Position numbers and translations under genes: made by a program
Part shown: one piece after another, positions 1-64,000 of the stretch
Layout: the number at the start of each line of letters is the position of its first letter
Position numbering within the stretch: the stretch's first letter is position 1
Notes under the pieces: generated by a model
Databases searched by the model: none
The model's input: only the letters and a program-made list of their open reading frames with translations
What the model was told of the DNA's origin: nothing
Source: an uncultured bacterium
Lineage (GTDB): Bacteria; Patescibacteriota; Microgenomatia; Levybacterales; UBA12049
Direction: 5' to 3'
Assembly (NCBI GenBank): GCA_963826535.1
Contig: CAWGXL010000011.1
Coordinates: forward strand, 809-64,808
Length of the DNA: 64,000 nucleotides

Positions 1-1673
1 TAATCGCGTATTTACATGCGCTGAGTAATTTTGAAGATACTTCTTCATTATATCGAGTCATAACTTTGCCGATTTTTAATATAGAAGCCCGCGATGTTGC
101 AGCACTTTTGAATTTTGCCAAAAGAAAAAATTTATCTCTTTTTGAAGCAATGGAGCAGGTTTCCGACTCCGGCCTAACTGACGAGGGACGTGGAAAAGTA
201 ACGCGAATTACAGAAATGATGAAACGGCATTTGGCAAAAATCCCCCGCGAGACAGCAGGGCAGATTCTTTATTATTTTTTCGAAGACTGCGGTCTATTGG
301 GGCATTATCTTGATCCGGGAAGCAAGCGCACTGAAAGAGAAGCACAAAACATTGCCAAATTTTTTGATAAACTTCAGTCATATGCCGCAACACATACAGA
401 CGCTTCGGTATTTGCAGTGGTGGATTGGATAGACCTGTCAATGGAGCTGGGAGAAAGCCCGCTTTCTGCGGAAATAGATTGGACACGCAATAATGCCGTC
501 AATATTTTAACTATTCACTCAAGTAAAGGGCTTGAATTTCCTTTTGTTTTTGTTGTTAATTTGGTGACACAGCGATTTCCCAGTCGCGACAGAAAAGAAC
601 AAATTCCGGTTCCAACAGATATAATTCGCGAAATTCTTCCAACAGGCGACGAAAACCTTCAAGAAGAAAGGCGTCTCTTCTATGTTGCGATTACCCGGGC
701 AAAAGACAAACTAATTTTGACTGCTTCCCGTTATTATGGTGAGGCTAGACGAGAGAGAAAAATTTCTCCTTTTGTAATTGAAACATTGGGAGAAGAAAAG
801 GTTGCCGGCATTTTACAAAAGCAGACTATCGCACCTGCAGGCCAACAGCTCACTCTTCTTGATTTTTTCAATGCAAATATGCCCGCAACTAAAGAGGAAA
901 AAAAGGACAATAATGAGCCGGCAAAGTTAAATATATCCTATATCTCCTACTCACAATTGCAAACTTTTTTAATGTGCCCAATGCACTATAAACTACGTTA
1001 TATTCTCAATATGCCATCTGCACCATCACCGGCGCTAAGTTATGGGATAAGCGTACACAGTACGCTTCGTGATTTTTTCCAGGCGATTTTACAAAAACAA
1101 GAAGTTAAACCAGAGTTGATGAAGGAAATTTTGAAAAATAATTGGATCAGTTTGGGTTATGCTGGTAAAACTCACGAGGAAAAATCATATAAGCAAGCGG
1201 AAGCAATGCTTGTTGGATTTGCCAAAACAAGTCTTGTTGAAAAACCGGATACGCTTGCTGTTGAATTGCCGTTTAATTTCTGGTTGAATAAAATAAAAAT
1301 TGGCGGGAGAATTGACCGGATCGACAGAATGTCTGATGGTAGAATTGAAATAATTGATTATAAGACTGGTCCGAATGTCCCAAGTGAGAAAAAGGTCAAA
1401 GAAGATTTTCAATTATCTTTTTATGCCATAGCTGCTACTGAGGTCCGGGATAATATTCTTAATAAAACTCCTGAGCAAATAGTTTTGACGCTAAATTATT
1501 TGGAGGCTAACAAAAAGCTCTCCACGACCCGGACAAAAGAAGAATTGGAACTGGCAAAAGAAAAAATTCTTTCACTGGTTGATGAGATATCGAGGAGTGA
1601 TTTTCGTTGCAGCGGGGGGATGTTTTGTAAAAATTGTGAATACAAAATGGTGTGCAAGACTTTTGGGAATTAA
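1..1673 (+). CDS. C-terminal part of a UvrD-family helicase fused to a RecB-family (AddB/Cas4-like) PD-(D/E)XK nuclease domain with a Cys4 Fe-S motif. Partial: the reading frame is open from window position 3.
   Basis: Frame 3 is open from the window edge and the track ORF uses a TTG at position 66. Helicase motif VI-like IHSSKGLEFPFVFV. Nuclease motifs GRIDRIDR and IIDYKTG. C-terminal C-x6-C-x2-C-x5-C cluster (CSGGMFCKNCEYKMVC). Confidence 0.75.
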   Translation, partial: IAYLHALSNFEDTSSLYRVITLPIFNIEARDVAALLNFAKRKNLSLFEAMEQVSDSGLTDEGRGKVTRITEMMKRHLAKIPRETAGQILYYFFEDCGLLGHYLDPGSKRTEREAQNIAKFFDKLQSYAATHTDASVFAVVDWIDLSMELGESPLSAEIDWTRNNAVNILTIHSSKGLEFPFVFVVNLVTQRFPSRDRKEQIPVPTDIIREILPTGDENLQEERRLFYVAITRAKDKLILTASRYYGEARRERKISPFVIETLGEEKVAGILQKQTIAPAGQQLTLLDFFNANMPATKEEKKDNNEPAKLNISYISYSQLQTFLMCPMHYKLRYILNMPSAPSPALSYGISVHSTLRDFFQAILQKQEVKPELMKEILKNNWISLGYAGKTHEEKSYKQAEAMLVGFAKTSLVEKPDTLAVELPFNFWLNKIKIGGRIDRIDRMSDGRIEIIDYKTGPNVPSEKKVKEDFQLSFYAIAATEVRDNILNKTPEQIVLTLNYLEANKKLSTTRTKEELELAKEKILSLVDEISRSDFRCSGGMFCKNCEYKMVCKTFGN

Positions 1674-2134
1674 ACATGGCTCTTTGGGCGTACAAATACC
1701 ACTTGCTCTCTTGGCTGCCTTTCGCGTCTATGTCGTTCACGAGGTGCTCCTGCTTTTATAATCGCAATTTCTTCTTCGGTTGTAAATATACGTTTCCCGC
1801 GAAGTACTTCATATAATGGATATTGCCATTGAATTTCAGTAGGCAATTCTTTCCAAATATCTGATTTAACTCTTTCAATTATTTGCCTTACTCTTACATC
1901 CGTCACGCCTTCGTCTTGTTTTAATGAGTTAATGGGCTCACCATTAAGAGCAAAACGTTCAAATAACCGCATACCCCGCTTCCAACCTTGCGCAGCCGCC
2001 TTATTCGTACTTTTTTTCCTCTCAAGCACTTCTATTATCCCCCTGTCAATGGCTAATTGAGCAAATTCCTTATCAAGCGGCCGTGCTGTGTTTATAGGTT
2101 CGTCTGGAATTGACCTTGATCTTCGTTCACTCAT
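1670..2134 (-). CDS. Hypothetical protein with a sigma-70 region-4-like helix-turn-helix segment.
   Basis: 154 aa ORF. The segment GVTDVRVRQIIERV resembles the sigma region 4.2 HTH. No other recognisable domain. Confidence 0.35.
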   Translation of the reverse strand: MSERRSRSIPDEPINTARPLDKEFAQLAIDRGIIEVLERKKSTNKAAAQGWKRGMRLFERFALNGEPINSLKQDEGVTDVRVRQIIERVKSDIWKELPTEIQWQYPLYEVLRGKRIFTTEEEIAIIKAGAPRERHRRERQPREQVVFVRPKSHV

Positions 2135-2274
2135 ATTGTGTGTGAGTATAGCACATACTACGGGGTAAATATAAGAAATGCATCCAATAAAGGAGATAAT
2201 TTTGTAAGGATTTTAGGACTTATTAAAGTTGTATGACTGCTATTAATTTGCTTTCAAGCTAAATTTTGGCTACA

Positions 2275-2650
2275 ATTGCGGTGATCCTAGGAAGAAGTAC
2301 CGCTAGTATGTTCAGTTACATGAACGTACAGGAAAGTCCAGACAGGAGTCGTGTCAGAATTGGAGTGTAAGCTCTGACGTGTACCCCGATTTTATCGGGA
2401 GAAGCGCTGGTCCTTCTCTTTTTTATCCGCATGTGGAAGAGAAGGCAGGTCTTGAATTAACAAGACTTGCGAGCAACAGAGACGAGCGGGTGTGAAACGG
2501 GCAATCCCTTCTGCTGCAACTTCCGAGCGATGCGTTACTACTTTACACGAAAGGAGCATCTAGGTTTGAAGGCAGTCGCCTTAGGCGACCTGAATGAGTA
2601 ATCATTCTAGAGACAAATTGCGGTTAATCCCCCGCTCAGCGGGGGGGAAA
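2275..2650 (+). ncRNA. Candidate structured non-coding RNA, possibly a reduced RNase P RNA (rnpB-like).
   Basis: A ~550 nt stretch with no credible ORF. Contains ACAGGAAAGTCCAGAC (the universal P4 GGAAAGUCC motif) at ~2330. Contains GCAACAGAGACGAGCGGGTGTGAAACGGG (resembling the J11/12 ACAGARA motif plus GGGUGAAA) at ~2474. Several local hairpins, ending with the GC hairpin at 2631-2649. I could not trace a P4 3-prime strand, so the assignment is tentative. Confidence 0.3.
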
Positions 2651-2683
2651 CAGAATCTGGCTTATTACCTTCCTAGGATCAAT

Positions 2684-2956
2684 TTACCTTACCGCTTTTT
2701 TTAATGTTTTACCTGGTGTAAATCCAGGCGCTTTGCGAGCAGCAAGTGTAATTTTTTCACCTGTTTTGGGATTCCGTCCTACACGCTGTTGTCTACTTCT
2801 AATACTGAAAGTGCCGAATCCGGTTAAGACAACTTTTTCACCGCGTTTTAAAGAATCGCGAATGGTATTTAAGGTTGTTTGAACTGCATCACGCGCAGCT
2901 TTATTCGTGAGACTTGCCTTCTTTGCTACTATTTCAATGAGGTCTTTTTTGGTCAT
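2684..2956 (-). CDS. hup: DNA-binding protein HU (HU/IHF family).
   Basis: 90 aa. Typical HU sequence (MTKKDLIEIVAKK...GFGTFSIRSRQQRVGRNPKTGEKI). AGGAGGTG Shine-Dalgarno upstream. Confidence 0.9.
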   Translation of the reverse strand: MTKKDLIEIVAKKASLTNKAARDAVQTTLNTIRDSLKRGEKVVLTGFGTFSIRSRQQRVGRNPKTGEKITLAARKAPGFTPGKTLKKAVR

Positions 2957-3013
2957 ACATCACCTCCTTCCCACCAATAAATTTATAATAAGTTTATAAA
3001 GTAAGTTGGATTA

Positions 3014-3042
3014 ACAATACAATTAAAACTAATAGATGTCAA
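3014..3042 (-). promoter_or_regulatory. Sigma-70-like promoter for hup.
   Basis: Reverse strand reads TTGACA, a 17 nt spacer, then TATTGT, about 50 nt upstream of the hup ATG. Confidence 0.4.
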
Positions 3043-3085
3043 GAGGTTTTTTTAACGGGGTGGTTGTATTCATAAAAGCTGGGGA

Positions 3086-3113
3086 TTGACAGTAACAATA
3101 AAAGGTCTATAAT
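3086..3113 (+). promoter_or_regulatory. Strong sigma-70-like promoter, probably rrn P1, about 210 nt upstream of the 16S gene.
   Basis: TTGACA (3086-3091), a 16 nt spacer, then TATAAT (3108-3113). Confidence 0.5.
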
Positions 3114-3158
3114 CAAAACACTGATATGTAAAGTAGCGCCAAAGCTTGTATATTCATA

Positions 3159-3183
3159 CCTCGCTTTAGGCGGGGTTTTTTTA
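3159..3183 (+). terminator. Intrinsic-terminator-like hairpin with a T-run, lying between the P1 promoter and the 16S gene.
   Basis: CCTCGC-TTTA-GGCGGGG stem followed by eight T residues. Confidence 0.4.
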
Positions 3184-3321
3184 TCTTTATATGTCTTGCA
3201 CTTTGACAATCAAGATGTGGTAGGAATTTTTTTCGGATTATTCCTAAACCCCCGCTCAGCGGGGGCTAAAAAAGAAATCCGAAATCCGGGTTAATGATCC
3301 GTAGTAGACGGGTCATTAATT

Positions 3322-4927
<1,606 letters not shown>

Positions 4928-5159
4928 CTTTTTTTTCTGCTAAGTCCCGTACCATCCGGTACAGGATTACGCAAATGTTAAAAGGAAAGGGGAAGACAGG
5001 AAACTTGTTTAGATTCCGACGTTACGTCGGAAGGTAAACAGGGGGAATGTATACACCAAGCGGAGTGAATAGCGCTTGTTCTTATCCGTTATACTGAGGA
5101 TAAGAGAATTCTATTCTCGCCTTCCTACCACATCTAGATTGTCAAGCACAGCTTGATTT

Positions 5160-5216
5160 AACCCCGCTCACCCAGCTCAGCTGGGTTCAAGTTAGCTCAG
5201 CTTACTCAGCGGGGTT
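5160..5216 (+). terminator. Compound GC-rich hairpin followed by a T-rich tract, downstream of the 16S gene. Probable processing stem or terminator.
   Basis: CCCCGCTCA...CCCAGCTCAGCTGGG...TCAGCGGGG followed by TTGTTTAAAGTTT. No 23S gene or tRNA follows; galU comes next. Confidence 0.4.
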
Positions 5217-5322
5217 GTTTAAAGTTTGATATAATACAAAATAATATGGCTTTCTCCTGCACAAATAAGTTCATTCTTAATGGAGAGAGCTATTTTTTTA
5301 GAGTCATATAAAGAAATAAAAT

Positions 5323-6219
5323 ATGCACAAAAAAATACGTAAAGCTGTCATTCCCGCAGCGGGATTCGGGACCAGATTTTTACCTCAAACTAAGGCGATG
5401 CCAAAAGAGATGCTTCCTATTGTTGATAAACCGATTATCCAATATATTGTTGAGGAATTAGTGAATGCAGGCATTGAAGATATAGTTATTGTTACCGGGT
5501 ATCATAAAAGAACCATTGAGGATCATTTTGACAGGCCTAGCATGGAACTTATAGAAAACTTGCGTATGGGGGGGGAATCAAAATTGCCGCTTTTGGCTGA
5601 AATTGAGCGGATCTCGGAGATGGCAAATTTTTTCTATGTAAGACAGAAGGGCCCGTATGGAAATGGGTCCCCTCTTCTGAATGTGCGGAAAATTATTGGA
5701 GATGAGCCTTTTATTTATACATGGAGCGATGACTTTATTAAGGCAGCGCCGAAATCCCGCTTCCAGCAACTCTTAGAAGTTTACGGAGAGTTCGGCTGCT
5801 CGGTTCTTGCCAGTGTGAGAGCGCGATCCGCAGGAGATTATGACCGATATGGATTTGCCGGAGGAAATGAAATCAAACCCGGTCTTATTGAAGTAAAGAC
5901 ACTTATTGAGAAGCCTGGCAAGAAGAACGCACCATCTCAGCTTGCAACTGTTAGCGGATCTATTTTTACACCGGATATTTTTGAGTACCTTGATCAAACG
6001 ATTATTAACCTGGCTGAGGGGGCTGAGCTTTACTATAATGATGTCTTGAAATTAATGTTGAGTGACGGAAAGCGGATATTGGCGGCTGAAATAAAAGGCG
6101 GGAAATATTACGATACCGGTAATAAGCTTGAGTATTTGAAAACAGTGATTGAGTTTGCGCTGGAGCATGAAGAATTTAACGGAGAATTCCGTGAGTACCT
6201 CAGGAAGTTGAAGATTTGA
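5323..6219 (+). CDS. galU: UTP--glucose-1-phosphate uridylyltransferase.
   Basis: N-terminal KAVIPAAGFGTRFLPQTKAMPKEMLPIVDKP nucleotidyltransferase signature. 298 aa. Confidence 0.9.
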   Translation: MHKKIRKAVIPAAGFGTRFLPQTKAMPKEMLPIVDKPIIQYIVEELVNAGIEDIVIVTGYHKRTIEDHFDRPSMELIENLRMGGESKLPLLAEIERISEMANFFYVRQKGPYGNGSPLLNVRKIIGDEPFIYTWSDDFIKAAPKSRFQQLLEVYGEFGCSVLASVRARSAGDYDRYGFAGGNEIKPGLIEVKTLIEKPGKKNAPSQLATVSGSIFTPDIFEYLDQTIINLAEGAELYYNDVLKLMLSDGKRILAAEIKGGKYYDTGNKLEYLKTVIEFALEHEEFNGEFREYLRKLKI

Positions 6220-6280
6220 TAATAGATAGATGCGGGTTTAAAGCTTTTCTTTTGTAATTACTTCATGTATATCCCATACA

Positions 6281-7633
6281 TCATTTTTTTGATGATTCTG
6301 TCCATTCATTAAGTTCACGCTTTGACTTCTCTAAATAATAATTCGCTTCATCTTTTTTTCCATTACGTAACAACCAATGACCAAATGCATTTTCTAATAT
6401 AAAATTTTCCTCAACTTTCAAATCATGCGTATAAAGCGTATATGTATCTTTCCAGTCAGGTACTCTGGCCCTTGTCCTTAATGATAAAGGGATAACAATC
6501 ACTAACCATAATATAAATATAAATACTAAATATCTTTTTTTCGATATATTTAACAATGCAAAGGTAACTCCTATCAGGCCAAGCAGTCCAACAAAAGGGA
6601 AATAAAACCACCTATCAGCAACAATCTGATCCAAGCTTAAAAATATATTCAAATGGAATAACATACCACTAACTAACCAGATTGTAAAAAATATGAAAGG
6701 CACGAAAAGGCTTCTTTTTTTCCAACATGCGAATCCTAAAAACAATATAGCGGCTGTGACTAAAAGATCAACAATTAAAGGGATATAAAAGTTGCTAAAA
6801 GTAATATCATTGATAATCCATAAATGTGAAAATGATAAATCTTTGGGATAGAATAAGGTTTTAATATAGAAAAAAATGATCGATGGTAATGTGTTTAGAA
6901 TTTGACCTGCATTCGAAATCGCATGAATATTAAAATGAGTATTTGAAGTCAACGGAAAAATCATCCTAAGCGCGACGTATGTAACTATAATTGCAGTAAC
7001 TGAGATCGAAAATCGTATAAATTGAGATCCCCTATTTTTTTGTGGCTTGAATAATATGATTAAAAAAATAGGTACAAAAAAAAGGAATCCTGTTTCTTTT
7101 GAAAGTATTGATAGGAATAAAAGAACAGAGGAAAGTATAGTACCGGTTTTGTTATTTTTATAAATAGTAATGAATAGTGCCAACATGCCAAAAAAGAAAA
7201 ATAGCACTTCTTGTATATCCGCTATGGGTACTGCGATTTCTGCATTAATCGGATGGACAAGAAAGAGAACGGCCAGAAGCAATGCTAATAAATTATTAAA
7301 GAATATTCGCAACAGCAGGTAAACCAAATAGGCATTTATAAAATAAAATGTCAGATGAAATAGGTGCAGGAAAAAAGCCTTTAAACCGAAAGTTGAGATA
7401 ATAATTGTGTAAACAGTGAGCAAGATCGGTCTATAATATTGTCCTTCTAATTCGCGTGTTGAAGTATTGTAAAAAGAGCTACCTTGGAAAAAGAGGGGAA
7501 TGTTGGTTATCGAATGAACCAGGGGATTTTTTTCAATTATGTATTCATCGTCACCTGCAAATCCGTTAAAAACAACATTGAAGTAAATTATAATTCCCAG
7601 GGTAGCAATGATGATAAATGCGACTGTTTTCAA
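6281..7633 (-). CDS. GT-C superfamily membrane glycosyltransferase (PMT/ArnT-like) with a short C-terminal soluble tail.
   Basis: Polytopic membrane protein. GFAGDDEYII motif in the first loop. Confidence 0.5.
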   Translation of the reverse strand: MKTVAFIIIATLGIIIYFNVVFNGFAGDDEYIIEKNPLVHSITNIPLFFQGSSFYNTSTRELEGQYYRPILLTVYTIIISTFGLKAFFLHLFHLTFYFINAYLVYLLLRIFFNNLLALLLAVLFLVHPINAEIAVPIADIQEVLFFFFGMLALFITIYKNNKTGTILSSVLLFLSILSKETGFLFFVPIFLIILFKPQKNRGSQFIRFSISVTAIIVTYVALRMIFPLTSNTHFNIHAISNAGQILNTLPSIIFFYIKTLFYPKDLSFSHLWIINDITFSNFYIPLIVDLLVTAAILFLGFACWKKRSLFVPFIFFTIWLVSGMLFHLNIFLSLDQIVADRWFYFPFVGLLGLIGVTFALLNISKKRYLVFIFILWLVIVIPLSLRTRARVPDWKDTYTLYTHDLKVEENFILENAFGHWLLRNGKKDEANYYLEKSKRELNEWTESSKK

Positions 7634-7770
7634 CTTAAAAGAATTATACCAAAAAGAATTAGAATTATATTTGCATACAATATAGTCAATGCAAGTAGTT
7701 AGTGCTAAACAGTGTCAAATAATATGTAATTCCGGGTGATATAAGAAGCTGAAGATTGTATAATAGATAA

Positions 7771-8439
7771 ATGGCTAGAAAAATAAACCTGTTTTGGTTT
7801 GGGTTATTTATATTTACTCTTTTTGTTTTTTTCTCCTATATGGTTCATGAAAATCTATTTACTCAATTAGATTTTGATTTGACTGTCCGGCTACAGGACA
7901 ATATCAGTATAAGGGTAGATAATATTTTTTCGACTTTTAGCGATATCGGTAATTTTGAGATCATATTCATACTGCTCATAATACTTTTTGTATCGATACG
8001 AAAATTTATTGCCGGTTTTACCGCTTTAATCTTTTTTCTTGGATTCCATGTCATTGAGTTATTTGGGAAATTTTTTGTGGACCATCCTCCTCCACCTCAG
8101 TTTTTACTTCGTACACAGACTATTCTTGATTTTCCACAGTTTCATGTTCGGTCAGATAATTCATACCCGTCAGGTCATGCCGGACGGACAATGTTTATCT
8201 CAATAATTTTACTCATCTTGATTTGGAGATCTAAAATATTTAATTACCCTATGAAATTATTTTTGTCAGGGCTTATAGTGGGATTTGATTTAATAATGTT
8301 AATCTCCCGAGTTTACTTAGGTGAACATTGGGCAACCGATGTTATCGGCGGCGCGTTATTGGGGATTTCATTGGGCTTGATAAGTATGGCGCTGTTCGGA
8401 AAGCAAAGTAAAAAATTAAAAACTAAGTTGAATGTTTAA
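7771..8439 (+). CDS. PAP2-family phosphatase (undecaprenyl-diphosphatase-like).
   Basis: PAP2 motifs: PSGH (SYPSGHAGR) and SRxxxxxHxxxD (SRVYLGEHWATD). Multiple transmembrane segments. Confidence 0.8.
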   Translation: MARKINLFWFGLFIFTLFVFFSYMVHENLFTQLDFDLTVRLQDNISIRVDNIFSTFSDIGNFEIIFILLIILFVSIRKFIAGFTALIFFLGFHVIELFGKFFVDHPPPPQFLLRTQTILDFPQFHVRSDNSYPSGHAGRTMFISIILLILIWRSKIFNYPMKLFLSGLIVGFDLIMLISRVYLGEHWATDVIGGALLGISLGLISMALFGKQSKKLKTKLNV

Positions 8440-9292
8440 AGCTTGCAATCATATGGTCGAGGATTGACTTATTACTTTCTCCGGTTGAAATAATTAGAGT
8501 GCTTCCATCTATTTCTATGTAAGTTCCTATTTCTCCTTCTACAAAAGGATCCGGCGGATCGGAGGTTGTCCGGAATTCAAAAGCGCGAAGTTCATTTATT
8601 TTAAAATTCCTTATTTTAGTAAATTGCTGTGGAGAACTTGCATCACTTGTCATGCTTTGTGTGCTCGAAGCAGCAAGTGTATAATACTGGTCGAAGTCTT
8701 GACCGATTAGCTTACCGATGGCTTTGGGGTAGATAAGTATTTGGTAATCCGGGGTAACTTCCGGGTCGGGGCTAGTATTGCCGGTAAGTGAAATTTCTGT
8801 GACACCCAGTCCATGAGATTTCTCATTTATAATGAGCACGGATGGATAGCTCAAGGAAAAATTAAGAGAGGAATTGTTATAGGTATTCCAGTTTTGAGGA
8901 AGTGGAGGTACAGTGGGTGAGGGTTGAATTGGAGGCTGGCTGGATAAGATATTTGTTGGTGTCAGGGTAATTTGTACAAGAGTAATTTTTGGGATCGGTA
9001 ATTTTTCGGCAAGTTTTAAGACTAGAGGATTATCTAATGGAGAATCTTGTTTACTGATTTTTGTAAAGTTTTTCTGTTGAAAGAAAAGCAGTAATCCTCC
9101 ACCTACTGCAAAAATTAAAAATAGTGTGATTAAAATAATAATGAATTTAAGATAGCTATGTCTCTTGGCAGGATGTGATTCTTCAATTGGCCGGTCAACC
9201 GGCTTTGGTTTTGCTTCTATTTCTGAAATTGTTAATTTTTTATCAGGGGATTGCATATAAATCAGTATTCCATGGATGTACGATGGTGTCAA
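8423..9292 (-). CDS. Hypothetical membrane-anchored, Pro-rich protein.
   Basis: Single N-terminal TM segment. The SQPPIQPSPTVPPLPQ stretch is a Pro-rich linker. No recognisable domain. Confidence 0.35.
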   Translation of the reverse strand: MTPSYIHGILIYMQSPDKKLTISEIEAKPKPVDRPIEESHPAKRHSYLKFIIILITLFLIFAVGGGLLLFFQQKNFTKISKQDSPLDNPLVLKLAEKLPIPKITLVQITLTPTNILSSQPPIQPSPTVPPLPQNWNTYNNSSLNFSLSYPSVLIINEKSHGLGVTEISLTGNTSPDPEVTPDYQILIYPKAIGKLIGQDFDQYYTLAASSTQSMTSDASSPQQFTKIRNFKINELRAFEFRTTSDPPDPFVEGEIGTYIEIDGSTLIISTGESNKSILDHMIASFKHST

Positions 9293-9334
9293 GCAATTTT
9301 GATTTTATATCGCGAATTTGGTACTATCCAGCTT

Positions 9335-9928
9335 ATGGAACGAGAACAAGCTTCTAAGAGACATAATAAAACACTAATACCTGAAGGTCAAAGTAAACAG
9401 ACTCCAGAAGAAATAATTAGAGAGTTTAATAAAAATCGAATTGCGATGAAATACGTAGTTAAGGGGAGGGATTTTGTTAGAAAATATGAATTAGGTCCTA
9501 AATTAGAACTTATGACAGATGAAGTTGAGTATGTTAGTTGTCTTGTTGGCCATATATACATTAAAGATCAGCTTATGAAAATGCAGAATCTTAAGAGAGA
9601 GAATCACTGGCTCTTTGGAACGCCTTTTTCTAAATTGACAGAAAAAACGCTTAAGAATATACAAGATGCAGCAGATGTTTATGAAAAATTTATGGAGCTA
9701 GCACGGGAGGAGCGTAAAAGCAGTGGGAAAGAACTTATCCTTGAGATTGATCCTGACATTCATGATATAGTAACACATGGGCTGAGTAAAGCCAGACAAG
9801 AGTTGCTTAAAAAAGGATTAAACCCCAACTTAACAAGAACAACTATTTATATTCTCCCCAATCTGCTTGATTGGCGATTAAAATCGTGTGTTAGTAAACT
9901 TCAAAGAAAAGAAACAACGGATTCCTGA
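9335..9928 (+). CDS. Hypothetical protein.
   Basis: ORF 9251..9928. The start was moved to the internal Met (MEREQASK) to avoid overlap with the upstream minus-strand gene. No recognisable domain. Confidence 0.3.
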   Translation: MEREQASKRHNKTLIPEGQSKQTPEEIIREFNKNRIAMKYVVKGRDFVRKYELGPKLELMTDEVEYVSCLVGHIYIKDQLMKMQNLKRENHWLFGTPFSKLTEKTLKNIQDAADVYEKFMELAREERKSSGKELILEIDPDIHDIVTHGLSKARQELLKKGLNPNLTRTTIYILPNLLDWRLKSCVSKLQRKETTDS

Positions 9929-9995
9929 AAAAAACCCTTTACACTTAGAGGAACCTACAGAGACATTCACAGCATAGAGTGAATGATTATGAGTA

Positions 9996-10376
9996 TTAAT
10001 CTCTTTTTAAATTCTTTGACTTCTTGTCATAATTTCGCGTAAAGAGAAATTCCACAGTCAAAAAAAGGGCAATTAGCAGGAAAAGGAAGAGCGGGTCGGT
10101 TAGATTATTCAGACGAAATATGAGATAGGAAATTGCAAAAAAGGCGATAAAAAATCCGTGCTTTTTGCTTTTTAAGATGAATGCTCCTGTGAAGTAAAGA
10201 AAGAAAAAGAGAGAGATGAAGAATAGATAGAGAATTGATATATGATATTTATAGATTAGTAACTGATATGTGGGTGGGAAATAAAAAATCAAGAAACAGG
10301 TGGTAAAAAACAATATTAAAACAAAGAGGATGTGTTTTAAAGAAAGACTTCTTCTGTATAAGTGTTTTAGCTTCAT
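9996..10376 (-). CDS. Hypothetical small integral membrane protein.
   Basis: 126 aa with three hydrophobic segments. Confidence 0.3.
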   Translation of the reverse strand: MKLKHLYRRSLSLKHILFVLILFFTTCFLIFYFPPTYQLLIYKYHISILYLFFISLFFFLYFTGAFILKSKKHGFFIAFFAISYLIFRLNNLTDPLFLFLLIALFLTVEFLFTRNYDKKSKNLKRD

Positions 10377-10493
10377 ACAATGTACATTTCATCTTATTAT
10401 ACTATTTATTTTTTAGGGATGCGGTTAACAGGTTACAGCTTGTTATGAGCCAACCACCTGCTCATAATTTATATTATAACCCCATTTTCCCAT

Positions 10494-10531
10494 CTTGACA
10501 CTTTTTGGCACTCGTGTTATATTATTGCTAA
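10494..10531 (+). promoter_or_regulatory. Sigma-70-like promoter overlapped by a CIRCE-like inverted repeat (HrcA operator) upstream of hrcA.
   Basis: TTGACA (10494-10499), a 17 nt spacer, then TATATT. The inverted repeat TTGGCACTC-N9-TATTGCTAA at 10505-10531 should be compared with CIRCE (TTAGCACTC-N9-GAGTGCTAA). Confidence 0.45.
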
Positions 10532-10604
10532 CCACGTAACAACACTTACTTGCTCGCATGGTCTACGTCCATGCCTTCCAAGAGCGTGTGTACATGGTAA
10601 ACAT

Positions 10605-11339
10605 ATGCATAATTTGACACAAAGGCAAATTGAAATACTTAAGAGTGTTATTGAAGAATATATTGAAACAGCTGAGCCTGTCGGGTCGGAAACGATTGAG
10701 AAAAAACGCAATATCAGTGCTTCTCCTGCAACCATTCGCAACGAAATGGTTCGGTTATCAAAAGACGGATATTTGAAAAAGCCTCATTCATCAGCGGGCC
10801 GCGTACCAACAGCGATGGGAATGAAATTCTATGTGCGGGAACTCATGAAGGAAAAAGAGCTTTCAACTGTTGAAGAAGTTGCTTTGAAAGAGCGGGTTTG
10901 GGACTATAGAGGTAAAATGCAGAAATTTTTGAAAGAGGTCACAAAATCGCTGGCTGAGAAAACAAACGCACTGGCAATTGTCGCAACTGACGAGGAAAAT
11001 CTGTATTGTTCAGGCTATGCCAATATACTCGATATGCCGGAATTTTTCGATATTGACGTTACTAAAACTCTACTGGAGGCACTTGATGAATATGACTTAT
11101 TTAAAAGTATTTTTGAAAGTTCAACTGCGGGGCAAGAGGATATCCATGTGTTGATAGCAGATGAATTGGGTTCGCGGTTGCATGGACCTTATGGATTTAT
11201 TTTTACCAATTTTAAGACACCGATGAATATATGCGGGAGGATCGGAGTTTTGGGACCTGCCAGGTTACGCTATACATCCATAATCCCGACTGTCCGTTAT
11301 TTTGGAGACTTAATTGAAACCAGCGCATCAGGTTGGTGA
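10605..11339 (+). CDS. hrcA: Heat-inducible transcription repressor HrcA (short form).
   Basis: N-terminal LTQRQIEILKSVIEEYIETAEPVGS winged helix. C-terminal GVLGPARLRYTSIIP matches the conserved HrcA C-terminus. Heads an hrcA-grpE-dnaK operon. Confidence 0.85.
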   Translation: MHNLTQRQIEILKSVIEEYIETAEPVGSETIEKKRNISASPATIRNEMVRLSKDGYLKKPHSSAGRVPTAMGMKFYVRELMKEKELSTVEEVALKERVWDYRGKMQKFLKEVTKSLAEKTNALAIVATDEENLYCSGYANILDMPEFFDIDVTKTLLEALDEYDLFKSIFESSTAGQEDIHVLIADELGSRLHGPYGFIFTNFKTPMNICGRIGVLGPARLRYTSIIPTVRYFGDLIETSASGW

Positions 11340-11907
11340 TAGAGATATCAAAAATAAAATATCAAAGATGAAAAATGATGAGAAAGATAAGAAAGACGAA
11401 AAAAATGAGCCTGACCTGGAAGAGATAAAAAAAGGTAAACATAAACATGAGGCAGAAGAAGAATGTGAATGTGATCATGAAAAAGAAGAGTTAAGGCAAA
11501 AAGTTGAGGACTTTGAAAATAGTTATAAACGGGCGCTTGCGGATTATCAGAATTTACAAAAGAGAGTAGCTGAAGAGCGGGTAAATTGGTTAAAAATAGC
11601 GAACAAAGATTTACTTTTACGATTATTGCCTGTGCTAGATACTCTAATTATGGCTCATAAACATTCCGGCTCTGAAGAATTGAATGTTGGAATCAATCAA
11701 TTTATTGATGCTTTGAAAACTGAAGGGGTAACGAGAATTGAAGTTGTTGGAAGTATGTTTGACCCACAGATTATGGAAGCGCTGAAGGTAGAAAAGGGTG
11801 ATGAGGGAAAGGTGTTGGAAGAGTTGCGAGCGGGATTTATGATTCATGATAAACTTTTGCGTCCGGCTCAAGTAACAGTTGGTAAAGAAGAAAGTAAAAA
11901 GACGTAG
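11314..11907 (+). CDS. grpE: Nucleotide exchange factor GrpE.
   Basis: YKRALADYQNLQKRVAEE and the LLPVLDTL GrpE core. The true start is probably downstream of 11314; the Lys/Glu-rich N-terminus is low complexity. Confidence 0.85.
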   Translation: MKPAHQVGDRDIKNKISKMKNDEKDKKDEKNEPDLEEIKKGKHKHEAEEECECDHEKEELRQKVEDFENSYKRALADYQNLQKRVAEERVNWLKIANKDLLLRLLPVLDTLIMAHKHSGSEELNVGINQFIDALKTEGVTRIEVVGSMFDPQIMEALKVEKGDEGKVLEELRAGFMIHDKLLRPAQVTVGKEESKKT

Positions 11908-11948
11908 GTATACAAAGGAAAAAAAATTTATTATAATTAAAAAATATT

Positions 11949-13913
11949 ATGGGAAAAATAATTGGAATTGATTTAGGTACAACAAATTCATGTGTGGCAG
12001 TAATGGAGGGTGGATCACCCAAGGTTATTCATTCGGCCGAAGGCCGCAATGTTATTCCGTCAGTGGTTGACCCAATCTCCCATGTCGTTGGGGATGTTGC
12101 CAAGCGGCAAATGGTGTTGAAACCAAAACGCACAATATATTCTATTAAGAGATTAATGGGGAAGAAATTCAAAGATAAATCTGTCCAGTATGACATGAAG
12201 TGGCTCCCCTATGGCGTAAAAGCAGGCCGTGATGATATGGCGATTATAGAGGTTGAGGGCAAGACTTTCACGCCTCAGGAGATCTCAGCCATGATTCTAC
12301 AGAAGATCAAGTCAGATGCCGAGGCGTATATCGGTAGTAAAGTCACACAAGCGGTTATTACCGTTCCAGCGTATTTTGATGACAGTCAAAGACAAGCTAC
12401 CAAACAAGCCGGGGAAATTGCAGGACTTGACGTGTTACGCATTATTAATGAGCCAACAGCGGCGGCTCTTGCTTATGGATTGGATAAGAAGAATGCGCAC
12501 ACTATTGCTGTTTATGATTTGGGAGGGGGCACATTTGATATTTCAATTCTTGAACTTGGGGAGGGAGTTTATCAGGTCAAATCAACTAATGGGGACACTC
12601 ATCTAGGGGGAGATGATTTTGATCAAAAAATTATTGAGTACATTGCGGGTGAATTTAAGAAGGAAAATAATATTGATCTTATGAAAGATCCTCAAGCGCT
12701 GCAACGACTCAAAGAGTCAGCTGAAAAAGCGAAGATCGAACTTTCCAGCGCTCAAGAAGCTCAAATTAATCAACCTTTCATTACTCAAGGTAAAGAAGGA
12801 CCTCTCCATCTCACAATGACATTGACACGGCCAAAGCTTGAGCAGGTTGTCGGAGATTTAATTGAAAAAACTTTGGAACCGGTTAAAAAGGCGTTAACCG
12901 ATGCAGGCGTTAGCGCGAAAGATATTAATGAAGTAATTATGGTGGGCGGTATGACCCGTATGCCGAAAGTTGTTGATACGGTTACAAAGTTTTTTGGCAA
13001 AGAGACTAATCGCACTGTTAATCCGGATGAAGTTGTAGCTGTTGGCGCTGCGGTTCAGGCAGGCGTACTGGGTGGTGAAGTAAAAGATGTACTCCTTTTA
13101 GATGTAACACCACTGACGCTTGGTATAGAGACGATGGGTTCTGTCGCGACTCCGCTCATTCAAAGAAACACTACTATACCCACTTCCAAGTCTCAAGTAT
13201 TCTCGACCGCCGCAGATAATCAGACACAAGTTGAAATTAATATCCTGCAAGGAGAGCGTCCAATGGCTGCTGATAACAAATCACTTGGCCGCTTTATTCT
13301 GGATGGAATTCCTCCGGCACCTCGCGGAGTCCCGCAAGTTGAAGTGACTTTTGATATTGACTCCAACGGTATACTAAATGTCACAGCAAAAGATAAAGCA
13401 ACAGGTAAAGCCCAAAGCATTAAGATCACAGGCTCAACAGGTCTATCTAAAGAGGAAGTTGAGAAAATGACAAAGGAGGCTGAGATACATGCTCAGGAAG
13501 ATACCGAAAAGAAAGAAAAAATTGAGGCACGCAATCATGCCGACTCGCTTATTTTTACATCTGAAAAAGCGCTTAAAGATGGCGGGGATAAAGTTCCTGC
13601 TGAAGTAAAGACAGAGGTAGAAGACAAAATAAAAAAACTGAAAGAAATTTTGGATACGGGCAGTAAGGAAGATCTTGAAACAAGAACAAAAGACCTTTCG
13701 GAGACGCTTTCTAAGATCGGTCAAGCGGCATATCAACAGGGTCAGCAAGCGCAAACACAAGAAGAGATTGAGAAAGAAGAAAAAGAAGGCAAGCCTGCGG
13801 ATGAGGCAAATCCTTCGACGAGCTCAGGACAAGGCGCGGCTGGCGCTGATGAAGATGTAAAAAATAAGAAAAAAAATAAAGACGCGCCGGTTGAGGGCGA
13901 AGTGGTGGAGTAA
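11949..13913 (+). CDS. dnaK: Molecular chaperone DnaK (Hsp70).
   Basis: [21 protein letters not shown] and the full Hsp70 architecture. 654 aa. Confidence 0.97.
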
Positions 13914-13920
13914 TTAAGTT

Positions 13921-14705
13921 ATGGATAAACTTAAATGGATGGTGTTTGCCGCTTTATTCGCCGCTCTCACAGCAGCACTCGCTTGGTTTAAAATACCCTT
14001 AGGTTTCACCCCGGTACCTATAAATTTACAAACTCTCATGGTCCTCCTTAGCGGTACAATGCTTGGACCCGTTACGGAGCATTAGCAATGATTATCTTCC
14101 TTCTACTCGGCGCAATTGGTCTACCAGTTTTTGCGGGAGGGGCTTCCGGAATTGGTCATTTTTTTGGCCCGACCGGAGGATATTTACTTAGTTATCCTGT
14201 TGCCGCATTTGTAATAGGCATGATGCTTCGCACAAAGAAGCTCTCAGCAGGGTTGAAGTATTTTTCATTTGTTATTATTTTGTTATCTATTTTTACAGTA
14301 TTTATAGACGCAACCTTCAAGCTAGGGATCATGAAGTTATGGAGCGCGACAGCAAAAAGTTATGTTCCAATAGTTTCGCTGCTTACAGATACACAAAGAA
14401 TGATATTGATAGTTGTTACTCTTGTAGTTCTGGCATTATTAGTGTTCCTAATTTACTATGCGAAAAAGTCTAAAAATTTTTCATTGGATACAATATTTGC
14501 CATGTTTACAGGTACCCTGATTATTTACTTAATGGGTGGAATACAAGGTATGATTGTTACAGGCTTGGGGGTAAGCGCTATTTTTGTAGGCTGGGTACTC
14601 CCCTTCATTATTGGCGACACAATTAAATTGCTGCTTGCTGCTTGGATTGCAAAAAGCGTTGATATCAAAAAGTATTTATACCCCTCTTCGTTCAAAATGA
14701 AATAA
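13921..14705 (+). CDS. bioY: Biotin transporter S-component BioY, split by a -1 frameshift at a CCC run (14068-14070).
   Basis: Frame A (13921-14085) encodes MDKLKWMVFAALFAALTAALAWFKIPLGFTPVPINLQTLMVLLSGTMLGP, the BioY N-terminus. Frame B continues RYGALAMIIFLLLGAIGLPVFAGG...GPTGGYLLSYP. Adding one C at 14068-14070 restores LGPRYGALAM, which matches the BioY consensus (LGSRLGAL). Confidence 0.7.
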
Positions 14706-14722
14706 GTATAATACCTAACGAA

Positions 14723-14739
14723 GCCCCGCTAAGCGGGGC
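14723..14739 (+). terminator. GC hairpin (GCCCCGCTAAGCGGGGC) downstream of bioY. Member of the CCCCGCT-AGCGGGG hairpin family.
   Basis: Perfect 7 bp stem. Related hairpins at 2631-2649, 3249-3265 and 5160-5216. Confidence 0.4.
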
Positions 14740-14762
14740 GGAGTGGTATAAAATGAAGAATC

Positions 14763-15677
14763 ATGACCTTTCTTGAAAAATACAAGCTCCTGAAAAAATC
14801 CGTCCCAGTTTCCGCAGTGACTATTGGTCCATATACAGTTGATTGTGAATATGTGGATTATCTTTTTAAAAGCAAAAATTGCTATTATAGTATTGAGGGA
14901 TTCTTCTTAGAAAACTGCATTTATATAGACTTTGCAACATTAAGTAATAAACTCGCAGATTGTACTCATTTAGTAGAATCAGAAAAGTGTTATGAATGCG
15001 TTGATTGCGGCAAGTGTCATAGTTGCACCTACCTTTTTGATTGTTATAACTGTACGGATTGTCATTTTTCCGCACTTTTAAATTCCTGTTCCGATTGCTT
15101 CGGCTGCGTTGGCTTAATTCATAAAAAGTATTGTATTTTTAATCAACAATATAGCAAAGACGAATACTTTAAAAAAGTTGAAGAATTAAAAAAAGAGAAT
15201 CCTGAATCAATTTTTAGGCAAATGATTGAATTAAAAAAACGGATGCCGCATCCGGCCAGTCAACAGTTCGATAGCGACAATTGTCCTTATGGAAATTATA
15301 TCTATAATTCTAAAAACTGCTATTGGTCTTTTAATACTTTATACAGTCAAAATTCCGGCTATACTTATTATTGCACTCTTGCAAAGAACTGCTGGGACAT
15401 GTTTCGCTCAGGCGGAAGCAAAGCTGAAAACGCTGTGTCGGAGAGATGTTATGAGATGGTTTATTCAAGGCCAAGTAACTACGGTTGCGCATTTCTTACT
15501 ACAAGCCAAAATTGTACTAATAGTTACTATAGCACGGATCTTAGAAACAGCTCCGATTGCTTCGGCTGTGTGGGATTAACTAATAAGAAATACTGCATTT
15601 TGAATAATCAGCTAACCAAAGGAGAATATGAAAAAGCCGTAAAAGAAATCAGAAAAGATCTTGGATGGAATTTTTAG
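14763..15677 (+). CDS. Cys-rich tandem-repeat protein of unknown family (paralog A), with an internal two-half duplication.
   Basis: 304 aa. Periodic C-x2-C ladder (CYECVDCGKCHSCTYLFDCYNCTDCHF...SCSDCFGCVGLIHKKYCIFNQQYSKDEY). The second half ends with the same DCFGCVGLTNKKYCILNNQLTKGEYEKAV motif. About 60% identical to the ORF at 43549..44457. Confidence 0.6.
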   Translation: MTFLEKYKLLKKSVPVSAVTIGPYTVDCEYVDYLFKSKNCYYSIEGFFLENCIYIDFATLSNKLADCTHLVESEKCYECVDCGKCHSCTYLFDCYNCTDCHFSALLNSCSDCFGCVGLIHKKYCIFNQQYSKDEYFKKVEELKKENPESIFRQMIELKKRMPHPASQQFDSDNCPYGNYIYNSKNCYWSFNTLYSQNSGYTYYCTLAKNCWDMFRSGGSKAENAVSERCYEMVYSRPSNYGCAFLTTSQNCTNSYYSTDLRNSSDCFGCVGLTNKKYCILNNQLTKGEYEKAVKEIRKDLGWNF

Positions 15678-15721
15678 TCTTGAATTTAAATTTATTCCTT
15701 GTCGTTTTTCGTGATCTGAAA

Positions 15722-17212
15722 TCATAACTCATCCGGCAATATATACTTGTCTTTCTTTTCAACCAAAAAGTCAATCATTTCGCCTAGGAGTTTATAAGTT
15801 TTAACCCTGATTGATTCTTGAGTTTTCCAGCCAGCGCGATAAGCTAGAACATTATTTGAAAGTTCGTTGTGGATTTTCCAATCAGTTTTATCTTTCATGG
15901 GCATGCCAAGAACATCTTTTCTTGGAAGTCCAGGATATACATCTAGATACGCGAAGACTTCCCCATCCAACATCCTTTTAGTTAGCGCCGGCTGGTCAGT
16001 TGCGTTGCCATCTGCGGTATTAATAAAAATTGATCCATTTTTTAATTTCGCAATCAACTTTTCGTCTAATAAATTTTCTGCCTTGTGCGCTGGAAGATGG
16101 ACTGAAACAATATCACTTATTTCTGTTAATTTTTCTAAATCTATATATTTTATATCAAGTTTTTCTTCTAAGTCGGTTTTTCGTGTCTTAGAATAATAAA
16201 CCACCTCAAACCCTAACTTCTTCGCAATAGTGGCTACTTTTGTTCCTATTCTTCCAAGACCAATTACACCGAAAATTTTATTTCCAAATGAATAATCTGC
16301 TGATGGTAATTTCTCGATGTCTACCAATTTATCGCCAAACATAGCCTCAATCTTTTTAATCTCCGACTGATCAATGGATTTTCCGTCGTAAAAGATAATA
16401 TCGTTTTCTGCTAGGAATTTATAATAAGTGGCAAGCGAAGTATCAATAGCGTCATATTCTTCACAACCAACTCCGAACGCGCGAAGTGCGTCAACGGTTT
16501 TGCCAGATTTTTTAATATTTAACAAGCCTATCCGTTTATGTTCAATAAGTCGTTCCGGTATAAGCTCGTCAATATTCTTTTGAGTGAAATCAAACTTCAC
16601 CAAACCAATTTTATGAAAATGATGGGTAAACTTTCCAGAGCGAGTATATTTTTCATTGTCTTGAAGTTGTCTAAAATAGCTAAAGACAAAATCAACAATC
16701 GCGTGTGAGATTTTATCGTCAGTTTCCGTCAAGTTGTCCGTTCCAAAATTTCTCAATAACAACTGCCATAAACCCGCAAAAACTACCTCAGACACGGCAT
16801 CTGTTCCATAATCAGGAATATTCGCAACAGTGATTTCTAATTCTTCTGCAAGCTTAAGGTTGATTCGATGTTCTCTTTCGTGCGTCCAAAATACAATGAG
16901 TTTAAGTTGCGGATTTAATCGCAAGATTTGATCAGGAATATCAGTCCAACAACTTACAATTACATCAGCGCCATCAATACGATTCATTAACAATTGCAAT
17001 GGAATATCATCTGCCGTTAAATATATATAGCATCTTTTGTTCAGAAAAAGATCAGGGGTGTCTTCATACTGTTTTTCTAGTCCTTTCGGCAAGCTTGTCG
17101 GATATTCCAAAACCTCCTCGGCAATAGAATTAAGTAGTCGACGGTGTTCAGGATAAAAAATAACCGTATCCAAAACAACGACCTTTTTAAATTTTCTGTC
17201 TAAATTTGTCAT
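15722..17212 (-). CDS. D-isomer-specific 2-hydroxyacid dehydrogenase family protein, atypically long (496 aa).
   Basis: Rossmann GxGxxG (KIFGVIGLGRIGTKVA) and DVVSVHLP...FINTADG motifs in the C-terminal half. N-terminal catalytic-domain-like region. About 150 extra residues lie between them. Confidence 0.6.
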   Translation of the reverse strand: MTNLDRKFKKVVVLDTVIFYPEHRRLLNSIAEEVLEYPTSLPKGLEKQYEDTPDLFLNKRCYIYLTADDIPLQLLMNRIDGADVIVSCWTDIPDQILRLNPQLKLIVFWTHEREHRINLKLAEELEITVANIPDYGTDAVSEVVFAGLWQLLLRNFGTDNLTETDDKISHAIVDFVFSYFRQLQDNEKYTRSGKFTHHFHKIGLVKFDFTQKNIDELIPERLIEHKRIGLLNIKKSGKTVDALRAFGVGCEEYDAIDTSLATYYKFLAENDIIFYDGKSIDQSEIKKIEAMFGDKLVDIEKLPSADYSFGNKIFGVIGLGRIGTKVATIAKKLGFEVVYYSKTRKTDLEEKLDIKYIDLEKLTEISDIVSVHLPAHKAENLLDEKLIAKLKNGSIFINTADGNATDQPALTKRMLDGEVFAYLDVYPGLPRKDVLGMPMKDKTDWKIHNELSNNVLAYRAGWKTQESIRVKTYKLLGEMIDFLVEKKDKYILPDEL

Positions 17213-17313
17213 ACTTACTGTTTAAACAACCTAAAATTATTATATCAAAATAACCACGAAATGGAAAATACTATACTTTTTTGCCGATTCACTCTAGTAT
17301 ACTAAGATGAGAT

Positions 17314-17796
17314 ATGAAAGAGAAAAGGAAACTTCAAATTGATCAGTCAGGAAAAATCGAGCAGACGAACATGGATACAGTTGTTGCACTTGCCAACAGC
17401 GAATACTTCGCAGTCGTATTAAAGAAAAAAGATAAACGTCTTCTTGAAAAAATATTTAAAAAAATGGGTAAAATAAAAAGTTACCCGTATGTAGTATTTG
17501 CAAGTCTGGTAGCAATAATACTAAAAGTAGCTTCAGTTAAACAAAAAGTTGTTGTTGACCGTGAGTATATCGGTCATGAAAACCTAATTCGAGAAAGAGT
17601 ACTTCATTTTCTTCAATTACAAGGAGTTGGTCATGAACTCATGATTACATTTGGCCACGTTGGTAAACTTTCAAATGCACATGATGTAGCTGCCAAAGTT
17701 GGTACTAAAAAAATCAAACCGGATAAAATAGTAAGTCTTGAGGAAGTTTTAGAACTTGTGCTTGAAGCCAAAGCACAAAAAAGACCGAGGTCGTAA
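17314..17796 (+). CDS. Hypothetical protein.
   Basis: 160 aa ORF. No recognisable motif. Confidence 0.3.
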   Translation: MKEKRKLQIDQSGKIEQTNMDTVVALANSEYFAVVLKKKDKRLLEKIFKKMGKIKSYPYVVFASLVAIILKVASVKQKVVVDREYIGHENLIRERVLHFLQLQGVGHELMITFGHVGKLSNAHDVAAKVGTKKIKPDKIVSLEEVLELVLEAKAQKRPRS

Positions 17797-17946
17797 AAGA
17801 CTGAAGAATACTTAACTCAGGACTGATTACCTGGAGGTCGGTATCCGCTCGGTCAAGCCTATACTACTACAAGTTTTCAAATATATCAATACCCTATAAT
17901 TACAAAGGTGGACTTATACAGATTTTGATATAATTAGCTTGTTTAT

Positions 17947-18768
17947 TTGTCTAATTCATTTATAACGAATTATACAAAAGATAATATGAAGGACTTGATC
18001 TTGTATGACATTTTCTCTTATAGTTGCATGAACTGTCTTCGGTCTGCTGGGTATATTAAAAAGATTGATTCTAGATACAAAACTTATGGATTGCAAACAA
18101 TTATTATACATCCACCTGAATGGGATTTTGAGAAGAAAAGTGAAAATATTTCCGCGGGGTTAAGACTAAATAGTATAAAGTTTCCATTCATAGCGGATAA
18201 GGAAAGAAAGCTCATTAAGGAATTTGGGATAAATTTTTGGCCAACACAGGTTTTGGTGAGCCAGGACAAGGTTGTATATAAACATATTGGGGAAGGAAAT
18301 TATAAAGAGTTGGAAAATCAGATAATTGATATTTTGAGAATAAAAGATTTGAACTTTAAAAAGTTATTTAAGGTCGAGCCGAAATTTAGTAAATATCCTA
18401 CAGTTTATTGCGGAAAGAAAAAAAGGGGTAAAGTTATATTATCAAAAAATATTGACGAAATAGTATTGAGTTTTGGAAGTATTTATATTAAAGATAAGTG
18501 GGATCAGCAACAGGAATATTTGCGATCCACTGCAGATAATCAGTCCTTAACTATTGATACAAAAGGTAAAATAATTAATTTTGTTGCAGAGTCCATCACA
18601 AAAAATCCTATTAAGCTTGCTTTACTTTTAAACAATAAATTTATAAAAAAGTTAGAAATAAATAAACCGCAATTATATAACCTTTTACATTTAAAAACAT
18701 TAAAGCCACAAAAATTAACTCTTGTGACTGAAAAAAATCTGGCAGTTTATTCTTTCTCATTTCAATGA
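17947..18768 (+). CDS. Thioredoxin-fold (redoxin/TlpA-like) protein with a CMNC motif.
   Basis: FSYSCMNCL (CxxC) followed by a thioredoxin-like beta-alpha pattern (GLQTIIIHPPEW...FPFIADKERKL...WPTQVLV). Stop overlaps the start of ecfA. Confidence 0.5.
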   Translation: MSNSFITNYTKDNMKDLILYDIFSYSCMNCLRSAGYIKKIDSRYKTYGLQTIIIHPPEWDFEKKSENISAGLRLNSIKFPFIADKERKLIKEFGINFWPTQVLVSQDKVVYKHIGEGNYKELENQIIDILRIKDLNFKKLFKVEPKFSKYPTVYCGKKKRGKVILSKNIDEIVLSFGSIYIKDKWDQQQEYLRSTADNQSLTIDTKGKIINFVAESITKNPIKLALLLNNKFIKKLEINKPQLYNLLHLKTLKPQKLTLVTEKNLAVYSFSFQ

Positions 18769-19466
18769 TACAAGTAAAAAATCTTTCTTTTAAATATGAA
18801 GAACATTTTGTACTGAGCGGTATAAATCTTGAAATAAAAGAGGGCAGCTTTACTGCTATTATTGGGGCAAATGGTTCCGGAAAAAGCACGCTGACGAAGC
18901 ATTTCAATGCATTGCTTTTGCCTACAGACGGTAGTGTTCTTGTAGATGGTGTAAATACCAAAAAAAATCAGTTCGAAGTTAGAAAAAAGGTTGGTTTTGT
19001 TTTTCAGAATTTTGAAGATCAAATAGTTTATCCTATTGTTGAAGAGGATATAGCTTTTGGACTTGAAAATCTTGGTTTAAAGAGCGAGGAAATAAAAAAA
19101 ATTGTGAATGAAACGCTTGAGAAATTAAGAATAAAAAAACTCGCTAATTTGAATGTCAATGCTCTTTCAATAGGCCAGAAGCAACTACTCGCTCTTGCCG
19201 GAGTTCTCGCTATGCAGCCAAAGTATATTGTTTTTGACGAACCAACAACAATGCTTGATGTAGCAAATAAAAAACATATCATTTCGGTTATCAAAGAGCT
19301 TAATGAAAAAGATAAATTAACAGTTATCATGATTACAAATGCTCTTGAGGATTTAAGACATGCAGAAAATGTCGTGGTATTAAAAACAGGCAGAATTATT
19401 TTTAATGATAAAAATGAATTGTTAAATAAAGAGACTTTGTTAAAGGCAAATTTATCCTCCGCTTGA
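18765..19466 (+). CDS. ecfA: ECF-transporter ATPase component (EcfA/CbiO-like ABC ATPase).
   Basis: Walker A GANGSGKST, ABC signature LSIGQKQLLALAG, Walker B IVFDEPT. 233 aa. Confidence 0.85.
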   Translation: MIQVKNLSFKYEEHFVLSGINLEIKEGSFTAIIGANGSGKSTLTKHFNALLLPTDGSVLVDGVNTKKNQFEVRKKVGFVFQNFEDQIVYPIVEEDIAFGLENLGLKSEEIKKIVNETLEKLRIKKLANLNVNALSIGQKQLLALAGVLAMQPKYIVFDEPTTMLDVANKKHIISVIKELNEKDKLTVIMITNALEDLRHAENVVVLKTGRIIFNDKNELLNKETLLKANLSSA

Positions 19467-19507
19467 GCTTCGGAGGTTTTCGCTTTCGTCTTTGAGGATA
19501 GTTTCAT

Positions 19508-20239
19508 ATGTCTAATATATATTTTGGCAATTTTGTGAAAAGAAAATCATTAATACATTTTCTTGATGCAAGAATAAAAATATTTTATGTGATTGCCTTA
19601 AGCTGCTTACTTGTCACTATAAATAAATTCCCTGATATCCTAATTTTTTCATCCGTAATGGTATTCATCATTTTTATAGCCAAATTAGAAGTGAGGTATA
19701 TATTTATAAATTTGAGAAAATTTTATTATGTTTTTTTATTCTTAGCTCTTATGTATATCGTATTTGCGAATGATAAAATTATCGTAGGATTAATTGTTCT
19801 GTGGAGATTTTTGATGCTTATATTGCTTTCTTTGACTCTAACCTATACAACTCCTATTTCAGATCTCACCCTGGCAATTGAAAAGATATCTATGCCTTTG
19901 AAAACCTTTGGTATTAAGCCGAGAAATATTGCCGTTATGCTTTCTATCGCGATACGGTTTATACCAGTTATGTTTTTACGTTTTGAGAAACTCAGAGAAG
20001 GTATGCTCTCAAGACTTGCAGATTTTAGGAAACTTAAAATCATAAAAATCCTTTTAATCTCTTTACTTGAAAAATTGTTTGTGTCAGCATCTAACTTGAG
20101 TGACGCAATGAACGCACGGCTCTATAACGAGGACGCTGAAAGCAGTAAAATTATGCGTATTTATAGAAATGATTATGTCTCTCTTATTTTATTTTTTATA
20201 TTTATGGTTATAATGCTGAGCAGGCAATATGTTAATTAG
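19508..20239 (+). CDS. ecfT: ECF-transporter transmembrane component (EcfT/CbiQ).
   Basis: 243 aa polytopic membrane protein immediately after ecfA. EcfT-like C-terminal region. Confidence 0.7.
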   Translation: MSNIYFGNFVKRKSLIHFLDARIKIFYVIALSCLLVTINKFPDILIFSSVMVFIIFIAKLEVRYIFINLRKFYYVFLFLALMYIVFANDKIIVGLIVLWRFLMLILLSLTLTYTTPISDLTLAIEKISMPLKTFGIKPRNIAVMLSIAIRFIPVMFLRFEKLREGMLSRLADFRKLKIIKILLISLLEKLFVSASNLSDAMNARLYNEDAESSKIMRIYRNDYVSLILFFIFMVIMLSRQYVN

Positions 20240-20303
20240 AAGGAAACAAAAATTGATAGATTATTACGAAAGTTGATTTGTTGCTTTGCATTATTTTTAG
20301 GAA

Positions 20304-21203
20304 TTAGGGCAATTTAAACTGCATACAAGCCATTCCTACATCACTTGGTGCCCCACCATCATGGAGAACGATTTGCACACGGTATTTATGTCCCGGTTGA
20401 AGGGAAACAAATTGGCCAGCGGTTGGATCACGTGCCGTAAGGCTAGCTGTTTTCCAAACAATCTCGCTTGTAAAATCAGATTCATGTATACCCTGAGGTC
20501 CATTGGCAGGCGGCCAGGGAGCGGCGCCTTGTCCCCGCTCCTGTCCATTTGCTTCAGGGTCAGCTGTGCCGGTTGCTTTCCATGTTCCTTTGAGTTCACT
20601 GGGTTGTTTTGCTTGTCCTCCGGCTTGTGAGTCTCCTGATACGTCCTGGGGAAGATTGGTAATGTCTGTTATGAATACTGCAGGAAAGAGTGGGAAATTA
20701 TCGCTGTCGCGTGCAGCGCTGTTGCCTATGGCAGGATTTACTACTGAACTTGCAGGGTGAGTGATCATCTGTGAGACAGCTCCCGCGCCGAGTACAAGAG
20801 CATTTTTATTGGTATAAAACACTCTTAAGCTGGAAGTGACCGGGTCAAAGGTAAATCCCCAGATCATCTGTGGTTCTGCGTTTCCCGTTATCTCCCGGCG
20901 GCAATCAATTAGCTGTGGATCGCTGTCTAACTCGGCTGGCAGAGGTGGACGTGTGGGATGGGGAGTGTTAGTCACTCCGTAAAAAGTATAGAGCTGCAGT
21001 CCGGCTTTTGTGGGATCCGGAGGTGATATATTCAGTTGAACCAGTTCCGAGCTGGCTTTAGGTAGTTTGGTGGGAAGAGTTCCTCCCACAAAGATAAAAC
21101 CTCCGAAAATGAGTATTGTTAAGATTACCACAACATAAATAGCTCCTTTATCAATAACCGAGCCGCGGGGGGTGAATATACTTTTTCTTTTTTTACTGTG
21201 CAC
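20304..21203 (-). CDS. Hypothetical secreted or membrane-anchored Pro/Gly-rich protein, encoded in a locally GC-rich segment.
   Basis: N-terminal signal anchor (AIYVVVILTILIFGGFIFVGG). No recognisable domain. Dense overlapping antisense ORFs reflect higher GC than the flanks. Confidence 0.45.
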   Translation of the reverse strand: MHSKKRKSIFTPRGSVIDKGAIYVVVILTILIFGGFIFVGGTLPTKLPKASSELVQLNISPPDPTKAGLQLYTFYGVTNTPHPTRPPLPAELDSDPQLIDCRREITGNAEPQMIWGFTFDPVTSSLRVFYTNKNALVLGAGAVSQMITHPASSVVNPAIGNSAARDSDNFPLFPAVFITDITNLPQDVSGDSQAGGQAKQPSELKGTWKATGTADPEANGQERGQGAAPWPPANGPQGIHESDFTSEIVWKTASLTARDPTAGQFVSLQPGHKYRVQIVLHDGGAPSDVGMACMQFKLP

Positions 21204-21266
21204 TATTAATTAAGGTTATTAAAATATGTCAACCCTGTCAAGTAAAGGCTGTAGTATAATTAACAA

Positions 21267-21803
21267 ATGATTAAACTCGGGGCAAGAGAATTGCGGGTAA
21301 CCAAATCAACCCAAGAACAAAAAGCACAAATCAGAAAAAACCCACTCTATTTCATTTTAGACAATGTTCTTGATACTTATAATGTCGGGGCAATATTTCG
21401 TTTAGCTGATGCTGTAACCGCGTCGAGTATATATTTATGTGGAAATACAGAAGTTCCACCTAATTCAAGGATTAAAAAAGCTTCAATAAATACGACCGAA
21501 TGGGTTGAGTGGCGCTATTGTAAAACTGCGGCTGAGGCAATTGAGTTACTTCGATCAAAAGTTCCTGATATTACAATTTATGCAATTGAACAAAGAAGCG
21601 AAAGTACATTATATAATTCCGTTTCATATAATTTTCCTTTAGCTTTGATTGTCGGGCATGAGACGAACGGTATCACACAGGAAGCACTCGCGCTTTCAGA
21701 TAAAATAATTGAGATCCCTATGTGGGGTGTGAATAAATCTTTAAATGTGATGGTGTCGCTGGGAATTGTTCTTTATAAAGCATTGGACAAAATTGACATT
21801 TAA
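21267..21803 (+). CDS. SpoU/TrmH-family RNA 2-prime-O-methyltransferase.
   Basis: YNVGAIFRLADA, LIVGHETNGI and NVMVSLGIVLY SPOUT motifs. 178 aa. Confidence 0.75.
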   Translation: MIKLGARELRVTKSTQEQKAQIRKNPLYFILDNVLDTYNVGAIFRLADAVTASSIYLCGNTEVPPNSRIKKASINTTEWVEWRYCKTAAEAIELLRSKVPDITIYAIEQRSESTLYNSVSYNFPLALIVGHETNGITQEALALSDKIIEIPMWGVNKSLNVMVSLGIVLYKALDKIDI

Positions 21804-21916
21804 CATTATAGGTTACTTGACAGTTGAGTTAGCGGGTGCTATATAACAATTAATGTCCAAATAATGTTAGTTTAAAATCCATTTATTGTTCGGTATAGGT
21901 ATTATCTAATTAGATT

Positions 21917-22354
21917 ATGAAAGCAGAGTTATTTAATAGAGTATCCCAACATCAACTTGGTGCGCATCACGAAGTGTTTAAGATTATAATTGAGCAAAGA
22001 GCGTTAGACAGACAAATAAAAGAGAAAGGTATAGAGTATAACATTCCTGCTCAAATAGATTTGATCGAAGGAGAAGGAGAACCTTTAGAGAAAATGACAA
22101 GAGATAAACCATTCTTTGTGGCAGAGTATGCAAAAGGATCAATAACTAGTAACGAATTTGAAGCGAAACTGAAAAGTACGCGAGAATCTTTGAAAATACT
22201 GGCCGAGAGGGAGGAAAGAATTAAAAAAATTAAAGATGAGCCTTTATATCGACTAACTCTAAGCTGGTGGGATTTATATAGACAATCACTGGATTTATAT
22301 ATTAGTCTTTGGCCTCAATCTCACAAAAAACCCGCACAAATTGCGGGTAAATAA
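21917..22354 (+). CDS. Hypothetical protein.
   Basis: 145 aa. Promoter-like TTGACA-17-TATATA at ~21830-21860. Terminator hairpin CCCGCACAAATTGCGGG at the 3-prime end. Confidence 0.3.
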   Translation: MKAELFNRVSQHQLGAHHEVFKIIIEQRALDRQIKEKGIEYNIPAQIDLIEGEGEPLEKMTRDKPFFVAEYAKGSITSNEFEAKLKSTRESLKILAEREERIKKIKDEPLYRLTLSWWDLYRQSLDLYISLWPQSHKKPAQIAGK

Positions 22355-22374
22355 ATAAAGTAAACTATTCCTCT

Positions 22375-24036
<1,662 letters not shown>

Positions 24037-24136
24037 TTAAAAATTAAAAATGCAAAGTTCAAAATTATATTAAGTATTTTTTTTAACTTTAAATTTTATC
24101 GCTAGGATCCCCTTTGGGGATACTTTGAACTTTTAA

Positions 24137-24436
24137 CTAATTTACAATCGCCAGTATATCAGTTTGTTTGACTAATTTCCATTCTTCATTTCCGATTTTA
24201 ACTTCATTGCCGCCCCATTTGGTGAACATAACTTTTTGTCCGACTTTCACAACCATAGGAATTAACTTCCCATTTTCATCACGAGCACCTTCGCCTATAG
24301 CCATTGCTTCTCCAATTTGTGGTTTTTCTTTTGCTGATTCCGGAAGATAAATTCCTGTACTTGTTTTCTCTTCAGCTTTTAGAGGTTTTACTAATATATT
24401 ATCGAATAGTGGTTTAATATTTATTTTGGTCGCCAT
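24137..24436 (-). CDS. groS: Co-chaperonin GroES.
   Basis: 99 aa. IKPLFDNILVKP...GGNEVKI GroES signature. Confidence 0.95.
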   Translation of the reverse strand: MATKINIKPLFDNILVKPLKAEEKTSTGIYLPESAKEKPQIGEAMAIGEGARDENGKLIPMVVKVGQKVMFTKWGGNEVKIGNEEWKLVKQTDILAIVN

Positions 24437-24575
24437 ATCAGTATATTTATTAGTGAGTTATCAGTTACTCAATTGGTATGCTAATTTATACAATAAAAAT
24501 ATAACCTTTGTCAATATCCTATAGGAAATTGAAGAGGTGCTTGACACAACTATTAGTATTAATATACGATAAAAA

Positions 24576-25823
24576 TTGAGGCTTTACTGCTGTCTCAGAT
24601 TTGTTATGAACTTAAATGGGAAAAAGCTTTTTTTAATTGGATTTATAGTTGTATTGCTCATTGGTATACCGGTTACTGTCTATTTTTTACAACAACAACA
24701 AGAAACTAGAACTAGGGCACAGAAGTCAACAACTCTAACGTTTGCCCCTGATTCTTCGCAAACCAACCCTATTGTGAAAAAAGTCGGTGACACAATCCCG
24801 CTTGACGTTACAGTCAATCCAAGTACAAACCTTGTGTCGTTTCTAAAACTGCAAATTCAATACGATACAGATAAACTCGCTACGGCGAGCGCAAATGCGT
24901 TTGTGCCAAACACCGTTATTTTTCCGACAGTCCTCGAAGGACCTATTTATACACCCGGTAAAATCGAAATTACTTTGTCCGTGGGCCCCGACCCCACTAA
25001 GGCAATTCAAAGTTTAGCAAAAGCGGGAACAGTTACTTTTATGGCACTGGCAAATACTCCTGATGGACAACCAACACTCGTTACATATGGCCCAACTACT
25101 CAAGTTCTGTCAATTGGATCATCTGATCAGGCAAGCGAAAATGTTCTTTCTTCCTCTACTCCTGCAACTATTGCTATAGGCGGTGAAGCCATTAGTCCTA
25201 CAACGGTTCCTATACCATCAGGCACCGAGACGCCTACGCCTGAAATTACAGATACACCTACCCCCACTACTTCTCTTATTGATACTCCAACACCGGAGGT
25301 GACTTTAACCCTAACCCCAACTTTTACTCCCACACCAACAGGCACAGGTTCGGCAACTCCAAATCAAGTGCCTGTTTGTAATAGTCTCGCAGTTGACCGG
25401 GAAACTACCGGAGTTGCACCGTTTGCAATAACATTTACAGTCAATGGGAGTGATTCTGACGGAACTATCAGTAAAGTAAACTTTAATTTTGGAGATGGGG
25501 CTGTAAGTGGAGATATAACTACATCAGGAGGAATAGGGACAAATTCAGTAAACGTAGCTACTTCTCATGAATTTAGTAATGCCGGAACTTATACTGCTTC
25601 GGCAGTTCTGACAGATAGTAGCGGCGATGTAAGCAGCGCAACTTCATGCCAACAGACTATAATAGCCCAGGGAGGAACAGGCGGCGGCACAACACCGGGA
25701 GAAGCAACTTCAACCCCAACCCCGACATTAGCAGCGACAGGTTCTGTCAGCACAGCGATCGGTATAGGGATGGCTATTTTAATCTTCATCATCGGCGGCG
25801 GATTATTGTTCTTCGTATTCTAG
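24576..25823 (+). CDS. Cell-surface protein with a signal peptide, a Thr/Pro-rich linker, a PKD-like domain and a C-terminal LAATG-plus-hydrophobic anchor.
   Basis: N-terminal TM or signal. (TP)n linker. PKD-like NFNFGDGAVSGD...HEFSNAGTYTASAVLTDSSGD. C-terminal PTLAATGS followed by a hydrophobic tail. Confidence 0.55.
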   Translation: MRLYCCLRFVMNLNGKKLFLIGFIVVLLIGIPVTVYFLQQQQETRTRAQKSTTLTFAPDSSQTNPIVKKVGDTIPLDVTVNPSTNLVSFLKLQIQYDTDKLATASANAFVPNTVIFPTVLEGPIYTPGKIEITLSVGPDPTKAIQSLAKAGTVTFMALANTPDGQPTLVTYGPTTQVLSIGSSDQASENVLSSSTPATIAIGGEAISPTTVPIPSGTETPTPEITDTPTPTTSLIDTPTPEVTLTLTPTFTPTPTGTGSATPNQVPVCNSLAVDRETTGVAPFAITFTVNGSDSDGTISKVNFNFGDGAVSGDITTSGGIGTNSVNVATSHEFSNAGTYTASAVLTDSSGDVSSATSCQQTIIAQGGTGGGTTPGEATSTPTPTLAATGSVSTAIGIGMAILIFIIGGGLLFFVF

Positions 25824-25867
25824 AAGTTCTTGACAGGGAATGAAAATGTATTTACAATGTAATTACC

Positions 25868-26116
25868 ATGATAACTACTATTATATCCATTGGTAATTCC
25901 CGAGGCATACGGATTCCTAAGTTGTTGCTTGAGGAAAGCGGAGTGAGTGGTGAGGTAGAGTTGAAAGCAAAAAAAGGAGAAATAAAAATTGTTCCACTTA
26001 AAAGGCAAAAAAAGGCTAATAACCCGCTGGCTGCAGCATCAGAGAATTCATTTGCTAAAGATTGGTTGCGTCCGGAAGAGGAGGAGGCATGGGCAGTCTA
26101 TCAATCGGACAAGTAG
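25868..26116 (+). CDS. mazE: MazE/AbrB-family antitoxin.
   Basis: SIGNSRGIRIPK SpoVT/AbrB swapped-hairpin motif. 82 aa. Overlaps the downstream toxin gene. Confidence 0.7.
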   Translation: MITTIISIGNSRGIRIPKLLLEESGVSGEVELKAKKGEIKIVPLKRQKKANNPLAAASENSFAKDWLRPEEEEAWAVYQSDK

Positions 26117-26424
26117 TGTTAGCCCGTTTTCCCTTCTCTGATTTAACAAGTAAAAAACTTAGGCCCTGTTTAGTAATAGGATTAGCAGAATTTGAAGATA
26201 TAATATTGTGTCAAATTACCTCCAAGCCCTACGGCAGTAAGCGTGCAATTGCACTTACCAAAAAAGATTTTAGCAGCGGCTCTATTGTTGTTGATAGTTT
26301 TATCCGGCCGGATAAGATCGCAACGCTGGATTTAGGTATGATTACGAAAAAACTCGGCGATATAAAAAAGTCAAAGCTTTCTGAGGTTAAGGTTGCTTTG
26401 AAAAAAGTGCTCGAGATAAGTTAG
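26089..26424 (+). CDS. mazF: MazF/PemK-family endoribonuclease toxin.
   Basis: GQVVLARFPFSDLTSKKLRPCLVI...ILCQITSK matches the PemK/MazF core. Start moved to the internal Met (MGSLSIGQ). Confidence 0.7.
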   Translation: MGSLSIGQVVLARFPFSDLTSKKLRPCLVIGLAEFEDIILCQITSKPYGSKRAIALTKKDFSSGSIVVDSFIRPDKIATLDLGMITKKLGDIKKSKLSEVKVALKKVLEIS

Positions 26425-26438
26425 GTTTTTTTAGTTCT

Positions 26439-27095
26439 ATGAATCCAGAAGTAGACGAAACATTAAAAAATAGAAAAGAATACAAAGAAGTTGTTGAGAA
26501 AATCAGAAATCTTAATTGGAAGAATCTAAATGGCGTAGAATTGCAACAGTTAATGCGTCTCTCTTATGTGTCTGCACGCGAATTTGCAGAGGCGCTGCGC
26601 ATTGCTGTCCAGCTTTATCCCGATAATCAAAATCTTAAAGCGCTGGCAGAAGATGAGTTGCAAGCTACAAATTTGTCATTTGATGGTTACAATAAACCTG
26701 GAGACCATGCAGATTTTCTAGGCCACTTTTTGGAGAAAAATGATTTGAAGGGCGACGATAATCTGACGAGATACGGAGATGCATATCGTCAAGCTTGTCG
26801 TCCTCTTGAGGATAGAATTCGTGCTATGACGGTTTTTAGCCGCGAAGAGGAACTGCCTGGAATTTTCGAAAGAATTTTAGAAGCAAGGGATTGGTCAGCT
26901 AAAGGATTGCCGGCTTTCAGATATTATCTCACCAGCCACATTGCTCTCGATAGAGGAAAGAGTGGCCATGCGAAATTGACGAGAGAATTTCCAGTTGACG
27001 ATAGTATTAGGCCGTTTTACAAGGCGAGATTAGAAATGTACCGCGCAATACCTAAATTATTTGTACCTACTGGATTCCCGCGTTCGCGGGAATGA
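26439..27095 (+). CDS. Hypothetical helical protein. The last ~13 codons lie inside a REP-like repeat.
   Basis: 218 aa. The C-terminal ...VPTGFPRSRE with its stop codon is encoded within repeat copy 27056-27098. Confidence 0.35.
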   Translation: MNPEVDETLKNRKEYKEVVEKIRNLNWKNLNGVELQQLMRLSYVSAREFAEALRIAVQLYPDNQNLKALAEDELQATNLSFDGYNKPGDHADFLGHFLEKNDLKGDDNLTRYGDAYRQACRPLEDRIRAMTVFSREEELPGIFERILEARDWSAKGLPAFRYYLTSHIALDRGKSGHAKLTREFPVDDSIRPFYKARLEMYRAIPKLFVPTGFPRSRE

Positions 27096-27098
27096 CAA
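27056..27098. repeat. REP/MITE-like palindromic repeat, copy 1 (TTATTTGTACCT-CTGGATTCCCGCGTTCGCGGGAATGACAA).
   Basis: Identical 25-mer GGATTCCCGCGTTCGCGGGAATGAC at 27072-27096, 32126-32150 and 51042-51066 (inverted). A 2-mismatch copy lies at 55846-55870. Confidence 0.8.
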
Positions 27099-27113
27099 CT
27101 GAGTAAGTCGCAG

Positions 27114-28844
27114 TTATTTTTCCGTAATCATTGAGAAGAGGGCTTCTTGGGAGAGGGCAACTTTTCCGGTTTGAATCATTTTCTTTTTTCCTTTTTTTTG
27201 AGCTTCAAGGAGTTTGTCTTTTCTAGTCCTGTCGCCGCCGCTCATTTTAGCTAAAACGTCTTTTCTGAAAGGGGGAATTTCTTCGCGGGCCATTATATTA
27301 TTATTGATAGTTGCTTGAATTATTTGCCTGAATTGCTGACGTTCTAGTGAATCCTTTAACTTTTGCGCTTTTGTACGGGCGACATATATGGCTTCATCTT
27401 TATAGACCAGTTCTGAGAGAACGTCGATTGGATTAGTATTGATCAATATATCCAGCTTTACCAAATCTGCCTGTTTGTAATCAGTCAGCTTGTAATCTAT
27501 GCTTCCGAACCCTGATGTAACTGATTTAATTTCACCGGCCAGACCCCGGATAAACATAGAATATGGCATTTCATAAGAAAGTACGGCGTAAGCTTCATGA
27601 TATTTCATGTCAAGAAGTTTCCCTTTTTTCTTTTGGCAAACTGTCATAACATTCCCCACATATTCTGCAGGAGCATAGACATTCAGAAGCATATACGGTT
27701 CGTAAATTTCGTCCTCGGAACGCTTTTCGTAAAGAACTTGGGGCATAGTAAGTAATAGGTCTAAATTAAATTCCTGCTTCAAACGTTCTTTTACGATATC
27801 AGCATGTAAAAGTCCCAAAAATCCAACTCTAAATCCACTCCCCAGATAGGCTGAATATTCTTCAGTATATGTAAGCGCGGTATCATTGAGTGTCAATTTC
27901 CCCAGTGAGTCACGGAGGTGGGCAAAATCGTGCGCGTTTTTGGGATAGACTCCGAAGAAAACCATTGATTGGGGGGTGGTGTAACCGGGAAGAGGTAGAA
28001 CTTGCGAACCTTCGGCGATAATCGTGTCTCCTACACGACATTGCCTGATGTCCTTTATAGCTCCAACGAGGTAACCAATTTCGCCGGTCTCAAGTGTTAC
28101 TGTCTCTTTAAGAAATGGTGTAAACATGCCAACTTCTGTAACCTCAGCCCTAACTCCATTTTGGTAAAATTGGATTTTATCTCCTTTTTTAACATGTCCG
28201 TCTTTGATGCGAACGTAGGCAATGACACCTCTATATTCATCATATACAGCATCAAAGATCAAAGCGCGAAGAGTGGTATCAGTTGAAGTACTTGGGGGTG
28301 GAATTTTGTCAATTATTTTTTTGAGTAAAATATCTACATTCTCGCCTGTCTTGGCGGAGATAGTTAAAATATCTGACTCTGCGAAGCCTAAAGTTACGAG
28401 TTCTTTTTTTACTAAATCTGTCTGGGCGTTTGGTAAATCAATTTTGTTAAGAACAGGTATTAATGTTAGATTCAACTTTTTTGCTACCTGATAATGTGCG
28501 ACTGTTTGTGCTTGAATTCCCTGAGTCGCGTCTACTAAAAGTACGGCTCCTTCGCAGGCAGCAAGAGTACGGGAGACTTCATAGGAGAAATCAACATGTC
28601 CCGGAGTATCAATTAAGTTTAGCTGATATTGGTTTGCTTCAACTGTATATTTCATTCTAACCGGAGCAAGTTTAATTGTTATGCCGCGTTTGCGACTTAT
28701 GACGTTCTGGTCAAGAAATTGTTCCTGTAATTTGTCTTTGGCAATTGTGTTGGTCAACTCTAATAGCCTATCTGATAGGGTTGATTTGCCGTGATCTACG
28801 TGCGCGATGATTGCAAAGTTTCGGATTAGATTCAGGTCATTCAT
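27114..28844 (-). CDS. lepA: Elongation factor 4 (LepA).
   Basis: IRNFAIIAHVDHGKSTLSDRLL G-domain and the LepA-specific C-terminal domain. 576 aa. Confidence 0.95.
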   Translation of the reverse strand: MNDLNLIRNFAIIAHVDHGKSTLSDRLLELTNTIAKDKLQEQFLDQNVISRKRGITIKLAPVRMKYTVEANQYQLNLIDTPGHVDFSYEVSRTLAACEGAVLLVDATQGIQAQTVAHYQVAKKLNLTLIPVLNKIDLPNAQTDLVKKELVTLGFAESDILTISAKTGENVDILLKKIIDKIPPPSTSTDTTLRALIFDAVYDEYRGVIAYVRIKDGHVKKGDKIQFYQNGVRAEVTEVGMFTPFLKETVTLETGEIGYLVGAIKDIRQCRVGDTIIAEGSQVLPLPGYTTPQSMVFFGVYPKNAHDFAHLRDSLGKLTLNDTALTYTEEYSAYLGSGFRVGFLGLLHADIVKERLKQEFNLDLLLTMPQVLYEKRSEDEIYEPYMLLNVYAPAEYVGNVMTVCQKKKGKLLDMKYHEAYAVLSYEMPYSMFIRGLAGEIKSVTSGFGSIDYKLTDYKQADLVKLDILINTNPIDVLSELVYKDEAIYVARTKAQKLKDSLERQQFRQIIQATINNNIMAREEIPPFRKDVLAKMSGGDRTRKDKLLEAQKKGKKKMIQTGKVALSQEALFSMITEK

Positions 28845-28923
28845 GTTCCCTATTGTAGCTGATTAAGATCGTGGTGACAAATAACTTAGGTTAAATTTTT
28901 TTGAGACTATTTGTTATAATACG

Positions 28924-29595
28924 TTGGTGAATAAGTTTTATGTATTCCTATTTATTGTTCTTATTGGCATATTTATTGGTATTTTTTATATTACACAGAA
29001 AGATTCGCTGCTTAAAGGTTTTACTGTACAGTCCCCAACCCCGATCTTCCCACTAGATTCAAATACGCTGCGGGTTATTTCTCCTTCCCCACAAAAAGGA
29101 CAGGAAGTTGTAAATGAAACACAGACGGTACAAAATGTACAGCCTACATTTGGAGTTGAAGCAGGTATGAAGGCGTCTTATTCGGCGGTTATTAAAACGG
29201 GTAAGGGAGATATTGAAATTACACTTTTCGGTACAAGTGCTCCCCGAACTGTGAAAAATTTTATGGAAAAAGCAAAAAAAGGAGTTTATAAAAATTTAAC
29301 ATTTCATCGAGTTGAGGATTGGGTGATTCAAGGCGGTGATCCTAAAGGAGATAGTTTGGGCGGTGGACTGATGCAGACAGAACTTAATAGTCATCCATTT
29401 GTTATTGGCTCACTAGGCGCAGCACGGGGTGGAGATATCAGAGTATCTAATGATTCGCAGTTTTTTATTACCAAAACTGAGGCTACATGGCTTAATGAAC
29501 AATATACAAATTTTGGAGTGGTGACGAAAGGGATGGATGTTGTGGGTAAAATAGAGATTGGAGATAAAATATTGGGAGTAGAAGTTAAGGAATAA
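28924..29595 (+). CDS. Cyclophilin-type peptidyl-prolyl cis-trans isomerase with an N-terminal membrane anchor.
   Basis: FHRVEDWVIQGGDP...GSLGAARGGDI...SQFFIT cyclophilin motifs. N-terminal TM segment. Confidence 0.8.
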   Translation: MVNKFYVFLFIVLIGIFIGIFYITQKDSLLKGFTVQSPTPIFPLDSNTLRVISPSPQKGQEVVNETQTVQNVQPTFGVEAGMKASYSAVIKTGKGDIEITLFGTSAPRTVKNFMEKAKKGVYKNLTFHRVEDWVIQGGDPKGDSLGGGLMQTELNSHPFVIGSLGAARGGDIRVSNDSQFFITKTEATWLNEQYTNFGVVTKGMDVVGKIEIGDKILGVEVKE

Positions 29596-29761
29596 CCTCA
29601 AAGCGGCTTCTAAGAGTAATTCATAGTCAACAATTCTTTACAAATATAGTATAATATATAGGAAATTATCTGGTTTCTCTTATTGGGTTTATATATAATT
29701 GGGTCTGATATGATAACCTAAAATATACATAGAGAATATCGGGAGTTCTATATATATAGAT

Positions 29762-31099
29762 ATGTGGGAACAATTTGGTTTAAGGAAAAATCCATATGAT
29801 ATTCTTCCGCTTCTTGAAGGCGGAGATATTCCTATTGCCGAAGCGTTTGTCGGGCGGGAGAAGGAAAGAAAATATATTAATGATTTATTCTCCCAGGAAG
29901 ACAGGGTATGTCTGACTATCTGCGGCGCTGTTGGGGTGGGTAAAACAAGCATCGCTAATTTTGTAAAGTATATCTGGAAGTATGGCAAGAAAGAAAAACC
30001 TTTGTTCTCTTTCAGACGCGAGATTGAAGCGAATGAATCAATTCTTAATAAAAAAAGTTTCCTTCTGGAAATTATCGGTTCTATCCTACGTGAGATCGAG
30101 CTTATAGATCCGCGTTTACTTACAAAGCATAATCTTCTATTAAAACTAAACCAAATGGTTGATATAACACAAACTCTTGGTTTGTCGGGAAGCGTTTCGG
30201 CGGGAATGTTTGGAGTTAATTTTCAATCAAATATAACGGAAAAGCAGATGGTTCAACCGTTTCAGTTGACAGCAACAACGCTGGAAAAACAGTTTATGGA
30301 ACTTCTTAAATTTATAATGACGCATAAAATTGCGGGGAAACAATACCTGGGGTTAATTATCCATGTGAATAATTTCGAGATTGCATTGAATTCCAATAAA
30401 AAAAAGGTTTTAGAGTTTTTCGCGGAGATTCGTGATTTTCTACAGACTCCAAATCTCTATTTTATTTTCCTGGGGCCGAATAATTTTTATAAGGAAATGA
30501 TCTCAAGTAATATGAGGGTCAGGAGTGTTTTTTCTCAGACACCTATCATTCTAGCGCCATTGACTAAGGAAGAGTTAGTGAAGGCTTTGAACAAGCGGCT
30601 GGAGCTATTAAAGTCACCGACTGCGAAAAAGATTATTAAGCCTTTTGAGGATGAGGTTATTTTTGAACTTTACAATATGTTCGGAGGTGATGTGCGGATG
30701 ATTATGTCCTCATTGAAAGACATAGTGACCCATTTATCGGATCGCTTGGAGCGCTTGCCGAAAACGTTAACAATCGATGAAGCAATATTCCTTTTGGGGA
30801 ATGAGCGATTGTCTCATATCGAAGACAGGCTTACGGAGGAGCAAATGAAGGTGCTTGCATATATTGCTTCTTCGGACGTTGCGGTCACACAAGATGAAAT
30901 TGCTAAAGTATTAAATAAAGCGCCAACAAATATTTCAAATTATTATTTTAAGCCGCTTTTGGAGCACGATATTGTTGAGGTAAAAAGGGAGACGGGGACG
31001 TTTAAATATTGGGGATTAACGAAAAAATATTTGCCGCTGAAAAAAGTGGTTCAATTACAGAAAGGGATAACAAAGCAAGCTGCTTTGATTTCAAAATAA
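29762..31099 (+). CDS. AAA+ P-loop ATPase (archaeal-ATPase PF01637-like) with a C-terminal winged-helix domain.
   Basis: FVGREKERKYINDLF...LTICGAVGVGKTSIANF (Walker A). C-terminal LAYIASSDVAVTQDEIAKVL HTH. Confidence 0.55.
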   Translation: MWEQFGLRKNPYDILPLLEGGDIPIAEAFVGREKERKYINDLFSQEDRVCLTICGAVGVGKTSIANFVKYIWKYGKKEKPLFSFRREIEANESILNKKSFLLEIIGSILREIELIDPRLLTKHNLLLKLNQMVDITQTLGLSGSVSAGMFGVNFQSNITEKQMVQPFQLTATTLEKQFMELLKFIMTHKIAGKQYLGLIIHVNNFEIALNSNKKKVLEFFAEIRDFLQTPNLYFIFLGPNNFYKEMISSNMRVRSVFSQTPIILAPLTKEELVKALNKRLELLKSPTAKKIIKPFEDEVIFELYNMFGGDVRMIMSSLKDIVTHLSDRLERLPKTLTIDEAIFLLGNERLSHIEDRLTEEQMKVLAYIASSDVAVTQDEIAKVLNKAPTNISNYYFKPLLEHDIVEVKRETGTFKYWGLTKKYLPLKKVVQLQKGITKQAALISK

Positions 31100-31168
31100 C
31101 TGGAACTGTTCAACTAAAATTTGAGTTTAATTAGGATTTAGTCTTAGCACGTCAAAACTAAAGTTACT

Positions 31169-32020
31169 TCAAGAAAGCTTATAAATAGCTCCGGGGAAAT
31201 TATAAACTAAACTTCCGTTTTCTTCTCTACGTAATTTAATCGTATTTTTCATTTCCTGAGGTAATTTTTCCATATGTTCAACCCAAATTGATTGCCCTAA
31301 TTCTGTCATTTCCTTGTTTTGTAAATACCTCATAACACCTTCGAAATCTTGTATTCGACTAAACTGGAAACCAGATTCGGCAAACCATTTTTCTAATTCC
31401 TTGTCTGTTGCAAAATATCTTGGGAATTCTTTGCCCATATCTTGATACTGACCAGAAGCAAGATCCTTAATATTCACAATATTATTCAGGACATCTTTGG
31501 TTTCTAGAGTGGTGTGATATGTTTGTAACATGAATACTCCATTCTCTTTCAAAGTTCGTTTTACTTCTTGCAATGCTTTTATTTGAGCTCGGCGTGGTAA
31601 GTCATAAATTGCTGATCTTAAAAAAATTCTGTCAAAACTTTTATCTGGGAATGGTGTTAAAAGAATTGATGATTGTACTTTATGAATTTTGTTTTCAACG
31701 GAATTAAGCATTCCTCTGCTAAAGTCTAATGCATACACTTTTGATTTTGGAAATCTTTTTTTAATTTCCGCTGACAATAATCCCGTCCCACACATTGCTT
31801 CAAGAGCAATCATACCATCTTTAATTTCAGATGAATCACTTAAAACAGGAATTAAATCATCGCGCCGTGTACCTTCATATATTTCTGTATTCCATTGTGA
31901 AGCAATTCGATCATACCGCTGTTGTAAAGGTAAATTAACAATAGGATACACATCAGTCTCGCTAATTTCTTTTTCCTGCTTTTCGGGATTATTTATTGGA
32001 TTTTCAACGTTCGTGTCCAT
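31169..32020 (-). CDS. Class I SAM-dependent methyltransferase.
   Basis: Motif I ALEAMCGTGLLS. Post-I acidic residue (YALDFS). Methyltransf_11-like spacing. Confidence 0.7.
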   Translation of the reverse strand: MDTNVENPINNPEKQEKEISETDVYPIVNLPLQQRYDRIASQWNTEIYEGTRRDDLIPVLSDSSEIKDGMIALEAMCGTGLLSAEIKKRFPKSKVYALDFSRGMLNSVENKIHKVQSSILLTPFPDKSFDRIFLRSAIYDLPRRAQIKALQEVKRTLKENGVFMLQTYHTTLETKDVLNNIVNIKDLASGQYQDMGKEFPRYFATDKELEKWFAESGFQFSRIQDFEGVMRYLQNKEMTELGQSIWVEHMEKLPQEMKNTIKLRREENGSLVYNFPGAIYKLS

Positions 32021-32109
32021 ATTTTTTATTTAGTAAATCTTAAATTGAAATTTAATGCTTTTGTCCTAATATATCAAATCTTATTTCTTAATACAATAAT
32101 AAGGTAGGA

Positions 32110-32152
32110 ATTATTTGTACCTCCTGGATTCCCGCGTTCGCGGGAATGACAA
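32110..32152. repeat. REP/MITE-like palindromic repeat, copy 2.
   Basis: ATTATTTGTACCTCCTGGATTCCCGCGTTCGCGGGAATGACAA. Lies between the methyltransferase gene and rpsG. Confidence 0.8.
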
Positions 32153-32231
32153 TAAAGAAAGAGGGACTATAAAGAGTTAGATAAAACTAATAAACAGTTG
32201 CTATTTAATGTCTAAATGAAGACTTAGAATT

Positions 32232-32705
32232 TTACCACCGGAAGTGGGCGAAGGCTCGGTTGGATTCGGCTTGTTTTAGGGTTACGTCGCGTTTGCGGAT
32301 GGCTTCTCCGAGATTTTGGGAAGCGGCTGTGAGCTCGGCAGCTAATTTTGCACCATAGCTATGGTATTCTTTATTGGGTCTTTTTCGGCTTGCTTCGATT
32401 ATCCAGCGGAAAGCAAGCGCATTGCGGCGGTCGTGTCTGACCTCGACGGGGACCTGGTAGTTGGCGCCTCCGACGCGGCGAGCTCTGACTTCGACTTTCG
32501 GGGCTACATTTTGTACTGCTTTCTCCAGAACTTTAAGGGGGTCCTCGCCTTTATCTTTAATAATATTCATTGCACCATAAACCTGATGCTGCGCTGTAGT
32601 CTTTTTCCCATCGCGCATAATATAGTTAATAAGCTTGGCAATTAATGCGCTCTTATAAATTGTATCCGGTTCTATTTTTCTTTTTTCAGCCTTTTTATGT
32701 CTCAT
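32232..32705 (-). CDS. rpsG: 30S ribosomal protein S7.
   Basis: 157 aa. Canonical S7 sequence (…VEVRARRVGGANYQVPVEV…). Confidence 0.95.
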   Translation of the reverse strand: MRHKKAEKRKIEPDTIYKSALIAKLINYIMRDGKKTTAQHQVYGAMNIIKDKGEDPLKVLEKAVQNVAPKVEVRARRVGGANYQVPVEVRHDRRNALAFRWIIEASRKRPNKEYHSYGAKLAAELTAASQNLGEAIRKRDVTLKQAESNRAFAHFRW

Positions 32706-32841
32706 ATTAAGAAACTCGAATATCGAATATCGAAATCCGAAACAATTTCAAAATTCGAATTACCGAATGTTCAAAAAGTTTTAGATTTTATTATTTCGAT
32801 CATTTGTATTTGTTTCGAATTTCGGATTTTGGTATTCGAAT
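32706..32841 (-). promoter_or_regulatory. Structured rpsL-rpsG intercistronic spacer made of TCGAAT-type repeats. Candidate S7 autoregulatory site.
   Basis: Imperfect inverted repeats CGAAATCCGAAA / TTTCGGATTTTG and TCGAATATCGAATA / TATTCGAATT within the 136 nt spacer. Confidence 0.3.
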
Positions 32842-33273
32842 TTATTTGGCCGCTGTTCCAGCAGCTTTGGACATCTTCGTACCGTATATACTTCTTGAGC
32901 TTTTTCTTCCCTCAACGCCGAGTAAGTCATACTTGCCTCGAACTAAATGATATTTTACTCCCGGCAAGTCCCGGACACGTCCGCCTCTTACTAAAACAAT
33001 GCCGTGTTCCGAAAGAGTATGACCGACCCCCTGAATATAAGCTGTTACTTCGACTTTGTTGGATAATTTAATGCGAGCGACTTTACGCAGCGCTGAATTT
33101 GGTTTTTTCGGAGTCATTGTTTTCACCAAAGTAACAACTCCACGTTTTTGTGGAGAATCTGATGCTTTATATATCCTATCCTTGGCATTAAAAAGAGTTT
33201 TAAGAGCGGTTGACCGTGTCTTTTTAATTCTTTTACTTCTTCCTTTTTTAGCTAATTGCGATAGAGTAGGCAT
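32842..33273 (-). CDS. rpsL: 30S ribosomal protein S12.
   Basis: 143 aa. Canonical S12 ([11 protein letters not shown]…[18 protein letters not shown]). Confidence 0.95.
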
Positions 33274-33283
33274 AGTTTTGCTA

Positions 33284-34567
33284 TTATAGCATATTTTCTC
33301 TTGTTTGAGTATTTAGAAGTTCTAGCCATTGCAAATCAGATGCTAGATTTTGTAAGTTTGCCTGACCTAGCCAACTCTTCTGGAGATCTTGGTATATTAA
33401 CACTTGAGTTCTTAATTCAAATGCACTTCCCACAATAAGTGCTGCACGGACAAAATCGTATGTTTTTTGAGCAACTCCAAAAGGATTTATTTTAGTGAGG
33501 GTTTGTAGGTATTCCCGGCGAAATGCGCTCGGATTATGATGCATCCTTTGCGGGTCCTTCAAAGAGACTTGTCTTCCAACTAATGCACTAACATCAGTAA
33601 GTAAGGCCAATGTACGATTATTCGTTATACCGCCAAACTCTTGATCGATATATACTACAGGGTCCTCCGCTCCTGCAAAGATAATTTGTGTTGTCTTTGT
33701 TTGTGCCTCTTTCTGTTCAATATCTGCCATAACCATTCTATCGAAGAAGTAATTATCTTGCCGCATGTCGTCCATACAATATGTTGGATGACCTTCACCA
33801 TCAGCAAATAATGGCTCCAGAAGTCGTCCTGCTTCAATAAATCGTTCTCCTAACCATTCCAGAGCATTTTGTTTTTTTGTATATCGATTAATAGTTTCAC
33901 TGTGAGGTCCTAAACAGTCAGTGATTTCTCCAGCAAAAACCTTGAAAAATTCTTCAGCAGAACGGGAACATGGTTCAGCTTGTGGAAGGTGAGAAGTATC
34001 AGTATTAGCATCTATTCCATGCCAAACTTTAGGAATATGACTTGCAGCGATAAATCTGGCATATTTTGGATCAATAGCCGCGACTGCTTCTTGTGTATAA
34101 GGAAAGTGTATAAAAGATTCATCTGGTAAGAATGCATACTCTACCACCAATCTGCCTTCTGCCGTTGGTTGTAATGGAGTAATAATGCTAGGTGTGCGAA
34201 AACCTAATGGATTTGCTATTGTATTAGTATATTCTCTTATTAATTGGGCTTTTGCATGTTCACTCCCCGCAATTTTCCCAAGGCCTTCTCTTATGCCTCT
34301 ATTTGATTTGAAAATAAGAAATTTACGAGGATAATAAATTAGGGAAGGATTTTCTTTTTGTAATTCAAAAGAAAGTGACCTCACTTGAGGGTCAGGTGAT
34401 AAAGCAGGAGTTATATCTTCAGTAATTCGACCAAACGCTTCATATATTCGTTCTTTTGTAATTTGTTCAGATGAAGCTTCAGTAAGAAAAAGTGCCTTTC
34501 TTACATGTGGACTCATCGCCTGTAAAGGAATTTCGCTTATTGTGAAAGGGATATGTACTGGTGTCAT
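33284..34567 (-). CDS. Hypothetical protein (427 aa) immediately upstream of rpsL, the position usually occupied by rpoC.
   Basis: Long ORF with no recognisable motif. Confidence 0.35.
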
Positions 34568-34624
34568 ACAATAAAAATTTTCTTATATTATAACAGGGTT
34601 TTTTGAAAAGGTGGACGGTCACAT

Positions 34625-35182
34625 CTAATTATCATCAGGAACGAACTTCAAAGCTATCGAATTCATGCAGTAACGCTTACCCGTAGGCGGCGGGCCATCA
34701 TCAAAAACATGACCGAGATGCCCTCCGCATGTATCAAGTACTTCAATCCGATTATCTCCAAGAGTGCTTTCTTTGCGCAGAACTAGCGCGTCTTCTGTAA
34801 TGGGCTCCCAGAAACTTGGCCAACCGGTTCCTGAATCATATTTTTGTTCTGATCTAAAGAGAGGCTTATCGCAACCGACACTATAGTATGTTCCTTTCCG
34901 TTTCTCGTGATTTAATGCACCGGTAAATGGAATCTCAGTCCCCGCTTCACGCAAAATATGATATTGTTCAGGATTTAGAATTTTTCTCCACTGGTCATCT
35001 GTTTTGAAACTACTTTTGTTAAATTTCCCGGAGATAATCTGACCACTTGACTCGGTTGGTGTGGTGGTTTGTATTGCTTGAGGTTTTTGCGTTTGATAGA
35101 AAACTATTGCAATCAGTACGATTACTCCTACGAGAATTGTTAGGGTTAACTTATTGGATTTATTGGGGCGGTTTTTTATCAT
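34625..35182 (-). CDS. msrB: Peptide-methionine (R)-S-oxide reductase MsrB, membrane-anchored.
   Basis: GTGWPSF...CGGHLGHVFDDGP...RYCMNS SelR motifs. N-terminal TM. Confidence 0.85.
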   Translation of the reverse strand: MIKNRPNKSNKLTLTILVGVIVLIAIVFYQTQKPQAIQTTTPTESSGQIISGKFNKSSFKTDDQWRKILNPEQYHILREAGTEIPFTGALNHEKRKGTYYSVGCDKPLFRSEQKYDSGTGWPSFWEPITEDALVLRKESTLGDNRIEVLDTCGGHLGHVFDDGPPPTGKRYCMNSIALKFVPDDN

Positions 35183-35194
35183 AAAATTTTTTAA

Positions 35195-36943
35195 TTATCC
35201 AAAAGTAAAAGCAAATACTTGGACGTTTTCATCAACAAACTCTAAACGCAATATATGGCGCCCCGGAGTTGGGAGATTGATCAGCTTATAAAGCCTGTCT
35301 TTATTTACAGTTACTATTCCATTTTTATTGTCTTCTCCGAAATCTTGAAGTTTGTCATCAAGGTAGACCTTTACTTTTGCCCCGATTGAATCGGGGTTTG
35401 CCGGGTTTCCGTTTGTACGCATAACAAGAAATACTTCTTTGGATTCGAAATTGAGAAGCAGTTTTGCGCCTTTTTGCGGATTGGCATATTCATGCATAAC
35501 ATTCCATTTGCCCACAAACGCTACCTGATTATTCCCTAACTTGCTTTGTGCTGTATACATTGAAGCTTTGTCATAGGCTATTTTTTCGGGGGATGCAAGA
35601 TTTTCTATTCGTCCCCAACCCAAATATATTTCAGGAGTTTGGGAGTTGATTTGGTATGTAGGATTATTGACATTAGCAGGCAAATTTTTTGCACCGGATT
35701 CTTTCAATAACTCTTGAATGACGCGTTCGGTTTCATCATAGGCTCCTTCGCCAAAGTGTGTGTAGCGAATATAACCTTCTTTATCTATAAGATACTTAGC
35801 CGGCCAAAAACGGTTGTTGTAAGCTCTCCAGGTAGCAAAATCATTGTCTTGAACTACGGGGTACTTTAGTTTAAAGTCGGCTATAGCCTCTGCAACATTT
35901 TTCTCACTCTTTTCAAATTCAAACTCCGGCGAATGTACACCGATAATTACTAAACCTTTATCATTATATTTTTCATGCCAGGACCTTAAATACGGCATTG
36001 TTCTCTGACAGTTAATGCAAGAGTAAGTCCAGAAATCAACAAGCACCACTTTGCCTTTCAATTGTTCAAGTGTTAAAGGGTTCGTGTTTAACCAAACGCC
36101 TCCAGGAATTATTTCGGGAGCTTTTGGGCCTTTTGGAGCTGACACATCAAACATCGGCTTTCCCATACCTTCTTCTTTCACTTCGTTCCCCATTTTCTTA
36201 TCAAGCGCATTTCTTACAGCATCATTATCTTCAAATTTTATGAGTCCTGAACCGTATTGGGGAAATTTATCAAGAATAAAAGTTTGAAATTTTCTGTCAA
36301 CGTTAAAAAATATTCCGATGGCGGTGAGAATCATTAACACTCCGAATAGTTTTTGGATGTTATTCAGATTTGCAAGTAACCATGGGACTCGGCGGAGTGC
36401 GTTTTGCCCGCCAAGCATTATAAGAAACATCGGAATTGCAGTACCAAGAGAATATGCTAGTGTTATAAGAAATGCGTCAAAGGTGACAGTACCGGTGATG
36501 GCCAAGGATATGACGGACGCGAGAATTGGACCAACGCATGGGGTCCAGAGAAGGCCCACGGAAAACCCTATTAATAGTCCACCGCCAAAACCTGTTTTAT
36601 TTTGACTGCTTGGCATGAACCCAGCTAGTTTTGAAAATAACCTCTCAACGAGTAATTGAAACTGTGGAATAAGCAGTGACGCGCCAAAACCGGCTATGAC
36701 CAATACTGAGACAAGCCTGAGAGTATCTGCTGAAATCCCGCTCAGTCGGACAATAGTCGAAAGAAAAAGTGTAAAGAAAGTAAAACTTAAAACAAATCCA
36801 ATAACAACGCCCATTGGACGAGATTTTCCAGTATTTTTACCCCCGATACTTGAGGATAAAATAATTGGCAATATAGGTAATATACAGGGTGAGAGTACGG
36901 TTATAACTCCGGCTAAAAACGCGAATGCGATAAGTAGAATCAT
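35195..36943 (-). CDS. CcdA/DsbD-type thiol:disulfide transporter fused to a periplasmic thioredoxin (TlpA-like) domain and a C-terminal domain.
   Basis: N-terminal SPCILPILP CcdA motif with multiple TM segments. Thioredoxin VVLVDFWTYSCINCQRT. 582 aa. Confidence 0.8.
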   Translation of the reverse strand: MILLIAFAFLAGVITVLSPCILPILPIILSSSIGGKNTGKSRPMGVVIGFVLSFTFFTLFLSTIVRLSGISADTLRLVSVLVIAGFGASLLIPQFQLLVERLFSKLAGFMPSSQNKTGFGGGLLIGFSVGLLWTPCVGPILASVISLAITGTVTFDAFLITLAYSLGTAIPMFLIMLGGQNALRRVPWLLANLNNIQKLFGVLMILTAIGIFFNVDRKFQTFILDKFPQYGSGLIKFEDNDAVRNALDKKMGNEVKEEGMGKPMFDVSAPKGPKAPEIIPGGVWLNTNPLTLEQLKGKVVLVDFWTYSCINCQRTMPYLRSWHEKYNDKGLVIIGVHSPEFEFEKSEKNVAEAIADFKLKYPVVQDNDFATWRAYNNRFWPAKYLIDKEGYIRYTHFGEGAYDETERVIQELLKESGAKNLPANVNNPTYQINSQTPEIYLGWGRIENLASPEKIAYDKASMYTAQSKLGNNQVAFVGKWNVMHEYANPQKGAKLLLNFESKEVFLVMRTNGNPANPDSIGAKVKVYLDDKLQDFGEDNKNGIVTVNKDRLYKLINLPTPGRHILRLEFVDENVQVFAFTFG

Positions 36944-37003
36944 ATATATTACTAATTAGTTTTTGATACTGGTTCCTGTAAAAACAAAAGCCGGCACTAC
37001 AAA

Positions 37004-37633
37004 CTACTTAATGTTAACAAGTAGCTCATTAGTTTGTCCACCGTTCCACTTGGTAACTTCTTTACCTTGTGAATCAATTTGGACAAATGTGTGTTGATAT
37101 GTAATGCCGTACTTTTTGGCGAGATCTTTTTCTTCCTGATCGGTATTTGGATCGTTGTAATTGGTCCTTATCACAACTACGTCCTCGGGTATTTTACCGG
37201 GATTTTTTGTAAAATCTTCATTGGCGACTTTACATGTCGGACACCAGGTTGCGTAAAAATAGAGTACCCTGCGCTTGTCCGAAGACTCATCAAGAGCAGC
37301 TTTTGAGTACTCAACATAACGGGGTGAGTTTGACTTTATCGCTTTGTTCCCTTCATTTGCCAACAACGCCTCGCCTTCTTTTTTCTCAATCGCTTTTTGT
37401 TCTGGGGTTTCAGCTCCTTCACCTTCTTCACTTTCTTCTTTTTCCTTAGCTACAGGCTCTTTTTGCATCAAGGCGCCATACTCTTGTGGTGCTTTTGCAA
37501 GGTCAGTTTGTTTTGAGTTTTGATTTGCAACAAATAAGCCACCTGCAACAAGGACTAAAACGACAATGACGGTAATTATTAATTTATTATTCATTTTCTC
37601 GCCTCCCCTCTTTTTAATGCTTGATATGACCAT
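37004..37633 (-). CDS. Membrane-anchored thioredoxin.
   Basis: N-terminal TM. Acidic linker. YFYATWCPTCKV (WCPTC active site). Confidence 0.75.
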   Translation of the reverse strand: MVISSIKKRGGEKMNNKLIITVIVVLVLVAGGLFVANQNSKQTDLAKAPQEYGALMQKEPVAKEKEESEEGEGAETPEQKAIEKKEGEALLANEGNKAIKSNSPRYVEYSKAALDESSDKRRVLYFYATWCPTCKVANEDFTKNPGKIPEDVVVIRTNYNDPNTDQEEKDLAKKYGITYQHTFVQIDSQGKEVTKWNGGQTNELLVNIK

Positions 37634-38027
37634 AGATTAGTCCGAATATTTTGGCAAGTAATGCGATACATACAGCAACAATAAGCCAGGGGTCTATCTT
37701 GTCTGTAAAATATTGCACAATGACACCAATAATAAGCGTCGTGATGACTGCAAAATAAGCAAAGCGTGAGGCAATAAATTTGTGAAGCTGCTCCCGTTCA
37801 TCCCCTGGTTTTTCTTTCCATAGAAAACCGGAAAATACTATAAAAAGTATTCCTAGAAGCGGGACCATCATCGGGTGCAAAATGGCGGGAATAAGCGGTT
37901 CTATTGGTTTTATGAAGCAAATCAGGAGCCAGATTAATAATATAGAAAGTACGATTTCGCCAATAAAGTTATTTTTCATATTTGTATGTAAATACTTCCT
38001 CAACAGGTTTTTTGAAAAACCTGGCAA
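37614..38027 (-). CDS. Small integral membrane protein cotranscribed with an XRE regulator.
   Basis: 137 aa with four hydrophobic segments. Overlaps the upstream HTH gene. Confidence 0.35.
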   Translation of the reverse strand: MPGFSKNLLRKYLHTNMKNNFIGEIVLSILLIWLLICFIKPIEPLIPAILHPMMVPLLGILFIVFSGFLWKEKPGDEREQLHKFIASRFAYFAVITTLIIGVIVQYFTDKIDPWLIVAVCIALLAKIFGLIYGHIKH

Positions 38028-38178
38028 TTTTTAGTCCAAGTAATAACGAAGGTATATAATTTCCCTTTTCGATCGCAATTATGGTTTGGCGTGATACCTT
38101 AACTGCTTTTGCGAGATCTTCTTGGGTTACATTCATTTCTTTACGCAATTCAAAAACTCTGTTAGTTATATGATCCAT
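37969..38178 (-). CDS. XRE-family helix-turn-helix transcriptional regulator.
   Basis: VTQEDLAKAVKVSRQTIIAIEKG is a classic Cro/C1-type HTH. 69 aa. Confidence 0.7.
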   Translation of the reverse strand: MDHITNRVFELRKEMNVTQEDLAKAVKVSRQTIIAIEKGNYIPSLLLGLKIARFFKKPVEEVFTYKYEK

Positions 38179-38234
38179 GATAATTTTTTAAATGTCAAGT
38201 GGATTTGACATTAGTTTAAGAGTTTTGAGGGGGT

Positions 38235-38952
38235 TTGTCAAGTAGGTTTTACATTTGTGCTATACTTATTTTTATGAAGAAATATGTAATGTTTGGAATT
38301 GCATGCCTACTCGTTCTCGGGGTTGTATATACATTTACGCGGGAGCATATACAAAAATTTAACAGCGGGTCTGTAAAAAAAATTACAGAGGACAAAAACT
38401 CGAGGAGGATTATATAGAACTGCATTATTTGCCGGAGGTTGTTTTTGGAGTCTTGAGTCCTATTTCGAAAAAATTCCTGATGGTATTGTTGATGTCGTAT
38501 CCGGCTATTCGGGTGGTACGAGCGAGAACCCAACATATGAAAACTATACAGAGGGGAATCATAGAGAAGTTGTCCAAGTGACTTATGATCCAGCGAAGAT
38601 CTCGTACGGAGCACTCACGGAATATTTCATTCGCCATATAGATCCAACAGATGCAGGCGGCTCTTTCTACGATCGTGGAATGAATTACACATCTGCTATA
38701 TATTATGAAAATCAGGAGGAAAAAAAAGCAGCAGAGGATGTTATTGCAACAATTGATGGGGCAAAAATATTTGAAAAACCTATTGTGACAGATGTTTTGC
38801 CCAAATTAAACTTCTGGCCAGCCGAGGGGTATCACCAGAACTATGCAAAGAACAATTCATTGAGATATGCGGCGTATCGCGTTGGCTCAGGGCGCGACGG
38901 GTTTCTAAAAAAGTTCTGGGAAGGAAAAGAAAGTATTCTTTATAAGGAATAA
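38235..38952 (+). CDS. msrA: Peptide-methionine (S)-S-oxide reductase MsrA with an N-terminal membrane anchor. The reading frame is broken by a +1 shift at an A8 homopolymer (38375-38382).
   Basis: Frame 0 encodes MKKYVMFGIACLLVLGVVYTF...SVKK. Frame +1 encodes LQRTKTRGGLYRTALFAGGCFWSLESYF...GYHQNYAKNN (MsrA GCFW active site) with no in-frame start. Removing one A fuses the two in frame. Confidence 0.7.
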
Positions 38953-38991
38953 GATACTCCTACAGCAGTAAAGTTTAAGGCGACAAAATTT

Positions 38992-39516
38992 ATGTCTAGC
39001 GATTTGATTGAACAATCAAAATTATCAGGGTATCACAAAAATCTGAGCCAATTAGTTGGAGAGTGGGAAGGTGCGACGAAAGTGTGGTTTGACGAAGGGA
39101 GCCAGGCACAAGAATCGCCTATCATGGGAACCATGCGGCTTATACTAGATGGTCGTTTTATTTTGCATGAATATCAAGGCAGCTTTGACGGCAAACCGCT
39201 ACAAGGCGCAGCCATCTATGGTTACAGTAGCGGGAAAAAACAATTCGAGTGCGCCTGGGTAGACAGTTTTCATAATGGGGATAGCATAATGTTTTCAGTT
39301 GGAAAAGATACAGGTAAAGTTTTTTCTGTACTTGGTAACTATTTAACCGATTGCGGAGATGGCCGTGGTGAAGAGCGATGGGGTTGGCAGACAGAGATTA
39401 GGATTATCAACAAATTCAAAATCGTGATCCGGATGGATAACATTTCTCCTGATGGGAAAAAAGAGGGAGGAGTTGAGACAATCTATCATCGTAAAAAAAT
39501 TTTAAGTAGACCGTAG
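38992..39516 (+). CDS. DUF1579-like hypothetical protein.
   Basis: 174 aa. LVGEWEGATKVWFDEG...GKPLQGAAIYGY resembles the DUF1579 family. Assignment tentative. Confidence 0.35.
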   Translation: MSSDLIEQSKLSGYHKNLSQLVGEWEGATKVWFDEGSQAQESPIMGTMRLILDGRFILHEYQGSFDGKPLQGAAIYGYSSGKKQFECAWVDSFHNGDSIMFSVGKDTGKVFSVLGNYLTDCGDGRGEERWGWQTEIRIINKFKIVIRMDNISPDGKKEGGVETIYHRKKILSRP

Positions 39517-39625
39517 CCAACTTTCGTTTATAATTCGAGGATGCTACTGCCCGATAATTGTATTGATAATTTCTTCATTTGTGGTTCATTATTGAAAATT
39601 TCCATCTAACTAATTTTTTGCGTTC

Positions 39626-40438
39626 TTGACAGCAAGTTACCTGAGACTTTATGCTGAAAGCATGCCAGATATTTCCTTCCCTATATCGCAAGAAATGACA
39701 AAGATGCTGCTTTTTATTGCACTGACTCTGCTTATTGCGATTATTGTTGATAATGTTTTGCGTTCATTTGTCAAAGTCCCGAAAAATTTTGATAACAGAC
39801 GCAGCAGGGCATATGTAACAATACTCCGCAAAACCATAACAATCATTACTTATTTTATAGCTATTTATTTTATCTCAATTGAGATAGGAATTAATGTTAC
39901 TCCCCTCTTGGCCTCAGCCGGCATTATAGGTATAGCAATAGGAATCGGAGCCAAAACATTAGTCGAAGATCTTATAAACGGTGTCTTTTTGCTCACGCAG
40001 GATTCAATTGCAATTGGAGATTATGTAAAGCTCGATGATGCTGAGGGAAAAATTGAAAAACTAGGATTCAGAACAATATACGTCCGTGGAGATAGCGGAG
40101 AATTATATATCATTCCGAACGGACAGGTTAAAAAAATAATTAATTTCTCCCACCATAGGTCATATATGAACGTGGATTTCCCTATAAAAGCTGACCAAGA
40201 TATTGATTTGGCGATTAAAGCATTGGAAGAGGCATTGGATGAGTTAAAGAAAGACCGCGAGTTATCAGATTCGGTCTTCTCCGGTTCGGGCATTTTGGGT
40301 ATTGAAGAAATTAAAGATGGACGGATGATTCTACGGGGGAAAATTATTACACTGCCCGCATTACGGGAGCGTGTCGCACGAAAATACCGTTATCTTGGGA
40401 AGAAGAACTTCGAGAAATTCAAAATTGCGCTCTCCTAA
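39626..40438 (+). CDS. Small-conductance mechanosensitive channel (MscS family).
   Basis: Pore helix with GIIGIAIGIGAKTLVEDLINGVFLL. Beta domain IGDYVKLDDAEGKIEKLGFRTIYVR. The start may be an internal Met. Confidence 0.8.
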   Translation: MTASYLRLYAESMPDISFPISQEMTKMLLFIALTLLIAIIVDNVLRSFVKVPKNFDNRRSRAYVTILRKTITIITYFIAIYFISIEIGINVTPLLASAGIIGIAIGIGAKTLVEDLINGVFLLTQDSIAIGDYVKLDDAEGKIEKLGFRTIYVRGDSGELYIIPNGQVKKIINFSHHRSYMNVDFPIKADQDIDLAIKALEEALDELKKDRELSDSVFSGSGILGIEEIKDGRMILRGKIITLPALRERVARKYRYLGKKNFEKFKIALS

Positions 40439-40444
40439 TAAATT

Positions 40445-42946
40445 ATGCCCGCAAAAATTAATCTTCGTGATAGTTACAGTAATATTGAAGCCGAGGAAGT
40501 ACTTCAAGAACTACAAACAAATAGTGTCTCTGGACTGAATAATATTCAAATTAGTGAAAGACTAAAACAATTTGGTTTTAATCAATTACGTACAAACAAG
40601 CTCACACCTTTTACATTAATATATCGTCAACTTACCGGCAATCCGCTTTTACTTATTCTTGCTGCGGCAACACTTATCTCTTTTCTTCTTGGAGACCGGA
40701 CAACTTCTTATTATATTTTTGGAATAATATTAATAAGTATTTTTCTTGGTTTCTGGAATGAATATTCTGCGGAAAAAACAGTTGAAGGACTCTTGAAAAA
40801 AATTGCTCCATTGGCTCTTGTTATTCGAAATGCGGAAAAACAGGAAGTTCCAGCTTCCCACTTAACAATCGGCGATATTGTTTTTTTATCCCAAGGGAGT
40901 ATTATACCGGCCGATGTGCGTTTTCTTGAAACTAACAGTCTTGAGGTAAATGAATCTACTTTGACAGGTGAATCTAAAACAGTATTTAAAGAAAGCGGCG
41001 ACCATATGAAGAACATTGGTTATATGGGAACCAGCGTTGACAGCGGATCAGGAAAAGGAGTCGTCATCCAAATCGGTAAAGAGACTCAATTTGGCAAGAT
41101 CGCAAAAAGTGCAACGTTTATTAGGCCTGTCACTGAGTTTCAAAAAGGCTTATCCCGTTTGGGAACGCTGATAATAAAATTTGTACTCATATTAACTATA
41201 TTAATTTTTCTTATCAATGCACTCTTACAACACGATATTCTCGATTCAATTCTTTTTTCGCTGGCAATTGCCGTGGGTATAACGCCTGAGCTTTTGCCTG
41301 TTATTGTGACAGTCAGTTTGTCGCATGGAGCCGGAAAACTGGCTAAAAAACATGTCGTTGTAAAGCGGCTACTTTCTTTAGAAAGTTTGGGAAATATAGA
41401 TGTTTTATGTACCGATAAAACCGGGACTTTGACTGAGGGCAAAATTGATGTGGTTGATTATATTAATTTAGAAAATAAAAAGGATATTCAAGTACTTACC
41501 GCATCACTCTATTGCAACATGGGCATTGTGCATAAGAAAATAACAGGCAACGCAATTGACGTGGCGCTTTGGACACATGCACTTAAGGAGAAATTATATA
41601 TCAACGCTGAGCTGAAAAAAGTTTATGAAGAAGAATTTGATTATAACCGCAAGTTGAATTTTGCTGTTGTAAAAAATAATAAAGAAACCGTACTTTTCGC
41701 AAAAGGCGCACCAGAAGCAATAATACCGCAATGCACAAATATTAAGAACAATGTAACGCTTGAAAAAAAGCTTGATGCACTCCGTCTGACGGGTTTGAGA
41801 ATTATTGCTGTAGCAAAAAAACACATAGAAGCAAAAAAAACCTACTCCTTCGATGATGCGGATAAATTAGAATATCTAGGGTATATTACGTTTCTGGATA
41901 TTCCGAAAAAATCCGCGCAGGTTGCATTGACACAGCTTAAAAATCTGAATGTAATGGTAAAAGTAATTACAGGAGACAATGAAATTGTAACCAAAAAAAT
42001 TTGCCAGGAAGTAGGTATGGATGTAAAACGCGTACTGACCGGTCCTCAAATTGAGAAATTGTCTGATCCTGAGCTAAAACACATTGTTAATACCGTTGAT
42101 ATTTTCGCCAGGGTGTTGCCGCTGCAAAAGCTGAAAATAATAAAAGCTTTGCAGGAAGCAGGCCATACTGTGGGATATCTGGGAGATGGGATAAACGATC
42201 TGCCGGCATTACATAATGCGGATGTCGGTATATCTGTGAATACTGCTGTTGATGTGGCGAAAGAAGCTGCTTCAGTCGTACTGCTTCGCAAAGGTATTGA
42301 CGTAATTGATGATGGGATTCGGGAGGGTAGACGCACCTTTAGTAATACTATTAAATATATTATAATTACCGCCAGCTCAAACTTTGGTAATATGTTCTCT
42401 GCCGCCGGGGCTTCTTTTTTCTTACCTTTTCTGCCAATGACACCTGTTCAGATACTTTTAACAAACGCGCTTTATGATGTAGCGCAACTGTCAATTCCAA
42501 CAGATAATGTTGACCATGCATCGCTGGTAAAACCCAGACATTGGAATATTGATTTCATTAAAAATTATATGCTATTTTTCGGTCCCTTAAGCTCTGTTTT
42601 TGATTTTTTGACATTTAGTATTTTAATTCTTGTTTTTCATGCAGAGGGACCACTTTTCCAAGCAGGCTGGTTTATTGAATCCTTGGCTACACAAGTACTT
42701 ATAGTCTTTGTGATAAGAACATCTAAAAGGCCTTTTTATAAAAGCCGGCCTAGCATTTGGCTAGTAATTGCATCGCTGGGAATTGTACTAACTGCCATAT
42801 TAATTCCATTTACTCCGCTTGCCGGTCCGCTGCAATTTTTGGCGCCTCCACCATTATATTTTGTATTCCTTATTATTATAATTGTTTCATATCTCTTTTT
42901 AATCGAATACATGAAGGGAGTATTTTTGAAGAAGTTCAATTTATAA
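40445..42946 (+). CDS. P2-type cation-transporting P-type ATPase (Ca2+/Mg2+-type).
   Basis: TGES, DKTGTLT, ITGDN and GDGINDLPAL motifs. About 10 TM segments. 833 aa. Confidence 0.9.
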   Translation: MPAKINLRDSYSNIEAEEVLQELQTNSVSGLNNIQISERLKQFGFNQLRTNKLTPFTLIYRQLTGNPLLLILAAATLISFLLGDRTTSYYIFGIILISIFLGFWNEYSAEKTVEGLLKKIAPLALVIRNAEKQEVPASHLTIGDIVFLSQGSIIPADVRFLETNSLEVNESTLTGESKTVFKESGDHMKNIGYMGTSVDSGSGKGVVIQIGKETQFGKIAKSATFIRPVTEFQKGLSRLGTLIIKFVLILTILIFLINALLQHDILDSILFSLAIAVGITPELLPVIVTVSLSHGAGKLAKKHVVVKRLLSLESLGNIDVLCTDKTGTLTEGKIDVVDYINLENKKDIQVLTASLYCNMGIVHKKITGNAIDVALWTHALKEKLYINAELKKVYEEEFDYNRKLNFAVVKNNKETVLFAKGAPEAIIPQCTNIKNNVTLEKKLDALRLTGLRIIAVAKKHIEAKKTYSFDDADKLEYLGYITFLDIPKKSAQVALTQLKNLNVMVKVITGDNEIVTKKICQEVGMDVKRVLTGPQIEKLSDPELKHIVNTVDIFARVLPLQKLKIIKALQEAGHTVGYLGDGINDLPALHNADVGISVNTAVDVAKEAASVVLLRKGIDVIDDGIREGRRTFSNTIKYIIITASSNFGNMFSAAGASFFLPFLPMTPVQILLTNALYDVAQLSIPTDNVDHASLVKPRHWNIDFIKNYMLFFGPLSSVFDFLTFSILILVFHAEGPLFQAGWFIESLATQVLIVFVIRTSKRPFYKSRPSIWLVIASLGIVLTAILIPFTPLAGPLQFLAPPPLYFVFLIIIIVSYLFLIEYMKGVFLKKFNL

Positions 42947-42973
42947 AATTTTCATATTGCAAATAGATAGTAA

Positions 42974-43252
42974 GTGCTATATACTGCGACTATGGAAACA
43001 AAGATTTTAAATTATCGGATTATTCTTAAGAAAGAAAAGGAAACAAGGAAGACCATATTTCTTGCAGAATGTCCCACATTGGGAATATATGACTGGGGAG
43101 ATACTCTTGATCTGGCTCTCTCACATATCAAAGAAGCAATAGAATGTCATGTTGCATCCTTACTAAAAGATGGTGAGGAAATACCGGTTGATTATCCTGA
43201 TAAAGAATTTGTGACAGAAACAAAAATTATTGTACCAACTCTTCTTCCCTAA
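42974..43252 (+). CDS. hicB: HicB-family (UPF0150) antitoxin.
   Basis: 92 aa with RNase-H-like fold signature (YRIILKKEKE...FLAECPTLG...GDTLDLALSHIKEAIE). Confidence 0.65.
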   Translation: MLYTATMETKILNYRIILKKEKETRKTIFLAECPTLGIYDWGDTLDLALSHIKEAIECHVASLLKDGEEIPVDYPDKEFVTETKIIVPTLLP

Positions 43253-43263
43253 GCTCTTAATTC

Positions 43264-43488
43264 ATGAGCGTTCTTGCAAATATCAAAGTAAAAGATATGG
43301 AGCGTATATTGCTAAGCAAAGGGTTTCAGCCTCATGCATCAAAAGGGAGTCATAAAACATTCAAGCACCTAGATGGTAGAAGAACGACACTTGCCTATCA
43401 TCCGGGAAATATCCCCAAACCAATTGTTGCAAAGATACTTAAACAATCCGGTATAACAAGAGATGAACTTCAAAAATATCGTAGATAA
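43264..43488 (+). CDS. hicA: HicA-family mRNA interferase toxin.
   Basis: 74 aa. ...GFQPHASKGSHKTFKH...PKPIVAKILKQSGI HicA/YcfA motif. Confidence 0.7.
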   Translation: MSVLANIKVKDMERILLSKGFQPHASKGSHKTFKHLDGRRTTLAYHPGNIPKPIVAKILKQSGITRDELQKYRR

Positions 43489-43548
43489 ATAAAATTCCGA
43501 GATTAATTTGTATGTGCCCTTTGAAGACAGTAGATTTAACAAAATAAT

Positions 43549-44457
43549 ATGACATTTCTTGAAAAATATGAACTGCTGAAAAAATCTATACCTGTTCCGG
43601 CTGTGACGATTCCAGGTACAGTTGAAAGTGAATATGTGGAATATTGCTATAGATGCAAAAATTGTTTTTACTGCATTGATGGATTCACGCCACTTATAGA
43701 TAGTATATATTCAAACTTTGCACGGGGTAATAAGCTTGTGGATTGTACTAATGTGACAGAATCGGAAAAGTGTTATCTATGCTTTGATTGTACAAAGTGC
43801 TATAGCTCTACTTATCTAATGGATTGTAATAACTCTACCGATTGTCATTTCTCAGCATTTTTAAATTCTTGTAATGATTGTTTTGGTTGTGTGGGTTTAA
43901 CTCAAAAAAAATATTGTATTTTTAATAAACAATATACAAAAGAAGAATACCTAAAAAAAGTAGAAGAATTAAAAAAAGGAAAGCCTGAAATGATCCTCGA
44001 GCAAATGATTGAATTAAAAAAACAGATACCGCATCCCGCAAGTCAACAATTTAATAATGAGAATTGTCCGTTTGGTGATTATATATATAATTCCAAGAAC
44101 TCCTACTGGTGCTTTATTGCAACATATAGTGAGAATTCAGGTTATTGTTATCAAGTTAGTCGAGTAAGGAACAGTTGGGATGCATTTTACTCCGGCGGTA
44201 ATGCAGAAAAAAAAACTACTACCGAGCGATGTTATGAAATTGTAAATTTAACGGGCTGTTACGAATGTGCTTTTGTATATAATTGTGAAGACTGTACAAA
44301 TTGTTACTACGGGGCAGATCTTTTAAACTGTTCCGATTGTTTTGGCTGCGTTGGAATATTAAAGAAGAAATATTGTATATTAAATAATCAATTTACAAAA
44401 GAGCAATATGAAAAAGCCGTTAAGAGCATCAAAAAAGAGCTTGGGTGGAAAATTTAG
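43549..44457 (+). CDS. Cys-rich tandem-repeat protein of unknown family (paralog B).
   Basis: 302 aa. N-terminus MTFLEKYELLKKSIPVPAVTI is near-identical to paralog A. Same CxxC ladder and C-terminal DCFGCVG..KKYCILNNQFTKEQYEKAVK motif. Confidence 0.6.
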   Translation: MTFLEKYELLKKSIPVPAVTIPGTVESEYVEYCYRCKNCFYCIDGFTPLIDSIYSNFARGNKLVDCTNVTESEKCYLCFDCTKCYSSTYLMDCNNSTDCHFSAFLNSCNDCFGCVGLTQKKYCIFNKQYTKEEYLKKVEELKKGKPEMILEQMIELKKQIPHPASQQFNNENCPFGDYIYNSKNSYWCFIATYSENSGYCYQVSRVRNSWDAFYSGGNAEKKTTTERCYEIVNLTGCYECAFVYNCEDCTNCYYGADLLNCSDCFGCVGILKKKYCILNNQFTKEQYEKAVKSIKKELGWKI

Positions 44458-44494
44458 GTAGAGCAGGATTTGATAAATGAAAAAATGAAACCCA

Positions 44495-44812
44495 TTACCT
44501 ATTCCGCAATGCTATTAAAAAACTGCCAAGTAGATATAGAAGCAAAGCTTGCCAGAAAAGGATTGATAAAAGAGTTGTGCTTAGAAAAATCACGACAATT
44601 TCCCGCTTAAAGCCTTGAGGAGAAACAAACAAGGCAGCAATTCTTCCGACAATAAATAAAATGGCAAGACCCATGACCGGAGAAAATACAACTGGTAATA
44701 AAATAGGACGGCGTACCATACCTTTTACATATTTAGAGGGATAGAATGTCAAGCCAATTAATGTTTTTGTCCAGATATAGGCAACAAAAATAAAAAAAGT
44801 GTGCTTCTTCAT
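44495..44812 (-). CDS. Small membrane protein, possibly part of an anti-sigma module.
   Basis: 105 aa with three hydrophobic segments. Start overlaps the upstream gene by 4 nt. Confidence 0.3.
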   Translation of the reverse strand: MKKHTFFIFVAYIWTKTLIGLTFYPSKYVKGMVRRPILLPVVFSPVMGLAILFIVGRIAALFVSPQGFKREIVVIFLSTTLLSILFWQALLLYLLGSFLIALRNR

Positions 44813-45039
44813 TTTGGTCCGCCGAAAATTCTTAATATTAAATTATCATAAGGCGTACCGATAAATCCGTGAAAGATAAATGAAAATATGAAAGCCAGCG
44901 GGATAAGTATTCTCCACGGATGATTACCAAGCCAAATAGTTACAGTTTTGAATACGCGGGGGAAAACCATATCATTCAAAACCTTTTCTTGATCTTTGGC
45001 TCTTTTCTGAAGCTGCAATAAAAATTCACGCTCGTTCAT
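44809..45039 (-). CDS. Small single-pass membrane protein. Candidate anti-sigma factor.
   Basis: 76 aa with one TM. Overlaps the stop of the ECF sigma gene. Confidence 0.35.
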   Translation of the reverse strand: MNEREFLLQLQKRAKDQEKVLNDMVFPRVFKTVTIWLGNHPWRILIPLAFIFSFIFHGFIGTPYDNLILRIFGGPK

Positions 45040-45559
45040 AAGCTATTTGAAAACGCCGGCGGGCTCGGAAAAGTAGAGATTCGGTTGCTTTAAAAGACAG
45101 GTTGAATATAGGTGCCAATTCCTTTACGGGTATTTTGTCTTCGTAATGAAGGTGTAGAATTTTTTGATACTGAAGCGAAATTTCCAGAAATGCTTTTTCA
45201 ATTTTATCACGGATTTTGTCTTTCTCAAATTGAAACTCCGGCTGTTGAATTTCAGCGGCGATAATTTCCAAAAACGGCGCCTGAGATAAAAGAACGGATT
45301 TTATTTTTCTCTTTCTGTAAAAGTCAGCGACTTTATTGTGGGCAATTTTAAAAAGCCAAGTAGTTACACTACTTTTTTCCTGAAATAGATGCAACTCGTC
45401 AATAGCTGCGAAAAATATATCATTTAAGACTTCTTCAGCGTCTTCTTTGCATGGAAGTTTTCTACGTAAAAACGAAAGTAATTTCGGAGAATTAATTTTA
45501 TAAAACGCGACCACCGCATCACTATCTCCCTGCAATATCCTGTCTAATATACTAGTCAT
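45026..45559 (-). CDS. ECF-type RNA polymerase sigma factor (sigma-70 family).
   Basis: Region 2 (EEVLNDIFFAAIDELHLFQEKSSVTTWLFKIAHNKVADFYRKRK) and region 4 (IPVKELAPIFNLSFKATESLLFRARRRF). Confidence 0.75.
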   Translation of the reverse strand: MTSILDRILQGDSDAVVAFYKINSPKLLSFLRRKLPCKEDAEEVLNDIFFAAIDELHLFQEKSSVTTWLFKIAHNKVADFYRKRKIKSVLLSQAPFLEIIAAEIQQPEFQFEKDKIRDKIEKAFLEISLQYQKILHLHYEDKIPVKELAPIFNLSFKATESLLFRARRRFQIAYERA

Positions 45560-45630
45560 GATTGTATTGTAGCATATATTACTAAACGAATGATTTTGCA
45601 GAGTTTAACGACTATATATTATATAAGCGT

Positions 45631-46788
45631 ATGAATTTACGTAATTTTGTTGATGTTAGTTCAAGACGAGCCGCACTGGAAGAAAATTTGGGCATAGAAC
45701 TTTCCAATATTGGTAAATATACATTAGACGCGCAACAAGCTTCCACAAAAAATTGCGAAAATATGATTGGCATAGCACAGGTTCCGCTTGGTATTGCCGG
45801 GCCACTACAATTAACAAGTAATTTGCAAAAAAGAGAATATTTTCTCCCTTTGGCCACGACAGAAGGAGCTTTAATTGCATCTGTTAATCGGGGATGCAGT
45901 GCTATTGCTCAGGCTGGGGGGGTAAATGTGATAAGCGAGAAAATTGGCATGACCCGGGCGCCTGTTTTTGTGGTTGAAACTATTACTCAAGGCAAGGCGT
46001 TTATTCACTGGATTGAAAATAATTTTGCCAAGATTAAAGAAATTACAGAGTCTACTTCAGATCACTTGGAGCTTCTCAAAATTACCCCTCACTTGATGGG
46101 CAGAAATGTTTATTTGCGTTTTCATTTTGATACTCAGGATGCAATGGGTATGAATATGGCAACAATCGCAGTTGCTAAAGCAGTCCCATTTATAGAAGAG
46201 CAAACTTCTGCGCGTTGTGTGGCTATATCCGGAAATATGTGTGTTGATAAAAAGCCAAATTATCTTAATTTCATTGAAGGCAGGGGGTATAAAGTATGGG
46301 CCGAGACGGTATTGCCGGACGATATAGTGGCAACTGTTTTAAAAACTAAAATAGAAAAAATTATTGAAGTGGCTCAAAGAAAATTACTGTATGGATCTAT
46401 AATGGCAGGTAGTATTGGAGCAAACGCTCATTTTGCCAATATACTTGCAGCTCTTTTTATAGCGACCGGTCAGGATGTGGCACATGTAAGCGAGTGCTCG
46501 ATGGGAGTGACAACTTTTGAAAAAGTGGAAAATGGATTATATATGTCAGTGTATCTGCCGGATTTAGTTGTCGGGACTGTGGGAGGAGGAACACAGCTTG
46601 CTACTCAAAAAGAAGCGTTGAGTATAATGGGATTGAATCCTAAAAAAGAAAAAAATACAGGACGGAAACTTGCCGAGTTAACTGCAGGAGCTGTGATGGC
46701 TGGAGAATTATCGCTCATGGCATCTTTGGCTGCAAATACAGTAGCCCGCGCACACCTGAAATATGCAAGAGGAGTTCAAGAGGCTTAA
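45631..46788 (+). CDS. hmgA: Class I-type HMG-CoA reductase, soluble short form.
   Basis: ATTEGALIASVNRGCSAI and FDTQDAMGMNM class I signatures. 385 aa. Confidence 0.9.
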   Translation: MNLRNFVDVSSRRAALEENLGIELSNIGKYTLDAQQASTKNCENMIGIAQVPLGIAGPLQLTSNLQKREYFLPLATTEGALIASVNRGCSAIAQAGGVNVISEKIGMTRAPVFVVETITQGKAFIHWIENNFAKIKEITESTSDHLELLKITPHLMGRNVYLRFHFDTQDAMGMNMATIAVAKAVPFIEEQTSARCVAISGNMCVDKKPNYLNFIEGRGYKVWAETVLPDDIVATVLKTKIEKIIEVAQRKLLYGSIMAGSIGANAHFANILAALFIATGQDVAHVSECSMGVTTFEKVENGLYMSVYLPDLVVGTVGGGTQLATQKEALSIMGLNPKKEKNTGRKLAELTAGAVMAGELSLMASLAANTVARAHLKYARGVQEA

Positions 46789-46791
46789 ATT

Positions 46792-47829
46792 ATGAGTGGA
46801 ATTGTTGGATACGGCGTATACATACCAATTTATAGGATTAAAGTATCAGAAATTGCTGATGTCTGGAAAAAGAATCCGGCTGAGGTAACTGAGGGTTTAC
46901 GGGTTAGTGAAAAAGCTGTGCCGGCATTTGATGAGGATGCAGTATCTATGGGAGTTGAAGCTGGAAAAGCTGCATTACATATGGCTGGCATATCGGAAAA
47001 AGAGATTGGTAGTGTATACGTTGGCTCAGAGAGTCATCCCTACGCAGTAAATCCAACATCAACAACAGTTGCAGAATACTTGGGAGTTGGCAATGACTAT
47101 TTTGCAGCTGATCTGGAATTTGCGTGCAAAGCTGCAACTGCGGGAATGCAAATTACGCTTGGACTTTTGGACAGCAATAAAATTCCTTACGGGCTAGTAA
47201 TCGGCAGCGATACTGCACAGAGTAAACCCAGAGACGCGTTGGAATATACAGCCGCAAGTGCTTCTGTTGCCTATATTTTAGGAAATAAAAATGCGGATTT
47301 AATTGCGGAAGTTCTGGCAACATCTTCTTTCTCTTCAGATACTGCGGACTTTTGGAGACGCGACGGACAGAAGTATCCGTCACATTTTGGTAGATTTTCC
47401 GGTGAGCCGGCATATTTCAATCATGTGATCAGTGAGGGCAGAAAATTGCTGGAGAAAAGCGGAATGAAACCCAATGATTTTGCGTATTGCGTATTCCACA
47501 TGCCGAACGGTAAATTCCCAAGAATAGCAGCTAAGAAATTAGGATTTACGTCCGAACAACTAGAGCCTTCGCTTATGGTGGACACAATCGGTAATCCCTA
47601 CACTGCATCCTCGCTTTTAGGACTGGCTGCAGTTCTTGATCAAGCCCGTGCAGGACAAAAAATATTTTTTGTTTCGTATGGTTCAGGTGCAGGCTCAGAC
47701 GGGTTTATTTTTCAAACAACTAAAAAATTAAGCGAAAAACAAAAAATTACTACGCCTGTCAGACAGCGAAATGAAAAGAAAATTTATATTTCGTATCCCG
47801 AATATTTAAAACATATGCACATTATATGA
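46792..47829 (+). CDS. HMG-CoA synthase (archaeal/bacterial type).
   Basis: MSGIVGYGVYIPIYRI...DEDAVSMGVEA.... 345 aa thiolase-fold condensing enzyme. Adjacent to thiolase and DUF35. Confidence 0.85.
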   Translation: MSGIVGYGVYIPIYRIKVSEIADVWKKNPAEVTEGLRVSEKAVPAFDEDAVSMGVEAGKAALHMAGISEKEIGSVYVGSESHPYAVNPTSTTVAEYLGVGNDYFAADLEFACKAATAGMQITLGLLDSNKIPYGLVIGSDTAQSKPRDALEYTAASASVAYILGNKNADLIAEVLATSSFSSDTADFWRRDGQKYPSHFGRFSGEPAYFNHVISEGRKLLEKSGMKPNDFAYCVFHMPNGKFPRIAAKKLGFTSEQLEPSLMVDTIGNPYTASSLLGLAAVLDQARAGQKIFFVSYGSGAGSDGFIFQTTKKLSEKQKITTPVRQRNEKKIYISYPEYLKHMHII

Positions 47830-48980
47830 AAATTTCTGTACTTGGCGCGTCGACAACAAAATTTGGTGAACTGTGGAATACTTCACCGCGAGCACTTGCC
47901 CGGGAGGTTTTTTCTCAAGCACTAGCAGCATCAAATTTGAAACCAACAAACATTGATGCATTATTTGTGGGCAATATGCTCTCGTGTGTTTTAGGAAACC
48001 AGGCAAATTTAGGATCGTTGTTTGCTGAAGAATTGGGGGTTTTTGTACCCGCATTCAGACTTGAGGGAGCCTGCGCATCCGGAGGACTAGCCCTGCATAA
48101 TGCTATAAATAGTGTACTCGCAGGACAATATAGGACAGTTCTTGTATTGGGAATCGAAAAAATGACTGACCATACACAGGACGAGATAACAAGTGCGTTA
48201 ATGGCTGCCGGTTCTGATGAAGAAAGGGTGGCAGGAGTTACATTCCCAGGTCTCTATGCGCTGATGGCAAGAGCATATATGCAGGAATATCATATTGGCG
48301 AAGAGCTATTGGCTTCTGTATCGGTAAAAAATCATTATCACGGGAGCCTTAATCCAAAAGCACAATTTCCATCTCCAATTACTATTGAGGCTGTAATGAA
48401 GAGCGGGAAAATTGCCGATCCCATAAAACTTCTTGACTGCTCCCCTATCTCAGACGGGGCGTCGGCAATTATCATTACCGGAGATGAAAGTTTAAAAAAA
48501 CGTCAAACAAAACCCATACATATTACTGCAAGTGAAGTTGCAACTGATAGTCTGAGTATAACTGACCGCAAGTCATTTACCAGTTTAGCAAGCGTAGTTA
48601 ATGCCGCGAGCAAAGCATATAAAAAAACCGGTTTAAAACCTGTTGATATAGACGTTGCAGAAATACATGATTGCTTCTCAATAGCGGAAGTTATTGCCAC
48701 CGAAGATCTTGGGTTTTCGGATAGGGGAAAAGGCGCGGCTGATATTGCTGCCGGAAAGCATACATTAAATTTAGGAAAAGTTATCACCAATTCTTCCGGA
48801 GGGCTGAAAGCTTGCGGTCATCCGGTCGGAGCAACCGGTATAAAGCAAATCGTTGAGATAGTTGAACAGTTACGCGGAGAAGCAGGCAAAAGACAAGTAA
48901 AAAACGCGAGGATTGGTCTTACGCATAATGTCGGAGGTAGCGGAGCAATTGCTGTAATTCATATTTTACAATCATTATGA
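47826..48980 (+). CDS. Acetoacetyl-CoA thiolase (archaeal-type thiolase).
   Basis: ...EGACASGGLALHNA... active-site Cys region. C-terminal GHPVGATG. 384 aa. Confidence 0.85.
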   Translation: MKISVLGASTTKFGELWNTSPRALAREVFSQALAASNLKPTNIDALFVGNMLSCVLGNQANLGSLFAEELGVFVPAFRLEGACASGGLALHNAINSVLAGQYRTVLVLGIEKMTDHTQDEITSALMAAGSDEERVAGVTFPGLYALMARAYMQEYHIGEELLASVSVKNHYHGSLNPKAQFPSPITIEAVMKSGKIADPIKLLDCSPISDGASAIIITGDESLKKRQTKPIHITASEVATDSLSITDRKSFTSLASVVNAASKAYKKTGLKPVDIDVAEIHDCFSIAEVIATEDLGFSDRGKGAADIAAGKHTLNLGKVITNSSGGLKACGHPVGATGIKQIVEIVEQLRGEAGKRQVKNARIGLTHNVGGSGAIAVIHILQSL

Positions 48981-49276
48981 CAACACCAGTAAAGATACAC
49001 AGACGCCAAAAGGAAATAGCTGCAGCGATTGGCAGAAAGGGGAAAATCGTTGTCTGGACGATGATCAGAGTCGCGGCCAAAGCATTTAACGCACAGGCTC
49101 CGTACCCGGTGGTTATTGTAAAACTTGAAAATGGGGGGCAAGTTATTGGTCAATTGGTTGATTGGAAACAAGAAGAATTACAATCAGGACAAGATGTTAT
49201 TTCCGTACTAAGACGGTCCTGTATAGAAGATAATGAAAGCGTCATTAGCTATACTATTAAATTTAAACCAATATGA
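48977..49276 (+). CDS. DUF35 OB-fold protein (thiolase/HMGCS scaffold partner). Short form lacking the Zn ribbon.
   Basis: KIVVWTMIRVAAKAFNAQAPYPVVIVKLENGGQVIGQLVD matches the DUF35 OB-fold core. Position immediately after the thiolase gene. Confidence 0.55.
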   Translation: MTTPVKIHRRQKEIAAAIGRKGKIVVWTMIRVAAKAFNAQAPYPVVIVKLENGGQVIGQLVDWKQEELQSGQDVISVLRRSCIEDNESVISYTIKFKPI

Positions 49277-50343
49277 AAAAGATTCGTGTTTCTGCGCCTG
49301 GCAAGATAATTCTTTTGGGTGAACATGCAGTTGTTTATGGTAAACCTGCAATAATTGCCTCGGTTGCGAAGCGCTGTTTTATTACACTTACACCACGACA
49401 GGATAAAAAAATTGAAATTATTTCGGAAAATCTTAATGTTTCGGAAAAATTGGATGAGAAAAAAATAATTAAAAATATAGAAACAGCAAACAAAAATTGG
49501 CAGAGATATATAAAGACTAATGACGTTAATTTGTTAAAATCAATAACTGAAAAGCCACTGGCTTACGCAGAAATTGTTATCGGAGAAACGCTTAAATATT
49601 TTAATAAAAAATTATCATCTGGTTTTAAGCTATCTATAAATTCAGAGATTCCAATAGGGTCAGGAATGGGGTCATCGGCTGCTTTAGCTGTTTCAATCTC
49701 GGGATCTATATTGCTTTTTTTGGGCGAAAAATTTGATAAAGAGAAAATTAATGACATCGCATTTTTATCAGAACAAAAAAAACATGGGCTTCCTTCAGGC
49801 GGAGACAATAGCACATGTTGTTACGGAGGATTTGTTTGGTTCCGTAAAGAAACTCCCAATTTAAAAATTATCCAGCCCATTGCATTTAAGATAAGTCATA
49901 AGATTCAGAAAAGTTTTTTTACTGTTTTTACCGGAATACCAAATGAATCAACCGGGGAGATGGTCAGTATCCTTCGAACAATGTATCAGAAAAAACCAAA
50001 GATGTTTAATGCTATTTTTACTGACCAAGAATCACTAACCAGACAACTTCTTGATGCGTTAAAAAGTGATGACGAGGGGAAAATACTGAGCAGTATTAAG
50101 AATGGCCAAAAGAATTTGGAAAAGGTAGGCGCTGTCTCACCTATGGTAAAATCGCTTATAAATGAAATTGAGAAAAGAGAAGGGGTAGCAAAGATTTGCG
50201 GCGCTGGTGGAAGAACTAAAGGGACAGGAGTACTGCTTGTTTATCTTAAAAAAAGGAAAGAGGTAGAAACGTTGCTGCAGTCACGTAAATTTAATTTATT
50301 ACCAATTTCATTGGGGGCAGAAGGAGTGAGGGAAGAGCTATAA
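49273..50343 (+). CDS. mvk: Mevalonate kinase (GHMP kinase).
   Basis: N-terminal VSAPGKIILLGEHAVVYG. GHMP motif PIGSGMGSSAALAV. 356 aa. Confidence 0.8.
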   Translation: MKKIRVSAPGKIILLGEHAVVYGKPAIIASVAKRCFITLTPRQDKKIEIISENLNVSEKLDEKKIIKNIETANKNWQRYIKTNDVNLLKSITEKPLAYAEIVIGETLKYFNKKLSSGFKLSINSEIPIGSGMGSSAALAVSISGSILLFLGEKFDKEKINDIAFLSEQKKHGLPSGGDNSTCCYGGFVWFRKETPNLKIIQPIAFKISHKIQKSFFTVFTGIPNESTGEMVSILRTMYQKKPKMFNAIFTDQESLTRQLLDALKSDDEGKILSSIKNGQKNLEKVGAVSPMVKSLINEIEKREGVAKICGAGGRTKGTGVLLVYLKKRKEVETLLQSRKFNLLPISLGAEGVREEL

Positions 50344-51332
50344 AAAAATTAACTGTCTCAGCCCCTGGGAAATTGATGCTTCTTGGAGAACATGCTGTGG
50401 TTTATAATCACCCATGTTTAGTTACAGCAGTTGATCAACGGATGAAGGTTATTGTTGAATTACTGGATACGCGGGAATTTCAATTAGAAGCAGGAGATGT
50501 AAATGTTGTTGGTTATAAAAAACCTTTATCAGAACTCGGCCGAGGAGACATGCCAAAGGGCGCCAAGTTTGTCGAAATCGCGGTAAAAAATATTTATGAA
50601 GAGTTTAGTCTGGAAAAAGGAATAAGAGTTACAACTATATCTGAGTTTTCATCCCAGTTTGGATTTGGGTCATCGTCGGCATCAACTGTTTGTATATTAA
50701 AGGCTCTGTCGGAATTGTTTGAATTGAAACTTAGTCAAAAAGAAATTTTTGATTTTTCATTTAAAACAGTATTGGATATTCAGGGCAAAGGATCGGGATT
50801 TGACGTAGCTTCCGCAGTTTACGGTGGAACACTTTATTTTGTAACCGGTGGCAAAATCATTGAACCACTATCAATTGACAATTTGCCATTGACCATCGGC
50901 TATAGCGGCGTAAAAGCAGATACTGTTACACTTATAAATAATGTTAAAAAGTCTTTTACAAATAAGCAAGACCGGCTTACCGAGATTTATAACGGCATCG
51001 AACTTTTGGTAAATGCGGCGAAAGATAGTTTACTCTCCACCGTCATTCCCGCGAACGCGGGAATCCAGTGGAAAAAATTTGGGGAATTAATGAATAAAAA
51101 CCAAGAGTATTTACGCGAACTCGGGGTAAGTATTGAGAAATTAGATAATATGATTCAGGCAGCACTGGATGCGGGAGCCTACGGAGCAAAATTATCCGGC
51201 GCCGGCGGAGGAGACTGTATGATCGCTATAGCGCCGGAAGAAAAAAGAAAGATGGTTGAGACGGCAATTGCTAAAGTCGGGGGGGAAATTATTCATGTAA
51301 GTGCAAATGCTGAAGGAGTTAGAACTGAATGA
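50340..51332 (+). CDS. Second GHMP kinase (probable phosphomevalonate kinase). Apparently initiates at a non-canonical ATA. Carries an in-frame copy of the REP-like repeat.
   Basis: Open frame reads IKKLTVSAPGKLMLLGEHAVV before the first TTG/ATG (50373/50376). GFGSSSAS GHMP motif. The 25-mer GTCATTCCCGCGAACGCGGGAATCC at 51042-51066 encodes VIPANAGIQ. Confidence 0.65.
   Translation: MKKLTVSAPGKLMLLGEHAVVYNHPCLVTAVDQRMKVIVELLDTREFQLEAGDVNVVGYKKPLSELGRGDMPKGAKFVEIAVKNIYEEFSLEKGIRVTTISEFSSQFGFGSSSASTVCILKALSELFELKLSQKEIFDFSFKTVLDIQGKGSGFDVASAVYGGTLYFVTGGKIIEPLSIDNLPLTIGYSGVKADTVTLINNVKKSFTNKQDRLTEIYNGIELLVNAAKDSLLSTVIPANAGIQWKKFGELMNKNQEYLRELGVSIEKLDNMIQAALDAGAYGAKLSGAGGGDCMIAIAPEEKRKMVETAIAKVGGEIIHVSANAEGVRTE
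51042..51066. repeat. REP/MITE-like palindromic repeat, copy 3 (inverted), lying inside the GHMP kinase coding sequence.
   Basis: Exact reverse complement of the 25-mer at 27072-27096 and 32126-32150. Confidence 0.8.
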
Positions 51333-51343
51333 GATTTTAATAT

Positions 51344-51772
51344 ATGAAGAAATATAATACGCCCTTTTTTACATTGTATGAGAATACGTTTCTTGTTTTA
51401 ATAGAAGATCTTGGAAAAGAAAAAGCATTGAAATTATTAAATAAGATATTCGCATTAGGTTTAAAAAAAGCTTATGATGCAGCAGGATTTAAAAAAGGAG
51501 ATCCTAATAATTTTGTAAAAGTAGTTAGCACGCGAGATAAAAATGTCGGCTTAAAAGTTAAATTTCCACAAGTAACAGATGATAAGATTATTTATCAGTT
51601 TCACACAGATCCATTTCCTAGTTTAAAAGGGAAAGTTAATCCTAGCGATTTAGATGCAAGTTATATGAATTTTAAAGTTAACTATTTATTAGGAAATAAG
51701 TGGGCATATAAAACGACAAAACATATATGGAAAGGCGATAAATATACAGAGCATGTGATCGCCAAAAAATAA
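51344..51772 (+). CDS. Hypothetical protein inserted in the mevalonate operon.
   Basis: 142 aa. No recognisable motif. Confidence 0.3.
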   Translation: MKKYNTPFFTLYENTFLVLIEDLGKEKALKLLNKIFALGLKKAYDAAGFKKGDPNNFVKVVSTRDKNVGLKVKFPQVTDDKIIYQFHTDPFPSLKGKVNPSDLDASYMNFKVNYLLGNKWAYKTTKHIWKGDKYTEHVIAKK

Positions 51773-51816
51773 AAATAATTGCATAATCTTAAATTCTTTG
51801 TTATCATGTTTTTGTT

Positions 51817-52080
51817 ATGAGCAAAAAGCTTTCTCAGAAAATTTTGGAATATACTGCTATTTTTGAACCCGCAGAGGAAGGCGGTTATGTAGTAAGCGTC
51901 CCGGCTCTTCCGGGTTGCATAACTCAAGGCGAAACTTTTGAAGAAGCTGTGGCTATGATTAAAGACGCTATGCAGGGATATTTAGCAGTTTTAAAAGAAG
52001 AAGGGGAAGAAATCCCGCAAGAAAAATCAGACGTTGTTATCACCAAAGTGTCTGTCGCTAATCCTGCAGCGAATTTATAA
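51817..52080 (+). CDS. hicB: HicB-family (UPF0150) antitoxin, second copy.
   Basis: YTAIFEPAEEGGYVVSVPALPGCITQGETFEEAVAMIKDAMQ is a textbook HicB/UPF0150 sequence. Confidence 0.75.
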   Translation: MSKKLSQKILEYTAIFEPAEEGGYVVSVPALPGCITQGETFEEAVAMIKDAMQGYLAVLKEEGEEIPQEKSDVVITKVSVANPAANL

Positions 52081-52295
52081 TGGCATCCTTTAAAGCACGA
52101 GAAATCGTTAAAATTCTTCAAAAATTAGGATATATTAAAAAGCGTCAAACGGGTAGCCACATTATCATGTATAACCAACAACAAAAACAAACAATTCCGG
52201 TTCCAATGCATGCCAAAGAACTTAAAAAGGGCTTGTTAAAGGCAATAATAAAAAAAGCGGACTCAAGCGAAGAGGAGTTTATTAGACTGAAATAA
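52080..52295 (+). CDS. hicA: HicA-family toxin, second copy.
   Basis: 71 aa. REIVKILQKLGYIKKRQTGSHIIM. Start overlaps the hicB stop. Confidence 0.7.
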   Translation: MASFKAREIVKILQKLGYIKKRQTGSHIIMYNQQQKQTIPVPMHAKELKKGLLKAIIKKADSSEEEFIRLK

Positions 52296-52298
52296 ATC

Positions 52299-53279
52299 AT
52301 GATGAAAGCAACTGCAATTGCACCATCAAATATTGCATTTATAAAATATTGGGGTGTTAAAGATGAAGAGCTTCGCCTTCCGAAAAATGGCAGTATTTCC
52401 ATGAATCTTAGTAATCTCCTGACAACAACCACCGTTGAATTTAGTTCGAATTATAAAACAGACAGTATTCAGATCAACGATACACATGAAGCAAACGAAG
52501 AAACTCGTGTAATGCAATACCTTGATCGCATTAGAAATCTCGCAAAGATACAGCACAAAGCAAAAGTTGTAACAAAGAATAATTTTCCAACAGCAACCGG
52601 TCTTTCATCTTCGGCATCAGGATTTGCAGCGCTTTCCGTTGCAGGAGCAAAAGCCGCAGCACTAAATCTTTCCGAAAAAGAACAATCAATTCTCGCACGT
52701 CTTGGATCAGGATCTGCGTGTAGATCAATTCCTGATGGGTTTACTGAATGGTTGGATGGGGATACGAGTGATACATCATACGCAGTTTCATTACATCCTC
52801 CGGAATATTGGAAAATCGTAGATGTTGTAGCAGTTGTCAGTATAAATAAAAAAGAAGTAAGCTCAACAGAAGGACACAGACTAGCAACAACAAGTCCATT
52901 TTTTGACAAAAGACTAGAGCTGAACAAAGAAAAAATACGGCGAATGAAACAATATATAAAAGATAGAAACTTTACTGCATTTGGAGAACTAACAGAGGCA
53001 GAAGCACTTGAGCTTCATGCAATTTATATCACGTCTCAACCCTCATTAATTTATTTACTTCCCGGTACCCTGCGCATCATGCATGAAGTAAAGCGCTGGA
53101 GAAATGAAGGACTTGAAGTATACTTTACGCTAAATACCGGACAGGATATTCATATTATTTGCCAGAATAAAGACAGCGGGAAAGTCCAACAGCTACTTTC
53201 TCAGATTCCAGAAGTAAAACAAATTATCCCAAACTATCCAGCAATTGGTGTTCGATTAACTGACAAGCACCTTTTTTAA
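52299..53279 (+). CDS. mvd: Diphosphomevalonate decarboxylase (MVD family).
   Basis: APSNIAFIKYWG...PTATGLSSSASGFAAL MVD motifs. 326 aa. Confidence 0.85.
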   Translation: MMKATAIAPSNIAFIKYWGVKDEELRLPKNGSISMNLSNLLTTTTVEFSSNYKTDSIQINDTHEANEETRVMQYLDRIRNLAKIQHKAKVVTKNNFPTATGLSSSASGFAALSVAGAKAAALNLSEKEQSILARLGSGSACRSIPDGFTEWLDGDTSDTSYAVSLHPPEYWKIVDVVAVVSINKKEVSSTEGHRLATTSPFFDKRLELNKEKIRRMKQYIKDRNFTAFGELTEAEALELHAIYITSQPSLIYLLPGTLRIMHEVKRWRNEGLEVYFTLNTGQDIHIICQNKDSGKVQQLLSQIPEVKQIIPNYPAIGVRLTDKHLF

Positions 53280-54415
53280 TGCAAATCAAAGCCGCTACAA
53301 ATTTACCCGCAATTATAAAAAAACTTGAAGAATTAGTTTTGGCATCAACGGGCGCAGAACCATTTGAAGAAATTTTGAAACTTATTTATGCAAAATTGTA
53401 TGCTGAGAAAATTGCAAAAAAGACACTTCCGGTTCAAATTCTTTTTGAAGGGGCCAAAAAAGAATGGCCCGGAATGTTTGACAAAAAAGACACTATTGAA
53501 ATCTCACCTAGTAATCTTACATTGTGTACAGAGCTTCTATCGAAAGTTACATTGTATAAATCTGATTTAGCAATTATTGACACAGCATTTGAATATTTAT
53601 TACCCAAAGCTGCCAAAGGAAGCCGGGGGCAATATTTTACTCCGCGTCATATTGTTGTTGAAGTTGTTAAAATTTTAAATCCTAAAAAGAATGACTATAT
53701 TCTGGATCCGGCTTGCGGATCGGGAGGATTTTTACTTCATGCTGCTAAATATGTTAATAATGCAAAAAGGGTTTATGGTATTGATTTTGATAAGCGCATG
53801 GTAAAAATTGCTCAAGCAATGATGCTTATCGCAGGATTTGGACAAGCGAATATTTATAAAGCGGATTCACTCTCCTCTACTGTTGTATTGGGTAAACAAT
53901 TATTTGAGGTTATCTGTACGAATCCCCCATTTGGCGGAGAAATTAAAGATGGAGAAGTTTTGCAGAGGTATGAACTTGCAAAAGACAATCGCGGGAAATT
54001 GCGTAGCATAGTTCAACGGCATGTTCTCTTTATAGAAAAGATTATAAATTTACTCAATCCCGGGGGACGGGCGGCAATTGTTGTGCCCCAAGGGATATTA
54101 AATAATACTAACTTTGCTTACATACGAGAATGGATATTTAAGAAAGCGAGAATATTAGGAGTGATTGGTTTAGATGCATTCACATTTAAGCCGCATACAA
54201 ATGTAAAAACAAGTTTATTATTTCTGCAGAAATGGTCCGGTAAAGAACTTTCAGATTACAAAATATTTATGGCAGTATCTAAGAAAGGCGGCAAGAATCT
54301 CTCAGGAGGATATGTTTATAAAACCCAAAACGGAAGGCAGATAATAGACCATGATTTACCGGAAATTGCAGAGAAGTTTATAAAATTCATAAAAAATGAG
54401 AAGCTTAATTTCTAA
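53279..54415 (+). CDS. hsdM: Type I restriction-modification N6-adenine DNA methyltransferase subunit (HsdM-like, short form).
   Basis: GQYFTPRHIV, LDPACGSGGFLL (motif I) and NPPFGG (motif IV). Start overlaps the mvd stop (TAATG). Confidence 0.8.
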   Translation: MQIKAATNLPAIIKKLEELVLASTGAEPFEEILKLIYAKLYAEKIAKKTLPVQILFEGAKKEWPGMFDKKDTIEISPSNLTLCTELLSKVTLYKSDLAIIDTAFEYLLPKAAKGSRGQYFTPRHIVVEVVKILNPKKNDYILDPACGSGGFLLHAAKYVNNAKRVYGIDFDKRMVKIAQAMMLIAGFGQANIYKADSLSSTVVLGKQLFEVICTNPPFGGEIKDGEVLQRYELAKDNRGKLRSIVQRHVLFIEKIINLLNPGGRAAIVVPQGILNNTNFAYIREWIFKKARILGVIGLDAFTFKPHTNVKTSLLFLQKWSGKELSDYKIFMAVSKKGGKNLSGGYVYKTQNGRQIIDHDLPEIAEKFIKFIKNEKLNF

Positions 54416-54417
54416 GT

Positions 54418-55758
54418 ATGCTTGATTCATTTGTTAACCATTCCGATATCATAGCCGCAAACCGACTGGATGCGGAGTATTTCCAACCAAAGTTTCTAGA
54501 TTTACGGGAAAAATTAAAGAGCGGGAAGTATAGAAAACTGCACGAGTTATGCGAATTTATCCGGACAGGACCTGCGGGCTCAGTTCTGCCAGCGTCTAAA
54601 TATACATCATCCGGTATAAAAGTTTATAGACCGTCAAATTTAAACGGCTGGACTTGCGATAACTCTAATATTGTTTATGTATCTGAAGAGTATTGTAGTA
54701 AACAAAATTTAAAACTGTATAGCAACGGTGATATTTTAGTGACAAGAATTGGAGATATAAAATTTGCAATTATTCAGGAAACTAAACTCTTTGCAATTAG
54801 CCCAAATTTATTTGTAATTAGAACAAAGAAAGATTTACTTGATCCGTATTTTCTATTAGTATTTCTCAATACATGGTTTGGAGCTGATCAAATTCTACGC
54901 GGACAAAAAATTGTTTCTTTAGCGTCTGTGGATATTGGACAGGTTGCTAATATGCTAGTGCCGTTAATACCTGTTGATGCGCAAATAAAAATAGGCAAAT
55001 TAGTAAAAAATGGGTTAAAAAAATTGCGGCAAGCAAAGGAGATACATTCTCAAACAGAAAGTGCTCTTGTGCAAATTATTGGTCACCAAAAAAGTAGCAA
55101 GGATCAATCGTCAAACATAATAAACTTTTCCGAATTACTAAAAGTACGCCGGGCAGATGCTGAATATTTCTTGGCGCAAAAATTCATAGGTCAAGAGTCA
55201 ATAAAATGGATGCAAATTGGTGAAATTTCACGTGTTATGCGTGGAATTGAGCCCGGAAGAAAAGCTTACCAAAAAAACGGAAAATTATTTATGAGGGTCA
55301 GCAATATAGATAAATACGGATTATTGGAAAAAAGCCAAAAATATATTAGTGAAGTTTTATATAAAAAACTTTACAAAAAATATCAACCACAAATTAGTGA
55401 GATACTGCTCGTAAAAGATGGAAAACCTGGTGTTGCTTTTGTTGTTAAAAAATCTATAAAGGGAATAATCTCAGATGGAATTGTGCGGCTACAGCTTAAT
55501 ACTCTATTTGCCCCAGAATATGTGAGTCTTTGTATAAATTCTCCTATTTGTCAGCAACAGATCCTAGCTGATATAGATGGATCACTTGTGCCGCATTGGA
55601 AGGTTGAGCAAATAAAGAATTTAAAAATTCCAATTGTTTCTGCAAATATCCAAGCAGGGCTTGTTAGAGTCATGAAAAAATCCGGTATACTTTTTCAAAA
55701 AGCGGAGGAAAATTTATTACTTGCAAAATACCAAATAATTCTCTTTATGCCAAAATAA
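54418..55758 (+). CDS. hsdS: Type I restriction-modification specificity subunit HsdS with two target-recognition domains.
   Basis: Duplicated NRLDAEYF / RRADAEYF N-terminal-of-TRD motifs. Conserved PLIPVDAQIKIGKLV and IPIVSANIQAGLV spacer regions. Confidence 0.8.
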   Translation: MLDSFVNHSDIIAANRLDAEYFQPKFLDLREKLKSGKYRKLHELCEFIRTGPAGSVLPASKYTSSGIKVYRPSNLNGWTCDNSNIVYVSEEYCSKQNLKLYSNGDILVTRIGDIKFAIIQETKLFAISPNLFVIRTKKDLLDPYFLLVFLNTWFGADQILRGQKIVSLASVDIGQVANMLVPLIPVDAQIKIGKLVKNGLKKLRQAKEIHSQTESALVQIIGHQKSSKDQSSNIINFSELLKVRRADAEYFLAQKFIGQESIKWMQIGEISRVMRGIEPGRKAYQKNGKLFMRVSNIDKYGLLEKSQKYISEVLYKKLYKKYQPQISEILLVKDGKPGVAFVVKKSIKGIISDGIVRLQLNTLFAPEYVSLCINSPICQQQILADIDGSLVPHWKVEQIKNLKIPIVSANIQAGLVRVMKKSGILFQKAEENLLLAKYQIILFMPK

Positions 55759-55761
55759 TTT

Positions 55762-55787
55762 GTCATTCCCCTGGACAGGGGGAATCC
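55762..55787. repeat. Variant REP-like hairpin (GTCATTCCCCTGGACAGGGGGAATCC).
   Basis: Same GTCATTCCC/GGGAATCC arms with a different loop. Lies 45 nt upstream of copy 4. Confidence 0.6.
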
Positions 55788-55831
55788 AGAAGATATAATA
55801 ACTATTCCTTATTAAGGATTAATTAAGAAAT

Positions 55832-55872
55832 TTATTTTACCTCCTAGATTCCCGCGTTTGCGGGAATGACAA
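55832..55872. repeat. REP/MITE-like palindromic repeat, copy 4 (2 mismatches).
   Basis: TTTATTTTACCTCCTAGATTCCCGCGTTTGCGGGAATGACAA. Lies between the convergent hsdS and the 55919..56440 gene. Confidence 0.75.
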
Positions 55873-55918
55873 CAATCAGCGTAATATGAGTTATTAAATG
55901 ACTTAATTGAATCTAAGC

Positions 55919-56440
55919 TTAGAAGCCCAAATTCTTGAGGATATTTTTTAATTCATCGATTAATTTCTCAAGGGCATTGCGCTCTTCAGCTATTTTTTCT
56001 TTGATTTCCTTGATTTGTTTTTTCTTTTCTGCAGTTTTGCTTGCTTTATCATTTGAAGTATTCGTATCAACGTTTACAGTAGTATTAATATTGTTATTGT
56101 TTTTGTTTGGCTCATTTGTAGGACCGGAATTGTTATTGGAATTATTAATATTCACCTTTGTATTGCCGTCTTCTGACTGCACATTCAAATTACCGTTCTC
56201 GCTTGTAGTGCATTTTCCATTTACACAGACTGTGCTTTTTCCATTGTTGGAATTAGTTGTTGTGCATGTTCCATTTTGGCAAATCGTGTTATTACCGGTA
56301 TTGGTTTCAACATTTACATTGGTCTTGGAGTTGCCCTCATTATTTGAGACATCAATAGTCGTATTAGCAGTTGCAACTTGCGGTATTAAAGTTACTGTAA
56401 TTAAACAAATTATCATGCATATAGAAGTGCGATATTTCAT
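55919..56440 (-). CDS. Secreted Asn/Thr-rich repetitive protein with a C-terminal coiled coil.
   Basis: Signal peptide. NxT/NGxC repeats. KKKQIKEIKEKIAEERNALEKLIDELKNILKNL coiled coil. Confidence 0.4.
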   Translation of the reverse strand: MKYRTSICMIICLITVTLIPQVATANTTIDVSNNEGNSKTNVNVETNTGNNTICQNGTCTTTNSNNGKSTVCVNGKCTTSENGNLNVQSEDGNTKVNINNSNNNSGPTNEPNKNNNNINTTVNVDTNTSNDKASKTAEKKKQIKEIKEKIAEERNALEKLIDELKNILKNLGF

Positions 56441-56503
56441 AGAAGATAAAGAGTCCTAATAATATAACACAAAATAAAAATATTGCAACTTGATAAGTAG
56501 ATT

Positions 56504-57523
56504 TTAAAGCTCACCTTTGCTTGCCTGGTAGATTTTTTCAGCACGGGATAAGAATGCTTTTTGCGCGGTATCAATATTTTTTGAATCTCCTTTCCATATT
56601 TCAAGCGCTTCGTCTTGTAGAGCGCGTCCATATGAGGCAGTTAATCTAGAAAATTTATTTTGCTCCTGATTATTTCTTTTATTAATCTCATTTAAATGTT
56701 GCGTAGCAAGTTCGGCGCTTTGTCCGCCAGACAGAAATGCGATAACGGGAATATCAGGTATTACCGCACTTTTAAGTATCTCGATCGTTGATTGAGCGAC
56801 CGTCTGTACATCTGCCTGAATATCAGCATTACTACCTGAAGTTATCATGTTTGGTTTTAGAATTATTCCAGATAGTAATACGTGATAGTCGGCAAGTCTG
56901 CTAAAGACAACAAATAATACTGACTTCGTAACCCTAATGCAGTCTTCCAAAGTGTGTGTGCCTTCCATCAAAACTTCGGGTTCAACAATTGGTACCAGAT
57001 CGTTTTCCTGGCAAAGGGCTGCATAAAGGGCAAGATCTGAGGCATTTCTTTCAATAGCTGTTGTGCTTGGATGTGTTCCGTTATCATTTGAAATAGTATA
57101 TACAGCCCTCCACTTTGCAAATCTTGCTCCCAACTTTCTGTATTCTGCAAGCCGGTTACCCAAATCATCGAAACCTTGTGTAAACGTGTCCGGTTCAAGT
57201 CCTGGCAGTAATACTGTTCCCCTATCAACTTTTATTCCGGGTAAAATACCTAGATTCTCAAGAAATTGCGGAAAAGGCGTACCGTCGTCTGCTGACTGTC
57301 TGAATGTTTCATCGTATAAGATAACACCGCTTATAAATTGTTCAATTCCGGGAGTAGTAAACAAAAGTTGACGATAAATGCAATTCATTTCCGGTGTTGA
57401 CTCGAGTCCAATTTTTGCAAATTTTTTTTTGATACTACCAGTGCTCTCGTCTGCGGCCAGGATAGTCTTTGAAACTACATTTCTTGCAGTTGTAGTAAGC
57501 TGTTGTGCGTTCATGAGGTTCAT
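56504..57523 (-). CDS. fba: Class I fructose-bisphosphate aldolase.
   Basis: ILAADESTGS, GILPGIKVDRG, IVEPEVL and FLSGGQS motifs. Start moved to MNLMNAQQ. Confidence 0.85.
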   Translation of the reverse strand: MNLMNAQQLTTTARNVVSKTILAADESTGSIKKKFAKIGLESTPEMNCIYRQLLFTTPGIEQFISGVILYDETFRQSADDGTPFPQFLENLGILPGIKVDRGTVLLPGLEPDTFTQGFDDLGNRLAEYRKLGARFAKWRAVYTISNDNGTHPSTTAIERNASDLALYAALCQENDLVPIVEPEVLMEGTHTLEDCIRVTKSVLFVVFSRLADYHVLLSGIILKPNMITSGSNADIQADVQTVAQSTIEILKSAVIPDIPVIAFLSGGQSAELATQHLNEINKRNNQEQNKFSRLTASYGRALQDEALEIWKGDSKNIDTAQKAFLSRAEKIYQASKGEL

Positions 57524-57591
57524 TAGATGATAGCAGTTAAAATAGTAAAAATGCAAGAAGAAGCTTGTAGAAATGTAGTATAATATCAAAT

Positions 57592-58152
57592 GTGAAAAAA
57601 ACTATCAACCAAGATGCAACAGGACTTGAAGAGCAAGCTATGCTTATTGCAAGTGAAATATTCAATCTTATTAATCAATATACGCATGACAGCAATATTT
57701 CAAAGTTCTTTTTGACTGACGCTGTTGCCCGCGCGTGTTATGGATTGGCAGGAGGTTTTGCCTCAGTTATCTATAACCCTCCACTATTGCCAAAAGAAAT
57801 CAAAAATACGACTATTCTGTCGTTTGTATATGCTTTGATGACCTATGGTTTCAACATTTATTTAAAAGAACGTTCGTTGTCAACTAATGCAGCACCATAC
57901 ACTCTGCCGCGTGATCCAACTGAGATTCGCAAAATTCAGAAAAAAACACTTTCATATACCTCGCATGGCAAACTAGTATCAACGCCGCTGGCGGATAAAA
58001 TTATCAAAATTTTAACAACTAATATTAAAAACCAAATTAAAATGAACGAATTATCTTTGAAAGGTCACAGATTGAATAAGAAAAAATTTTTTGATTATAG
58101 TAAGCTTTCGATGTATTGGGGTTATAACTTTGCCAGAGAATTATTAAACTGA
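57592..58152 (+). CDS. Hypothetical protein.
   Basis: 186 aa. No recognisable motif. Confidence 0.3.
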   Translation: MKKTINQDATGLEEQAMLIASEIFNLINQYTHDSNISKFFLTDAVARACYGLAGGFASVIYNPPLLPKEIKNTTILSFVYALMTYGFNIYLKERSLSTNAAPYTLPRDPTEIRKIQKKTLSYTSHGKLVSTPLADKIIKILTTNIKNQIKMNELSLKGHRLNKKKFFDYSKLSMYWGYNFARELLN

Positions 58153-58285
58153 AAATTTTAAAAGAAATTATTGAAAAATTAACCAGAGAGTAATTTTGTT
58201 TGGTATAATGGAAAATGTGAAGATATATCACACAATCAACAATAAGACTATAAGGATTAAGCTTTACCTACTCTAAAATAATCTT

Positions 58286-59197
58286 ATGGGAAGTGAAGAA
58301 CCACAAAAATTTAATCATGAAAAAAACTCACTTATTCCCGAAGCTCAATCGGATAAAGGAAAATTTCATATAGAACGAAACGGACGTGTTACTACCATTG
58401 AAGCTCCTACTGCTTCATATATGATTTTGTATGGAAATCATTTCACCCCAGAAAATCCTGATTCTATACCGGTTCATGCTAAAGCTGTATTTCTTGAAGC
58501 CATAGGTAATTGGACCCAAGAGTCAGATGCTTATGAATCCTATGAAGAGCACACTCAATACAGGCCAATGATGAAGACATTGAAAGAAAATGGAACTCCG
58601 ATTTATTTTGGCGATCCGGATATAAACATGGCGGCTGGAAATCTCGACCTAGGGGTTCTTATAGGGGAAACTGCATTGGGCATAGCCTTGCTGGCGAAAC
58701 TTAAAGAAAAAAATTCAGGAGAGAAGGGAATGAATCGAAGAGACTTTCTGAAAAAGTCTAGCTTGGCTATGGCGGGAGCTTATTTCTCCACGCCTCTTCT
58801 ATCAAGACTCGGTCGTGCAGTTAGTCATGAGACTGATTTAGGACATAGTGCGTCTGCTGAGATCGCTAAAAAAATTAATGAGGGGCATCCCGAATCTATG
58901 ATAATTTTAGAATCATTCAGGAATGCAGTCATTGCTTATAAGGAACAGCGGGTTGCAGAGGCTATGAATAATAAGCCACTTATTGCCACAGTAATGGGCG
59001 CAATGCATGTAGGTATAGAAGATGCGTTACAAAGCTCTCAAGCAGACAAGCTGGAGTACCTACGAAAATTTAAGCCGGTTCTGCATTCGCTGGTAAACAC
59101 ACCAGAAACCTTTTTTACAATACGAATAAATAATCCAAATAGCGAGCCGGAGACACTATTTATCAAGGAGTTGCAAGATCTCTGGAAAGATATTTAA
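58286..59197 (+). CDS. Hypothetical protein with an internal twin-arginine-like MNRRDFLKK motif.
   Basis: 303 aa. The motif plus a hydrophobic stretch lies at residue ~150. Possible internal start or mis-joined ORF. Confidence 0.35.
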   Translation: MGSEEPQKFNHEKNSLIPEAQSDKGKFHIERNGRVTTIEAPTASYMILYGNHFTPENPDSIPVHAKAVFLEAIGNWTQESDAYESYEEHTQYRPMMKTLKENGTPIYFGDPDINMAAGNLDLGVLIGETALGIALLAKLKEKNSGEKGMNRRDFLKKSSLAMAGAYFSTPLLSRLGRAVSHETDLGHSASAEIAKKINEGHPESMIILESFRNAVIAYKEQRVAEAMNNKPLIATVMGAMHVGIEDALQSSQADKLEYLRKFKPVLHSLVNTPETFFTIRINNPNSEPETLFIKELQDLWKDI

Positions 59198-59309
59198 TAA
59201 ACTCCTCTTTTGGTCTTTTAACACAATTAGGAATTTGCTGCCAAATAAAGGCTGGAGTAGTTTAATCTATCTTTTAAGGCTTAATTCCTAGTTGCTTGCA
59301 GCGAAAAGA

Positions 59310-59414
59310 GTTGTCATCCCGACCGGAGCGATAGCGAAGTGGAGGGATCTCATACCATTGAGATGATCTGTGGTGTGAGATCCCTCGACTCCCGTTGGTC
59401 GCTCGGAATGACAA
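59310..59414. repeat. Long imperfect inverted repeat (~42 nt arms) with GTTGTCATCCCGACC ... GGTCGCTCGGAATGACAA termini, lying between convergent genes.
   Basis: The arms share the TTGTCAT(C/T)CCGA and GAGGGATCTCA blocks. The ends resemble the GTCATTCCC/GGGAATGACAA repeat family. Confidence 0.6.
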
Positions 59415-59441
59415 TACCCCGTCAGCTTGCTGCAGGGTAGT

Positions 59442-60548
59442 TTATTCCACAATTTTCTCCCAGGGGAATGCGTCCCGTCCGAAGTGGCCGTAGGCTGCGG
59501 TTGAAAGATAAATAGGGCGCCGTAGATTAAGACCATCCAAAATCCCTTCCACTGAAGTATCCAGAAGTTTTAGTGTAAAGTCTTTTATTGCTTTGCTTGT
59601 TGTCTTGGCAGTGCCGAAAGTTTCAACCTCTTGCATAATTGGTTTGCGTGCGCCGATAAAATAGGCAAGTCTAACTTCTGCCCTATCCGCTAGCCGTTGT
59701 GCTACAATATTTTTTGCGAGATAACGAGCAGCATATGCGCCGCTTCGGTCGACTTTAGTTGGGTCTTTCCCGCTAAAAGCACCTCCTCCCACTCGAGCAT
59801 ATCCGCCGTATGTATCAACAATAATTTTGCGTCCTGTCACACCGGAGTCAGAGGCAGGTCCACCAATATGCCAAACTCCTGTGCCATTTACAATAAGGTC
59901 TTTGGGCGAGATTGAAAAACCGGAGGCAGCAAGAATAGGCTTGACCACGGTTTTGAAGATATCTTTTTTTACCTGTTCAAGTTTAGTTTTTTCATCATGG
60001 GGCACTGCAATAACAACAGTTGCTATTTTATATGGTTTTCCATTTTTGTATTCTACAGTCACCTGAGTCTTGCCATCCGGACGAAGAAAGGCAAGAATTT
60101 TTTCCTCACGTACCCTATCTATCTCTTTTGCTAATTTATGCGCAAGTAAGATAGGAAGCGGCATAAGTTCCGGAGTCTCATTACAGGCAAATCCAAACAT
60201 CATGCCCTGGTCTCCGGCACCTCTTTTCTTGTTGACGCCGACCGCAATTTCCGGTGATTGTTCATGTACATAAACATTGATTGTAGAATTGTATGAGAAA
60301 TTAAATTTACCGTTTAGGTATCCTAGTCTGCGGATTTGCTCACGCGCTATCTTTTCAAAATCAACTTTTGCCGCTGCACTAACCTCACCTGCAATCATTA
60401 CGCGATTGAATGTAACAATAGTTTCAACAGCAACGTGCCCGTTGGGATCTTGAGCGAGAACCGTATCAACAATAGCGTCGCTTATCTGGTCGCATATTTT
60501 ATCAGGATGACCCGCACAAACTGATTCGGACGTAAACCTATTTTTCAT
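59442..60548 (-). CDS. metK: S-adenosylmethionine synthetase.
   Basis: ESVCAGHPDKICDQISDAIVD and GGGAFSGKDPTKVDRSGAY motifs. 368 aa. Confidence 0.95.
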   Translation of the reverse strand: MKNRFTSESVCAGHPDKICDQISDAIVDTVLAQDPNGHVAVETIVTFNRVMIAGEVSAAAKVDFEKIAREQIRRLGYLNGKFNFSYNSTINVYVHEQSPEIAVGVNKKRGAGDQGMMFGFACNETPELMPLPILLAHKLAKEIDRVREEKILAFLRPDGKTQVTVEYKNGKPYKIATVVIAVPHDEKTKLEQVKKDIFKTVVKPILAASGFSISPKDLIVNGTGVWHIGGPASDSGVTGRKIIVDTYGGYARVGGGAFSGKDPTKVDRSGAYAARYLAKNIVAQRLADRAEVRLAYFIGARKPIMQEVETFGTAKTTSKAIKDFTLKLLDTSVEGILDGLNLRRPIYLSTAAYGHFGRDAFPWEKIVE

Positions 60549-61819
60549 TATATTTTTGTATCGGGGAAAACAGAACGGAATTCGCGAATGGCTGTAACTT
60601 TGACTTCTCCAGGAACAGCGAGGGAGCGGCTGACTTCTTCCTGAATTTTGCGGGAAATTATGGTCGTTTGGGCATCATCCATTTTGCCGGGATTAACAAT
60701 TACCCTGAGTTCACGTCCTGCCTGAAATGCGAAGGCGTCTTCAACCCCCTCGTATTTTTTGGCGATTTTTTCCATATCCTGCAAGCGGGTGGAATATTTT
60801 TCTAATTCTTCATATCTGGCACCCGGACGCATAGCGGAAATTGCATCGGCAATATGTACAATAATTGATTCTATTGAAGAAAATGGCTTGTCTTCATGAT
60901 GTTCGGCAACACAATTAATAATCGGTTCGGGTAAGTTGTATTTCTTGAGCAGTTCAACGCCTAGTTTAACATGGCTTCCCTCACCTTCCAATACCTTACC
61001 TATGTCATGAAACAAACAACCGAGGCGGACAATGTCAGCATTCGCGCCTAATTCGGCTGCGATGTGAATTCCAATTTTTGTTTCTTCCAGTGTATGAACT
61101 AGCAGGTTTTGTCCATAGGATGTCCTAAATTTCATTCTTCCTAAAATGGGGTACAAGTCTGTTGGTAAATTGTAGACATCAGCTTCTGCGGCAAGTTTTT
61201 CACCCTCTTCAAACATGATTTTTTCGACTTCTACCCGGGTTTCTCTAATAACTTCTTCTATCCGGAATGGCTGGACGCGGGTATCTTTGAGTAATTTTTC
61301 AAGTGAGCGCCGTGCTACTTCACGGCGAATTTGATCGAAGGAAGAAAGTCTGATAATTCCTTCTTCATCCAGGTCAACGTCTACACCGGTTGCTTGTTCA
61401 AAAGCGCGGATATTCCGTCCCTCCTTCCCGATAATTCTTCCCTTCATTTCCTCATCGGGTACTTTAACCACAGAAACAGTATATTCGGGAATAAAATTCA
61501 GGGCCCCATGTTTCATGGAATCCAGAACAATTTCCTGTGCTTTTTTATCAGCAGTGCGGCGGGCTTCTTCTTCACCTTCTTTGATTATCCGTGCAACCAT
61601 CTGAGCGGATGATTTTTCAGTCTCTTCTAGGATCTGTTTCTTTGCTTCTTCGCGTGTTAATCCTGAAACTTTTTCTAGCTTCATAATATATTCTTCGCGC
61701 TTTTTTTCAACTTGCTCAAGCTGGTTTGCAATATCTTCTTGTTTTTGTTCGAGTTTTTCTTGCCGTTCGAGTAGTTTGCGCTCTAAGACAATTAGGTCTT
61801 GTTGGGATGTATTTGTCAT
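60548..61819 (-). CDS. rny: Ribonuclease Y (KH + HD domains), apparently lacking the N-terminal transmembrane helix.
   Basis: KH GKEGRNIRAFEQATGVDV. HD HTLEETKIGIHIAAELGANADIVRLGCLFHDIGK. N-terminal coiled coil. Confidence 0.85.
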   Translation of the reverse strand: MTNTSQQDLIVLERKLLERQEKLEQKQEDIANQLEQVEKKREEYIMKLEKVSGLTREEAKKQILEETEKSSAQMVARIIKEGEEEARRTADKKAQEIVLDSMKHGALNFIPEYTVSVVKVPDEEMKGRIIGKEGRNIRAFEQATGVDVDLDEEGIIRLSSFDQIRREVARRSLEKLLKDTRVQPFRIEEVIRETRVEVEKIMFEEGEKLAAEADVYNLPTDLYPILGRMKFRTSYGQNLLVHTLEETKIGIHIAAELGANADIVRLGCLFHDIGKVLEGEGSHVKLGVELLKKYNLPEPIINCVAEHHEDKPFSSIESIIVHIADAISAMRPGARYEELEKYSTRLQDMEKIAKKYEGVEDAFAFQAGRELRVIVNPGKMDDAQTTIISRKIQEEVSRSLAVPGEVKVTAIREFRSVFPDTKI

Positions 61820-61820
61820 G

Positions 61821-62312
61821 TCAATCAGTGGCGTTTTTATTATACTCTAACCTTAGGGCAGCGTCAATCGTATTTTTGCTAGTTTCCCAGTCAAATCCGC
61901 GTCTGGCTAAAAATCCGGCTAGTTTTTGAAAGATTACTTCGCGGGGTAAGTCTTTATATCGGGGTAAGCGTTTTTCAACCAACTTCTTTGCCTGCTCCTG
62001 ATCATTCGGTTCTATTTCTGATCCCCGCTTTAGAACTTCTTCAATAATGTCCGGGTCAATACCTTTTTTTATCAATTCAATTTTAATAATTCTTTTACTT
62101 TTAAGACGATAAGTTGAACGGGAATGGATCCAGTCCTGCGCGAATTTTTCGTCATTAATAAAGCCATAATTTTTACAGTGGGCTATTATTTTCAGGATAA
62201 TTTCTATTGGGGCTTTGTGTTTTTGTAGATAATCTTGAATTTCTTTTTCAGAGCGTCCTCTGAAGGACAGAAAATGAAGTGTTTTATTTAGGTATTTATC
62301 GTAGAGGTCCAT
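61821..62312 (-). CDS. recX: Recombination regulator RecX.
   Basis: 163 aa. RecX-like three-helix repeats. Immediately downstream of recA. Confidence 0.7.
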   Translation of the reverse strand: MDLYDKYLNKTLHFLSFRGRSEKEIQDYLQKHKAPIEIILKIIAHCKNYGFINDEKFAQDWIHSRSTYRLKSKRIIKIELIKKGIDPDIIEEVLKRGSEIEPNDQEQAKKLVEKRLPRYKDLPREVIFQKLAGFLARRGFDWETSKNTIDAALRLEYNKNATD

Positions 62313-63404
62313 TTATTTCTCTTCGGAGCCATCTTTTTCTTTTTCACTGCCAACGACCAGCGGTGCACGGCCGTCTTTATTTTGGGCCATGATTTTCTGG
62401 ACTATTTCTTTTTCAATATCCATATTTTCTTTCAACTTTTCCATTGTTGCCGCTTTGCCTTGTCCGAGCAATTGGTCATTATAACGGTAAAATGCTCCTG
62501 ACTTTTGAATTATGCCCATCTCGACTCCTACATCAACGATTCCGCCTTCGCGGGATATGCCACTTTCTGTCACATCAAACTCAGCAATACGGAACGGTGC
62601 GGCAACTTTGTTCTTGACAACTTTTACCCTGTGGCGGCTGCCAATGGCGCGATCGCCGTCTTTGAGTGTCTCGATTTTGCGAATATCCATGCGCATAGAT
62701 GAGTAGAATTTCAACGCTAAGCCGCCGGTCGTAGTCTCAGGATTGCCAAACATCACTCCGATTTTCTGGCGGAGTTGGTTGGTAAAGATAGCAACAGTTT
62801 TGGATTTGGAGATGACGCCAGTTAATTTCCTGAGCGCTTGAGACATGAGCCGTGCTTGTAAGCCAATGATCGATTCGCCCATTTCTCCTTCGATTTCAGC
62901 TCGCGGTACTAACGCTGCGACTGAATCAATGACCAGTACATCAATACCTCCTGAGCGGATAAGGCTTTCGGCGATTTCGAGCGCTTGTTCTCCGGTGTCG
63001 GGCTGGGAAATCAGTAGTTCATCAAGTTTTACTCCGAGTTTCTGCGCCCAAAGCGGATCAAGTGCATGCTCCGCGTCGATAAAGGCTGCAATGCCGCCAT
63101 GTTTTTGGGCTTGGGCGATAATCGATAGACAGACAGTAGTTTTCCCTGAAGCTTCCGGACCGAATATTTCAATGATTCTTCCCCGAGGGACACCTCCAAC
63201 ACCTAATGCTAAATCTAAAGGCAGACAACCTGTTGAGATGACTGAAATATCAAATTTTTGGGCTGCCTCGCCAAAGCGCATAATGGCTCCGCGTCCGTAT
63301 TGCTTTTCAATTTGATCCATTGCCAAACGGATCGATTCCATTTTCTGAGCACTATCAGAAGGATGAGACGCTGTCTTTTGACTATTTGAAGAAGTTCGTG
63401 CCAT
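62313..63404 (-). CDS. recA: Recombinase RecA.
   Basis: Walker [10 protein letters not shown], ...[12 protein letters not shown]..., L2 loop. 363 aa. Confidence 0.97.
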
Positions 63405-63488
63405 AATTTATTCAAAGTAATCATAGCAATTTTATGTTAAAATACAATGTATCAAACTAGGCCAATTTTCGTATATTTTAATAATTAA

Positions 63489-63562
63489 CGGGGGGTAGCT
63501 CAGATAGACAGAGCACTCGTATGGGGTACGAGAGGTCGCTGGGGCGGAACCAGTCCTCCCGA
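63489..63562 (+). tRNA. tRNA-Pro (anticodon GGG) with an atypical T-loop.
   Basis: Manual fold: acceptor CGGGGGG/CCTCCCG with the bacterial tRNA-Pro C1:G72 pair and A73; D-arm GCTC-AGATAGACA-GAGC; anticodon loop AT-GGG-GT; T-stem GCTGG/CCAGT. The T-loop GGCGGAA lacks TTC, and CCA is not encoded. Confidence 0.55.
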
Positions 63563-63635
63563 CAAATAAAGTATAATAAAGTTTCCCCTTAACTCTATTG
63601 ACAATATATATTAATAAGCTCTAACATACGTCGTA

Positions 63636-63998
63636 GTGGATCAAATTTCTATTTCTTGCTCATTTTGTAATAAAAGGTTCATACGCGCTTCCGGGCATGT
63701 ACATGAAAGTCTAAAGTTGGGTTATAAATTGTATTGCTCTGACACATGCCATGGGAACAGTAAAAAGAGGAGAATAAAATTAGCTTGCGAAAACCCTATA
63801 TGCGCTAAGAAATTTGAAAGGTTAATCTCTGGAATCTCTTCTCATAACTTTTGTTCAAGTTCATGTGCGGCAATAGTCAATAATAAAAAATTTCCCAAGC
63901 ATCTTGGTAAGAGAAAGATTTGCGTTACTTGTCACAAAGAATTTATCAGTAGAGAAAAATTCTGTTCAGTTTCTTGTAAGATTCAAGGTCAAATAATT
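63636..63998 (+). CDS. Partial CDS (runs off the window) encoding three tandem TRASH/zf-FCS-like zinc-ribbon repeats (C-x2-4-C...F/Y-C-S-x2-C).
   Basis: Open frame from a GTG at 63636. Reads ...CSFCNKRF...YCSDTC...CENPICAKKF...FCSSSC...CVTCHKEF...FCSVSC.... Preceded by an AGGAG-like site. Confidence 0.4.
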   Translation, partial: MDQISISCSFCNKRFIRASGHVHESLKLGYKLYCSDTCHGNSKKRRIKLACENPICAKKFERLISGISSHNFCSSSCAAIVNNKKFPKHLGKRKICVTCHKEFISREKFCSVSCKIQGQII

Positions 63999-64000
63999 AC

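Follow-up and report, generated by a model that had tools for sequence, protein, structure and literature searches.

An old, diverged two-lobe Cys-ladder protein beside hicBA in a CPR bacterium and its possible tie to a coupling ATPase

Introduction

Directly downstream of a hicBA toxin-antitoxin (TA) pair, a CPR bacterium encodes a protein with a ladder of cysteines, and the locus raises the question of what this protein does and whether its place beside hicBA bears on its function. The gene, here called paralog B (43549..44457, + strand), is a complete and intact open reading frame of 302 aa for a predicted two-lobe Cys/Ser-ladder beta-solenoid protein, in which 28 residues (9%) are cysteines in CxxC spacing. 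The product is a 100% match (E-value 1.9e-207) to P0001, which is encoded on a contig of 894,453 bp. Upstream of B lie a hicB-like antitoxin gene (42974..43252, +; PF15919, E-value 4.1e-6), which could also start from an ATG at 42993, and a hicA toxin gene (43264..43488, +; PF07927, E-value 6.7e-13), which ends 60 nt before B. A P-type cation ATPase gene is located 600 nt upstream of hicBA. The window, i.e., the whole 64-kb stretch of DNA that was analyzed, contains only two family copies by tblastn, B and paralog A (14763..15677, +; 304 aa, identical to P0028), the latter flanked by a BioY gene and a 2-hydroxyacid dehydrogenase gene. An earlier note on this DNA described B as a Cys-ladder repeat protein paralogous to A and as lying directly downstream of hicBA (42974-43488). 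Both descriptions are right, as A and B are 64% identical in amino acid sequence (E-value 2e-138), and hicBA and B lie on the same strand.

Protein Architecture and Predicted Fold

The AlphaFold (AF2) model of B (pLDDT 88.6, pTM 0.83) has two beta-solenoid lobes. The protein begins with a conserved N-terminal helix, MTFLEKYELLKKSIPVPAVT (residues 1-20; 43549..43608, +; modelled helix 3-13), in which F3, L4, L10, K12, S13, and P15 are at least 90% conserved. The lobe 1 solenoid (residues 21-125; 43609..43923, +) follows, with ladder positions running from 27 to 123. Its residues 20-62 are variable (median paralog identity of 39%), and its model is only moderately confident, with a pLDDT of 65-70 for residues 70-120; AF2 confidence is lower in the Cys-densest region. 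Lobe 1 closes on cap motif 1 (43870..43926, +), C108-x2-C111-x2-C114-x8-C123, then I-F-N; the four cysteines are 97-99% conserved among close homologues and 89, 93, 93, and 65% conserved family-wide, respectively, with His or Tyr also found at position 123. A and B are most alike in the inter-lobe helices (residues 126-165, QYTKEEY...ELKK...IPHPAS; 43924..44043, +; modelled helices 131-143 and 146-159), with 80-85% nucleotide identity. The lobe 2 solenoid (residues 166-280; 44044..44388, +; pLDDT 86.6) has strands about every 12 residues in the model, ladder columns 173-276 that hold Cys, Ser, or small residues, and a variable stretch at residues 195-245 (median paralog identity of 45%). It closes on cap motif 2 (44329..44385, +), C261-x2-C264-x2-C267-x8-C276, then I-L-N. 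Among close homologues C264 is invariant and C261, C267, and C276 are at least 96% conserved, while C267 and C276 reach 97 and 89% family-wide. A Lys-rich C-terminal capping helix, QFTKEQYEKAVKSIKKELGWKI (residues 281-302; 44389..44454, +; modelled helix 284-298), carries a net charge of +3. Each lobe thus closes with the conserved CxxCxxC-x8-C, the cap Y-C-I-x-N-x-Q-x-T-x-E-E-Y, and then an alpha helix, whereas variability among paralogs falls in the N-terminal part of each lobe.

Within the solenoids, every third residue (the ladder columns) is C, S, L, V, I, or A, mostly Cys or Ser. The presence of Cys co-varies at separations of 12 and 3, with no coupling at a separation of 6 among the top 40 pairs. 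In the model, each coil takes up about 12 residues, and the position that recurs at every third residue faces inward. No hydrophobic or membrane segment and no signal peptide was found in B (maximum KD19 of 0.90), and the product is predicted to be soluble. The pI of B is 6.2, and that of B and its paralogs is near neutral (5.5-8.1).

The two caps are encoded by an internal DNA repeat of 81 nt, whose copies (43876..43956, +, encoding cap 1; 44335..44415, +, encoding cap 2) are 75% identical and spaced by 459 nt. Paralog A carries the same repeat at a spacing of 462 nt. This repeat is taken to be the trace of an ancient duplication of a lobe of about 153 codons. A tandem repeat at the DNA level was also considered for B and was rejected, as none was detected.

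Size and Distribution of the Family

A total of 547 homologues was found, 28 of them on the 894,453-bp contig. The genome-wide paralog count, which the earlier note had proposed as a check, therefore stands at 28 or more, the number being a lower bound; at about 0.9 kb each, 28 copies devote roughly 3% of a tiny, 894-kb genome to one family. Across Patescibacteria the family comprises 3,609 clusters at 50% identity. Its profile spans residues 1-300 of B, a full-length match, and all of the family hallmarks are present in B, namely two caps with following helices and a ladder of Cys, Ser, or small residues at every third position. Pfam and NCBIfam scans of A and B returned no match at E ≤ 1, and hence no ferredoxin or metallothionein match, and a PADLOC scan of B and its homologues returned no anti-phage defence match. 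The single match of B in a PHROG scan was the unnamed phrog_15341 (E-value 3.6e-9), beyond which the family has no curated, function-bearing model. A literature search by concept and sequence motif found nothing on it. B belongs to a very large, unnamed Cys-ladder family, defined here, that is related to phrog_15341 and is present in CPR bacteria and some phages.

Like B, phrog_15341 has a Cys-x-x ladder and a terminal cap (CFGC...K-x-K-Y-x-I-x-N-x-Q-x-T-x-E-E-Y) with a helix after it, and its viral members match with E-values down to 8e-118. These phage members have one lobe of 74-284 aa with a near-pure (C-x-x)n ladder; their Cys content reaches 27%, and they are rods of acidic pI (4.3-5.2). 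In contrast, B is neutral, its two lobes have degenerate ladders, and its gene lies on the chromosome of a CPR bacterium.

Zinc Fingers and a Coupling ATPase in Relatives

The long-form CPR homologues, of about 560 aa, enclose the core between treble-clef fingers, in the order zf_Tbcl, core, and zf_Tbcl or zf_Tbcl_2. They share with B the same two-lobe core of about 300 aa (32-38% identical), whereas both zinc-finger modules (PF13451 and PF23477) are missing from B, and A and B have no Pfam match. The long forms often stand in tandem arrays beside a VirD4-like T4CP, while A and B each stand alone at separate sites. Most CPR lineages have the zf_Tbcl finger fused to the core; in the lineage of B it is a separate gene of about 93-103 aa (loci L004 and L081-L084). 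In close relatives the gene order is pyrG, T4CP, zf_Tbcl, two to three Cys-ladder genes, and rplS.

A T4CP-like gene (PF10412, PF12696, DUF87, or DUF8128) adjoins a family gene in 14 of 80 species-representative loci from several CPR classes, that is, in about 18% of loci that are phylogenetically non-independent. The adjacency is seen also in L081-L083. This partner ATPase belongs to the FtsK/VirD4 lineage of DNA translocases; in the PADLOC scan, the T4CP-like ATPase next to family genes matches the HerA and mad8 models weakly. The 64-kb window contains neither a T4CP homologue nor a zf_Tbcl gene, so A and B are linked to a T4CP by homology alone. Loci L001 and L002 share no synteny with the window beyond the family gene. 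With regard to a possible type IV secretion substrate, which a coupling protein would recognize and translocate, the observations are the T4CP next to family genes in relatives and the Lys-rich C-terminal end of B. A radical-SAM/RiPP substrate was rejected, as such neighbors are absent from 85 loci.

Proposed Role of Paralog B

Taken together, B, an old, diverged two-lobe member of the family, is tentatively read as a binding or scaffold module that works with a coupling ATPase, with hicBA incidental to it; this reading is given a probability of about 0.45. As a best guess at its function, B would be a binding module that has no enzymatic activity and is tied to this ATPase. The conserved cap cysteines would probably coordinate a metal with a structural role, and the ladder cysteines would for the most part be packing residues. 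The family might act with a membrane-anchored, VirD4/TraD-like coupling ATPase by way of a treble-clef zinc-finger adaptor, its copies being cargo or adaptors of that ATPase, and the 28 or more diverged copies could give one cell a repertoire of differing binding surfaces.

Orphan T4CPs are abundant in Patescibacteria and have been suggested to be exapted, and what the VirD4-like ATPase does there is acknowledged to be an open question (PMC12102498). The Cys-ladder family offers a concrete candidate partner for these orphan ATPases. A bolder version, in which the solenoids are the missing partners (cargo or adaptors) of the orphan VirD4-like ATPases, this lineage has expanded them to 28 or more distinct modules that serve a host-dependent lifestyle, and phages keep pared-down acidic one-lobe versions, is improbable. 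Carried furthest, it would have the (Cys-x-x)n core wrapped around metal ions stacked in a column, each 12-residue coil contributing four thiolates.

Alternative Readings

The cysteines themselves could be the point of the protein. As a metal-thiolate protein, B would bind Zn, Fe, or Cu along its ladder for metal storage, buffering, or electron transfer, with up to four inward thiolates envisaged per 12-residue coil. Such a protein would account for the 9% Cys in CxxC spacing (up to 27% in phage relatives), the invariant four-Cys caps with Cys and His alternating at position 123, and the co-variation at i/i+3 and i/i+12 expected of stacked CxxC pairs. The lower AF2 confidence in the Cys-densest region and the P-type cation ATPase gene upstream of hicBA are also consistent with it. 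However, most ladder positions freely take Ser, Leu, Val, Ile, or Ala, so the ladder cysteines are not obligate ligands. In addition, 28 paralogs with distinct variable surfaces would be unexpected of a buffer, ferredoxin and metallothionein models are unmatched, and paralog A has no transporter neighbor. A metal-thiolate role is considered unlikely. The unusual cysteine-lined solenoid is a subject for structural and metal-binding study.

The phage relatives suggest instead a DNA-related accessory factor, inherited from or shared with phages, which, for example by mimicking DNA or as a partner in handling it, would act on DNA translocases or restriction and repair proteins. These relatives lie in replication and recombination modules and not near secretion genes, one of them between a DnaB-like helicase and RecE/RecT, so a DNA-related role fits at least as well. 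Their acidic one-lobe rods, the DNA-translocase lineage of the partner ATPase, and the treble-clef fingers fused to the long forms point the same way. On the other hand, the pI of B and its paralogs is close to neutral, anti-phage defence models are unmatched, and no homologue turned up by tblastn in 50,697 deposited phage genomes. Such a factor is rather improbable. For B itself, a strongly acidic DNA mimic was rejected on its pI.

Coils of 12 residues with a small residue or Cys at every third position recall the antifreeze proteins of insects, above all that of Tenebrio molitor (TmAFP). The TmAFP repeat, TCTxSxxCxxAx, places inward residues at every third position, and its cross-coil disulfides are found at a separation of i/i+6. 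The protein is a very narrow beta-helix with coils of 12-13 residues and 8 disulfides (PMC6834126). Like TmAFP (1EZG/1L1I), B is Cys-rich with coils of about 12 residues, as judged from the strand spacing in the model and the Cys co-variation. Unlike B, TmAFP is secreted, disulfide-bonded, and 84 aa long, with a TxT ice-binding face. That B is a secreted, disulfide-laddered surface protein or an ice-binding-type beta-helix is very unlikely, as it has no signal peptide, membrane segment, or TxT face, its cysteines co-vary at separations of 12 and 3 and not 6, the sequence match to 1EZG reaches only an E-value of 0.93, and the gene neighbors are cytoplasmic. TmAFP is not among the Foldseek matches listed for B.

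Toxin-Antitoxin Neighbors

The position of B could mean that it is a third, specifically coupled component of HicAB. In the window, hicB, hicA, and B share one strand, with a gap of 60 nt and no terminator predicted; the same order recurs in L001 with a gap of 8 nt, and in L051 two family copies flank a hicAB pair. Against this, the window, L001, and L051 are the only loci where hicAB adjoins a family gene; it is missing beside paralog A and most members of the family, and the remaining loci have a different TA type or no TA module. By tblastx, the HicAB proteins of L001 give no match to those in the window and so are not closely related to them. Overall, TA modules of at least seven unrelated families (HicAB, BrnTA, MazEF/PemK, YafQ/ParE, Phd-Doc, PIN, and TumE) adjoin family genes in 11-13 of about 83 loci. 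Judging from these neighborhoods, hicBA beside B is one case of a general tendency of TA modules to lie near family genes and not a specific partner, and the hicB-like gene and B are probably not in the same functional unit. A third HicAB component is accordingly a most implausible role for B.

Age and Mode of the A/B Duplication

The earlier note took A and B to be strongly conserved in DNA over their first ~70 and their last ~90 nt, with a divergent middle, and saw in this a hint of gene conversion or recent duplication. The codon-aligned nucleotide identity is 78% over the first 24 codons and 77% over the last 30, compared with 71% for the rest, and the peak of conservation is central (codons 121-170, 80-85%); the pattern described in the note is not confirmed. 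The ends are as diverged synonymously, with pS of 0.56 and 0.74 compared with 0.68 in the middle. The dN/dS comparison, also proposed by the note, gave 0.13 with a saturated dS of about 1.7, and the longest exact run common to A and B is 23 nt, within an A-rich central stretch. Nor is B an assembly duplicate of A, since overall nucleotide identity is 72% and the flanks are unrelated (22 and 12% identity). Because dS is saturated, dN/dS is low, and the flanks are unrelated, A and B are old duplicates under purifying selection, and B is an intact, anciently diverged family member. The mild conservation of the ends is attributed to constraint at the protein level on the N-terminal helix and C-terminal cap, which is common to all paralogs.

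A recently duplicated or gene-converted variable family, with the conserved ends as recombination anchors and a diversifying middle, would fit the somewhat higher identity of the termini, the many paralogs in a single genome, and the variable regions at residues 20-62 and 195-245, but it is hardly credible in the face of these values, the absence of long identical tracts, and the finding that segment identity within the 24 full-length paralogs of the contig is 86% at most for any pair; for A and B it is largely refuted. Transposon-like dispersal was rejected as well, as shared flanks and terminal repeats are absent.

Comparison with Known Systems

A Foldseek search with the model of B matched only beta-helix proteins, and the left-handed beta-helices of LpxA, LpxD, GlmU, and gamma-carbonic anhydrase were the only solved structures retrieved. 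Hexapeptide-repeat proteins resemble B in their short, stacked strands, and gamma-carbonic anhydrase also has a following alpha helix. However, TM-scores to B are 0.2-0.39 with an rmsd of about 10 Å, their coils have 18 residues compared with about 12 in B, and B has no Hexapep Pfam match or sequence similarity to this superfamily.

Ankyrin, LRR, and pentapeptide repeats are expanded solenoid-repeat families of host-dependent bacteria. The Cys-ladder family has no homology to them and shows no sign here of secretion or host targets. Nevertheless, it resembles such expansions in its many diverged paralogs, its setting in a small genome from a host-dependent lineage, and its combination of a variable surface with a constant frame.

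Sequence and predicted fold of the gene B product

Gene B (43549..44457, + strand) is an intact open reading frame of 302 a.a., 28 of them cysteines. As the earlier note had read it, B encodes a Cys-ladder repeat protein paralogous to that of gene A (14763..15677, + strand; 304 a.a.); the proteins are 64% identical (E 2e-138), and tblastn of the window returned no copy besides these two. Judged by sequence, B is a clear member of a family without a curated, function-bearing model. Pfam and NCBIfam scans of B and A returned no match at E ≤ 1, and the only library relative is phrog_15341, an unnamed phage family of unknown function.

In the alignment, Cys occupies every third residue over residues 27-123 and 173-276. 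These ladder cysteines exchange freely with Ser among close paralogs, and with Leu, Val, Ile, Ala, and Gly as well across 401 family members, which marks the ladder as a set of putative buried packing positions rather than obligate metal ligands. Excepted from this are two four-Cys motifs of the form CxxCxxC-x8-C, the caps (C108/C111/C114/C123 and C261/C264/C267/C276), which are nearly invariant, with Cys123 alternating with His and Tyr across the family. Both A and B contain an internal direct repeat (81-107 nt, spacing 459-462 nt) that encodes both caps and is evidently the trace of an ancient duplication of a lobe of about 153 residues; no DNA-level tandem repeat was found.

According to an AlphaFold2 model based on a 109-sequence alignment (pLDDT 88.6, pTM 0.83; confidence dropping to 65-70 over residues 70-120), B is a two-lobe beta-solenoid consisting of an N-terminal helix, a short-strand lobe 1, two helices, a regular short-strand lobe 2, and a C-terminal helix. 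Modeled separately, lobe 2 has a pLDDT of 86.6 and a strand recurring about every 12 residues. Independently of the model, Cys co-variation at ladder positions is commonest at separations 12 and 3 (9 and 8 of the 40 strongest pairs), which is consistent with coils of 12 residues, each with four positions predicted to face inward. Foldseek against the PDB returned only left-handed beta-helix proteins (LpxA, LpxD, GlmU, and gamma-carbonic anhydrase) with TM-scores of 0.1-0.39 and an rmsd of about 10 Å, a local solenoid likeness of the model and not a matching fold; a BFVD structure search gave similarly generic matches, and profile and sequence searches of the PDB gave nothing significant. B has a near-neutral pI and lacks hydrophobic segments, its Kyte-Doolittle mean over 19 residues peaking at 0.90, and among its ten invariant columns (P15, D65, N126, Q128, Y134, G176, Y229, C264, G266, and N279) no catalysis-like constellation is evident.

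Paralogs, relatives, and coupling-ATPase loci

B and A are identical to the database proteins P0001 and P0028, respectively, both encoded on a single 894,453-bp contig. The paralog count proposed in the earlier note came to at least 28 distinct proteins from this contig, four of them truncated, among the best 120 of 547 homologs. Their pairwise identity runs from 53% to 80% (median 61%), and the 24 full-length copies stay at or below 86% identity to one another in every segment examined, so the expansion as a whole appears to be old. Residues 20-62 and 195-245 vary most (median identity 39-45%), and residues 66-170 and 251-302 are conserved (67-73%). Related contigs have a similar density (6 copies in 494 kb, 4 in 197 kb, 2 in 149 kb, and 2 in 75 kb), and the homologs bearing names come from Beckwithbacteria, Roizmanbacteria, and "Patescibacteria group," which makes it probable that the source organism belongs to the Microgenomates.

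When 1.84 billion cluster representatives were searched with the family profile, 3,609 clusters matched at E ≤ 1e-3, 1,182 of them at E ≤ 1e-30, with lengths grouping around 300, 420, and 560 a.a. In the long forms the core is flanked by a treble-clef finger (zf_Tbcl, PF13451) with a zinc ribbon on the N-terminal side and by zf_Tbcl/zf_Tbcl_2 fingers on the C-terminal side. Scanning the GTDB species representatives yielded 560 confirmed sites; the 80 loci kept span Peregrinibacteria, Gracilibacteria, Parcubacteria groups, Saccharibacteria, and Microgenomates groups. Of these loci, 45 have between two and five copies in tandem and 11 a TrmB-like regulator, and in 14 a VirD4/TraD-like coupling-protein gene, whose product has an N-terminal membrane helix and DUF87/TrwB_AAD_bind/TraG-D_C domains, directly adjoins the family genes. 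With about two such genes assumed in a genome of ~1,000 genes, the adjacency expected by chance lies well below 1%; the enrichment is rough and uncorrected for phylogeny.

In the closest relatives with context (L081:5322-9811, L082:3765-9887, and L083:2601-7825; 49-58% identity to B), the gene order, with operon-like spacing, is pyrG, a coupling ATPase (~760 a.a.; DUF8128 and TrwB_AAD_bind), a zf_Tbcl protein (92-93 a.a.), 2-3 Cys-ladder genes (products of ~300 a.a.), rplS, UPF0102, and uvrB. In this lineage, accordingly, the finger has a gene of its own and the Cys-ladder core is free-standing. Neither the ATPase gene nor the finger gene was found in the window, so both A and B lie dispersed, apart from the coupling-ATPase locus. 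A survey of 2,918 Patescibacteria genomes counted 5,713 VirD4-type coupling proteins, only 148 of them near virB4, and raised their exaptation as a possibility (PMC12102498). A literature search found no paper mentioning the Cys-ladder family.

Several variant loci were also seen. In four Parcubacteria-type loci (L043, L049, L059, and L074), the tandem family genes are closely followed downstream by a DUF5674 gene (~116 a.a.) and a ~100-a.a. partner. The 487-a.a. product of L001:1965-3428 scores against the family profile, has a start that by eye resembles a PHP-domain phosphoesterase, and matches the cap region of A at its C-terminus (tblastx), so that it is possibly a fusion protein with the cap motif. 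In the 148-a.a. product of L002:4001-4447, which shares 65% identity with B, the N-terminal portion of lobe 1 is fused to a C-terminal cap; this is a derivative with one lobe or a deletion, and its genome, a related one, is labeled Gammaproteobacteria and is probably a mis-binned MAG.

Proposed role and alternatives

The fold class, ladder, caps, internal duplication, purifying selection, family size, and neighborhoods in relatives are taken as shown. Beyond them we propose, with a probability of about 0.45, that B is a non-enzymatic binding or scaffold module with metal-holding caps, linked to a VirD4-like ATPase via the finger protein and drawn from a repertoire of paralog surfaces. B would be cytoplasmic; its caps probably hold structural metal, and it would work with the ATPase through the treble-clef protein. 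Diverged paralogs would differ in the surface they offer for binding, formed by the variable coils at the beginning of each lobe, while the frame stays constant. The uncertainty lies mostly in the ATPase link for dispersed copies and in the bound partner.

A metal-thiolate role for the whole ladder is unlikely, being weakened by the Leu, Val, and Ile found at ladder positions. Somewhat less likely still is a DNA-related or DNA-mimic role, which is suggested by the phage relatives. One-lobe proteins of 74-284 a.a. are encoded on 12 IMG/VR contigs, for instance at L086:4920-5675, L093:4400-5837, and L087:4887-5243, and at L097:4615-9312, where a 5-kb run of small ORFs on one strand includes four copies or more; one such gene sits between DnaB-like helicase and RecE/RecT genes. 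In them an N-terminal helix is followed by an almost pure (Cys-x-x)n run (e.g., CSDCSDCFGCSDCSRC...) and a cap as in the family (CFGC...K-x-K-Y-x-I-x-N-x-Q-x-T-x-E-E-Y). Their Cys content reaches 27%; they belong to phrog_15341, with E values as low as 8e-118, and Pfam gave no match. A search of 50,697 deposited phage genomes found no homolog. These proteins are mostly acidic (pI 4.3-5.2), whereas B is not, which argues against a mimic. That B is secreted and laddered with disulfides, in the manner of the Tenebrio antifreeze protein, is very improbable, as it lacks a signal peptide and a TxT face, and no i/i+6 coupling shows among the 40 strongest Cys pairs.

Toxin-antitoxin neighbors

The placement of B directly downstream of hicBA, as the earlier note described it, holds: HicB-like (42974..43252, +; PF15919) and HicA (43264..43488, +; PF07927) genes lie on the same strand and end 60 nt before the B start codon. 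No terminator-like site was found between them and B, and the single promoter-like site there is no better than chance. Immediately upstream of hicBA is a P-type cation-transporting ATPase gene (40445..42946, +; E1-E2 ATPase, cation ATPase N and C domains), with no evidence of a link to the Cys-rich gene.

Toxin-antitoxin modules of at least seven unrelated families are direct neighbors of family genes, or separate two of them, in 11-13 of ~83 independent loci, a rough count uncorrected for phylogeny. These include hicB-hicA followed 8 nt on by a family gene (L001:3481-4909), hicAB between two copies (L051:1896-2349), BrnT/CopG between two copies (L083-85; L083:5964-6510), TumE abutting a family start codon (L082:7581-8000), PemK (L032, 5433-5780, and L035), MazE-type and YafQ/ParE pairs (L036, 3115-5962, L040, and L078), Phd/Doc (L062:4171-4804), and a PIN gene (L023). 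The L001 HicAB proteins are not close relatives of those in the window. The simplest reading is that family arrays are favored landing sites for such modules, or lie in accessory regions, and that hicBA and B are not a specific three-gene system; that B is a third component of HicAB is accordingly given very little weight.

Origin of the two copies and their surroundings

The earlier note had also described strongly conserved DNA ends around a divergent middle, suggesting recent duplication or gene conversion. The codon alignment shows otherwise: the first 24 and last 30 codons are 78 and 77% identical vs. 71% for the remainder; the best-conserved block is central (codons 121-170, 80-85%) and the least conserved spans codons 221-250 (49%). 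Synonymous differences are near saturation throughout (pS 0.56 for the opening 24 codons, 0.68 for the middle, and 0.74 for the closing 30), and the dN/dS comparison that the note proposed gave 0.13 (dS ~1.7, dN 0.22). The longest exact run in common is 23 nt, A-rich and central. Upstream and downstream flanks are unrelated, A lying between BioY and 2-hydroxyacid dehydrogenase genes, and B between hicBA and an ECF sigma factor operon. A and B are therefore old duplicates kept by purifying selection; the same evidence rules out an assembly duplicate, which the note had named as the case against it, and leaves recent duplication or conversion with next to no probability.

A GC-rich hairpin (GCCCCGCTAAGCGGGGC) at 14720..14745, between the BioY gene and A, is the likely bioY terminator, so A probably has its own promoter. 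Beyond B lie two small ORFs without matches (44495..45039, −) and the ECF sigma factor gene (45026..45559, −), with an HMG-CoA reductase gene downstream (45631..46788, +; PF00368, E 5.5e-120) in this small Patescibacteria genome. The window also holds a complete bacterial 16S rRNA gene (3322..4927, +; 1348.9 bits), which spans 1,606 nt against a 1,533-position model, so that a short insertion is possible; the window gave no above-threshold match for 23S or 5S rRNA genes.

Comparison with known systems

The gene-conversion question thus has a negative outcome, and the analysis draws attention instead to a CPR/phage family, so far unstudied and much expanded, with a tie to orphan coupling ATPases. 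B falls outside the hexapeptide-repeat beta-helices, the ferredoxin and metallothionein families, and the defense systems, and agrees with TmAFP-type antifreeze proteins in coil length only. Among known kinds of protein, B would work like the solenoid repeat scaffolds; unusual in it are the Cys-lined 12-residue coil, the duplicated capped lobe, and the distinctive genomic association.

Follow-up and report, generated by a model that had tools for sequence, protein, structure and literature searches.

A Levybacteria-type mevalonate operon with a local hicBA-bearing insertion and a downstream methylase–specificity pair that is most likely old

The stretch of DNA analysed here (64 kb, below called the window) contains at positions 45631-55758 a tightly packed row of 12 genes (Table 1). 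The coordinates of all open reading frames were verified. The genes encode, in this order, class I HMG-CoA reductase (HMGR), HMG-CoA synthase (HMGCS), thiolase, a DUF35 protein consisting of the OB domain only, two GHMP kinases, a 142-aa protein, HicB, HicA, mevalonate (di)phosphate decarboxylase (MVD), a methylase (M) and a specificity subunit (S). The order and co-orientation given in the original prediction were thereby confirmed, with 12 of 12 frames on the plus strand. The source had been described as a CPR-like bacterium, and this agrees with the closest homologues, which are named Candidatus Levybacteria or Patescibacteria, with the contig size of 894 kb, and with a 16S gene that has no adjacent 23S gene.

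Table 1. Genes of the locus and its conserved neighbours, with positions in the window.
Feature	Position	Strand	Evidence and remarks
Small ORF, conserved alongside sigma factor gene	44495-44812		
Small ORF, conserved alongside sigma factor gene	44809-45039		
ECF-type sigma-70 factor	45026..45559	-	Sigma70_r2 and r4_2 domains; conserved divergent neighbour of operon
HMG-CoA reductase, class I	45631..46788	+	PF00368 (HMG-CoA_red) 5.5e-120
HMG-CoA synthase, archaeal type	46792..47829	+	NF003274 482 bits; TIGR00748 'archaeal' 434 bits, cut-off 353
Acetoacetyl-CoA thiolase, archaeal-type	47826..48980	+	NF004720 461 bits, cut-off 420
DUF35 scaffold protein	48977..49276	+	PF01796 (OB) only; 99 aa
GHMP kinase 1	49273..50343	+	TIGR00549 189 bits; no GHMP_C hit
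GHMP kinase 2	50340..51332	+	NF003036 196 bits; TIGR00549 181 bits
142-aa stand-alone V4R/Bet3/H-NOX-fold protein	51344..51772	+	DPANN-archaeal type; inserted gene
HicB-like antitoxin	51817..52080	+	87 aa; PF15919 49 bits, residues 12-71; N-terminal domain only
HicA toxin	52080..52295	+	PF07927 74 bits
Mevalonate (di)phosphate decarboxylase (MVD)	52299..53279	+	TIGR01240 284 bits, cut-off 171
Short-form gamma-class N6-adenine DNA methyltransferase (M)	53279..54415	+	PF02384 (N6_Mtase) 1.7e-40; no nuclease domain
Specificity subunit (S), two target-recognition domains	54418..55758	+	PF01420 two stretches; PADLOC Specificity_I
Asn-rich low-complexity protein	55919..56440	-	Hydrophobic N-terminus; no Pfam hit; conserved downstream neighbour
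S-adenosylmethionine synthetase (MetK)	59442..60548	-	Three S-AdoMet_synt domains; far end of conserved syntenic block

HMGR is separated from HMGCS by 3 nt, and 4-nt overlaps join HMGCS to thiolase, thiolase to DUF35 and DUF35 to kinase 1. For kinase 2, the start codon is ATA at 50340, which overlaps the stop of kinase 1 (ATAA), and not TTG 50373; relatives show ATGA at the corresponding site, and their proteins share the N-terminus KK(I/L)TVSAPGK. An 11-nt gap lies between kinase 2 and the 142-aa gene and one of 44 nt precedes hicB; hicB and hicA overlap by 1 nt, and MVD follows hicA after 3 nt. MVD ends 1 nt into M, its stop and the start of M having TAATG in common exactly as had been noted, and S begins 2 nt after M. 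Since scans for promoters and terminators performed no better than on shuffled sequence, it is the spacing of the genes that suggests co-transcription.

The surroundings are conserved as well. The sigma factor gene and both small ORFs are found upstream of HMGR in eight loci of relatives (L001-L007 and L014), and in L054 the sigma factor is visible at the locus edge. On the other side, the Asn-rich protein is syntenic in L011, L012, L026 and L027, and metK in L009, L011 and L026. The Asn-rich protein, a low-complexity sequence with no Pfam hit, is probably secreted and is not a nuclease.

Family models support the archaeal type of the thiolase/HMGCS/DUF35 trio. HMGR belongs to class I, with 420 bits on TIGR00533 vs. 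50 bits on the class II model TIGR00532. The DUF35 protein has one Cys in its 99 residues and hence no zinc ribbon. The two kinases share 26% identity; both exceed the cut-off of the mevalonate kinase model TIGR00549, and neither passes a phosphomevalonate kinase model. Kinase 2 is the more mevalonate-kinase-like of the two, reaching 122 bits against mevalonate kinases in the PDB. Kinase 1 also has mevalonate kinases as its best solved-structure matches, at no more than 80 bits, and is probably the phosphomevalonate kinase. The best solved structure for MVD is 6n0x with 285 bits, compared with 128-199 bits for classical diphosphomevalonate decarboxylases; we take 6n0x, together with PMC9254496, to be the phosphomevalonate decarboxylase of Anaerolinea (A. 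thermophila). The substrates of the kinases and the decarboxylase are predictions, isopentenyl (di)phosphate is the expected product, and the classical route is therefore putative.

The original prediction regarded a short DUF35 without a zinc ribbon as unusual; in this lineage neither such a protein nor the archaeal-style operon is out of the ordinary. Mevalonate (MVA) gene clusters have already been published for the majority of Microgenomates (Hoshino & Gaucher 2018, PMC6107057), and the operon turned up in every Levybacteria locus examined. It is the standard conserved cluster of Candidatus Levybacteria (Microgenomates), already known. The same gene order together with a DUF35 of 99-103 aa occurs in L001-L009, L014 and L054, and L011 holds part of the cluster; a ribbon-less protein of this length is the lineage norm, found in all relatives examined. 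MVD itself is 66-74% identical to Levybacteria MVDs. A search for IPK and IDI, proposed with the original prediction, found neither within the 64-kb window, and no IDI-like NUDIX gene or prenyl synthase adjoins the operon here, although relatives have them.

The interruption of the operon by hicBA was correctly recognised. The 142-aa gene and hicBA together make up about 1 kb at a junction where relatives run kinase 2 directly into MVD: the two genes abut in 12 of 14 lineages, the exceptions being the window and L054, whose insert is a different one (a HAD hydrolase and a 133-aa ORF), and the 142-aa gene with hicBA is missing from this junction in all 13 other lineages. A profile scan of the relatives' loci gave no match to HicB or HicA in or next to their MVA clusters; the sole HicB hit among these loci lies ~7 kb from MVD in an archaeal locus (L023). 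The 142-aa protein has no Pfam hit, and a structural match to V4R-type domains was found. Its homologues form 26 clusters at 55-68% identity; the few with a taxon name are listed as Diapherotrites, Micrarchaeota or archaeon, and each of the three genomic contexts inspected is archaeal. It is a rare family with its only close relatives in DPANN archaea. This restriction to DPANN, together with a GC content of 28% for the gene vs. 38.5% for the window, points to an inter-domain transfer. The signature of lateral transfer is carried by the 142-aa gene and hicBA only, and the two form a one-off insertion in this genome.

The methylase had been labelled a type I hsdM, a label that does not fit. The 378-aa protein scores 57 bits on the HsdM model TIGR00497 (cut-off 243) and lacks an HsdM_N domain. 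It belongs to another family, that of the 645-aa HSDR_N_2-methylase fusions common in CPR bacteria, as a short form without the nuclease. In the long form, an HSDR_N_2 domain with a D...EVK motif is fused to the methylase; M corresponds to about the C-terminal 450 residues, its residues 2-378 aligning to residues 195-646 of a 648-aa long form with 48% identity. Likewise, the best PADLOC model, PDLC03034, matches in its C-terminal part only. The catalytic motifs are intact, with DPACGSGGF (motif I) and NPPFGG (motif IV) invariant in 22 orthologues, and M is predicted to methylate DNA. Because MVD ends 1 nt into M, there is no upstream coding space for a nuclease domain, and neither the window nor any of the short-form loci contains a split-off nuclease domain or a long-form accessory gene.

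The absence of hsdR from the 64-kb window, as originally noted, was confirmed; the only ORF of at least 750 aa in it is a P-type ATPase. The relatives' loci were read for about 10 kb on each side, and no HsdR was found within ~10 kb in the seven that hold M with S; a candidate R gene in L009 was rejected, as it is an M23 peptidase. An assignment of the pair to MADS was rejected too: M scores 227 vs. 720 on the MAD2 model NF047738, over the C-terminal part of the model only, S scores 112 vs. 400 on the MAD5 model NF047740, over most of its length, and no other mad genes occur nearby.

The two target-recognition domains (TRDs) of S are about 27% alike and are separated by helical spacers. Five orthologues can be aligned with S from end to end. 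Mean pairwise identity reaches 57% in TRD1 and 64% in TRD2, but only 40% in the central helices and 29% in the C-terminal one; the degree of identity in the TRDs follows that in M. In type I systems, TRDs normally turn over and the conserved regions stay, so the pattern here is the opposite. It shows a conserved target, which is not the same as an absence of restriction. No SSR tracts were found.

The short-form M is carried by ten loci (the window, L009-L012, L026-L029 and L054). In a neighbour-joining tree with midpoint rooting, the short forms make up a single clade of 35 clusters, apart from the long forms. MVD lies 0-3.6 kb upstream of M in all eight short-form loci whose sequence reaches upstream. 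Beyond the window, M-S follows MVD in seven loci of at least six lineages (L009/L010, L011, L012, L027, L029 and L054), with M at 54-75% identity, and the downstream synteny comprises the Asn-rich protein, a 186-aa protein and metK. In no other carrier is M-S accompanied by hicBA or the 142-aa gene, and close relatives of M-S in viruses were not found. The pair had been read as a sign of a mobile history; its position after MVD in at least six lineages, the shared downstream synteny and the conserved TRDs speak against this. Most likely M-S is an old, vertically inherited solitary methylase and not a mobile rider. The proposed transcriptional fusion with the MVA operon is plausible in this genome and in L009, where no spacer is present. 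It does not apply to every carrier: an MVD-M spacer with a shared promoter-like motif occurs in L011 and L012, and in L026/L027 a divergent dus gene lies upstream of M.

We favour, with moderate confidence, the explanation that the locus is an ancestral, vertically inherited Levybacteria-like MVA operon with two add-ons of different age. Thiolase, HMGCS and the OB-only DUF35, followed by HMGR, would produce mevalonate, which the two GHMP kinases and the decarboxylase would convert to isopentenyl (di)phosphate. The genes are translationally coupled, and their transcription probably starts in the 71-nt divergent region between HMGR and the ECF sigma factor gene. The younger add-on would be a recent, genome-specific insertion of ~1 kb at the kinase-2/MVD junction, bringing in a DPANN-derived V4R/Bet3-fold gene and a minimal hicB-hicA pair; because it kept orientation and tight spacing, MVD may still be expressed by read-through. 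The older one would be M and S, which lack the PD-ExK domain of the 645-aa CPR relatives and have kept their place after MVD across a whole subclade of Levybacteria. We infer that they form an M2S1-type complex which methylates one conserved bipartite motif and is solitary rather than part of a restriction system. Loss of the MVD-M spacer in this genome would allow M-S to be read through from the MVA operon.

It is alternatively conceivable, though unlikely, that M-S provides the modification in an active restriction-modification system with its nuclease elsewhere in the genome, i.e., a split type I or type IIB-like defence. Its nearest relatives are nuclease-methylase fusions filed by PADLOC as restriction-modification components, M and S weakly match the MADS models MAD2 and MAD5, and most of the 894-kb genome lies outside the 64-kb window. 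One study reportedly found CPR bacteria to rely on non-CRISPR defence, which we also count for this alternative. However, neither the window nor the seven relatives' loci with M and S contain a nuclease, helicase or long-form accessory gene within ~10 kb, the M-S locus is fixed and syntenic, and the TRDs are conserved where housekeeping enzymes are 55-80% identical, the opposite of the TRD turnover usual in defence systems.

Still less probable, in our estimate, is a recruitment of the 142-aa protein to the pathway, where it would bind or sense isoprenoid intermediates rather than be a passenger. V4R, Bet3 and H-NOX folds do bind hydrophobic small molecules, such as phenols (PoxR/MopR) and palmitate (Bet3), and the gene is co-oriented within the operon, 11 nt after kinase 2. 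Its DPANN homologues, however, are stand-alone proteins whose gene neighbourhoods are unrelated and contain no MVA genes, the window's is the only Levybacteria operon that has it, and no ligand is predicted. That the whole block, or hicBA and M-S together, came as one mobile or laterally transferred cassette is highly improbable and largely refuted by synteny. In its favour, the add-ons lie on either side of MVD, the composition of the 142-aa gene is foreign, and in relatives the MVD junctions have taken up insertions several times (DUF559, aminotransferase, dus, UDG, HAD hydrolase). Against it, every other M-S carrier lacks hicBA and the 142-aa gene, M-S shares its downstream synteny with metK, MVD is a normal Levybacteria orthologue, and flanking direct repeats, an integrase, a transposase and viral copies were not found.

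The reading of an ancestral operon with two add-ons may be taken one step further, although only tentatively and with less than even confidence: a Levybacteria subclade could have domesticated a restriction-type enzyme, making it a lineage-wide solitary M+S methylase whose bipartite target is fixed and which has long remained at the end of the essential isoprenoid operon and near metK, in some genomes co-transcribed with that operon. Separately, a DPANN V4R/Bet3-like ligand-binding gene would have crossed domains into the operon. If this is true, M-S could serve CPR bacteria as an epigenetic or housekeeping methylase; if solitary, it offers a tractable case of a restriction-type system turned lineage-wide methylase in tiny genomes, with a motif that long-read metagenomes already available could reveal directly. 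Toxin-antitoxin insertions as such are commonplace. The 142-aa gene, DPANN-type and 68% identical yet located in a CPR housekeeping operon, is a data point for exchange between CPR and DPANN, two radiations of ultra-small prokaryotes that share habitats.

Compared with known systems, the operon resembles the published CPR/Microgenomates cluster (PMC6107057) in its archaeal-type thiolase and HMGCS, class I HMGR, two GHMP kinases and decarboxylase, all clustered, and differs in the 1-kb insertion before MVD. Its trio of adjacent, translationally coupled genes (4-nt overlaps) belongs to the same families as the archaeal thiolase/HMGCS/DUF35 channelling complex, where DUF35 has an N-terminal zinc ribbon and an OB domain; here it is OB only, lineage-wide. 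The HicA and HicB domains in adjacent, overlapping genes are those of type II HicAB toxin-antitoxins. The pair nevertheless stands in the order hicB then hicA, inside a biosynthetic operon, and the 87-aa HicB has no recognisable DNA-binding (RHH/HTH) domain, a domain that is typical and not strictly defining.

The best solved-structure match of the methylase is a type I M2S1 methyltransferase (PDB 5ybb), with which it shares a gamma-class methylase and a separate S with two TRDs and coiled-coil spacers. Type I restriction-modification is set apart by the sub-cut-off HsdM score, the missing HsdM_N, the absence of HsdR nearby and the inverted conservation of S. The CPR fusion + S systems (PDLC03034) are closer, with 48% identity across M and 33% across S and a similar location in housekeeping operons with overlapping codons. 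They are MADS MAD2/MAD5-like, with an architecture like type IIB BcgI/BsaXI; in the present pair the N-terminal PD-ExK domain and the accessory genes of 236 and 152 aa are missing. Dam and CcrM are solitary (orphan) DNA methyltransferases. Although M-S differs from them in its two subunits and presumably bipartite motif, and any regulatory role of M-S would be putative, it resembles them in having no cognate nuclease nearby, a fixed locus, lineage-wide conservation and a conserved target recognition.

The original prediction described an archaeal-style mevalonate (MVA) operon that is broken by hicBA, fused to an orphan hsdM-hsdS pair and suggestive of a mobile or lateral history. The observation is correct. 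Its interpretation is partly right and is wrong in three respects, namely the standing of the operon and its DUF35 as oddities, the identity of HsdM, and mobility. ORF listing and profile searches confirmed the gene order on the plus strand, as well as the tight spacing, with TAATG common to the genes of mevalonate (di)phosphate decarboxylase (MVD) and the methylase (M). Promoter and terminator scans were uninformative, with counts equal to those of shuffled sequence.

Genes of the mevalonate operon and of its downstream methylase pair, with positions in the window
Feature	Coordinates	Strand	Basis
HMGR class I	45631-46788	+	ORF listing + profile search
Archaeal-type HMGCS	46792-47829	+	ORF listing + profile search
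Archaeal-type thiolase	47826-48980	+	ORF listing + profile search
DUF35, OB domain only, 99 aa	48977-49276	+	ORF listing + profile search
GHMP kinase 1	49273-50343	+	ORF listing + profile search
GHMP kinase 2	50340/50373-51332	+	ORF listing + profile search
142-aa ORF, without Pfam match	51344-51772	+	ORF listing + profile search
HicB	51817-52080	+	ORF listing + profile search
HicA	52080-52295	+	ORF listing + profile search
MVD	52299-53279	+	ORF listing + profile search
N6-adenine methylase (M)	53279-54415	+	ORF listing + profile search
S subunit, two TRDs	54418-55758	+	ORF listing + profile search

The nearest MVDs (66–74% identity) bear the names Candidatus Levybacteria or Patescibacteria, in agreement with a CPR host; the MVD, M and 142-aa proteins occur once each in the protein collection, all on an 894-kb contig. 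In the homologous loci L001–L009, L014 and L054, a divergent sigma-70 gene is followed by HMGR, HMGCS, thiolase, DUF35 (99–103 aa), kinase 1, kinase 2 and MVD, and parts of this cluster are found in unchanged order in L011 and in shorter fragments. The archaeal-style operon, including the archaeal-type trio of HMGCS, thiolase and DUF35, is thus real but not unusual, being already known and the norm of the lineage. Canonical DUF35 proteins combine a zinc ribbon with an OB fold (PMC12960953), whereas that of the window has the OB domain only; this ribbon-less form, like its small size, turned out to be a lineage trait. The sigma factor is of the ECF type and lies with two small ORFs (76 and 105 aa) at 44495–45559 on the minus strand, divergent from HMGR across a 71-nt spacer. 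This trio is kept upstream of the operon in most Levybacteria loci and could regulate it (sigma/anti-sigma). Elsewhere in the window, the 16S rRNA gene at 3322–4927 (+) measures 1606 nt against a 1533-position model and may carry an insertion; neither an adjoining 23S gene nor any tRNA gene in the whole 64 kb was found.

By family model, both kinases qualify as MVK and neither as PMK. Kinase 2 is the more MVK-like of the two, and its counterpart in Chloroflexi loci adjoins the decarboxylase. The decarboxylase passes the MVD model, its best solved relative being 6n0x (285 bits vs. 128–199 bits for classical DMDs), which we take to be the phosphomevalonate decarboxylase of Anaerolinea thermophila. 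A structure of the A. thermophila enzyme is available (PMC9254496). No IDI-like NUDIX, IPK, UPPS or polyprenyl synthase gene was found in the window; in relatives, NUDIX and prenyl transferase genes adjoin MVD.

The start of kinase 2 deserves separate mention. The kinase-1/kinase-2 overlap is ATAA in the window vs. ATGA in all relatives, where the protein begins with MKK(I/L)TVSAPGK, and the downstream codons are the same, so that kinase 2 either starts at the mutated ATA codon or must reinitiate. The change keeps the kinase-1 stop; in this stretch (50338–50378) the conserved N-terminal KKLTVSAPGK precedes the first canonical start (TTG 50373). The ATA codon may mean that translation begins at a non-canonical codon or reinitiates, that the gene is weakened, or that the sequence contains an error.

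The toxin-antitoxin interruption of the operon is genuine, since kinase 2 abuts MVD in 12 of 14 lineages: eleven of these have the two genes overlapping or 1–19 nt apart, and the distance is 66 nt in L011, where the spacer (3601–3668) is a tandem TTTTTCG repeat of about four copies. Only the window and L054 have an interrupted junction, with different genes in each: the 142-aa ORF plus hicBA (~966 bp) in the former, a HAD hydrolase plus a 133-aa ORF in the latter. The 133-aa ORF shows no similarity to the 142-aa protein and was rejected as its homologue. Neither flanking repeats nor mobility genes were seen at the insertion in the window, the surroundings of 51333–52298 showing short chance-level repeats only. 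The in-operon hicBA is a minimal pair, its HicB having the N-terminal domain only; a TTGCAT-N17-TATCAT motif precedes hicB at 51781–51809. A second hicB-hicA pair (HicB-like 92 aa, HicA 74 aa) is located at 42974–43488 (+), 8 kb upstream of the operon, and the two HicB proteins share only 31% identity.

Homologues of the 142-aa ORF form only 26 clusters in 5.8 billion proteins (55–68% identity), and among 1.84 billion representatives a profile search gave a family of only 76 members. Those of the 26 clusters that have names belong to Diapherotrites, Micrarchaeota or "archaeon". In three cases the gene neighbourhood of the homologue is clearly archaeal (tRNA-intron endonuclease, ERCC4, GatB-family amidotransferase subunit), and each time the homologue is on its own, with no MVA or hic genes around it. 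The GC content of the ORF is 28% vs. 38.5% for the window. We read this gene as an inter-domain transfer from DPANN archaea to a CPR genome; a phage origin was rejected, as no viral relative was found. As hydrophobic ligands are bound by this fold, a functional connection with isoprenoids is conceivable, though unsupported.

The methylase is not a bona fide HsdM, contrary to the original proposal: it scores 57 bits against a cut-off of 243 in the HsdM model. It also fails the MAD2 model (227 vs. 720, a partial match), as S fails MAD5 (112 vs. 400). The homologues of M occur in two forms, a short one of 360–400 aa at 53–75% identity and many long ones of ~645 aa with an extra HSDR_N_2 domain at the N-terminus. 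In L045, a long-form locus adjoining ftsZ, the order is lexA, the RM fusion, a 236-aa gene, S and a 152-aa gene, and the fusion carries a D...EVK nuclease motif at its N-terminus. The window M aligns with residues 195–646 of this protein (48% identity) and matches only the C-terminal part of the best PADLOC model, PDLC03034 (672 positions), which makes it a nuclease-less version of the long-form family. Its catalytic motifs are invariant, and the window S is 33% identical to that of L045 over the full length. The L045 system (7382–12500) directly follows ftsA-ftsZ-lexA with overlapping codons and precedes ileS, being another restriction-type module inside a housekeeping gene string; neither of its small accessory proteins is matched by Pfam or PADLOC.

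The best reading of M-S is a predicted solitary M+S methylase, old and vertically inherited. A distant nuclease partner elsewhere in the genome is possible, most of the genome lying outside the 64-kb window; against it, neither a nuclease nor a helicase, nor a split-off nuclease domain, nor the accessory genes of the long form (236 aa, 152 aa) were found in the window or near any short-form locus, and the absence of R from the window is as originally claimed. A helicase-nuclease at the window edge (66–1673, +; UvrD_C and PD-(D/E)XK, AddB-like) is of repair type and unrelated to M-S. In L009/L010 a 995-aa gene follows S; it was rejected as the missing R subunit, since it encodes an M23 peptidase that also has an Ig-like domain. 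An AhdI-like arrangement, with M-S convergent to a C-protein/REase operon, was likewise rejected: the convergent ORF 55919–56440 encodes an Asn-rich low-complexity protein, probably secreted, and the 64-aa ORF 56437–56631 overlaps the 3′ end of a class I aldolase gene. Phase variation and a phage origin fail as well, since M and S are without SSR tracts and viral relatives of M are at most 36% identical.

Nor does M-S testify to mobility; it is a conserved resident with syntenic downstream genes. A short-form M follows MVD in L009/L010 (8-nt gap), L012 (~40 nt) and L011 (0.3 kb), with genes in between in L029 (UDG), L054 (UDG plus one small ORF on the reverse strand) and L027 (DUF559, aminotransferase, dus); L026 and L028, like L027, have a divergent dus gene ahead of the same M, but in these two the sequence stops short of MVD. 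The UDG-family genes (L029 2037–2585; L054 9255–9722) are orthologous (76–79% identity), and MVD-UDG-M-S may be the older arrangement. Downstream, the loci share an N-rich protein (−), a 186-aa protein (+) and metK (−). The 186-aa protein (window 57592–58152, +; no Pfam match) usually adjoins metK convergently and, at 76–86% identity among relatives, exceeds every MVA enzyme in conservation. Compared with L011 and L026, a class I fructose-bisphosphate aldolase (56504–57589, −) and a 303-aa ORF (58286–59197, +) are inserted in this block. A palindromic MITE-like element of ~110 nt lies just 3′ of metK (~59310–59415); a 77%-identical relative (L027 7533–7645) sits in frame in the S central linker, adding ~40 aa, and further copies occur in L026 and L027.

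In the MVD–M spacer, both L011 and L012 have a promoter-like TTGAC(A/G)-N17/18-TAGGAT motif; this spacer is lost in the window and L009, so the "fusion" with the MVA operon is a derived state in some genomes. M-S in the window probably depends on read-through from that operon.

Literature searches on orphan methylases in Patescibacteria and on MADS gave nothing useful. What is new here, modest in both cases, is the DPANN-type gene and a clade of M+S pairs that lack a nuclease, are linked to the MVA operon and have conserved TRDs. In a neighbor-joining tree, the short forms group together in a single clade (35 clusters), separate from the long forms. Six aligned S orthologues have a mean pairwise identity of 57% in TRD1 and 64% in TRD2, against 40% in the central helices and 29% in the C-terminal helix, and TRD identity tracks that of M. 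In classical type I S subunits the TRDs are variable and the spacers conserved; here the pattern is reversed, the TRDs being more conserved than the helical spacers, which argues for one retained target sequence.
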